Shown: in pieces, positions 1-64,000 of the stretch
Layout of the letters: every line of letters begins with the position of its first letter
How positions within the stretch are numbered: position 1 is the first letter of the stretch
DNA from: Octopus sinensis
Lineage: Eukaryota
Direction of reading: 5' to 3'
DNA: 64,000 nucleotides
Assembly: GCF_006345805.1 (NCBI RefSeq)
Contig: NC_043011.1
Span: 67,778,464-67,842,463 of the forward strand
Translations under genes and position numbers: made by a program
Notes under the pieces: model-generated
Told to the model about the DNA's origin: nothing
The model's input: only the letters and a program-made list of their open reading frames with translations
Databases searched by the model: none

Positions 1-23
1 CACACATATATATATTAATATAT

Positions 24-57
<34 letters not shown>

Positions 58-99
58 ATATATATATATATACATATACGTATACATATATATACATAT

Positions 100-205
100 A
101 TGCGACGGGCTTCTTTCAGTTTCCGTCTATCAAATCCACTCACAATGCTTTGGTCGGCCCGAAACTATAGCAGAAGACACTTGCCCAAGGTGCCACGCAG
201 TGGAA
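100..205 (-). mobile_element. SINE family B fragment
   Basis: Matches reverse complement of the 10076-10499 copy (GAAGACACTTGCCCAAGGTGCCACGCAGTGG). Confidence 0.8.
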
Positions 206-383
206 CTTGGTTTCAAATTTTAACACAAGGCCAGCAATTTCGGGGACAGAGTAAGTCGATTACATCGACCCCAGTGCTCAACTGGCGCTTATTTTATCGA
301 CTCCGAAATGCTGAAAGGCAAAGTCGACCTTGACAGAAGATGAACTCAGAACGACTTTCATTTGTAATATTACTAGGTCAGTA

Positions 384-781
384 AGGCGGCGAGCTGGCAG
401 AAACATTAGCACGCCGGATGAAATGCGTAGCTGTATTTCGTCTGCCGCTACGTTCTGAGTTCAAATTCCGCCGAGGTCGACTTTGCCTTTCATCCTTTCG
501 GAGTCGATTAAATAAGTACCAGTTACGCACTGGGATCGATGTAATCGACTTAATCTCTTTGTCTGTTCTTGTTTGTCTCCTCTGTGTTTAGCCCTTTGTG
601 GGTAGTAAAGAAATAGGTATTTCACCGGTCACTACGCTCTGAGTTCAAATTCCGCCGAGGTCGACTTTGCTTTTCATCCTCTTAGTGGTCGATAAATTAA
701 TTACTAGTTGCGTAGTGCGGTCGATATAATCTACAGGCCCCTTCCCCTCAAAGTTCGGGCTCTGTGCCTAGAGTAGAAAAA
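384..781 (+). mobile_element. SINE family A composite: head+core+Tx1-like tail fused to headless core+standard tail
   Basis: tRNA-like head (AAGGCGGCGAGCTGGCAGAA...GAGTTCAAATTCC), core GTCGACTTTGCCTTTCATCCTTTCGG, tail ...TTTAGCCCTTTGTGGGTAGTAAAGAAATA (to 613), then restart at GGTATTTC (614). Confidence 0.85.
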
Positions 782-798
782 AATATAGCAAGCGAACT

Positions 799-1015
799 AA
801 GGCGACCAACTGACAGAAACGTTAGAAGGCCGGGCGAAATGGTTATCGATATTTCGTCTGTCTTTACGTTCTGAGTTCAAATTCCTTCGAGGTCGACTTT
901 ACCTTTCATCCTTTTGGGGTCGATAAATTAAGTACCAGTTGCGTAGTACGGTCGATCTAATCGACAGGCCCCCTCCCCCAAAATTTCGAGCTTTGTGCCT
1001 AGATTAGATAAGAAT
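799..1015 (+). mobile_element. SINE family A, standard tail
   Basis: Same head and core, tail GGCCCCCTCCCCCAAAATTTCG...GTGCCTAGA. Confidence 0.85.
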
Positions 1016-1189
1016 ATTACTTGCCACCGCTAAATGAAGAAACAACTTTGTTAAGTTAGTTTAATGCTATATTGTAAAACAATATAGTGTAGCTAAATAT
1101 TTTATAAATATCATCTCCCGTTTTCTTTTCTTTACCCAATCGCGGATTCTTTTCCTACTAAATGGTTATCTAGGTAACCTTACCGAAAA

Positions 1190-1460
1190 AAGAAAATTAC
1201 ATCAGGTTATGCGAAGGTGATTTCAAGACGTGTTACGCAAACCGCCTATCTTCTTTCCAGCACATCGACAAAAGTAAAGCCACTGAGTATTATGAAGACC
1301 AACTACACACTACATACAATCAAGTGGAGAATCGTGGAGAAACCCAAGTCATACGTTAATGGATCTAAGAAATGCAACTTATGAACAGCTGAAAAATCGC
1401 ATATTTTTTAGAACTAAACTTATTTCCAGTAAATGTAAACATATGGGGAAAATTCTTTTG
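1190..1460 (+). pseudogene. Penelope-like element GIY-YIG endonuclease C-terminal relic
   Basis: Manual translation with one frameshift and one stop: ENYIRLCEGDFKTCYANRLSSFQHIDKSKATE...TIKWRIVEKPKSYVNGSKKCNL*TAEK...CKH. Fits the PLE pattern YIG..EG.FK.RY.NH..SF...IKW.I...A.PY.NGSK.C.LC..EK...C.H. Confidence 0.7.
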
Positions 1461-1714
1461 GTGGACTGGAGGGCATCACCTTCTCCGGATTGAGCAGCTG
1501 ACTCGTATTCTTGGGATACCTTTCCGTTGAACTATTCTATGACTAGCTTGATTATGGCTTTACGGTCAAAGGGTACATAACTCTAAATTTCTTTGCTTGT
1601 CACCTGTTTTTATTAACTTTTCCAAATTTTGTATTTACTTTCTCATTTTGGTCTTCTCGTGATTTCTCTTGTTCCAATGTCCTAATTTGCAAATAAAAAA
1701 AGACCATGTGCTCA

Positions 1715-1763
1715 GAGCCCAAAGATTGCTTGGAGGCACAAGGCAAAAAACTGTTAGTAGCTC
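1715..1763 (+). ncRNA. degenerate type I hammerhead ribozyme relic
   Basis: Stem I GAGC/GCTC; core CCAAAGA (from CTGAAGA); stem II TTGC/GCAA; AAAAC (from GAAAC); stem III ACT/AGT; GTA triplet. About 250 bp downstream of the GIY-YIG relic. Confidence 0.55.
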
Positions 1764-1822
1764 GTATCATTATACTGTGTATATTAAACATATATATATA
1801 TATATACACATATAAACACGCA

Positions 1823-1858
<36 letters not shown>

Positions 1859-1957
1859 CATATATACATGCTGTCTTCATTTTACTGTATTTGTCTTTGC
1901 GTATACAGAAGTGCTATGTACGTTGTATTTAATTTGGGTCGACTCTTTGTTGTCCGA

Positions 1958-2027
1958 TTCTTCTTCTTCTTCTTCTTCTTCTTCTTCTACTTCTTCTCCC
2001 CCTCCTCCTCCTCCTTCTTCTTCCTCT

Positions 2028-2059
<32 letters not shown>

Positions 2060-2578
2060 TCCCCCCTCCTCCTCCTCCTCCTTCTTCTTCTTCTCCCTCT
2101 CCTCCTCCTTCTCAACTTTATTATTATTATTCTTTTCCCCTCCTCCTCCTCAACCTTCTTTTTCTTCTTCTCCTCCTCCTCCTTTTTCTTTTTCTGCTTC
2201 TTCTTCTCCACCTATTTCTTCTACTTCTCCCTCTCCTCCTCCTCCTCTTCTTTCTACTTCTTTTTCTTCTCCTTCTCCTCCTCCTCCATCTTCTTCATCA
2301 TTGTCGTCATCGTCTTCATTTTCTTTCTGACATTCCCCTTCCTCTTCTTGTTCCACTTTTTCTTTACCTCATCCTCACCTTCCCATCTTCTCCTCATCCT
2401 CCTACTTCTTTTTCTTCATTTCCTTCCTTCCTTACTCCTTCCTTCTTCCTTCCCTTCTTTTTCTTCCTTCCTTCTTCCACCTCTTTCTCTTTCGTACTCC
2501 TCCTCCTCTTCCTTATAGCCAATCTCTCTCCCCCTCTCTCACTATCCTTCCCCCCTCTCTCTCTCTCTCTCTCTCCTA
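1958..2578. repeat. long polypyrimidine low-complexity tract (TTC/CCT/CT)n
   Basis: About 620 bp that is almost purine-free on the + strand. Confidence 0.95.
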
Positions 2579-2626
2579 CACAGTTATTTAGTTTAAATTG
2601 CGCATATGTAATTTGGTACACCTTAC

Positions 2627-2728
2627 CACTCGAACCGACGTCAGACGCCCCACATTATACAGAGAGACACTCAACACATAACGACAAGCATGGCGATAGG
2701 TTACTACACGAACGGCAAGCTCATCGAT
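2627..2728 (-). CDS. candidate internal exon of unidentified host gene
   Basis: CAGTAG acceptor (poor pyrimidine tract), 102-nt open frame IDELAVRVVTYRHACRYVLSVSLYNVGRLTSVRV, strong donor GTG|GTAAGG. Confidence 0.35.
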
Positions 2729-2997
2729 CTACTGTTTGTGCCGTGTGCGTGCCTTGTGCGTGCGTATGTGCGTGGGCGTACGTATGTATGAACATGTGTG
2801 TGTGTGCGCGTGCATGTATATGTGTGTGTGCGTCTGTGTGTGTGTGTGTGCGTGCGTGTTTGTGTGTGTTTATATGTACGTATGTCAGTGCGTATACACA
2901 GGTATTCATTCCAAAAACGTTGTGAAACGTTCTCAGCGAACCGAAACGCGACCCAGTTTTTTTTGCGTCTTGTTTCTTCCATACGAAAACGTCCCAA

Positions 2998-3155
2998 TTA
3001 CGTAAGAGTAACAAAAAAAATATCTGCTAATTTGTTGTAAGTGAAACCATGCAAATACCACTTTCCCCTTGCCAACATGGTTTTTACTGTGCTGGAATCT
3101 CTATCAATATAGGTAACTACGCAGACATTCTCTAAGAATAGCTGGTACTCCGTAG
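2998..3155 (-). CDS. candidate exon of unidentified host gene (donor position uncertain)
   Basis: Acceptor CCTTTCTCTCACTAG, then 2 nt + 51 open codons TEYQLFLENVCVVTYIDRDSSTVKTMLARGKWYLHGFTYNKLADIFFVTLT*. Confidence 0.3.
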
Positions 3156-3344
3156 CTAGTGAGAGAAAGGATGCGGATACTTGTTTAATGTACAGGGAAC
3201 TACACGGGAAGAAACCACTTTGATATGAATATTGATGATGTTGTTCTTGTTGTTAAAGTTGTTGTCGTTGATGTTATTGCCGTTGTTGTTATTGTTTTTG
3301 TTGTCTTCGTGTTGCTGTTATTCTTTGTTACTCTTTTACTCTTT

Positions 3345-3755
3345 GTTTTGTTTCAGTCATGTGACTGTGGCCATGCTGGAGGACCGCCTTTAGTCGAGCA
3401 AATCGACCCCAGAACTTATTCTTTGTAAGCCTAGTACTTATTCTATCGGTCTCTTTTGCCGAACCGCTAAGTTACGGGGACGTAAACACACCTGCATCGG
3501 TTGTCAAGCGATGTTGAGGGGGGGGGGGACACAGACACACAAACATATACACACACACACACACACATATATATATATCATATACATATATACGACGGAC
3601 ATCTTTCAGTTACCGTCTACCAAATCCACTCACAAGGCTCTGATCGGTCCGAAGTTATAGTAGAAAACACTTGTCCAAGGTGCCACGCAGTGGGACTGAA
3701 CCCGGAACCATGTGGTTGGTAAGCAAGCTACTCACCACACAGTCACTCCTGCGTC
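3345..3755 (-). mobile_element. SINE family B with internal microsatellite
   Basis: Full head-to-tail match to the 10076-10499 copy. Confidence 0.9.
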
Positions 3756-3764
3756 TTGTTATTG

Positions 3765-5690
3765 ATTCTGAATTCAAATTCTGCCGAAGTCGACTTTACT
3801 CTTCATCCTTTCGGGGTCGATGAATTAAGTACCAGTTGAATACTGGTGTCGACTTATGCTCATCCCCGAAATTGCTGCCCTTAGCAGTATTTCGTCCGTC
3901 TTTACGTTCTGAGTTCAAATTCCACTGAAGTCAACTTTGTCTTTCGGGGACGATAAATTAAGTACCAGTCAGTCAAGTACTGGGGTCGATGTGATCGACA
4001 ATACCCCTCCCCACAAATTCTAGGATTTCTGCCTATAGTAGAAATAATAATTCTGTTTGTCACTCCGTAACGTTTCCACGTGATTGGAAGCTTTTTTTTC
4101 TTCTGTTAGAGCGTCTGTAACACTTTCACGTGATTAGTTGAAGGGAAATGTGAAGAGCTAAAGAAAAGGAAAAGAGAAAAAGAAGGTTAAGAGTAACAGA
4201 GAAAGAGGGAAATTATTGTGTATTAAGTCTATAAAATTGTGCATAAAGTATATAAAGTGTTTATATAAAGTGCACTAAGTAATCATCTTATTCCAGTTTC
4301 CTTCACTTTTCAATGATTAGCAGACGAGCGACTGTCTTTTGATACAGACACAACACAGGCTACACTTTCAGGATTTTTAGATAAAGTTTTTAGAAATATC
4401 GCAATAAGATTCCGGTGAAATATTCACGAGTCCCGCTAGTTATTATTATTGTTATAACGGCGAGCTAGCAGGATCATTAGCACGCCGGACTTCATGCTTT
4501 GTGTTCTTTATATTCTGAGTTCAAATTCCACCGAGGTCGACTTTGCTTTTCATCCTTTAGGACCGATAAATAAAATCACAATCAAACTATGGGATCGATG
4601 CAATCAACTAACCCACTTCCCGAATATTCCAGGCCTTGTGCTTTGAGTAGAAAGGAATGCTATTAAGGCGGCGAGCTGGCAGAATCGTTATCACGCTGGA
4701 CGAAATGCTTAGCGGTATTTCACCAGTCGCTACGTTCTGAGTTCAAATTCCGCCGAGGTCGACTTTGCCTTTCATCCTTTCGGGGTCGATTAAATAAGTA
4801 CCAGTTACGCACTGGGGTCGATGTAATCGACTTAATCCATTTGTCTGTCCTTGTTTGTCCTCTCTGTGTTTAGCCCCTTGTGGGTAGTAAAGAAATAGAA
4901 ATAGGTATTTCGCCCGCCGTTACGTTCTGAGTTCAAATTCTGTCGAGGTCAACTTTGTCTTTCATCCTTTTGGGATCGATAAATTAATTTGCAGTTGCGT
5001 ACTGGAGCCGATATAATCGACTGGCCCCTCCCCCAAAATGTTGGGCCTTGTGCCTAGAGTAGAAAGGGTTAGATTAGGCAGCTAGCGGAATCGTTAGCAA
5101 GCCGGATGAAATGCTTAGCGATAATTCGTCCGTCTTCACATTCTAAGTTCAAATTCCTTCGAGGTCGACTTTACCTTTGATCACTGGGGTCGATGTAATC
5201 GAATTACCCACCCACCCCACGAAACTGTTGTCCTTGTGCTAAAAACTGAAATTACTATGTACGAGGGCTGTGTGAAAAGTTTGAGCCATCAAAGACTTTG
5301 CGCCTTCAAGTTTTGTACCTTCATCAGAAGTCTTGTATCATGTTTTGTTTTTTATAAGGCTTCAAATTCCGCCAAGATCGACTTTGCTTTTCATCTTTTC
5401 GGGGTCGGTAACGTATGTACAGTTAGGCACTGGTGTCGATGAAATCGTCTTTCTGTGCCCTCAAAATTGGTGGTTTTATGCCAATATTTGGAAGAGCTGA
5501 TGTTAATGTAGATGTCTTATTAGCTACTCTCTGTGAGTCGTGGAATGGTAACACTTGCTAAATTCCGCCGAGGTCGACTTTGCTTTCATCCTTTCGTGGG
5601 TCGATAAATTAAGTACCTGTTGCATACTGGGGTCGATCTAATCGACTGGCCCCAAAAATTTCGGACCTTGTACCCAGAGTAGAAAAGGAA
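3765..5690 (+). mobile_element. cluster of about 9 same-strand SINE family A copies, including composite at 4665-5068
   Basis: Repeated GAGTTCAAATTCC.CCGAGGTCGACTTT.CCTTTCATCC...AAGTACCAGTT...GGGGTCGAT cores. Confidence 0.85.
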
Positions 5691-6199
5691 TGGCAACATT
5701 TATTGCGTTTGGTGTTCTCATAGTCTATCTTAGACTTCAACTAAATGCGCTTGTTGATTTAGATAAACGCTGAAAATAAATACGCCCAGAAATAAAACGA
5801 AGCTTATCACGGAAGATATTGCACAACATTGCACAACAGACAGTCTCTCTCTTTCTCTCTCTCTTTCTCTCTCTCCCTCCCTCTCCCACTATCTGTCTTT
5901 CTCACACACTCTCTTTCTCTCTCTCATCTTCTCTCTCTCTCGCTCTCGCTTTCACAATTAAACGGTAAGCTTGCTCAGATGAACACACACACACATAAAA
6001 CATAATATATATATATTTTTTTCTTTCTGCCACCCAACGGTTATCACGGCAGTAGCCACTGACAGCCGAACGATCAAACGCACACACGTACACAAAAAGT
6101 GTTTTCTACCCCTACGCCAACACACACATATATAGAACAGTATACACACACACACGTCTCTAAGTAGATTTTTTCTCGCCCCTTATAAAACATCCAATA

Positions 6200-6690
6200 T
6201 TCCTTAAATAGTCAGAACTTTATTCTCGGTCACAAAGAACATCTATACACCCTCACCCACATGATTGACCGATGCCTGACCTGTAGAATTCTTCAGCCAC
6301 CGGTTCTCAGCATACACTGATAAACAGTTTCGCCATGGGCTCTTAGGAGCACAGTTCGATTTGGTTTTTGCTCCGCCTCTGTTCTTTTTTGTTTCTCTAA
6401 CGGATTTCCTTTTTTCTTCCTGAAGAGAAAGACACAATATGGTCCCATTATTCAATCGGATTTTGGTAATTTGTGCCTTTCGAAACACGTGTAGAATGAA
6501 ATAAAACGATTTCTGTTCAATCTGCGTTCAGCTCCATTTCTTCAATTCACCAATAATGTTTTAATTTCAATTATCCGCACCAACGCACGGTTGCAACGCC
6601 AGATGGTTGTACCTCAACCGTGCTGTTTACTGCTGTGATTTTTGCTACTAAGGTATCGGTTAACTTTTGTTTAATCTACAACAAGATTAT
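6200..6690 (+). mobile_element. Penelope-like pLTR-type repeat carrying the hammerhead; second copy at 52780-53058
   Basis: 6465-6670 near-identical to the reverse complement of 52780-52966; flanked by microsatellites. Confidence 0.65.
6417..6496 (+). ncRNA. type I hammerhead ribozyme with intact catalytic core
   Basis: Stem I TTC(6417-19)/GAA(6494-96); CTGAAGA 6420-26; stem II GAAAGACACAA/TTGTGCCTTTC (10 of 11 pairs); GAAA 6482-85; palindromic stem III ACACGTGT; GTA cleavage triplet ending at 6493. Confidence 0.8.
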
Positions 6691-6707
6691 TCATCTTTCT
6701 ATTTCAC

Positions 6708-6755
<48 letters not shown>

Positions 6756-6769
6756 TATATATATATATT

Positions 6770-6802
<33 letters not shown>

Positions 6803-6828
6803 GTACATATACATATTATATATATATA

Positions 6829-7160
6829 AGGGTAAAGACCCCCTTCGGTCATGAATGACCATGGGATTGCACCTAGAAAGTTACCCTCCTAGACACAAGT
6901 CTGGGTAAGGTTGTTCTATGGAAGACCAACAGTCACCCATGCATACCGGCCTCCCCTCTCCACGCCACCAGTGTTATCCAAGGGAAAGACAAAGGTCGAT
7001 ACAGCTTGGCACCTGTGACGTCGCAACTCATTTCTACAGCTGAGTGAACTGGAGCAACGTGAAATAAAGTGTCTTGCTCAAGAACACAACACGCAGCCCG
7101 GTCCGGGATTCGAGCTCACAACCTCACGATCGTAAGCTCGACGCTCTAACCACTGAGCCA
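6829..7160 (-). mobile_element. tRNA-headed SINE family C
   Basis: Minus strand TGGCTCAGTGGTTAGAGCG (A box)...GAGCTCGAATCCCGG (B box), then TTCTTGAGCAAGACACTT...CACTCAGCTGTA. Confidence 0.85.
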
Positions 7161-7289
7161 TATATACACATATATGTGTGTGTATATGTGTATATACTAC
7201 GTACGTGCGTATGTATGTATGTATCTATGTATGTATGTACGTACGTATGGATAGTTAAAAGAGAATTCTATACCATATCGTGTAAAACG

Positions 7290-7327
<38 letters not shown>

Positions 7328-7388
<61 letters not shown>

Positions 7389-7393
7389 GTAGG

Positions 7394-7459
<66 letters not shown>

Positions 7460-7550
7460 TAGATAGATAGATAGATAGATAGATAGATTGATAGATAGAT
7501 AGATAGTTAGATATAGATAGATATAGATAGATAGATAGATATAGATAGAT

Positions 7551-7629
<79 letters not shown>

Positions 7630-7676
7630 TAGATAGATATAGATAGATAGATAGATAGATATAGATAGATAGATAG
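7328..7676. repeat. (GATA)n microsatellite at the 3' end of a Tx1-like LINE
   Basis: Direct reading. Confidence 0.95.
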
Positions 7677-7679
7677 GTA

Positions 7680-7849
7680 TGTTTCTTTATTAGCCACACA
7701 GGGCTGCACACAGATAGAACAAATTACAAGGTAGAGCTTTTCTTTGAAGGTATTAAAAAAAAAAAAAAAAAAAGGAAGGGGGAGGTTCGATCAAAAGGGA
7801 TCAAAAGGATCGTAAAAGGAGAGAAAGAGGACAAAAATAAGGGGGGTTA

Positions 7850-7881
<32 letters not shown>

Positions 7882-9127
7882 AGAGGAAAAAAAAATGATC
7901 AATAGGGATCGTTATCACAGAAATGTCAATATGAAGTGTAAAGGGGAGGACAGGTGAGGTTTACCCGTGGAAAGAAAAGCCTGCGGAAAAGACCACGGTA
8001 ACCTCGGTCAATGAAGTCACATTTTATATTTCTTTTTTTTTTTTTTTTTTTTTTTGCAAATAAGCAACTCTCTGTTTTCGATTTCTGGGTTCATAGACTA
8101 TGCTCAAGGTGGCTTCGTCATTCATACGTGCCATTCTACATTCACCACCCATCTTTTTTTAAAACATTCGCTAGACAAAACTTGCCTCTCTACTCTCACT
8201 TTCCTTTTCAAGTGGTACTTGAAGAAGTTGATGAGAGATTGACCAGAGAGGAAAGTGTTTGTCTCCAATCCTTTCAGACGCGTCCACCAGATACATTCTT
8301 TCGCCATAGCCACAAGGATGATGAAAATAGCTCTTCCTTCCCGTTTGAAGGAAGGAGGCGTGACAATATTGACGATAGACTCAGCTGATAAACCGACACG
8401 TCCCACACGTGACAGCAGTTGTTCGACATAAGCCCACAGGTCGGAAATGTTGTGGACACTGAACGAGTGCGTGCAGAACGGTTTCGTCGCTCTGACCGCA
8501 TCTCGGGCAGGTCGGCCCCGTGTTTCTCGAGCGTGTCTGTAGAGCTTATCCCGAACGGGTAGCGCTTCTCGGTAGCACTGCCAGGCCAGGGATCTCTGGA
8601 AGTTGTCCATGGCCCTGCCCGAAAGTCGTCCCGAACAGGCGGGTCAGGTACTCCTCGTCGACGTCCAGGTTCGCCCCGAGCTCGTCGTCGTACCTCCCCT
8701 CCACTAAACCCCTATAGAATGCTTTGGTTGTGTTGAAGTCACTTAAGGTCGACCCAGACGGCAGAGTTGCTTGAGAGCAACGCGACACTCGCGGTGCCAT
8801 TCGCCCTTCCTCGGCCTCTTTGATCCACGACTGCAGTTCGGTCATGGAGACGAGCTGCGGGAAAGCGTGCCTCACAAACGGCGACCACACCTGTTCACCG
8901 TCGTCTACATAGAGCCAGAGATGTCGCAGTCTCAGCGCGTGTCTGCGCATCATCAACCACGGCATGCCCAGCCCTCCTTTAAACGGGTGTTGACAGCAAA
9001 TGGATCGCCTGACCATCGGGACGCATCCTTTCCACAAGAAGCGAAAGAGGATGCGTTGTAGTTTGGTGATGGTAGGGTCGGGACAAGGTACGACGGTCAG
9101 GCGGCGTAGTAGATGACGGACGCGATG
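7680..9127 (-). mobile_element. 5'-truncated Tx1/L1-clade LINE (ORF2 C-terminus + 3' UTR)
   Basis: [25 protein letters not shown]...CCQHPFKGGLGM and NFFKYHLKRKVRVER segments, homologous to 35392-36564; T-rich 3' UTR ending TAATAAAGAAAC. Confidence 0.9.
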
Positions 9128-9137
9128 ATAGATAGAG

Positions 9138-9189
<52 letters not shown>

Positions 9190-9214
9190 TAGACAGATAG
9201 ATATATAGATAGAT

Positions 9215-9273
<59 letters not shown>
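9127..9273. repeat. (GATA)n microsatellite at the 5' junction of the Tx1-like LINE
   Basis: Direct reading. Confidence 0.95.
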
Positions 9274-9305
9274 CAAGTACATACATGCATAAACATCTAC
9301 ATACA

Positions 9306-9341
<36 letters not shown>

Positions 9342-10075
9342 AATAAAATAGAACATATGCATATATATAAACATATATGTACGTACCTACCTCTACATGT
9401 ACATATACACGCATATATGTGTACAGGACAGCAAAAAGACGTCGAACACATAGAGAGACGAAAAACATAGACACAAACCAAGGAACAAGACAAGCAAAAA
9501 AAAAGAGATACAGGACAATAAGCACAACGAAAAATCCCCTTCTTCAGTCCGCTAAGGTTTCATTACTAAACGTTTCGAAGGATAAAAGCGAGGACGTATA
9601 CTTCGAAGAAAACTTCCTCCTGCGAAAAGCAAATCAATTAAAATTCTGAGATCTTTTCGCAGAGGGTAAAATAAAGCAAGACGGTAACGACAGTACAAAC
9701 ATATAAACAGTAAAAAATATATATATAAAGAGTGGAAAAAAAATATATAACAGTGAGAGACAGGACAAGGAGAACAAGATAAGAAGGGCTGTTAACGGCC
9801 GGACGAAAAAAGTATTGCAACGCTGGATTATAGTGGACGACGAGAGAGAAAAAATGTCGACCAGTAGCCTTAGAAGGCGGGCGAGAAAAGACAGGATAGC
9901 AGTTACGACGGAAGTATCGTCGCAGATGGACGAGGGAATGGGGGAGGAGGAGCAAGAGGAAGAGAGAGAAGAAGGGGAATGGTGCGAGGAGACCATGAAG
10001 AATGGTGAAAGGGAGAGAGAGAAAGAAGAGAGAGAGAGAGGAAGAAGACAAGTATATATATATATATATATATAT

Positions 10076-10253
10076 AGGCGCAGGAGTGGCTGTGTGGTAA
10101 GTAGCTTGCTAACCAACCACATGGTTGCGGGTTCAGTCCCACTGCGTGGCATCTTGGGCAAGTGCCTTCTGCTCTAGCCCCGCTTTGTGAGTGGATTTGG
10201 TAGACGGAAACTGAAAGAAGCCTGTCGTATATATGTATATATATATATATATA

Positions 10254-10304
<51 letters not shown>

Positions 10305-10499
10305 TGTGTCTGTGTTTGTCCCCCTAGCATTGCTTGACAACCGATGCTGGTGTGTTTACGTCCCCGTCACTTAGCGGAGACCGATAGAATAAGTACTGGG
10401 CTTACAAAGAATAAGTCCCGGGGTCGATTTTCTCGACTAAAGGTGGTGCTCCAGCATGGCCGCAGTCAAATGACTGAAACAAGTAAAAGAGTAAAAGAG
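10076..10499 (+). mobile_element. SINE family B, full length, internal (TA)n(TG)n
   Basis: tRNA-like head (GGCTGTGTGGTAAG...GGGTTCAGTCCC), CORE-like TTGGGCAAGTG, tail GGTGCTCCAGCATGGCCGCAGTCAAATGACTGAAAC+(GTAAAAGA)n. Confidence 0.9.
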
Positions 10500-10625
10500 A
10501 ATATATTGTTATATTTCGGAATGGTCATTTTGCCTGTTTAGCCAATAAAAACACACGCACTATATATTTGGTGTTACTTTGCTTCAGTGTTATTTATTTT
10601 TTACATTAATCTTAATCTTATTTCG

Positions 10626-10665
10626 ACCAGAGTTCTTCGTCACATTCTGTGACCGCATCAGTGGT
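10626..10665 (-). ncRNA. hammerhead-like motif (left arm)
   Basis: ACCA CTGATGC G GTCAC agaat GTGAC GAA GAACTC TGGT. Confidence 0.55.
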
Positions 10666-11167
10666 CCTTTGTTTTCTTCTTTATTATTTGGTCTCCCCTT
10701 ACTAACCGTCAGCCATTTGGTTTCTATTGTATGTCTTCATTTGCGCATGCTTATATCTCTATGTGCGTCTATGTTTATTTAGTGTGTGTATATGGGGGAA
10801 TGCCTGTAATATTTGTATCTTCTGTTTATATATGTTCATGTAATTTGTTTCTGTTGTTGTTGTTGTTTATTCTTATTTTGTTCATGAGTTTACATCCACT
10901 TATTATTATCATTACATATGCTTGTATGTATATATGTATGTATAACAATAATACTAGTAATAGTAATAAATAATACAAATATTACAAATTACATGAACGT
11001 ATATAAACAGAAGATACAAATATTACAGGCATCCCCCCACACACACACTAAATAAACATAGACGCACATAGAGATATAAGCATGCGCAAATGAAGACATA
11101 CAATAGAAATACAAAATGACTGACGGTTAGTAAGGGGAGACACAAATAAGAAAGAAGAAAACAAAGA

Positions 11168-11209
11168 ACCACTGATGCGGTCACAGGAGTGTGACGAAAG
11201 AACTCTGGT
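11168..11209 (+). ncRNA. hammerhead-like motif (right arm)
   Basis: ACCA CTGATGC G GTCAC aggagt GTGAC GAAA GAACTC TGGT; only A9 deviates from the CUGANGA/GAAA core, plus one extra nt before stem II. Confidence 0.65.
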
Positions 11210-11946
11210 CGAAATAAGATTAAGATTAATGTAAAAAATAAATAACACTTAAGCAAAGTAACACCAAATATATAGTGCGTGTGTTTTTATTGGCTAAACT
11301 GGCAAAATGACCATTCCGAAATACAACAATATCTGTTTCAACACACGACTTCACATAAAAAATCTTGCAACAACAAATATATAAACGATATATATATATA
11401 TTATATATATATATATTATATATATATATATATATACAAAATAAGAAAATGGAGAAATACATCCAAATCAAGTATATGTGCGGATGTGCGTGTGGTGTGT
11501 GTGTGTGTGTATAAATATTGGTATAGTTTTTCCCATGCCTAAGCTGGTGTAGTAGAAATGTAACGCTCTCAACAAACCAACTGTAAAGAAGACAATGGTA
11601 ATTTAAATTCAAATCCACAAGCCAATCATATTTTAGCGCTAGATCCGTAACTATTTCTGAAAGTAATAGTGTATTTGTGTCACAATGGAAATTATAAATT
11701 TGAACTCGGACGTAAATATGTGCACCTGTGGATCTTAATGTCGTGTAAACAGAATGCTTTTATTTCATATTTTGTATGTATATGCAGATATTTAACGCTT
11801 TGCATGGTATTGTAGTACTATTGTGACTATATTGCTAATAATGGAATCTATATATTGTTTTTCTAGTATTAGCGTTATTAATAATAATATGAATGATGAT
11901 ATTGGTAGCAGCTTAGTGGTAATGACAATGATAATGATGCCAACAT

Positions 11947-12046
11947 NNNNNNNNNNNNNNNNNNNNNNNNNNNNNNNNNNNNNNNNNNNNNNNNNNNNNN
12001 NNNNNNNNNNNNNNNNNNNNNNNNNNNNNNNNNNNNNNNNNNNNNN
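11947..12046. other. assembly gap (100 N)
   Basis: Run of N. Confidence 1.
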
Positions 12047-12438
12047 TAGAATATTCGTCGATTTATGCAAACCTTTCTGTTTTTTCACAGAGCAAGCAAA
12101 AGAAACACGCTTTCCTCCACGAAAACCGGAAGTAGATATATATATATATATATTATAATATATATATATATATATAATAGATATATATAGATATTATATA
12201 TATAGAGGGCATTATTATACATACATGCCACACGCTTAAGTTTTCCTTATTAAGAAGTTGTCCTTAATGCTATTATATATATATATATATATACACAACG
12301 ACCTCGAACACACAAGGCAAAAAGAGAGACAGAGAAAGGCAGAAACAAGGAAATGCCACTTATATTTGAACACTATACAAATATTCCTTTAAAAAACTTT
12401 TCATTTAATTTTTCTAAATTTAATTATTTAATCGTACG

Positions 12439-12470
12439 TTGAAAAGGTCTCAAAATGACCGAAACCGGTA
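12439..12470 (+). ncRNA. degenerate hammerhead relic
   Basis: TTGAAAA GGTC tcaaaat GACC GAAAC CG GTA; palindromic stem III ACCGGT; core has 2 mismatches, stem I poor. Confidence 0.35.
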
Positions 12471-12528
12471 CTGAAATTATAAAATTATTTTAGCATTTTC
12501 TATCTTGACTTGTGTGTTCATTATATAG

Positions 12529-12560
<32 letters not shown>

Positions 12561-12849
12561 ATATATATATATATATTACATTTATAAAAGGCTTAGTAAA
12601 ATAAATACTTGCCACATACTGAACTCATTAGAAATAGCAGCCAAAAAAAAGATTTTTTAGCCATTCTAATACTTAAAGAAAATTTCTCTCAGATAGGTTT
12701 ACTCAAAATAAACCACGAAAGGTATGGGGGTAAAAACCTTAAAAAATCACAAGTGCAAAGATTATTTGAGAACATTCGCCTTAAATGGTCCCTTTACATA
12801 CTGAATACTTGGTGAAATGATTAATAATAAGTAATTTTACCCTCAATTG

Positions 12850-12852
12850 TTG

Positions 12853-12899
<47 letters not shown>

Positions 12900-13108
12900 T
12901 ATATAATGTTATTTAATATGTATGTAATATATATGTATATATATCTATATATGTATTATATATTATATGATTAATATATATATATGTATATATATTATAT
13001 GTAGATCTATATATTATATATATCTATAGTATATGTATATATATATATATATATATGTATATGTATATATATAATATATCTGTATATTTATATAGCTATA
13101 TATATATA

Positions 13109-13139
<31 letters not shown>

Positions 13140-13358
13140 GTATATGTTTCTCTATAGATATATATATATTATATGTATATATAGATTATATATATATTAT
13201 AGATGTATATATATATATAATATGTATATGTATATATAGTATATATATAATATTATATATATATATATGTACATACTATATATATATATCTAGATAATAT
13301 ATATATATATAGATAGGTATATATATATATACATTATAATATATATAGTATACATTAC

Positions 13359-13401
<43 letters not shown>

Positions 13402-13471
13402 CATATATAGAATATATATATACATATACATATATTATATATATATATATATACATATACATAATATATAC

Positions 13472-13503
<32 letters not shown>

Positions 13504-13800
13504 GTATATAGGTATATAGGTATATATACATATATATATATGTATATATAATATATATATATGTATATATATATTATGTAATATATATATATACGTTATG
13601 TTATATATATAATATATATATATTTATATATATATATAGATAATATATATATATATTATGTATATATATATATATATGTATATATATATTATATATATAT
13701 ATATATGTATATATAGATATATATATATGTATATATATCTATATGTATTATATATATATATATGTATGTATATATATATATATTATCTATATAGTATATA
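12850..13800. repeat. degenerate (TA)n microsatellite
   Basis: Direct reading. Confidence 0.95.
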
Positions 13801-13895
13801 TTATACTTTTGATACTTTGATACTTTGATAGGTTCGGCCATTATTGGCCCAGGCCATGTCTAACTTAATAGCACCCCCTGGTGAAGTCTTTCAAG

Positions 13896-16800
13896 TCAGA
13901 ATTTGGGCACTATGGCCCACTCAAGTAGAGAGTTATGTTTACAGAGACATATCCGGGTGTAGGGGGTTTATCCCGGGATTTCTTGAAGGAATCTGTCCAA
14001 AGACTTCTTGAACCCATAGGGTCAGTTTCTGTTTTAATGTGTTTTGTTGTGTAATGTTAAAGAGAGCGGGCCAATGAGGTGAAATAATTGTGCCGTATTG
14101 TTGTTATGAGATGAGAGTGCGATTTTTGTTTGGGCGGATGGCACGGGGCCAAGCCTTGGATGTACCTTAAGGTGATGCCAACATCATTGGGCAATGCTGA
14201 TGGAATATTTTCCACATCATGCAGATGATGTAGCGCTCACGACGACGTTGGAAGAATAGAGTTTTAGCTTTCTAGTCGACCCCAATAGTCGAGGCCTGTC
14301 ATGCCATCTATCTTTTTTTGTGATTGCCCTTGAGAGGCTTCAACTTTTATGATACCTTGTATTGTGTGGGGAGACCCACAGTGGACAACAGTATTCAAGG
14401 TGGGGTCGGGCAAAAGTGGAGAAGAGAAGGATAATGGTGTGGATATCTCTCGACTGGAAAGTTCTGAGAATCCAGGAACACATTCTGCGGGCCATGAACT
14501 TTGGTTGTTTTATGAGTGGCCCAGCTTACGTGTTGTCCACAATTACTCCCAAGTCTCTGATGTTGTTGGACGCCGCGAGAGTTTCACCTGAAGGAAGGGA
14601 GTATGGGAGTTTCAGGGCATCCTCTTTTCCAAGTGGATTAGCTCAAATTTATCCTCGTTCAGCCAGCATATTGTTTTTTCTGCCCATTGGATAACAGCCA
14701 GTAGATCTGACTGAAGGCATGTCCGGTCACTCGCCTCATTTATGACCTTCTGTAGCTTGGAGTCATCTGCAAGATTTTTATGTTGCTGTGCTTGATGATG
14801 TCATTAATGTCATTAATGTAAATGATGAAAAGAAGTGGGCCCAGCACAGTGCCTTGCGGAACGCCACTACTGACTTTGGCTTGGGCTTGATTTTACCCCT
14901 TCAACTACAACATGTTGAGATCTGTCTGTCAGGAAACACTTAATCCATTTCAGTAACTTTCCAGAGACACCAATATTGGATAGTTTTTTCAATAGGATCT
15001 TGTGATCGACCCTGTCGAAGGCCTTACTGAAATCAAGGTAGATGACATCGGTGTTGGAGCCCTCTCCCAAAGCTCTCAAAATGTCCTCAAAGTGATGCAG
15101 GAGCTGCGTTAAGGCAGTCCCTTCCATTACGGAACCCATGTTGGTTGGAGATCAGCCGTCTGTTGCTTTCCAGAAATGGGTTATTCGAGATCTCACCACC
15201 CTCTCAAATACCTGATGATATGAGAGGTGAGTGAGATCGGACGGTTAATTCACTGCAAGGGACTTGTTTCCCTTTTGAAACTGGGACAACAGACTGGGAC
15301 AGAAGGTTTTTGGAATATAGCCAGCATCCAGTGAGTTCTCCACAGATTAGCAAAGGGAGATGCAAGATGCAAGTTGGTGTCGACACACTTCAGGACACAA
15401 GCAGGGAACCTATCGGGGCCTACTGCTGAATGGGTTTTATTTCGTTTATCGCCGCTAAGAACATCAGGGGCACTAAACGTTATGTCCGATATAGTGTGTG
15501 GGGGTTGACATCACTGATACAGCCCAGATCGGCCATATCAGGATTGCTGAAACAGAGCAGTATTGTTTCTGCAGTATCTCGGCCATGGATTTGGCATTAT
15601 CTTGGAGAGTGCCGTTTCGTCAATTAGAGGGCCTACAGTGGAGACAGTGACCCTGCGTTTCCTCGCAAATGAAAAGAACACTTTGGGGTGAGTTTGATTT
15701 TTTCAATGGCCACTTCTCCTCAGCTGATCTTTGGTTATTGATGAGGGTCTTCATGCATTGTTGGAGGTTATATTTTTTGGATCAAGCAGTGCGATAGCCG
15801 TCGAATGTGTGTGTTGCTGTTGGCAACTTAGTTTGTTAATTTTTTGTTTGTTCTTTTTATTTTTCTGATAATGGGTTTTTCTGTTTGGGGGATTCTGCAC
15901 TTTTTGTTCACAGGTCTTGGTGGGGAGTGTTTTGCACATATGTCTGTGACGGTGTCTACAAGATCTGCCAAGATGTTTTATGGTTGTGGAGATGTGTGTA
16001 GTGTAAAGGACCAGTCAACATTTGATAGCTCGTTCCTGATTGCATCCCAGTTGGCTTATAGAGATCCATGTTGTCAAATGGGTGGGCTGGAGGAGGAAGG
16101 TCACTAGATTAGCTTTCGGCTGGTGGAATTGTCATGTTACAGAGAACCATGTCATGGTCTGAAAGAAGGGTTTTTTCCACTGTAACGTTATGTATAGTGT
16201 TAGTGTGGTTACTAAACACTAGGTCCAAAATGTTCTGATGTCTTGTTGGTGCAAGGACAAGTTGGGACAAGAAAAACTCATTCGTAAAGTCGAAAAGTGA
16301 CTCTGCTGCTTTTTTGTCAGCGGTTGAGGGGGGAGTGCTTGGTTTCAAAACAGTTTGTAGTCCAGTCAACACAGGGTAGATTGAAGTCTCCCATCATGAG
16401 TATGTTGCTAGAATGGCACTGTTGAATAAAGCACTTAATGCTGTTGAGGCATTCTTTAAAGCACAGTATGGGTGTTGTGTTGGGGCGCCTATAGAGCCCA
16501 ATTACTGTCAGGTCATTGGCTTTGTTGTGCACGGTGACTGATTCACAGTAGCCGTGGAGAATATACTATTTCCATCTGCTGTAAATGAATCATGCAGGAA
16601 AATGGCAGTTCCACCATTCCTCCTGCCGCGATACGATCCGCGCGGATGGTTGTGAATTCTTCACTCTCACTTCGGCTTCCAAGTGGGAGTTGTCAAGGTG
16701 GGTCTCAGTGAGAATGAAGAAAGGGATGTGGTGTGAATGGTTACCAACCCGTCTTCAATGAATTGGACCTTCCATTTTGTGCATTGATGGAAGGGCTGAC

Positions 16801-16900
16801 ACCTTGTGCATTGAGTAGGAATTGGAGGTTAGTGTAGTGGCTGGTTTTGACTGTTGCAGGGGGCTGGATTTTTTGGTGTGTGTTAGTGGCAGCAATGTGG
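13896..16900 (-). pseudogene. LINE ORF2 (APE + RT), frameshifted, with deletions
   Basis: ORF-track fragments 16317-16532, 16109-16372 and 14867-15139 align to copy B ORF2. Confidence 0.9.
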
Positions 16901-17154
16901 GGAATTGGTGCACTGGGGTAATAGCATAGGATGGTTGTTGAGTGATGGCTAGAATGTTTTGTGTATCTCTTTTGCCATGTTCAACATGGCTAAAAAAGAA
17001 TTTTCCTGCATAGGGAGCAGTTTTTGGCTGGAGGTGTGGTTGCACTGTTGGATAGGGTTGTAGTTTCCACTTTTGTTGTTGTTGTTTTTGTGTCTTCCTG
17101 AAAAGACTGGACCAGCATTACTGCAGCATGGTGTGTTTCTATTTTTATTGTTTA

Positions 17155-18113
17155 TCAGGTTTGTGTGTTGGCTTGAGGCCCCGTTTCTGTTTGTGCGTCG
17201 GTCCCTGGAAGATGAGTGAAGGGACAGTCACTCAGTAGACATGTTCTCTCACGTTTGGAATACCGGCAGATTTTGGGACTCCGAGTTGTGTGTGTTTTGA
17301 ATTTCGATTTACTATTTGGTGGTGTTGATGTTATTGTGGGATGCGTGCTTTGGCCTTGGCCGGTAGTGCGTCTAGTGCCGGGTAGATGCGTGAAGATGCA
17401 GTCACTATTTGTGCAGAGTCTCTGGCGCAGTGAATAGCGGCATATTTGGGGATTTCTTGTTTGAGCCGTGAGGGGCGCATTCTGCTTCCTATGTTTCTTT
17501 AAGTTTTTGTTACTGCAGTAGTATTGAGGTGGTGATGTGGGGGAAGAGGGCAGTGGTTTCTTATTTGGTTTTTCTGTTGGTATTTTTGGTGATAGAAGAC
17601 GATGGTGGCAGCGGTGGTGATGATGATGATGATAATTGTGGTGGTTGCTGTGAGAGCGGTGAAAAGATACTGGCATTTAAGTGAATCGTCTAGTAAGCTA
17701 GAGTTGAGAGTGGCTGTTGTTCTTGTTGCTGTGGCTGTTGTTTTTGTTGTTGTGCGCCTGACCGATGTCAGGGTCAGCCATTGTGCTGGGAACCAGGAGT
17801 GGCTCATTCTGTTGTTGTTGTGTTGTTGTGGCTGCTGATTTTCTAGCTGTTTGTTGTCTTGAACTGTGAAAATATGTAGAAGCTTTTCATAATGGCCTCT
17901 TATCAGTTTGAAAGATACTTCGATATGTTTCAACTTGCTACGAATCTGTTTGACGGATCGTGTGTTGACCACTTGTGATGTTTTTTCGGCAATCTCATTC
18001 AAACACAAGACATTTAGATTTTCTGTTTGGGAAAGAGAGAGCCATGTGTTTATTAAAACATCAATTTCGTTATCAGACCAATTTCGTCTGTTGCAGGCCT
18101 GCAAGTTAGTCAT
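17155..18113 (-). pseudogene. LINE ORF1: Myb/SANT-like domain + low-complexity linker + 2 CCCH fingers (frameshifted)
   Basis: NWSDNEIDVLINTW...LNEIAEKT...RSVKQIRSKLKHIEVSFK; C-x8-C-x4-C-x3-H at 17386-17442 and 17212-17268. Confidence 0.75.
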
Positions 18114-18435
18114 GTTTGTTTTTTCTTTTGTTTTGTTCCTTTTGATTTTTGAAAATATATATATTCTTTCTTGGGAGTTAAGAAGTGTATATATATATAA
18201 ATGTTCTCTCTTAAGGGTGTGAGTTTTTGATTATTTTTGGTGTTTGGGATATTAAAAGAAAAACAGGTGTATATAACAATTTGTAGTTAATGAAAACGTA
18301 CTTACGGGTTTGTAGGCAAACACGTGGTTACAAATATATATATATTTAAGGTCAGTTAGTTTTGAATCTGTGTAGCTTGCTACTGACTTGGGAGAGAAAC
18401 AAATAGACGTCCGTCCACTTCAACAGTTAATCCAT

Positions 18436-18525
18436 ATTATATGTGTATATATAATATATATTATATGTATATATATATATATATGTGTATATATATATAT
18501 ATATATGTTGTATGATATATATATG

Positions 18526-18561
<36 letters not shown>

Positions 18562-18877
18562 TATGTAATATATATATATATTAGTTATAATATATATATG
18601 TATATATATATATATATGTAATATATATATGAGATAATATATATATATATATGTATAGTATATAGTATATATATATATATTATATATATGTTATATATAT
18701 GTATATATAGTATATATATATATATATTGTATAGTATATATAATATATATATATATATGTAGTATATATATATATATATATGTATGTATTATATATTATA
18801 TATTATATCTATATATAATGTATATATATATATGTATGTAATATATATATATTATATATTATATATATATATAATAT

Positions 18878-18911
<34 letters not shown>

Positions 18912-18942
18912 TATATATACTATGTTATATATATATATAATC

Positions 18943-18997
<55 letters not shown>

Positions 18998-18998
18998 G

Positions 18999-19038
<40 letters not shown>

Positions 19039-19066
19039 ATATATATATAATATATATATATATGAT
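18436..19066. repeat. degenerate (TA)n microsatellite
   Basis: Direct reading. Confidence 0.95.
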
Positions 19067-19910
19067 ATATAAACAAGAAGGGTAGTAATATTATTTACTA
19101 CCAGGTGCCCAGCACAAATACGAATTAGTCATAAGGACAAAAATATTATTCATATGAAAAAATTATTCATGTAGTTATACAATTAAGGGCTCCTAAATAA
19201 AGATGGTCCGAGTGCTGGGAACATAAAAAGGGGATGAATTATCGAGAGTGAAAATCAAAACGTTTACCGATAACTTTAACAACTCGTACCGCGGTTTCTG
19301 CTTCTTCTCTAGCAAAACACAGAATATGTTTGCTAAGGCCAGCTTCATCAGCGAGTCGCCTGAATTTAATCGAGGTCTGCAGCGATGTGGGACTATATGT
19401 TACATCCGACTACTAGCAGATCTTAACTTTTCAAATCTCTGCGCAGACGCAAAATTTACACGGGCATGCCGGGAAGAATTTTACGAATAAATTCATCATG
19501 TAGTATGCGAATATAAACAAGAAGGGTAGTATGACTAATTCGTCTTTTGTGCTGGGCACCTGGTAGTAAATAATATTACTACCCTTCTTGTTTATATTCG
19601 CATACTACATGATGAATTTATTCGTAAAATTCTTCCCGGCATGCCCGTGTAAATTTTGCGTCTGCGCAGAGATTTGAAAAGTTAAGATCTGCTAGTAGTC
19701 GGATGTAACATATAGTCCCACATCGCTGCAGACCTCGATTAAATTCAGGCGACTCGCTGATGAAGCTGGCCTTAGCAAACATATTCTGTGTTTTGCTAGA
19801 AAGAAGCAGAAACCGCGGTACGAGTTGTTAAAGTTATCGGTAAACGTTTTTGATTTTCACTCTCGATAAATTCATCCCCTTTTTATGTTCCCAGCACTCG
19901 GCATCTTTAT
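19067..19910. mobile_element. permuted and inverted duplication (~335-bp arms 19197-19531 / 19577-19910) with hammerhead-like relic
   Basis: Near-identical inverted arms; the 45-bp spacer is the reverse complement of 19088-19131; 21-mer ATATAAACAAGAAGGGTAGTA at 19067 and 19511; CTGATGA A GCT ggcctt AGC AAAC at 19757. Confidence 0.75.
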
Positions 19911-20109
19911 ATATATGTATATATATATATATATACGCAACGTGCGCTTTGGACCAGCCCTAGGCGCTAAATACATGTAGGAGTGGTTTTCTTTCTGTGC
20001 ACTACCTGAATACTTTACTGGGTGTGCTTTAGTACCCAGAACAGCTTAATTCAACCCAACCAGGTGCATATCATTTAAGTGCCCGATTCTTTCCAGAATC
20101 CTTAATAGT

Positions 20110-20345
20110 GTGTGTGTGTGTGTGTGTCTGTGTGTGTCTCATTGTGTGTCTCATTGTGTGTGTCGCCTCGCTTAACAACCGAAGTTGGTGTATTAACGTC
20201 CCTGTAACTTAGCAGTTTGGCAAAATAAATCCATAGAATATGTACTAGGCTTACAAAGAATAAGTCCTGGAGTCGATTTCTTTTAGGCCATGCTCCAGCA
20301 TAGCCGCAGTAGAATGATTGAAACACGTAGAAGAGTAAAAAAAAC
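20110..20345 (+). mobile_element. SINE family B, 3' half
   Basis: TTAACAACCGA..TTGGTGT...AAGAATAAGTCC...diverged tail. Confidence 0.75.
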
Positions 20346-20379
20346 AGCGTGACTGTATTAAATAACAATATTCTTTTCT

Positions 20380-20900
20380 ATTCTAGTCACAAAGCCCAAA
20401 ACTTTTGGGTAGGGGGCCGGTCGATTAGATCGACCCTAGTACGCAACTAGTACTTAATTTATCGATCCCGAAAGGATGAAAGCCAAAGTCGATCCCCGGC
20501 GGAATTTGAAGGCAGACCGTAAAGACAGACAAAACACCTCTAAGCATTTCGCCTGCCGTGGTTCAGCAAAAGAGAGCGATAGAGTAAGTATAAGCTTCAA
20601 AAAAAGAAAAAGAATACTGGGATCGATCGATTCGTCCGACTAAAATCCCTTCAAGGTGGTGTCCCAGCATGACCGCAATCGACTGATAAAGCCATGAGGT
20701 CTGAAATTTGCGTGATGGGGGCAAGTCGATTACATCGACTCCGGTGCTCAACTAGTACTTATTTTATCGAAACCTCGAAAGGATGAAAGGCAAAGTCGAC
20801 GTCGGCGGCATTTGAACTCAAAGCGTAAGAAACAGGAAGAAATGCTGCTAAACATTTTGTGCCACGCGCTAACGATTCTACCAGCATGCCGCCTTAACAA
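20380..20900 (-). mobile_element. two diverged SINE family A copies plus a family-B-like tail
   Basis: Reverse-complement cores GAAAGGATGAAAG.CAAAGTCGA at ~20470 and ~20780. Confidence 0.75.
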
Positions 20901-20979
20901 AGACACTATGAACGCTTCTATGAAGAACATTGCTTTCCACGTACAGAAGAATTTTTATTTTTCGCTTTGTTAGACTCAC

Positions 20980-21196
20980 CATATTGCTCCTAGCAGACCC
21001 CACCGTCACGTCCCCAAAACTACTTCAATTATAAATATGTTTTGGTGGCTGTAATATATTATTTAAGGGTCATTTCATATCTGGCATTCGTTCTCCAGTT
21101 ACTAATAGCAACAGGCACGTGACGTTATCGTATGTTTCCATGGAGCGAGTTCTCCTACGACGTGAACGCCAACCTGGTGTACATTAAGAGTGCGTT
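20980..21196 (-). other. unique segment bounded by strong splice signals; no continuous ORF
   Basis: Acceptor TTTCCCTTTTCCAATAG at 21197, donor ATG|GTGAGT at 20979; all three frames contain stops. Confidence 0.2.
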
Positions 21197-21306
21197 CTAT
21201 TGGAAAAGGGAAATTTTTAGGATCACAGGGGGAAATGGAAGGAACCGATGCGTGTGAAAGGTAACAGACCTTGTGTCTAAGTGTGTTGCATGATTAATTC
21301 TTGTGT

Positions 21307-21346
<40 letters not shown>

Positions 21347-22028
21347 ATTTTGTTGATTGATTAGTTGGTAAGTTGACATGATGGCTGGCTGGCTGGTCAG
21401 TCGGTCGGTCGGCTGCTGGCTGGTTGGCTGTTGGTTGGTTGGTTGCCATAACAAAGCTCGGCAGTCGCCAAACAGCAGTACATTTCGTCAGCTAAATTTA
21501 TTGGTTAAAATTACCTAAATAAGACAATTTTAACATGAAATAACTTCTAAAATACGAAATTTTTCAAAAACGTTCAGAGTAAACCGTCTTCAATGTGAAA
21601 AATTCTACCAGTATTCGAAATTTCAAACTGTTTAGTTAAAAAAAAATTAATAAAAAAATCTGTGGTTGAGATGGATGACTCTTCCATCGATCGCCCTTCC
21701 AATGTTAGTAATAAATGAATCCCCAAGTACTACCGATATCCTCCGCAAAATAGAGATAACGGCGGTCATCGGAGAAGTGAGCCCTGCGATGTGCAGTGGA
21801 TACTGCAGCGAGTATCACTGATCGTTCTCCGCGGAAACGCCACCGCGGCCATTACTGCAGGGCACGGCTGAACACACCACCTCCTCCATTTTTGCTGCTT
21901 TATCAACCCACACCTTTTTCTTCTTTTCCATTTTCTTTCTTTTCATTCCTCATCTCTTTTCTTTCCTGTGTCTTTATATCTGTGTGAGTTTTTCGAATTT
22001 AACGCTTACTTCGAATAAACCTTTAGAC

Positions 22029-22158
22029 CAGTGGTTCCCAACCTGCGGTTCGCGGGCGCTTAGTGGTCCGTGAGCTAAATTCAAATTTTCATTAGTAAAC
22101 GTGTTGGGAACCGCTGTCAAAAGATAGGGAACCACTGTTGAAAGATAGGGAACCACTG
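22029..22158. mobile_element. hAT (Charlie-type) MITE
   Basis: TIR CAGTGGTTCCC...GGGAACCACTG; perfect 8-bp TSD CTTTAGAC (22021-28, 22159-66). Confidence 0.9.
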
Positions 22159-22499
22159 CTTTAGACCCAACTCAAAACTGACACATATTTTCGGCTGATT
22201 TAATTAGCCACGTATATAACTGTTGTGTTCGATTTCTGATCGTAAAGATGTGAGTTCGATTTCTGGTGGCGTGTCGTGTCCTCGAACAAAACACTTTAAT
22301 TCACGTTTTGCCTGTATTTTAAAGGGCCGGCCTTGTCACATTCTCTTCGCGTTCCAATTCAACCCTAAAAGGGTAGACCTATAACCAGAGACATTCCAAC
22401 CGTAGCAATCCTGTCTCTTTTTGAGGTATATAGGTGCATGCGTAGTCGTGTGGTAAGAAGCTCGGATCCCGACCACATGGTTCCGGGTTCAGTTCCACT

Positions 22500-22845
22500 G
22501 CGCGTACGCGTATCTATGGAGTACTCAGCCACTGGCACGTTGATTTCACGAGCAAGCTGTTCCGTTGATCGGATCAGCTGGAATCCTCGTCGTCGTAACC
22601 GACGGAGTACCAATTATAACCGATATTCATTCGAACCAGTGTAGGTGTCTCCACTAGTCGCTTCGCTTGCTAAAAATAGCAGCTAATTTCTCTCAAATAA
22701 CAACCTACCATTTGAAGAAAAAGGAAGGACATAGTGGGCAATGTAGTTTGAAAAAATGTCTGAAAGGACAAGATAGTCGTAGTTGGAATGCCGTGATCAT
22801 ACCACTGCTCTGCTCCTATCAGGTATAGCCTGGGGCTAAACAAAC
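22500..22845 (+). mobile_element. additional SINE-like family D (tail also at 22360-22425 minus, 23262-23340, 49855-49912)
   Basis: Recurrent GGAATG.CT.TGATCATA...GGG.TGA.CTGG..CTAAACAAC tail. Confidence 0.55.
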
Positions 22846-22934
22846 GCCGAGCGTTCGACCTGCAAAAGCAGGTCTGCCGTCTTAAAAAAGGTGGACACAT
22901 TAAAACAATGTATTCCTAGATATCCTTTACTTTT

Positions 22935-23252
22935 TATCGTTTAGTTATTTCAGTCATTAGACTGCGGCCATGCTGGGGCACCGCCTGGAAGAATTTTTAG
23001 TCGAATGAATCAACCCCAGTATTTTTTTAAACCTTGTACTTATATATCGGTTTCTTTTTGCCGAACCACTAAGTTACGAGGACGTAAACAAACCTGCATG
23101 TGTGTGTGTGTACGAAATCCACTCACAAGGCTTTAGTCGACTCGAGACTATAGTAGAAGACACTTGCCCAATGTGCCACGCAATGGAACTGAACCCAGAA
23201 CCATGTAGTTGGAATGCAAGCTTCTTACCACACAGCCACACATGCGCCTATA
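22935..23252 (-). mobile_element. SINE family B
   Basis: Tail reads GGCGGTGCCCCAGCATGGCCGCAGTCTAATGACTGAAA on the minus strand. Confidence 0.85.
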
Positions 23253-24384
23253 TGCTTAAAAAAGACAGGATTGCCACGGCTGGAATGTCTATGGTCATAA
23301 GTCTACCTTTTAGGGTTGAACTGGAACTAAACAACGCGAACAGCAATAATTGCTTCTAATACAGGGCCTCAAATTTGGAGGAGTATAGTCGAGACCATCG
23401 ATCTAAGTATTTAAGTGGTATTTTATTTTATCGATCTCGAGAGGATGAATGGCTAAGTTGACCTTGGCAAGATTTGAAGAAAGAACATATAGCAGCATGA
23501 ATGTTGTTAGTCTGGTCTGTGGTGGTGACTAGTTGAGATTATGAATGAAAATATGTTTCTTGGGCTGTGAATATTTAACAGAAGATTCATTATCGCAGAT
23601 GAAGACAAACGGTGTCGGCTTTTTACCGATAACAACAGCAATAATTACATACTGGGAGAAAGATACTGCTTGGAGTTTACGGCAAGCTATCGATACAGTA
23701 ACCTGCGGCTTGCGCAGCATAACTTGAAACGATTGTGCTAATTCGTGGCGACGGAGGTTCCTGTCATCGGTGTGCTGTCTGTCTCAGCCATCTTCCTTGG
23801 TTGTCTGGCTGGTAAAAATGCGCACCGAACGGGGTTTTTTTATAGGAGACCGAAAGTCAAATTCTAGAATGTTCGAGAAAACCTGTCCACGCCATCTTTT
23901 CACGCTGGTTGGTTGGTTAATAAACCAATCACGCGAAACAATGGTGGTTTACTCGTGATGTCTGACCGCCTATCCGGAGATTCGGTTTCGTATCCTCGCT
24001 ACAAACACTTTATTCGACTCTTTAATGATTCTCAAACCACAGCCACCACTTAATTAAAAATAGTTTTTTTGTTTTTTTTTATTTAAGAACATAATGCTAA
24101 AAGCTCGCAAGGAAAATGCTGAAATGACGATATGTGGTATTTCTTCCGACGCTCTAAACATTCAGCCAACTGTCTTGTATTGTAACTTGTATTGATTTCA
24201 TCCATCCATTGGAAAGGATAGGAAATAAAATCGAGAGGGTTAATGTCAGAGATAGATTTAGGGTTAAATTTAGGACTATACTGTCATATACATTTAAGCT
24301 GATCCTCTAACACGGTGTTTCTTACTAAAACAGAAGACCGAGAGTTTTGAAAAAGGTGGTCTAGGCAAGTAACTATCTTTTATC

Positions 24385-24610
24385 TTTTACTTGGTTCAGT
24401 CATTGAACTGCGGCCATGCTGAGATATCAACTTGAAAGGTTTAGTAGAATGAATTTACTCAAGTACTTATTTTTTTAAAGTCTGGTGCCTACTCTATCAG
24501 TCTCTTGTGCTGACCCGCTACGTTACGGGTTGTAAACATACACTGTTTGTCAAGCGGTAGCGAAGGAAGAACCCCACTCACAAAAACACAAACACATAGG
24601 TGTGTGTGTG
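24385..24610 (-). mobile_element. diverged SINE family B 3' half
   Basis: CAGTCATTGAACTGCGGCCATGCTG...AAGTACTTATT. Confidence 0.7.
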
Positions 24611-24688
24611 TGTGTGTGTGTGTATGTATTGATAGATCGCTAGCCACTTCACATTCTTTATTTTCTCTCCTTGTTTCTTTCTGTGTTC

Positions 24689-24724
24689 CTTTCTGTGGAA
24701 GAGCGTAGGCTCGAAACGTTAAAG
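24689..24724 (+). ncRNA. minimal hammerhead-like motif (A6U variant)
   Basis: CTTT CTGTGGA A GAGC gtag GCTC GAAAC GTT AAAG. Confidence 0.55.
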
Positions 24725-25038
24725 ACTTTTTCACTTCCCAAGCGTTAAACTGATACATCTGTTTGTTGTCTGCACCACTTCTCTTCGACTTTTGTTTTGT
24801 TTTTTTTTTTGTGAATTCTCCCTATATATGTATGTATGTATGTATGTATGTTATGTATGTATGTATGTATGTATGTATGTACGTATATGTATATATATAA
24901 TTCATCTATATTTAACGCTATTGCGCCTGCGATCCACTTGTGTCACTGCTGCTGATATCATCAATCTTAAAATTTATCCACAAATGATATGAACAGTAGT
25001 GCCATCTGATTTCAAATCTCGGTGTTTGAATGTTTTGC

Positions 25039-25107
<69 letters not shown>

Positions 25108-25384
25108 GACGAGTTCCTTTTAGTTTACGTTTACTAAACCCACTCACACACTAAACTTTGCTCGGGGGCCACAACAGAAGATACTTGCCCGATGTTCCAC
25201 GCAGTGGGACTGAAGTTGCAGCCATACAGTTGGAAAACAAGCATCTTACCACACAGTCACGCCTGTACCTATGTTATATAAGATTAAGATAGTTGATTAG
25301 ATGACTGGTTTGCTGGTTATTGTGAAGATTACAGCAGACGATCTACTGACTTTGCCATCTATCGCTCTTCCAGTACTCTTTACT

Positions 25385-25580
25385 CTTTTACTTGTTTCAG
25401 TCATTTGACTGCGGCCATGCTGGAGCACCGCCTTTTAGTCGACAAATCGAACACCAGGACTTATTCTTTGGAAGCCTAGTACTTATTCTATCGGTCTCTT
25501 TTGCCGAACCGCTAGGTTACGGAGACGTAAACACACCAGCATCGGTTATCAAGCGATGTTGGGGGACAAACACAGACACA

Positions 25581-25619
<39 letters not shown>

Positions 25620-25626
25620 TATATAT

Positions 25627-25662
<36 letters not shown>

Positions 25663-25826
25663 CGACGGGCTTCTTTCAGTTTCCGTCTACCAAATCCACT
25701 CACAAGGCTTTGGTTGGCCCGAGGCTATAGTAAAAGACACTTGCCCAAGGTGCCATGCAGTGGGACTGAATGTAAAACCATGTGGTTTGTAAGCAAGCTA
25801 CTTACCACACAGTCACTCCTGCGCCT
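25385..25826 (-). mobile_element. SINE family B, full length (head fragment also at 25105-25270)
   Basis: Full match to the 10076 copy. Confidence 0.9.
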
Positions 25827-25836
25827 TATATTAACG

Positions 25837-25886
25837 TTCCCATGCTGGGAATCGAACCCAGACCGCCTGGGTGAAAGCCAGTGTCC
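25837..25886 (-). pseudogene. 5'-truncated tRNA-Glu(TTC) fragment
   Basis: Minus strand CTGG CTTTCAC CCAG G CGGT CTGGG TTCGATT CCCAG CATGGGAA: anticodon arm, T arm and 3' acceptor strand; D arm and 5' acceptor strand absent. Confidence 0.75.
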
Positions 25887-26100
25887 ACAATAAATGAATA
25901 ACGAACACGAGGCTACAAATTTGCAACGAAGAAAACCGTATTATATGGAGGCAAATTTTAATTTTGTTTTCTCATCAATTAAGAGATGGTACCGAAAACA
26001 AAATGCTCTGTGGTATTTCTTCTGGAAATCCTCTTTGTCTTTCATTCTTCCGGAATCGATAAAGTACTTATCTAGTAATGGATTGATCGCATCCACTTAC

Positions 26101-26144
26101 ACTTTCCTCCTTGTATCTGAACACAAGGCCATCAGAAACCACTG
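26101..26144 (-). CDS. candidate host-gene exon (44 nt)
   Basis: Acceptor TTTTCTGCTCCTTCTTTCTGTTCAG; donor AGT|GTAAGT; reads (T)VVSDGLVFRYKEES in phase with the upstream exon. Confidence 0.55.
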
Positions 26145-26301
26145 CTGAACAGAAAGAAGGAGCAGAAAATTTTCACAATTTTTTTTTTTTTTGTGATTTC
26201 TTTTGTTTAGCTTTTCATGGTAGAACGGAACTGGCGGTGTCTAAGAGCCACTGCTAAGACGTCTTAGTTCTTTGTTACAACTTAGTTCTGACAAACCTCA
26301 C

Positions 26302-26383
26302 TCAAATTTTCATAAATTTGATGTTGGAATCCGTCAGCGAGTCCATAGAACATGCAAATCCGTGATTTAAATAGAGGCAGCGA
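26302..26383 (-). CDS. candidate host-gene exon (82 nt)
   Basis: Acceptor TTTCTCTCTTTCGTTCTTTCATTCTTCTAG; SLPLFKSRICMFYGLADGFQHQIYENL + 1 nt; donor GTGAGG; 157-nt intron to the next exon. Confidence 0.55.
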
Positions 26384-26796
26384 CTAGAAGAATGAAAGAA
26401 CGAAAGAGAGAAATGGAGGAGGGGAGGAGGAGGAGGAGTAAGAGGAAGATGTAATGGTAATGAGAGATGGTAAGAGAGTGAGAGAGACGGGGAGAGAGAG
26501 AAGGAGGAACATAGCTGTTGGCCTTAAAAGGTAATCTGCTCGACGGAGTTATTCATCCTTCAATGTTTATGCGAGTTGTTCCATTTTCTTTGGATCCTAA
26601 GTTGTCCGTTTCAACGCTCTTTGTTTCTTTTCCTTCATCGCCCTGCCTCTCTTTTTCACTCTCTTCAATTACACACTCTCTCTTTCCCTCTCAAAATATT
26701 TGTCTGTCTAGCTGTCCATTCCTTACTCTTCGTTTCTCCCTTCCCAACTTCCTCTCTCGCCTGCCTGTCTGGCAAATCTCGCTGGAAATTAATGAT

Positions 26797-26798
26797 GC

Positions 26799-26865
<67 letters not shown>

Positions 26866-26907
26866 TACATATACACATACATATATATATATAATATATA
26901 TATATAT

Positions 26908-26939
<32 letters not shown>

Positions 26940-26958
26940 TACCTACATATATATATAT

Positions 26959-26990
<32 letters not shown>

Positions 26991-27055
26991 ACATATATAT
27001 ATATATATAGATATATATATATATATATATATAATTATATATATATTATATATAT

Positions 27056-27119
<64 letters not shown>

Positions 27120-27400
27120 ATATATTAATACATAAAATTCATATATATGTAACATGTACATACATGCATATATTACATTCGCACACACATACAGAAACAC
27201 ACAGGCACATCCAAATATACATACATGTATATACACTCATGCCTCGATTAGCGCTGCCTCATTTCAAACTTATTCCCTCTGGCTCTCTCTCTCTCTCTCT
27301 CTCTTCTCTCCCTCCCCTCTCTCTCTCTCTCTTCTCTCCCTCCCCTCTCTCTCTCTCGCTCCCCCTCTCTCTCCTTCGCTCCCTCTCTCTCTCTTAGAGT
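26797..27400. repeat. (TA)n, (CA)n-like and (CT)n microsatellites
   Basis: Direct reading. Confidence 0.9.
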
Positions 27401-27799
27401 GATGGTGGTGGGGGTACAACATTGTCAGTGGGATAACACTATATTATAATAATAACTGACAGGCTGCATGGAAATTCCTTGTTTATAAATATTCTAACTT
27501 TAATTTTCATCCATAAATTTGTGTTCATAAAAAACATCTTCACAAAATAGTTTCATTACATATCAAAAGATTTTTTTATGATAAAGAGTTCGACCTGAGA
27601 TTACTAGATGGAGAAAAATATCTTGTGTTCATTCAAGAGCACCACCAAATCGTCTCTGGTATTGCTTCCTTCTTTAAACCTTTCTCAAATTATGCAGGTG
27701 TTCTTCGTTCATGCTTTCACGTCGGGTCCCGGTTTTTTTTTACGAAGTTCTTCCTGATATTCTGTCTGTATCCCCTTTGTCAATCTTTCTCTCTGTTGT

Positions 27800-27830
<31 letters not shown>

Positions 27831-27831
27831 T

Positions 27832-28120
27832 TTGCAGCGTGGAAGGTGTTTATACGCCATTTAAAAACACACAAAAACCGTTTGATTCACTTCAGACATT
27901 TAAATTTAATTTGCCAAAATATTTTCGTCTCTTTGAGTCAATGAACAGGTTGCGGCCTCGAAGCGATGAAAGTATTTTGGCAAATTAAATTTAGATGCTG
28001 AAGTGAATCTAACGGTTTTTGTGTTTTTAAATGACTTATAAACACCTTCCACGCTGCAAAAATTTTCGTTCCAGCACACGATCTCAGACCAGGTCACTTG
28101 CTATGCAAGTACACCTCCGT
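27832..28120. mobile_element. fold-back element with asymmetric tail (second copy 61970-62233)
   Basis: TGCAGCGTGGAAGGTGTTT...AAACACCTTCCACGCTGCA arms of ~98 bp plus ~60-bp one-sided extension ending CTCCGT. Confidence 0.8.
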
Positions 28121-28158
28121 AGTACACACACACACACCACACACACACACACACATAC

Positions 28159-28201
<43 letters not shown>

Positions 28202-28255
28202 TATATATACATATATATATCTATATATATATATATATATACATTATATATACAT

Positions 28256-28384
<129 letters not shown>

Positions 28385-28639
28385 CATGTAAGTATGTATG
28401 TATGCTAGATGTTCAAGAACCAATGAAAGGCAGATTTTCAATCCCGAGACCATCCTGATTCTAAAAGAGATATAATATGTTTATGAAGAACAAATGTAGA
28501 CATAGAGTCAGGGGCCCCAGACGGACGGACAGGACTTCGCGTTTATTAATATAGATTTCTACCATGTAATGAGTATTCTTTTTCTGACATTTAACACTAA
28601 ACACTGACAACCTGACAACAACTGAACATGACATCCAAT

Positions 28640-30360
28640 CAGTTTATCATAATGAGAAAAGCCAAGGAGCATCTTCAGAAGATCCTCTTTGCCAAGAAGA
28701 ATATAATTCGGAAATATTAGAAGCTAACAGAAGTTACCTTGACAGATCCAGTGTTATAACTAACTGACACAGAATCTATATTTCGGATCAAGATGTATAC
28801 GCAGGCACCCAGGCATCCAAGGATTCCCTTCAGTTTCTTATGAATATCATCAAGTTTGGTAGTTACTCTCCCCAAACTTTATTTAATGAAGATGAAACAA
28901 AACTTTTGTGAGTAAATGTACAGCATCCGGTACTTTTATCTTTCGAAAGGAAAAAAATTCTTTGGGGTTCAAGATCAGACATGTTCGTTTAACACTTAAT
29001 ACCTGGTGGTTATTCCTCTGAAGGCTTCAAACTGAAAGTGAAGTTCGTTTATTATTCAGAAACTCTATGACCAATGAGTGAAATATGCCATGTGCTTCTA
29101 CTTGTGGTTTGGAAATCAAAGAAAAACTGCTTAGATTATAATAAAAATTCTCACTTCATGATTTTGTTTCGTATTTTTGTCCCGCAGAGAAAAGATATCA
29201 CAAAGATCATAACCTTGAAACTAAGGCATTGTTGTTGATTCATAATGCTCCACCCGACCACAAGAATCTCGGCACGTTTCAGATCTGTATTCTTGTCGAA
29301 GTAGTTTTCCTACAACTTAACACCACTTCCGTTATCCAACCTCTGGATCAGAATCTAATTTCTAATATGAAGGCCTACTATTTTCATCGCTCTATCGAAC
29401 AACTTGTTGAAGAAACAGAAGGCCAAGATAAACAATCTTTCTAGGACATTTTGAAAAACTGCGAGCCCTGAAGACCATCGATATCGAAACAGTCTGGGTC
29501 GAAGTAATCTAGAACTGCGTTTCAAGGCATATTTGTTTCTATTTTAATACTAAGGGAAGTAACTCTGAGTGATTAGGATGGCGTTGACTTTCACTGCTAC
29601 CATGACAACCATAGCATTCTGATTTCTTTATCAAATGTGTCGCTTATTTATTCAAAGTGCTTTGAATTAATGGCACATTATTTTGTAGCTTCAAACTTTC
29701 AATGGTGCTTTTGTATATTTTTAGAACGACATAAGAGGGTAGGCATGAAATTTTGAAGCTGGTCAGTTTGAACATAAAACGGAGAATATTTGGGCCGGAT
29801 ATGGCCGGATTAAATGCTAAAGGGTTAAGCATAAGCTTGGAAGCTGAATCGTCGGAGAGGAGTTACAACTAGCTGAAATGTGCAGGCGGTTAAATGCACA
29901 AGTCTCTGATATCCAACTGGTTGAAAAGCAGAAGGGCACCCAGGAGTCATGACCTGGATGCGGCCCGGCTCCCTTAGAGTGTAAGAAGTCAAGGACTGAA
30001 ACACTTACCTGAAGACCTTCTGCTGTTCAGCTCTCTTGAGAGTTTCTTACTACAAGAAGAAGATATGGAGAGAAGCCTGCAATGACTTGCTGGGATTTTA
30101 CGAAAATATAGAGCAGGCAGAAAGCAATGACATCGTTAAGTTGGCCAATGAAGGGGAAATGCAAAATGTCAATGGGGAAGATTTGTCGGAGTCGATGTAT
30201 GAGTTCAGAATTTATCTGTAGAAGAACTGCAGGATTTAGCACAGCAACACATCCAAAATAAGCCTGGAGAAACTGCAGCTTGGCCTGTGACACAACACAC
30301 ACAAAATATTGCGAATTAATTACTTAATAACAGTAACCCCATGATTACAGAAATACTGGA
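28640..30360 (+). pseudogene. pogo/Tigger-type DDE transposase relic, interrupted
   Basis: FNEDETK; LLIHNAPPDH...VVFLQLNTTSVIQPLDQNLISNMKAYY (DDE_1-like); acidic C-terminal segment at 30030-30250. Confidence 0.8.
29570..29828 (-). mobile_element. piggyBac-like non-autonomous fragment (one end)
   Basis: Minus-strand terminus TTAA CCCTTTAGCATTTAATCCGGCCATATCCGG; other end not found. Confidence 0.45.
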
Positions 30361-30927
30361 TTAGTTTACTGAGAATGATAACCCGCACTGATGGAGCAGC
30401 AAAGCTAAGAGAGACGCCCTGAGCAGGGCATGATATTCTGTTAATTAAGTTCATTCATAGGAGAAGGATTAAGAAAATGCAGATAACATAAGATGAATTC
30501 TTGGAAATATACTTGGAAGCTTCAAAGGCCTGAACACTCGGCCCAGATAAAGGGCCTTTCCAATTTCACACTGCAGCTTTTCTCCTGATATAACCGTGTA
30601 AACACCTATGTACTCGTGATTAAAAATGGTTAGTTAACAAGTTTAGTAAATTTATGAAAACTCTGGACCTTGTTTTCTCATTTCTTCATAATTTTTAGAT
30701 CACAGTTTGTAACATCACGTTTTGTGAGGTTATCTAAAGTTATTAAGTGCTTGGATAGTGCGATAACGAGTCTGCAGATTTTTTCAGTCGTTAGGTGATG
30801 TTATTTATCGCCTTTATTTATGTTCGTATCACTGTTAGCCCGTATTTCTAGTTATACTATGTTATAATAACGCTGTTTAGCACTATGTCTTTGGAAATGT
30901 AATTAGAGCAGTAACCTAGATATTGTG

Positions 30928-30974
<47 letters not shown>

Positions 30975-32006
30975 GCACCAGTGAAAAGCATCGCAAGGCG
31001 TCAGGTCAGGTGAACATGGCGGCCGGTTCAACAGCACATTGTTTTTTATCATCAGCACGCCCGATCTATCTCCCTAGCAATTTCTCATGGGGGGATAAAC
31101 CTGCACAGTGAGCTAGCAGTGAGGTGGAACCCTAAAATATTGAAAAAGTGGGTGATGATATTCATTTTCAATGAGCTAATCATTTAGTCAGTTCTGAAGC
31201 ATATGCAGATAAATATAGCTGATCACATATCCCTCAAAGAAAAACGAACCGTGAAGAGGATTTTGAGATGGCACAGATCCCATTAACTTTTAGTGAGTCT
31301 CTCATTTGCTCAACTGCGACATGAGGATTTTTTTCACCTAGAATGCGAACATTAAGCATGTTGATTTTGCTGCTCATATAAAATGGGGCCTCATCGCTGA
31401 AAACATGAGGTTCTTCAAATTTGTCGTCCTCAAGTTCCAGCTGCATAACGGCACAGGACTGTTTGCGCTTCTGCTTGTCACCTGTCTTTAAGACCTGAAC
31501 GAGCTGCAGCTTGGAGGATGTCATTTGCAGGCATTTCCTTGCGACACGCCAAAACAGTTTTGAAGGTATTTGGGTTTCAATACTTACTCTTTTATGTACT
31601 CCCAGTGGTTTCGCAAAAATATTTCCCGAATCCTCTCAACCATCTCTTCGGATACTGGTAGTCGTGCAAATCATTTTGCCCAGCACAGACAGTCTTCCTG
31701 TTTGAAATTTTGTACCAAGTCCCAATCTGCATTGCAACTTGTGCAGTTTTTAGTGAATTCTTTCACAAATGCACGCTGCAGAGTTTTGCCCGACTGTGTT
31801 CAAGCATATTTTAACACCGAAAACGTCGTTCCTTTTCCAGTTAATGGCATTTCTATACCTGAAAAGCAAAATATAAAATCTCAAAACATTCAACATAGAA
31901 TTTTGAGTTATTTCTACACACGGTGTTAAACTTTGAGATCATTTGAACGAGAATTGGTCAAGTAATCAGATTACAAAATGAGGTCAATTTTTCTGATACA
32001 CACTTT
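30975..32006 (-). pseudogene. Tc1/mariner superfamily (maT/DD37D-like, DUF4817-type HTH) transposase relic
   Basis: KLQLVQVL...VFSDEAPFYMSSKIN..NVRILGEKNPH...RDSLKVN..CAIS; N-terminal QRAFVKEF; degenerate (W)PPCSPDLTPCD at ~30990; TA-flanked end near 32006. Confidence 0.8.
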
Positions 32007-32228
32007 ATAACAAACATGCATTAAGTAAACCTTTAGTTTAATGTAAATATTTTTTTATAACTTGACACACAATCAAACACCCTTATTTTTAGTTGTAAAA
32101 ACATTATTACCTTTGTACGGTATTTTTTCCCATGCTGGCCACTTAATAATATCGATATTTAAATATCGATATTATCCTTATTTATAAATTTATATATACA
32201 GACATATATATATATATATCCATATATG

Positions 32229-32265
<37 letters not shown>

Positions 32266-32488
32266 CCACACAAGAGAAACTTGTGTATAATTATATACTT
32301 GTGTTTAAGTGTACACTATTTTATATTGAGAATATGTTGTCTATTGACTTTTTATACATGCTAGGCCACTTGTGGTGAAATTTCTAAAAATATTTACAAC
32401 CCTATAAAGTTTACGTATATGACCTCGTGTGTACCGTTGGCGATTTTTTTCCTCTGTCATCTCTTCTCTGGATCTTTCCTTCTCCTAT

Positions 32489-32523
32489 GTTTCCGACGAA
32501 GAGCTGCGCTCGAAACGTTAAAC
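32489..32523 (+). ncRNA. minimal hammerhead-like motif (U4C variant)
   Basis: GTTT CCGACGA A GAGC tgc GCTC GAAAC GTT AAAC. Confidence 0.6.
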
Positions 32524-32655
32524 CCTCCTTCTTTCCCTCTTTCTTGAGCGTCCAATAATACTATATTCGTTCCACGTCCTCGCGTTGTTGTGATTTTTTT
32601 GTGCTTTCTTGTTTGGATTAACTTTATATATATATATATATATATATATGCATGA

Positions 32656-32720
<65 letters not shown>

Positions 32721-32740
32721 ATATATATATATATGCATGA

Positions 32741-32808
<68 letters not shown>

Positions 32809-32848
32809 GTATGTATATTATAACATTGCATATATATATATATATATA

Positions 32849-33030
32849 GGGCAGCGGACTCGCGGTTTTAGGATCGCGGTTTCGATTTCCAGACCGGGCG
32901 TTGTGAGCGAAAACACCTAAAGCTCCACGAGGCTCCGGCAGGGGGTGGTGGCGATCTCTGCTGTACTCTTTCGCCACAACTTTCTCTCACTCTTTCTTCT
33001 GGTGGCCTGGTCGGTCACGGTGATATATAT
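32849..33030 (+). mobile_element. tRNA-headed SINE relic
   Basis: GGATCGCGGTTTCGATTTCCAGACCGGGCG B-box-like head followed by GAGCGAAAACACC. Confidence 0.5.
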
Positions 33031-33308
33031 ATATATATATATATATATTTGCATTAATATATGTGTGTGTGTGTGTGTTTGTGTGCACATGCACTCCAGT
33101 ATATACATACACATGTTTATTCCATAACATACATTTGAGTGCATACATATATACTTATTATGTATATATTCATACAAACATATTTACACGTTTACACACA
33201 TGAATGCATATATGAAAACATATATATATGTGCATGTGTGTGTGTGTTCGCGTGTGTGAGTATGCATATATATTTATATATATATATATATATAAATAAT
33301 AATAAATA

Positions 33309-47080: not shown

Positions 47081-47554
47081 TTCGTAAGAGGGTGTTCTAG
47101 ACCTGTTTCGAGTTTGACTGCTATTTGGGTTGGAACCGGCACGAGGTATTAATCTGAGATAGCTATCCCTCAAATGTGCAGGGTGGCAAATACCAAATGT
47201 TTGCTTTGGTGCATTATTTCCTGATTGTTGTGTCTTAATTCAAAAATAACATCTGAGCCAATTGAGAACTTCTGAGCTTTCTCTTGAGACAAAATGTCTA
47301 TCTGTTGATAATATCCACTCCAGATGTTTTCGAGATGTAATATCTATACTGTATCCTGTAGTAGAGATCCACCTTGGGAGTTCAAGAGTTTCAAGAAGTA
47401 TGGTGTTACCGTTAGACACCACTACTCCCAAATCCGTTCTGATTCGAGATGGTAACGCCGTCAAGCGCACAAATAGAAGGAAAACGTTTCTGTGGTTAAG
47501 GCATTCTGGATTAGACATGTGTCCACAAAATTATTCATGAAGATCTGAACAGGT

Positions 47555-48325
47555 ACAAAATTTTGCGCTAAGTTTGTTTCCAATGTTTCAAAGACGAACA
47601 GAAGGTAAGACACGTTGGTGACAGCAAGGAGATGGTTGGACTCATTAGCTCCAATACAAGAGTACTTTGGTCTCTGGTGATGTGACGAAAGCAGGATATG
47701 ATCCAGAGACCAACAGACAGAGTGCCCATTGGAAGCATCTTGGCTTCCCCAGACCCAAAAAGACCAGACAAGGCAAGTCCACCAAGAAGCTCATGATGAT
47801 CCTCTTTTCGATAGAAAGAGCATCATATACATTATCTGGATTCCCCCTGGACAGATAGTCGACGAAGAGAACTTTGTGGAGGTTTTGAGGGAGTTCAGGA
47901 AGAGATTTCGTCGCAAAAGACCAGAGATCTTTCTCTCGAGTCGGTAACATCAACACAGAACAATGCACCAGTCCGCAATTCCATCCTAGTAACCAACTAT
48001 TTGACAAAGATGGGCATAAAAACTGTCCTTTCCCCTCCCTACAGTCCAGACCTTGCTTCCTGTGACTTTTGCTTGTTCCCCAATCTGAAGGAGAACTTCA
48101 TAGTCAATCGTTTTGAAGACACGGGAAGATGAAGGAGGCTGCAACAAGGTGTTCGGACACCTTCAATTTGGATGAATTCCATAGAAGACTTCACGAAGAC
48201 ACTGAAACACTACAACAAGTGCATTGAAGTCAAAAGATCCTACTTTGAAGAAGATTAGAGTTTTGTACTTCTTTGAAATTAATAAATGTCTCTCCTGAAA
48301 AAGTCTCAAAACTTCTGAAATACAC
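47555..48325 (+). pseudogene. mariner (DD34D-type) transposase relic
   Basis: GYDPETNRQSAHWKH.G.PRPKK.RQ.KST.KLMMI.F; VLREFRKRFRRKRPE; NAPV.NSILV; PPYSPDLA.CDF.LFP. Confidence 0.88.
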
Positions 48326-48514
48326 ATTTTATCCCGAAAACCTTTAACTGTAATGCTTAGGACTTTTAAACTCGTAGGATGATGGATACCCTATTTGATG
48401 GCATAAAAGCCACACGAGTATATTAGATGCACACCCAATTTCAGTAGCTTATTCAGGAAAAAAGTTTTAAATGTATTTTAAAAAATGTAATGTTTAAAGC
48501 AGCGTATTAAGATC

Positions 48515-48700
48515 GCGAGCTTAGCACGCCGGACAAAATGCTTAGCTGCATTTCATCCGCCTTTGTGTTCTAAATTCAAATTCCGCCGAGGTCGACTTCG
48601 TCTTTCGGGGTCTATAAAATGAATAGTAGTTGAACACTGAAGTCAATGTACTCGGCTTACTCCTCCCCTAAAATTGGTGGCCCTGTGCCAAAATTTGAAA
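48515..48700 (+). mobile_element. diverged SINE family A
   Basis: TTAGCACGCCGGACAAAATGCTTAGC...CCGCCGAGGTCGACTT. Confidence 0.75.
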
Positions 48701-49059
48701 ATAATATTTAAAGCCACTTCGTATATAGAATCCAGGATGATTCTCTTTTCAGCTTTTTTCTGATATGCCATCAAAAACTAATTTCCAAATCTGCTTGGCC
48801 TAAAGTATCACCATCAGGAACATTGCCGGTTCTGGATAAACTCTATAAATATGTTTGTGCAGCAAACAAAACAAATCGTTAACATATGCGTTCATCCCTT
48901 TCGCTGTGGTTGTTTTTCTTTTCCTTTTTCTTTTCTTTTTTTCTTTTTCTTTTTTGTGAATCGGCGAATTGGATGTCGCTGCTTTCATTTGTGTTTCTTT
49001 CAGTGGTGCCCTTTCGTCTGGACTCTCATATATATATATATTATATATATATATATATA

Positions 49060-49099
<40 letters not shown>

Positions 49100-49399
49100 G
49101 GGGCTTTTTTTGTTGATACATCTAAATCCATTCCTTTTAGATATTCTTAGGTTTATCTTTTCAATAAGGAACCTATTGAAGAGATAAAAAGTTTTAGTTA
49201 GGAAGTTCTCGTAATGTCAGATAACCTGGAAAGGGAGACCGTGAGTCAATAACGATGAGGCTGGAAGCGTTTATGTGGTCACTGCTCTTGTCAAGAACAG
49301 CAATCAACATTATCATCATCATCATCACCACCCCCATTATCATCATCCTCATCATCATCATTATCCCCTCGAACATTACTGTTTCGAGTCCTAGTACTC

Positions 49400-49746
49400 G
49401 CAAGGCCAGTTTTCCCATGAGGTGTAGGGGGGCAGAGATCAAACCACCCCTTCTGAACGGGACCCCAATCCATTGCAGGGTGACCCGTTTACAGCTAAGT
49501 GAACTGAAGCAATGTGAAACGAAGTGTTCTTGCTCAAGAACGCTTTGTTCAAAGCCTCCCTTGACCTCAAGTGGCCTGAACTCTTTACACCCTGCACTTA
49601 ACTCCATGTCCCTCTACATGGCCTTGCTATTTGCTTTTGGGTCAATTTAACTAACTAACTAACTAAGAACACAATGCATCGCCCGGTCCGGAAATCGAAA
49701 CCACGATCTTCCAGTCGTGAGCGCAATACCCTGGCCACTCGGCCAC
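49400..49746 (-). mobile_element. SINE family C copy interrupted by a 123-bp insertion
   Basis: SINE sequence resumes exactly after duplicated AAGAAC. Confidence 0.75.
49542..49664 (+). mobile_element. short retro-insertion with (AACT)n tail and 6-bp TSD AAGAAC
   Basis: TSD at 49536-41 and 49665-70; tail TAACTAACTAACTAACT. Confidence 0.7.
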
Positions 49747-50263
49747 ACAGCCAGATCTCCATTAACTCGCATCACCCAGCAATTTTCATTAGATAGTGAA
49801 CTCCCATAATTATTATGCTTTGTAAAAAAAAAGAAGAGGGAGACGGAACGGTCACGGTTGGAAAGCCTTTGATCATAGCTCTGTCCGTCGGGGTTGGCAA
49901 AGAGCTAATACATAAACAACAGCAAAATAAACAAATTTAGTTACGGTTAGAGAGGATAGAATAAGATATATTAGAAATAGTTATTCCTGTTCGAAAATAA
50001 AGATAAAACGTCTGCAATGTGAAGTGAAAGAAGAATTGCGGAAATCATCTTCTAAAATTCCCAAGACATGTGTTTTAGTTAGCGAAAGAGTAAATATTTC
50101 TAAACATACAACATAACAATAAGTAAAGATGGGTTAGTAATGTCACAGTAACTACGCAATACATATGGCCTAAACATTAAACCTCTGTCGGTTTCTTTCC
50201 TTCTCTTTTTATGCACTTGCATATGTGCGCGTGCAGGTTTGTATGTTAGTGGGCATATATTGC

Positions 50264-50308
<45 letters not shown>

Positions 50309-50384
50309 GTAGTGGACATATATATATATGCACACTTCCACACACACACTGATAGTTGCATACACATTTATATGTATGTATATA

Positions 50385-50417
<33 letters not shown>

Positions 50418-51732
50418 ATGTATATATGTATTTTTGCATGTATGTATATGCATAGATATACATATGTATACCGTTATGTATAAATACATGCATATATGTG
50501 TGAGTCTGTGTGTGTAAATATATATATATATATATATACATACATACTTGAATACATATACACATACATATATGCATGTATATATATCTATATAAATGTA
50601 TACATACGTAAGTATACTTAGGTTTACATGCTTATAGGCAAATATATGCATATACATATACACATATGGAAAGCGACAAACATATATACATAAATAGATA
50701 GATAGATAGATAGATATAGATAGATAAATATATGTTGGCATTTGTGTGTGAGTGTGTGTGTGTGTGTGTGTGCGTGTATGGATGTATATATGTTTATTAC
50801 ACATACATGCCTATATATGTGTGTGTGTATTTGTGCGTGTGTGTTTGTGTGTGTGTATAATATACATAAATACACACACATAATTCTAGAAACTTACCTC
50901 CGGTAATTTTGAAGAAAAGAATAAAAAGAAGATTAAAAAAGAAAGAAAGAAGAAAAGGAAGGAAGAAAAAAGAAGAAAAGGATTCTGTTTGTTAGCTGGT
51001 GATGTTGTTTATGGTGCTGTTGCTGCTTCGGTAGTGTAATTGTTTCAAAAGTGGAAAAATTCTTGATATTTTTATCTTATGATATAATCTACAAGACTGA
51101 CGGAAGACTTTCAGTTCTATTCTTAGACTACTAACCGTTTTAGTGTAGAACTCTTGTTAAGTTTTTCCTAAAAAGATCAATTGTTTACCGTCTTCCTGCA
51201 GAAGTTAAAATATTCCTTCAGTTTTACCCATAATTCCAGAGCAACGCAAATGTTTTCGAGAGAGAACGCCAGAGTGTATGTGTGTGCATATGTGAGTGTG
51301 TATCTGTGTGTATGACAGTCTGCGTGTACATGTATGTGTAAGCTTCTGTGGTGTATATATGTGGGATGGTGAAATGTGTGATTTATAAATAAACTGTTTT
51401 AGTTGAAAATATTTCTTATCATACACACAGTAACTACGGACCGACTTAGAGAATTTGGAACCAAAGTAACATTTCTTTTAGAAGATTTTCCTTTGCCAAA
51501 ATAAATTCTATGTGAAATTTTAACTTTTTTCTCTTTTTCTCTTGTTACAATGTCATTTTTGTTCCTTTCCATTTTAGGAATTAAGAAATGCGTCTTGTAG
51601 ACTTTTGATTAGCTCTAGTATAACCGAAAGAGATTGCCTTGAAGCCGTTACCGTCGTCGTTTACAAAGACCTTTAACTGTAATGCGTAGGACTTTTAAAC
51701 TCGTTGGATTATATTATATATAATATATATAT

Positions 51733-51782
<50 letters not shown>

Positions 51783-51785
<3 letters not shown>

Positions 51786-52349
51786 TACCGTCAGAAATTA
51801 ATTAGCACCCTTGATTTGCTCACCATGAAGCATGGTGGGGGTGGTCTGATGGTGTGAGGGGCGTTCAGCTACAGTGGTGTTGAGCGGCTCTATGCCGTCG
51901 AAGGCAACATAAACGCAGCAAAGAACGTTGAGATAGTACGGGATACCCCTTTGGTGGCGAGGAGTACGTGCTGGCCAGTCACCTGACCTGAACCCTATTG
52001 AGAACCTCTGGAGTCGATTGGGTAGGGATTTGAATGTGCAGCAATACAGGAACCGACACGAGCTGTTTGGGGCACTTCTTGCTGCATGAGGGGCCATCCC
52101 TGAACAGTACCTGCAGGCACTCATAGACAGCATGCCGACCCGCATAGCAGCTGTCATTGCTGCCAAAGGAGGAGCAACTAGATATTGACTAAATTTCACG
52201 ATTAATAACAATTATGTGGTGTGCTGGGATATGTTTTAATAAATTTTTCATTAAAAACGAGTTCGTTTCTGATAATAAGTTAATTAAATTAAGAAAATGT
52301 AAGAAAATGTAGAAGTTTGAGAAGTGCTAATTAATTTCCGACGCAAGTG
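51783..52349 (+). mobile_element. internally deleted Tc1-like element
   Basis: 26-bp TIRs (23/26 identical), TA TSD; TMKHGGGGLMV, WPA.SPDLNPIENLW, IDSMPTRIAAVIAAKGGATRY. Confidence 0.9.
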
Positions 52350-52361
52350 TATATGTAATTA

Positions 52362-52443
<82 letters not shown>

Positions 52444-52454
<11 letters not shown>

Positions 52455-52720
52455 ATTCGAGACAAAACCACTATTTTAAAACCAAACAAGGAAAGACTTA
52501 ATCAATACATAAAATTTTAATATAAATTAAATAAATAAATTATTTAATTTATATTAAAATTTTATGTATTGATTAAGTCTTTCCTTGTTTGGTTTTAAAA
52601 TAGTGGTTTTGTCTCGAATTATATTATATAATATTTTACTATAAAATTGGATTTAACCCTAAATCTGATTTTTCCCTGTAATTTTGGATTCATTCCCTAA
52701 TATTTATTATTATTATATAT
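52444..52720 (+). mobile_element. perfect 91-bp-arm palindrome plus tail, same family as 33309-33677
   Basis: 52444-52534 / 52540-52630 inverted, 5-nt loop. Confidence 0.8.
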
Positions 52721-52779
52721 ATATATATATATAATTTATGTGAGATAGAAAGATGAATAATCTTGTAGTAGATTAATCA

Positions 52780-53058
52780 AAAGTTTAACCGATACCTTAG
52801 TAGCAAAAATCACAGCAGTAAACAGCACGGTTGGAGGTACAACCATATGGTGTTGCAACCGTGCGGATAATTGAAATTAAAACATTATTGGTGAATTGAA
52901 GAAATGGAGCTGAACGCAGATTGAACAGAAATCGTTTTATTTCATTCTACACGTGTTTCGAAAGGCGGTAATTGTGCCTTTCGAAACACGTGTAGAATGA
53001 AATAAAACGATTTCTGTTCAATCTGCGTTCAGCTCCATTTCTTCAATTCACCAATAAT
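52780..53058 (-). mobile_element. second copy of the 6.4-kb hammerhead family with perfect 83-bp inverted duplication
   Basis: 52884-52966 / 52976-53058 exact reverse complements; contains the 3' half of the hammerhead (CTTTC GAAAC ACGT GTA GAA) on both strands. Confidence 0.8.
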
Positions 53059-53091
53059 ATATATATATTATATATATTATATATATATATA

Positions 53092-53146
<55 letters not shown>

Positions 53147-53175
53147 ATATATACACACATATACATATATACATA

Positions 53176-53226
<51 letters not shown>

Positions 53227-53263
53227 ATATATACACACATATACATATATACATATATACATA

Positions 53264-53309
<46 letters not shown>

Positions 53310-53348
53310 TATATATATATATATGTATATGTGTGTATATACATATAT

Positions 53349-53383
<35 letters not shown>

Positions 53384-53853
53384 CCTGAAGCTGAGACGAT
53401 AAGACGTGTTTTTACTCCTCTCTGCGCCGGTCAGCAGCAAGCTTCACAGCTACATTCGTCGTAATTGACCATCACATATATTCCTGTATATTTGAAACCA
53501 CGCTTTTTCCCAACTCGTGAGTAGACTTTTCCTTAACCACAAACTATTTTCATAATTTTCAAACGACCAAATATTTTCAAACACCTTCTGATAACTAAAG
53601 GATCACCCACACATTAAAAATTAGAAAAAGAGGGGAAAAAAAGAAAAGAAAAGAAAGATAAAATAACTACAAGCTCATAATTCAAATACAAACTTCTCAG
53701 TATTACAGCAAACATTCTGTACAATCAATTCTACATACTTCTCCTTAAAAAAAAAATAAATAAAATAAAATAAAATAAAATAAAATAAAATAATTAAAAG
53801 TAATCAACAAAACAAACGAACAAAATAAAATTTAATAAAACATATCAACCAGA

Positions 53854-55290
53854 ATGGCTAGCCACCAAAAATCCAACAAAAACTGGTCTGATAATGAAGT
53901 CGACGTTCTTATCAACACATGGCATGGCCTTACCGAAACAGAGAGCATAGGTGCTTCGTATCTGAACGAAATTGCTAAACGAGCAGTTCACCATTTGCAA
54001 ACTCGATCTGAACAGCAGATACAAAATAAATTAAAACAAATCGAAGTTGCTTTTAAATTAATAAATAAACACTTCGATAAACTGAGATGTGTTTTCTCTT
54101 CGAACGCATCACCGGCGCAACAACAACAAACTCAGCGGCAACAACAACAACAACAGCTACAGCAACAACAACAACTTCAGCAGCAATAACCTCAGCGGCA
54201 ACAACAACAACAACCTCAGCGGCAACAACAACAACAGATACAGCAACAACAACAGGATGAACCACTCCTCGATTCATCTACAATGGCCGATTTGCTAAAC
54301 GAAACGATTGACCCCCCAGTCATCAGGGTCACACAGCAGGAAGCACGACCCCTTCCTTTCACTGCCCCAGCAGCTCAATCATCATCATTGTCAACACCAT
54401 CTCCTCTGCTTACTACTACTAGTACAACTCCAACTATGTATCGACAAACATCTTTGTCTTGGAATCGACCTCCTCAATCATTACCACTGTCAACATCTCT
54501 TCTACCTACTACTACTACTACAACTACTACTACTAATGCTATCTCAAGGAATTCACCTCCTACAGGTCACAAAGGTCGCCAAAACTTCAACAAACTATCA
54601 TCTACACCAGTGTTTCCCAACCTTTTTTCCCGGCGCCCCACTTTTTCATAGCAAAAGTTTTTACGCCCCACCTTTTCCCATGTCCACTCACATTTACAAG
54701 TACATGTGGGCCTACTTACAATTATTTTCACAGCCCACGTCTATGCCCCGCGCCCCACCTGAATTTTCTCAGGCCCCACCAGTGGGGCGTACGCCCCACC
54801 TTGGGAATCACTGATCTACACCTTTCACAACTCACACACACACGCACCTATACACCCACTCGAAACCCCATCATTTGCCGATATTCTCTTCGCCATAGAC
54901 TGTGAACTGATAGAGACTGCAAATTCACCCATTTACCTGGAACAAAACGCTCTATCCCCACAAACTACAACAGCAACCACCATAATACAACACCACCACA
55001 ACCACCAATATCTCAAACAAGGAATCCCCAAATCTGCCGCTATTCCCAGCGAGACAGATTGTGTCTGCACAGGGATTGCCCCTTTACCCATCTCCCAGGG
55101 ACTCGTCGGACATTTAAAGATAACCACTCACATAAAAATAGCCGCAGCCACAGTCACCTGCGGTTCCCTAGACAGGAAACCACCTCTTCTTCCTCTTTTT
55201 TAGCTATGATGAATCTAGCAAAAGAACTGGAAAAAAACATCCGAGCTATCACCCACCACCATCCACCACAAATACCCCACTGCACATGCC
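53854..55290 (+). pseudogene. LINE ORF1: Myb/SANT-like + polyQ + S/T/P-rich + 2 CCCH fingers, disrupted
   Basis: NWSDNEVDVLINTW...LNEIAKRA...RSEQQIQNKLKQIEVAFK; CCCH at 54876-54932 (second Cys now a stop) and 55035-55091. Confidence 0.75.
54608..54813. mobile_element. hAT MITE nested in LINE ORF1
   Basis: TIR CAGTGTTTCCCAA...TTGGGAATCACTG; perfect 8-bp TSD ATCTACAC (54600-07, 54814-21). Confidence 0.92.
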
Positions 55291-58200
55291 ATTAAAAAGC
55301 AATCAAATAAACAAATCACCAAAACAATTAAAACCATCCACTCTCGCCTCAACATTTCTGCTTAATGCCCAAGGCATCAGCCCTTCCACCAATACACAAA
55401 AATGGAAGATAAGATTCCTGGAGGACTGGGTCGAGGCCCATCCAAACCACATCCCTTTCTTCGTCCTCACTGAAACCCATCTTAGTGACCTCCACTTGGA
55501 AGCCGAGGTGAAAGTTAAAAATTTCAAAACTATTCGTGCTGATCGTGCTGGCAGAAGAAAGGGTGGGACTGCCATTTATGTCCATGATTCATTCTCAACA
55601 GAAGCCATGAACATATTTTCGAATGGATACTGCGAAGCAGTCGCTGTATTCAGTCAAACCAACAACTTAACAGTAGTTGGGCTCTACAGACCACCCCAAA
55701 CGCCCCTACCATGCTTCAAGGAATGCCTCAACAGCATAAAGTGTTTCATTCAGCAGTGTCAACCTGACAACATTTTAATGATGGGAGACTTCAACCTTCC
55801 CGGGGTTGACTGGTCTACAAACAGTCTGCCGCCAGGTTCTTCTCTCTCAACCCCTGACAGGGAGGCAGTGGAATCGCTTCTTGACTTCATGGATGACTTC
55901 TTCTTGTCCCAACTGGTACTCAAACCAACGAGATGTCACAAAAACGTCTTAGACTTAATTTTCAGCAATCACACTGATACTATCCACAATATTGCAGTGG
56001 AGAAAACCCTACTCTCCGACCATGACATGGTTCTCTGTGATCTGAAATTTCACTGGCCAAAATGCAAAACAAATGTCATCCCTCCTGTTCATCCATTTGA
56101 CACTATGGATTTCCACAATGCAAACTGGGAAGCGATCAATAATGATCTTGCACAAGTCGATTGGTCCTTCACGCACACATACACACCCACTAACATTAAA
56201 AAGTCCTGGCAGTCACTTGTAGACATCATCACGAACATATGTGCAAGACACACCCCATTAAGATCTGCAAACAAATCTAAGTGTCGAATCCCTAGAAATA
56301 GAAAATCTCTCATAAGGAAAATTAAAAGAATCAACAAAAAGATCAACATGCTGAAATACTGTCAACAGCAACACACCAACCTGACTGCCATCTCGTCGCT
56401 AGAGATTAAAAAACATAAACTCCAAAACAACATGATGTCTATCATCAATAGTCAGCGAAGAGCTGAAGAGGCCTGGGCCATTGAGAAGATCAAACTCAAT
56501 CCCAAGTGTTCTTTTCATTTGCAAAAAAACACAGAGTCACTGGTTCTACTGTTGGCCCTCTGATTGATGAAAATGGTACTCTTCAAGACAATGCCAAAAC
56601 CATGGGAGAGATATTGCAGAAACAATATTGCTCTGTTTTCAGCAATCCTGATATGACTGATCTGGGCTGTATCAGTGATGTTACTCCCCAATACACTTTA
56701 TCGGACATAACATTTGGCGCTCCTGATGTCTTAGCAGCAATAAAGGAAATGAAGCATAATTCAGCAGTAGGTCCCGATAGGTTCCTGCTTGTGTCTTGAA
56801 GATGTGTCAAAACCAACTTGCACCCCCTCTAGCCAATCTGTGGCGGAACTCACTGGATGCTGGATATATACCAGAGGACCTTCTATCCCAGTCTGTTGTC
56901 CCAGTTTCAAAAAAGGAAACAAATCGCTTGCCGTGAATTACCGTCCAATCTCACTCACCTCTCATATCATCAAGGTATTTGAGAGGGTGCTGAGATCGCG
57001 TATGACTCACTTCCTTGAGAGGCATAATATGCTGAACCCCAACCAGCATGGATTCCGTAATGGGAGAGATTGCCTGACGCAGCTACTGCATCATTTTGAT
57101 GACATTTTGAGAGCCTTGGGAGAAGGTTCCAACACTGATGTCATCTACCTTTATTTCAGCAAGGCCTTTGACAGGGTTGATCATAAGATCCTTCTGAGAA
57201 AGCTGTCCAATATTGGTGTCACTGGAAAGTTGCTGCAGTGGATCAAGTGCTTCCTGTCTAACAGAACCCAACATGTGGTAGTCGAAGGAGTCAAATCCAG
57301 CCCAGCCAAAATCAGCAGTGGTGTCCCACAAGGCACTGTGTTGGGCCCACTTCTCTTCATCATCTACATAAATGATATTACTGATACCATCAAACACAGT
57401 AACATCAGAAATTTCGCTGATGACTCCAAGCTCCAGAAGGTCATCAATGGCGTGGATGACCGAATAAACCTTCAGTCAGACCTACTGGCTGTTGTCCAAT
57501 GGGCGGAAAAGAATAACATGTTGCTAAATGAAGACAAATTTGAACTGATCCACTTTGGAAGGGAGGACACTCTGAAACTCCCATACTCTCTTCCTTCTGG
57601 AGAAATTCTCATGGCATCCAACAACATCAGAGACCTGGGAGTAACAGTGGACAACAACATAAGCTGGGCTACACATATAAGCAGCAAAGTTGACATGGCC
57701 CGCAGAATGTGTTCCTGGATTCTCAGAACCTTCCAGTCGAGAGATTCCTACGCTATTATCCTTCTCTTCTCCACTTTTGCCCGACCCCACCTTGAATACT
57801 GCTGTCCACTGTGGTCTCCCTACACAAAACAAAATATTATGAGAATTGAAGCTCCCCAAAGGTCAATCACAAAAAAGATAGATGGCATGTCAGACCTTGA
57901 CTACTGGGGTAGACTAGAGAAGCTGAAATTGTATTCACTCCAACGACGCCGTGAACGCTACATTATCTGTATGATGTGGAAAATATTCCACCAGCACTGT
58001 CCAAATGATGTTGGCATCACCTTCAAAATGCATCCAAGGCTTGGACCACGTGCCATCCGTCCACAACAAAAATCTAAATTGCATCACATAACGACAATAC
58101 GGCACAACTATTTCACCTCAATTGGACCTGCTCTCTTCAACATTACACCAGGGCACATCAAAAAAGAAACTGACCACACAAAATTCAAGAAGTCTTTGGA

Positions 58201-58300
58201 CAAATTCCTTCAAACAGTACCGGACAAACCACCCACACCTGGATATGTCTCCGCAAACAATAACTCTCTGCTCGAATGGGCCTTGGTGCCCAAATCCTGA
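55286..58300 (+). pseudogene. LINE ORF2 (APE + RT), two frameshifts (~56510, ~56790)
   Basis: LLNAQGI, LTETHL, MMGDFNLP, LDLIF, LSDH; [55 protein letters not shown]. Confidence 0.93.
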
Positions 58301-58396
58301 ACTGAAAGACTTCACCAGGTGGTGCTATTAAGTTAGACATGGCCTGGGCCAATACTGGCCAAAACCTTTCTAAGTTATTCTAAGTTATGTATATGT

Positions 58397-58909
58397 GTGT
58401 ATAAAAGAAGGGCTGGTAGAGCTAAAGGAAAAGCTCAAGCAGGACCAAAGGGTGAAAAAACCAGGAATAGAAGTGGAACCGCAAAAGATAGAAACGGACA
58501 GCGCACACAGGTGTGTAGGTTCTACCTGAGAGGTTCCTGCTGGCATGGAAAGGAAGGTGCAGGCTGCCGCTTTGCACATTGGGGACCCTGCCACAGAGAC
58601 ACGAGGCAGATGGACAAACCATCAACACAAGGAAAAGGGATGGACCACGCACCACTTGCCCCAAAGCGGAGGTACGCAGATGTTGTGCGTGCCACAAACC
58701 ACCAACATGATGTTGTCGAAAGGGCAGCTGCTGAGCAACAATCTTTTTTGTGCATGGCACAAAAGATTGTACAGCAGCTGACCTGGCTTCATCAAACCCA
58801 AGCCCGCAGGTGGGACTACCCACTATATACCAGACCACCACCACAGCAAACAGACCCAGGATGGACACCACCGGCAACAACATACACCTCACCTCGATGC
58901 TCCTACTGA
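58397..58909 (+). CDS. LINE ORF1 C-terminal part with CCCH finger
   Basis: VCRFYLRGSCWHGKEGAGCRFAH (C-x7-C-x8-C-x3-H); overlaps the probable ORF2 start by ~50 nt. Confidence 0.7.
   Translation: MYKRRAGRAKGKAQAGPKGEKTRNRSGTAKDRNGQRTQVCRFYLRGSCWHGKEGAGCRFAHWGPCHRDTRQMDKPSTQGKGMDHAPLAPKRRYADVVRATNHQHDVVERAAAEQQSFLCMAQKIVQQLTWLHQTQARRWDYPLYTRPPPQQTDPGWTPPATTYTSPRCSY

Positions 58910-64000: not shown

What the first reader, a model, noticed from the sequence alone, without database searches (positions are those of the whole stretch)
17155..18113. APE-type LINE with a Myb/SANT-like, low-complexity, 2x CCCH ORF1
Seen in two diverged copies (17155-18113 minus; 53854-55290 plus): an N-terminal ~75-aa domain W(S)D.E.DVLI..W...LNEIA......RS..QI..KLK.IE..FK, then a Q/N/T/P-rich linker, then two C-x8-C-x4-C-x3-H fingers each followed by LPGT.R. 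The two domains are conserved while the linker is not. Known: the pattern fits Myb/SANT-like (trihelix/MADF-type) DNA-binding domains. Jockey-group ORF1s usually carry RRM, CCHC, PHD or esterase modules, and Myb domains are familiar from R2-type elements and Harbinger proteins. Inference: an ORF1 with both DNA-binding and RNA-binding modules joined by a prion-like linker, possibly tethering the RNP to target DNA or regulating its own promoter. I do not recall this layout being described.
Basis: partly seen in the sequence, partly recalled or inferred. Interest (0 to 1): 0.82.

Follow-up and report, generated by a model that had tools for sequence, protein, structure and literature searches.

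The report
LINE ORF1 with Myb-like and CCCH domains
Two decayed copies of a CR1-like jumping gene (LINE) encode a first protein built from a Myb/SANT-like DNA-binding-type domain, a low-complexity linker and two CCCH zinc fingers, a layout absent from published surveys of LINE proteins, and an intact copy of it exists in the octopod Argonauta hians.

Summary
Element A (minus strand, about 13803-18432) and element B (plus strand, about 53389-58388) are full-length, decayed APE+RT LINEs. The linker between them is not conserved.

The N-terminal domain is Myb/SANT-like. It scores 27.6 bits against Pfam PF13837 (cutoff 27). Its nearest cellular relatives among 1.8 billion proteins are multi-repeat Myb_DNA-bind_4 proteins (hhalign 97.8%). 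AlphaFold2 predicts a helical bundle (pLDDT 86).

The fingers are CCCH-type by motif only; they fall below the Pfam cutoff. Synonymous sites are saturated while nonsynonymous distance is 0.14-0.28, so both modules evolved under purifying selection.

Five further copies have the same layout. One, in Argonauta hians, has an intact 407-aa ORF1 and an open ORF2. A relative carries a PHD-like module in place of Myb.

Every copy with readable flanks sits in (TA)n microsatellite, which covers 7% of the window. This fits DNA tethering by ORF1p but does not prove it.

Literature searches found no description of this layout. Verdict: a new variant of a known kind, moderately interesting.

The parts
13803..18432 (-). 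Element A: full-length but decayed CR1-like LINE (5' UTR, ORF1, ORF2, 3' UTR, tail)
   Evidence: tblastn maps ORF1, APE and RT in order. The 5' UTR is homologous to B's up to the microsatellite border. The 3' end was read.
18114..18432 (-). A 5' UTR. Shares GTCAG(T/C)AGCAAGCT and a GT(A/G)AGTA motif with B
17868..18083 (-). A ORF1 Myb/SANT-like domain core, 72 aa (ORF1 ATG at 18111-18113)
   Evidence: Pfam PF13837 27.6 bits against cutoff 27; hhalign 97.8%; AlphaFold2 pLDDT 86; coordinates
17443..17867 (-). A ORF1 low-complexity linker (T/Q/N/H-rich) with frameshifts
   Evidence: no tblastn match to B
17368..17442 (-). A CCCH finger 1: CRYSLRQRLCTNSDCIFTH + LPGTRR
17200..17268 (-). A CCCH finger 2: CRYSKRERTCLLSDCPFTH + LPGT
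16941..17000 (-). A remnant of the conserved ORF1 C-terminal helix motif (FFFSHVEHGKRDTQNILAIT). It lies beyond the premature stop at 17155
   Evidence: ORF 16755-17045; comparison with B, L001, L003 and L006
13902..16892 (-). A ORF2 remnants (APE then RT), with many frameshifts
13803..13875 (-). A conserved 3' UTR 30-mer (13846-13875) and (TATCAAAG)n tail (13803-13830)
12856..13805 (.). (TA)n array abutting A's 3' end
18446..19071 (.). (TA)n array abutting A's 5' end
53389..58388 (+). Element B: full-length but decayed LINE of a sister family (RT about 47% identical to A)
53881..54096 (+). B ORF1 Myb/SANT-like core (ATG at 53854; TAA stop in the polyQ run at 54187)
   Evidence: Pfam PF13837 26.6 bits
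54608..54813 (+). MITE inserted in B's ORF1 linker. TIRs CAGTGTTTCCCAA / TTGGGAATCACTG; 8-bp duplication ATCTACAC
54876..54950 (+). B CCCH finger 1, with TGA at the second Cys position
55035..55109 (+). B CCCH finger 2: CRYSQRDRLCLHRDCPFTH + LPGTRR
55194..55253 (+). B ORF1 C-terminal helix motif SFLAMMNLAKELEKNIRAIT. ORF1 stops at 55293-55295, overlapping the ORF2 ATG at 55286
55286..58300 (+). B ORF2: APE (55286-56563) and RT (56789-58300), with a frame break between them
58321..58388 (+). B conserved 3' UTR 30-mer (58321-58350) and (TTCTAAGTTA)2 tail (58368-58388)
53057..53383 (.). (TA)n array abutting B's 5' end
58397..58909 (+). Element C ORF1 (neighbouring, more distant CR1-like LINE). 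One CCCH-like finger (58514-58579) and the SFLCMAQKIV helix motif (58742-58789). Its N-terminus abuts the junction with B, so it may be 5'-truncated

Best explanation
This is the ORF1 of a lineage of CR1/L2-type, APE-encoding LINE retrotransposons. The host is probably a cephalopod.

ORF1p has five parts in order:
1. an N-terminal Myb/SANT-like (Myb_DNA-bind_4, trihelix-type) helical domain;
2. a low-complexity, presumably disordered linker of variable length and composition;
3. two CCCH zinc fingers, each with a basic LPGT(R/K)R tail;
4. a short spacer;
5. a C-terminal amphipathic helix motif that ends at the ORF2 start.

Shown here: the domain identities, their order, their conservation under purifying selection, their fixed position upstream of APE+RT, and the existence of an intact copy.

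Inferred: the CCCH fingers plus the C-terminal helix do the RNA binding, chaperoning and multimerisation that RRM/CCHC or coiled-coil/RRM/CTD modules do in other LINE ORF1 proteins. The N-terminal module is an exchangeable nuclear tether. A relative with 55% RT identity has a PHD-like finger at the same position.

The Myb-like domain would then hold the RNP on DNA or chromatin. It possibly holds it on TA-rich microsatellite DNA, where every copy with readable flanks is found. The APE nicks there and target-primed reverse transcription starts from the conserved 3' UTR and tail.

Both window copies are dead.
For: Architecture and context.

Myb assignment:
- Pfam PF13837 passes the gathering cutoff for A (27.6 against 27) and for relative P0003 (31.7).
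- An exhaustive HMM search of 1.84 billion representatives returns 14 hits. Three are LINE ORF1 N-termini. All six of the other eleven that I scanned against Pfam carry 3-7 Myb_DNA-bind_4 repeats.
- hhalign gives probability 97.8%, E = 1.1e-12.
- AlphaFold2 with a 31-sequence alignment gives pLDDT 85.9 and pTM 0.70, with helices at 14-30, 35-48, 54-73 and 75-83.
- The top Foldseek matches are all three-helix DNA-binding domains, including ZZZ3 Myb-like, GT-1 and RAP1.

CCCH: the C, C, C and H positions are invariant in 7 fingers. The only PDB sequence hits are CCCH proteins, Nab2 and MBNL.

Selection: pS is 0.74-0.84 (saturated). pN is 0.24-0.28 in the Myb domain and 0.14-0.20 in the fingers.

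Independent copies with the same order of parts are L001, L002, L003, L005 and L006; L004 shows only the Myb-like part. L006, from Argonauta hians, has an intact 407-aa ORF1 and an ORF2 frame open from 5152 to 8217.

Module swap: the L009 ORF1 has a C4HC3 PHD-like pattern, three CCCH-like fingers and the same type of C-terminal helix.

(TA)n context:
- A is flanked on both sides by the two largest (TA)n arrays of the window, and B on its 5' side.
- The Argonauta copy is flanked on both sides.
- L004 and L005 are flanked at their 5' ends.
- (TA)n covers only 7.1% of the window.
- Relatives L007 and L008, which show no Myb ORF1, are not in (TA)n.
Against: - The Pfam score is marginal. B scores 26.6 bits, below the cutoff, and the Argonauta ORF1 gets no Pfam hit at E <= 1.
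- Foldseek E-values are not significant; the best is 0.45.
- The AlphaFold2 alignment was built from Myb-type sequences, so the model leans towards that fold.
- The CCCH match is below the Pfam cutoff: zf-CCCH_2 scores 20 bits against 25.8.
- Nothing shows that the Myb-like domain binds DNA. SANT-type members of this fold bind histones or proteins.
- The (TA)n association is not specific to Myb-bearing copies as far as I can tell. Neighbouring elements C and D, from a more distant family whose N-terminus is unknown, also abut (TA)n. APE cleavage preference could therefore explain it.
- The sample is small, and Logan contigs tend to end in repeats.
- No retrotransposition has been shown.
Confidence: 0.7

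Rival explanations
1. The architecture is the same, but the Myb/SANT-like module is a SANT-type chromatin or protein-interaction domain (histone tails, host factors) or an oligomerisation module, not a sequence-specific DNA binder. The (TA)n bias comes from the APE's cleavage preference or from annealing of the 3' tail at the nick.
For: - A relative has a PHD-like finger, a histone-tail reader type, at the same position. This suggests functional equivalence as a chromatin reader.
- Elements C and D, from a more distant family, also lie in (TA)n.
- Helix 3 has a clean heptad pattern and gives weak matches to GCN4-type coiled coils, E = 0.06-0.2.
- The domain's net charge is about 0 to +1 in A and B.
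Against: - The nearest relatives are Myb_DNA-bind_4 repeats. That family includes DNA-binding trihelix factors such as GT-1, which is itself among the weak, non-significant Foldseek matches.
- Helix 3 is strongly basic, +4 to +7, as expected of a recognition helix.
- The coiled-coil hits are not significant.
- Relatives L007 and L008 are not in (TA)n.
Confidence: 0.25
2. The Myb-CCCH reading frame is not a working LINE protein. It is a host gene fragment or chance ORF captured at the 5' end of a few copies and carried along passively.
For: - Both window copies are broken.
- Three protein searches found almost no called proteins of this kind.
- L003 shows that 5' regions can be joined to an unrelated LINE ORF2.
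Against: - The order of parts is the same in seven copies from at least four sources, always immediately upstream of the same ORF2 lineage. The ORF1 stop overlaps the ORF2 start.
- Argonauta has an intact 407-aa ORF1.
- Synonymous sites are saturated while pN is 0.14-0.28 between families. That requires long-term selection on the protein while the elements were active.
Confidence: 0.03
3. The N-terminal domain is not Myb/SANT-related at all. The match is a low-complexity or amphipathic-helix artefact.
For: - Pfam scores are marginal.
- The Argonauta ORF1 has no Pfam hit.
- No Foldseek match is significant.
- A PDB sequence search finds only coiled coils.
Against: - hhalign gives 97.8%, E = 1e-12, over 66 aligned columns. 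The alignment includes the W-x3-E-x3-L-x3-W helix 1 signature and the R(S/T)xxQ(C/I)xxK(I/L)K helix 3 signature.
- In the exhaustive search, every non-LINE hit that I scanned (six of eleven) is a bona fide multi-repeat PF13837 protein.
Confidence: 0.02

Closest known systems
CR1/L2-group LINE ORF1 proteins of type III/V (PHD-containing or unclassified; Kapitonov and Jurka 2003; Khazina and Weichenrieder 2009; Metcalfe and Casane 2014, PMC4120745)
   Same: - ORF1 sits upstream of an APE+RT ORF2.
- The build is modular, with a small N-terminal chromatin- or nucleic-acid-reader module.
- The 3' end has a conserved UTR and a short tandem-repeat tail rather than poly(A).
- A 55%-RT relative (L009) has a PHD-like finger where this element has Myb.
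   Different: - No RRM, CCHC knuckle, esterase, Tnp22 or PHD domain was found by Pfam.
- It has a Myb_DNA-bind_4-type domain and CCCH fingers instead. Neither appears in the published ORF1 tables.
R2 (RLE-type LINE) N-terminal zinc-finger + Myb DNA-binding region, and the Myb-like domain of TRAS/SART ORF2
   Same: A Myb-type helical domain encoded by a non-LTR retrotransposon and used, in those elements, to bind the target DNA (my own knowledge of the R2 and TRAS literature).
   Different: - Those domains are part of the single ORF or of ORF2, on the same polypeptide as the RT. Here the domain is in ORF1p.
- They belong to the classical Myb subtype, not the trihelix / Myb_DNA-bind_4 subtype.
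- Target binding is untested here.
Myb/SANT-like (trihelix) DNA-binding protein of PIF/Harbinger transposons, and cellular Myb_DNA-bind_4 repeat proteins
   Same: Same domain family by profile comparison. In Harbinger, a transposon-encoded accessory protein uses the domain to bind transposon or target DNA (my own knowledge).
   Different: - Harbinger is a DNA transposon with a separate transposase.
- It has no CCCH fingers.
- The cellular relatives found here carry 3-7 tandem copies, some behind a TINF2_N domain. The LINE has a single copy.
Tandem CCCH RNA-binding proteins (Nab2, Muscleblind/MBNL, TTP type)
   Same: - Cys3His spacing C-x8-C-x4-C-x3-H, with an aromatic residue two positions before the His.
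- Two fingers in tandem.
- These are the only PDB sequence matches.
   Different: - Scores are below family cutoffs.
- The inter-finger spacer is long (about 40-50 aa) and poorly conserved.
- A conserved LPGT(R/K)R tail follows each finger.
Microsatellite-specific LINEs (R1-clade Waldo, Mino, Kibi, Koshi; R4-clade Dong)
   Same: Copies are embedded in one kind of simple repeat. Here that is (TA)n on both flanks of A and of the Argonauta copy.
   Different: - Those elements belong to other clades.
- Their specificity is attributed to the endonuclease (my own knowledge).
- I know of no (TA)n-specific CR1-like family.
- The specificity here rests on about seven junctions only.

Membership tests
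APE-type non-LTR retrotransposon (LINE) | ORF2 with an N-terminal AP-endonuclease domain followed by a reverse transcriptase | tested here: met
   B: Exo_endo_phos_2 E = 4.9e-14 and RVT_1 E = 9.7e-29. A: the same domains in the same order by tblastn. Argonauta copy.
CR1/L2 group of LINEs | 3' end without poly(A): a conserved 3' UTR followed by a few copies of a short (5-10 nt) tandem repeat | tested here: met
   Tails are (TATCAAAG)n in A, (TTCTAAGTTA)2 in B and (ATCTAAGT)3 in Argonauta. The 30-nt 3' UTR core is identical in A and B and differs by 2 changes in Argonauta. The predicted hairpins show no covariation.
CR1/L2 group of LINEs | RT domain groups with reference CR1/L2/Rex1 sequences in a phylogeny | not tested
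The best named RT hits are unclassified 'hypothetical proteins' of Argonauta hians (62%) and Mnemiopsis leidyi.
Myb/SANT-like DNA-binding domain, Pfam PF13837 (Myb_DNA-bind_4) | Score at or above the Pfam gathering cutoff (27 bits) | tested here: met
   A scores 27.6 bits and P0003 (the L003 copy) 31.7 bits. B scores 26.6 bits, just below. P0005, P0007 and the Argonauta ORF1 get no hit. Met, but marginal.
Myb/SANT-like DNA-binding domain, Pfam PF13837 (Myb_DNA-bind_4) | Profile-level homology to undisputed members | tested here: met
   hhalign of 7 LINE domains against 17 cellular PF13837 repeats gives probability 97.8%, E = 1.1e-12. The exhaustive hmmsearch gives hits at E = 3e-12 to 6e-4, with 3-7 matched stretches per cellular hit.
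Myb/SANT-like DNA-binding domain, Pfam PF13837 (Myb_DNA-bind_4) | Three-helix homeodomain-like fold | tested here: inconclusive
   The AlphaFold2 model has pLDDT 85.9 and three main helices plus a fourth. The Foldseek top hits are homeodomains, ZZZ3 Myb-like, GT-1 and RAP1, but E >= 0.45 and TM is about 0.5. The two-sequence model was poor, pLDDT 61.
Myb/SANT-like DNA-binding domain, Pfam PF13837 (Myb_DNA-bind_4) | Binds DNA | not testable with these tools
   Only indirect evidence: a basic helix 3 (+4 to +7) and the (TA)n context.
CCCH (C3H1) zinc finger | Invariant Cys-Cys-Cys-His with C-x7-8-C-x4-5-C-x3-H spacing and an aromatic residue before the His | tested here: met
   Seven fingers from five copies all have C-x8-C-x4-C-x3-H. 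Six of the seven have F two positions before the His.
CCCH (C3H1) zinc finger | Score above a Pfam CCCH family cutoff | tested here: not met
   zf-CCCH_2 scores 20.0 bits against a cutoff of 25.8; the other CCCH families score lower. A PDB profile search hits only CCCH proteins, best E = 0.016. I therefore call the fingers 'CCCH-type by motif', not a member of a named Pfam family.
Published LINE ORF1 types I-IV (RRM+CCHC; coiled coil+RRM+CTD; PHD±RRM; esterase) | Presence of at least one of RRM, CCHC knuckle, Tnp22/CTD, PHD or esterase | tested here: not met
   Pfam finds none of these at E <= 1 in the A, B or Argonauta ORF1. The ORF1 would fall into type V, 'unclassified'.
Target-specific (microsatellite) LINE | Insertions consistently inside one repeat type, far above its genomic share | tested here: inconclusive
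   In (TA)n: A on both flanks, B at 5', D at 5', C at 3', Argonauta on both flanks, L004 and L005 at 5'. (TA)n covers 7.1% of the window. The sample is about seven junctions and no genome-wide count was possible.

The most novel reading that the evidence does not exclude
This would be the first APE-type LINE lineage in which target choice is made by ORF1p. A single trihelix-type Myb domain at the ORF1p N-terminus would recognise (TA)n microsatellite DNA and deliver the RNP there. In sister lineages the same N-terminal slot is filled by a PHD finger that reads chromatin instead. ORF1p would then be a programmable 'address' module on a common CCCH RNA-binding core.
Probability: 0.2. Interest if true: 0.8.

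Novelty: new variant of a known kind. Interest (0 to 1): 0.58.

Why it matters
LINE ORF1 proteins are the least understood part of the most abundant class of animal transposons. They are usually described as five types built from RRM, CCHC, coiled-coil/CTD, PHD or esterase modules.

An ORF1 built from a Myb/SANT-like domain and CCCH fingers adds a sixth layout. It shows that RNA binding in LINE RNPs can be done by CCCH fingers.

Together with the PHD-bearing relative, it also gives a clean natural example of swapping an N-terminal 'reader' module on a constant core.

If the Myb domain accounts for the (TA)n insertion bias, it would be a new route to target specificity in APE-type LINEs, acting through ORF1p rather than the endonuclease. 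The apparently intact Argonauta hians copy could then be developed into an experimental system.

If not, it remains a well-supported new ORF1 variant in an under-annotated animal group.

Tried and rejected
- Protein word-index searches with the ORF1 domains returned only two fragments. No annotated or named protein of this kind was found.
- The JGI metagenome scans, by protein patterns and by the conserved 3' UTR 30-mer, found nothing.
- An exact look-up of the window's APE ORF in public assemblies found no record, so the host genome was not identified directly.
- Sample accessions (SRR11869390/91/94, SRR29346471, SAMN05421426, COWA16) appear in no searchable paper.
- The first AlphaFold2 model, from a two-sequence alignment, was poor (pLDDT 61) and gave no Foldseek hit. 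It was replaced by a 31-sequence model.
- The PDB sequence search with the Myb profile gave only insignificant GCN4-type coiled-coil hits. I considered a coiled-coil reading and rejected it as the main one, given.
- NG86 dS could not be computed because synonymous sites are saturated, so I report p-distances instead.
- I looked for close relatives of element C, to learn whether its full-length ORF1 has a Myb domain. None of the retrieved proteins exceeds 40% identity.
- L007 and L008 gave no Myb or CCCH.
- The L009 ORF1 has no Pfam hit, so its PHD and CCCH modules are called by Cys/His pattern only.
- The RNAalifold hairpins in the 3' UTR show no covariation, so a structure is not demonstrated.
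Full report
**What is at the coordinates**

The window is eukaryotic, TE-dense, microsatellite-rich DNA (38.5% GC).

On the minus strand an ORF1 starts at ATG 18113. It reads MTNLQACNRRNWSDNEIDVLINTW...KLLHIF, then a T/Q/N/H-rich stretch. After frameshifts come two fingers, CRYSLRQRLCTNSDCIFTH-LPGTRR and CRYSKRERTCLLSDCPFTH-LPGT.

On the plus strand a second ORF1 starts at 53854 with a 54%-identical N-terminal domain. It continues with a polyQ run that ends in a TAA stop and a long low-complexity stretch. Then come two fingers of the same spacing, the first with TGA at the second Cys position.

tblastn between the copies gives E = 1.7e-23 for the N-terminal domain and E = 1.1e-26 for the fingers, with nothing in between.

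I add a third conserved piece, the motif SFLxMxNLxKExxxxI at the very C-terminus of ORF1. It lies at A 17000-16941, beyond a premature stop, and at B 55194-55253. It ends where ORF2 begins; in B the ORF1 stop at 55293-55295 overlaps the ORF2 ATG at 55286.

**The elements**

Both ORF1s are followed by APE and RT domains. For B, Pfam gives Exo_endo_phos_2 E = 4.9e-14 and RVT_1 E = 9.7e-29. For A, tblastn finds the same domains in the same order.

- Element A spans about 13803-18432 on the minus strand.
- Element B spans about 53389-58388 on the plus strand.

Their 5' UTRs are homologous right up to the flanking repeat, so both are full length.

Their 3' ends carry a 30-nt core, GGTGCTATTAAGTTAGACATGGCCTGGGCC, that is identical in A and B. 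A few copies of a short repeat follow: (TATCAAAG)n in A and (TTCTAAGTTA)2 in B. There is no poly(A). To my knowledge this is the CR1/L2 style of 3' end. An RT phylogeny could not be run for lack of reference sequences.

A and B are about 47% identical in the RT, so they are sister families rather than two copies of one family.

Both copies are dead:
- A has several frameshifts in ORF1 and ORF2.
- B has a stop in the polyQ run, frameshifts and the TGA in finger 1.
- B also has a frame break between APE and RT, and a 206-bp MITE (54608-54813, 8-bp duplication ATCTACAC) inside the ORF1 linker.

**The N-terminal domain is Myb/SANT-like**

- Pfam PF13837 (Myb_DNA-bind_4) matches residues 9-73 of A at 27.6 bits (cutoff 27) and of B at 26.6 bits.
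- An exhaustive HMMER search of 1.84 billion representative proteins, using the A+B profile, returned 14 hits.
  - Three are short ORFs that proved to be N-termini of other copies of this LINE. One of them, P0003, scores 31.7 bits on PF13837.
  - I scanned six of the other eleven against Pfam. All are long cellular proteins with three to seven Myb_DNA-bind_4 repeats, and two of them also have a TINF2_N domain.
- Profile-profile comparison of seven LINE domains with 17 of those cellular repeats gives probability 97.8%, E = 1.1e-12 over 66 columns. It aligns the W-x3-E-x3-L-x3-W helix and the R(S/T)xxQxxxKxK helix.
- AlphaFold2 with a 31-sequence alignment gives pLDDT 85.9 and pTM 0.70, with helices at 14-30, 35-48, 54-73 and 75-83.
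- Foldseek against the PDB gives no significant match (best E = 0.45). The leading hits are almost all three-helix DNA-binding domains: Exd/PBX homeodomains, the ZZZ3 Myb-like domain, the Arabidopsis GT-1 trihelix domain and RAP1.
- A PDB sequence search found only insignificant GCN4-type coiled coils, reflecting the heptad pattern of helix 3.

I accept the Myb/SANT-like assignment. It says nothing about whether the domain binds DNA. Helix 3 is strongly basic, +4 to +7.

**The fingers**

Seven fingers from five copies share invariant C, C, C and H with C-x8-C-x4-C-x3-H spacing. Six have Phe two residues before the His, and a G-T follows three residues after the His.

Pfam CCCH families match below their cutoffs; zf-CCCH_2 scores 20 bits against 25.8. 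A profile search of the PDB hits CCCH proteins only: Nab2 at E = 0.016, and MBNL1/2. I therefore call them CCCH-type by motif.

**Selection**

Between A, B and L001 the synonymous p-distance is 0.74-0.84, which is saturated. The nonsynonymous p-distance is 0.24-0.28 in the Myb domain and 0.14-0.20 in the fingers. Both modules were therefore kept by selection while the families diverged. This rules out a passively carried chance ORF.

**Other copies**

The protein databases hold almost nothing of this ORF1. The few hits, and the RT search, led to seven loci.

| Locus | Source | What it shows |
|---|---|---|
| L001 | ENA metagenome scaffold | Myb, fingers, C-terminal motif, APE and RT in order; all degraded |
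| L002 | Logan SRR11869390 | Two degraded fingers, C-terminal motif, ORF2 start |
| L003 | Logan SRR29346471 | Myb, one finger, C-terminal motif; degraded |
| L004 | Logan SRR11869391 | Myb only |
| L005 | Logan SRR11869394 | Myb, two fingers, C-terminal motif; degraded |
| L006 | Argonauta hians GCA_054771915.1, BAAFZT010000031.1 | Intact ORF1 and open ORF2 (below) |
| L009 | JGI metagenome 3300061557 | Relative with a PHD-like module (below) |

L006 has an intact 407-aa ORF1. It comprises the Myb-like domain, about 220 aa of T/P/N/H-rich linker, two C-x8-C-x4-C-x3-H fingers and the motif SPFLDLLKITQKL. Its ORF2 frame is open from 5152 to 8217, though with no ATG near the junction.

The best named RT hit is also Argonauta hians (62% identity), so the window probably comes from a cephalopod. 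This is inference.

**A relative with a different N-terminal module**

L009 has 55% RT identity to B. Its ORF1 shows, in order:
- a C-x2-C-x17-C-x2-C-x4-H-x2-C-x15-C-x2-C pattern, which is a PHD signature;
- three CCCH-like fingers, the last with the same C-x8-C-x4-C-x3-H spacing;
- a C-terminal DFLKHLAQIK helix.

It has no Pfam hit, and its single weak PDB hit is the ZC3H12C CCCH finger. These calls therefore rest on motifs.

Element C, next to B in the window (ORF1 58397-58909), has one CCCH-like finger and an SFLCMAQKIV motif.

The CCCH-plus-helix core thus seems common to this LINE lineage, with the N-terminal slot variable: PHD-like or Myb-like.

**Where the copies sit**

(TA)n arrays cover 7.1% of the window.

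- A lies between the two largest arrays, 12856-13805 and 18446-19071.
- B's 5' end abuts the 53057-53383 array. Its 3' tail is followed by 16 nt of TA/TG before element C begins.
- The Argonauta copy is flanked on both sides by (TA)n/(TAAA)n.
- L004 and L005 start in TA/TG repeats.
- Elements C and D, from a more distant family whose N-terminus is unknown, also touch (TA)n.
- Relatives L007 and L008 do not.

The pattern is unlikely by chance, roughly 0.07 per independent insertion. The sample is small, however, and the pattern does not separate ORF1p from APE as the cause.

**How it most likely works**

Shown: an ORF1p with a Myb/SANT-like head, a disordered linker, two CCCH fingers and a C-terminal helix, conserved under selection in a CR1-like LINE lineage.

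Inferred:
- The fingers and the helix bind and coat the element's RNA, as RRM/CCHC or coiled-coil/RRM/CTD modules do in other LINEs.
- The head tethers the RNP to DNA or chromatin. Given the flanks, this may be TA-rich microsatellite DNA, where the APE nicks and reverse transcription starts from the conserved 3' UTR and tail.

The main rival keeps the architecture but makes the head a SANT-type chromatin or protein-interaction module, equivalent to the PHD of the relative, and assigns the TA bias to the endonuclease.

**Comparison with what is known**

The published ORF1 classification has types I-V. The 2014 survey of Jockey-superfamily ORF1s lists RRM, CCHC, Tnp22, PHD, esterase and a zinc-finger/leucine-zipper, but no Myb and no CCCH (PMC4120745).

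A 2026 vertebrate CR1-group study, a gastropod study and a bivalve/mollusc study do not mention them either. Full-text searches combining ORF1 or non-LTR with Myb and/or CCCH found nothing relevant.

Myb-type domains are known, from my own knowledge, in R2 (N-terminal, on the RT polypeptide), in TRAS/SART ORF2 and in the Harbinger accessory protein. None of these is an ORF1p with CCCH fingers.

Repbase and Dfam could not be queried, so an unannotated entry may exist.

**Verdict**

This is a real, well-supported and apparently undescribed ORF1 layout: a new variant of a known kind. The targeting idea is attractive and testable, but unproven.

Noticed in passing
window 12856-13805, 18446-19071, 53057-53383, 63680-64000; L006 about 3000-3186 and 8313 onward: Every copy of this LINE lineage with readable flanks is embedded in or abuts (TA)n-type microsatellite. 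A and the Argonauta copy have it on both sides. (TA)n covers only 7.1% of the window.
   Followed up: partly
window 54608-54813: A 206-bp MITE lies inside B's ORF1 linker. Its terminal inverted repeats are CAGTGTTTCCCAA...TTGGGAATCACTG and its 8-bp target duplication is ATCTACAC (hAT-like duplication length).
   Followed up: partly
window 18307-18313 (minus strand), 53517-53523; L006 3338-3344: A splice-donor-like heptamer GT(A/G)AGTA is conserved about 120-150 nt into the 5' UTR of A, B and the Argonauta copy. A and B also share a GTCAG(T/C)AGCAAGCT motif near the 5' end. Their function (initiator, U1 site or intron) is unknown.
   Followed up: no
window 13846-13875 (minus strand), 58321-58350; L006 8241-8270: A 30-nt 3' UTR core is identical in A and B and has 2 changes in Argonauta, although the proteins are only about 50-60% identical. 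Two hairpins are predicted but without covariation. It is probably the RT recognition site.
   Followed up: partly
window 58397-61997 (element C) and 62476-63677 minus strand (element D): Two further CR1-like LINE copies of a more distant family (RT 41% identical to B). C has a 170-aa ORF1 with one C-x7-C-x8-C-x3-H finger (weak Pfam Torus hit), an 831-aa ORF2 piece and an (AAATCA)4 tail. D is truncated at the 5' end within the APE, directly against (TA)n.
   Followed up: partly
L009 1-1317: The ORF1 of a relative (RT 55% identical to B) has a PHD-like C4HC3 pattern, three CCCH-like fingers and a C-terminal helix. This suggests the N-terminal module was swapped, PHD for Myb. It has no Pfam hit.
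   Followed up: partly
L003 about 1282-4563: The first ~68 codons of the ORF2 reading frame (which overlaps the end of ORF1) belong to this family. From about nt 1486 the frame continues into an unrelated, intact LINE ORF2; the whole ORF is 1093 aa. This is either a nested insertion, a natural ORF1/ORF2 chimera or an assembly artefact.
   Followed up: no
L006 5152-5450: In the Argonauta copy the ORF2 frame is open across the ORF1 stop but has no ATG until 5416. This suggests non-AUG initiation or reinitiation. In B, the ORF2 ATG overlaps the ORF1 stop.
   Followed up: no
window 61968-62175 and 52900-53040: Two palindromic, MITE-like hairpin elements. One interrupts the TA run just 3' of element C. 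The other lies immediately 5' of the (TA)n array upstream of B.
   Followed up: no
window 35392-40154 minus strand, and 8122-9493 minus strand: An unrelated LINE family. It has APE+RT ORFs at 38810-35392 and a 132-aa upstream ORF at 40154-39756. It is flanked by (CTAT)n on one side and (CATA)n/(TA)n on the other. A second fragment lies at 8122-9493.
   Followed up: no
window 11947-12046: A run of 100 N, which is an assembly gap.
   Followed up: no
P0006, P0008; P0009, P0011 (by eye): The nearest cellular relatives of the LINE domain include proteins with an N-terminal TINF2_N (telomere-protein TIN2) domain followed by six Myb_DNA-bind_4 repeats. Pfam confirms this for P0006 and P0008. P0009 and P0011 were not scanned but have similar N-termini. 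It is an unusual architecture in its own right.
   Followed up: no
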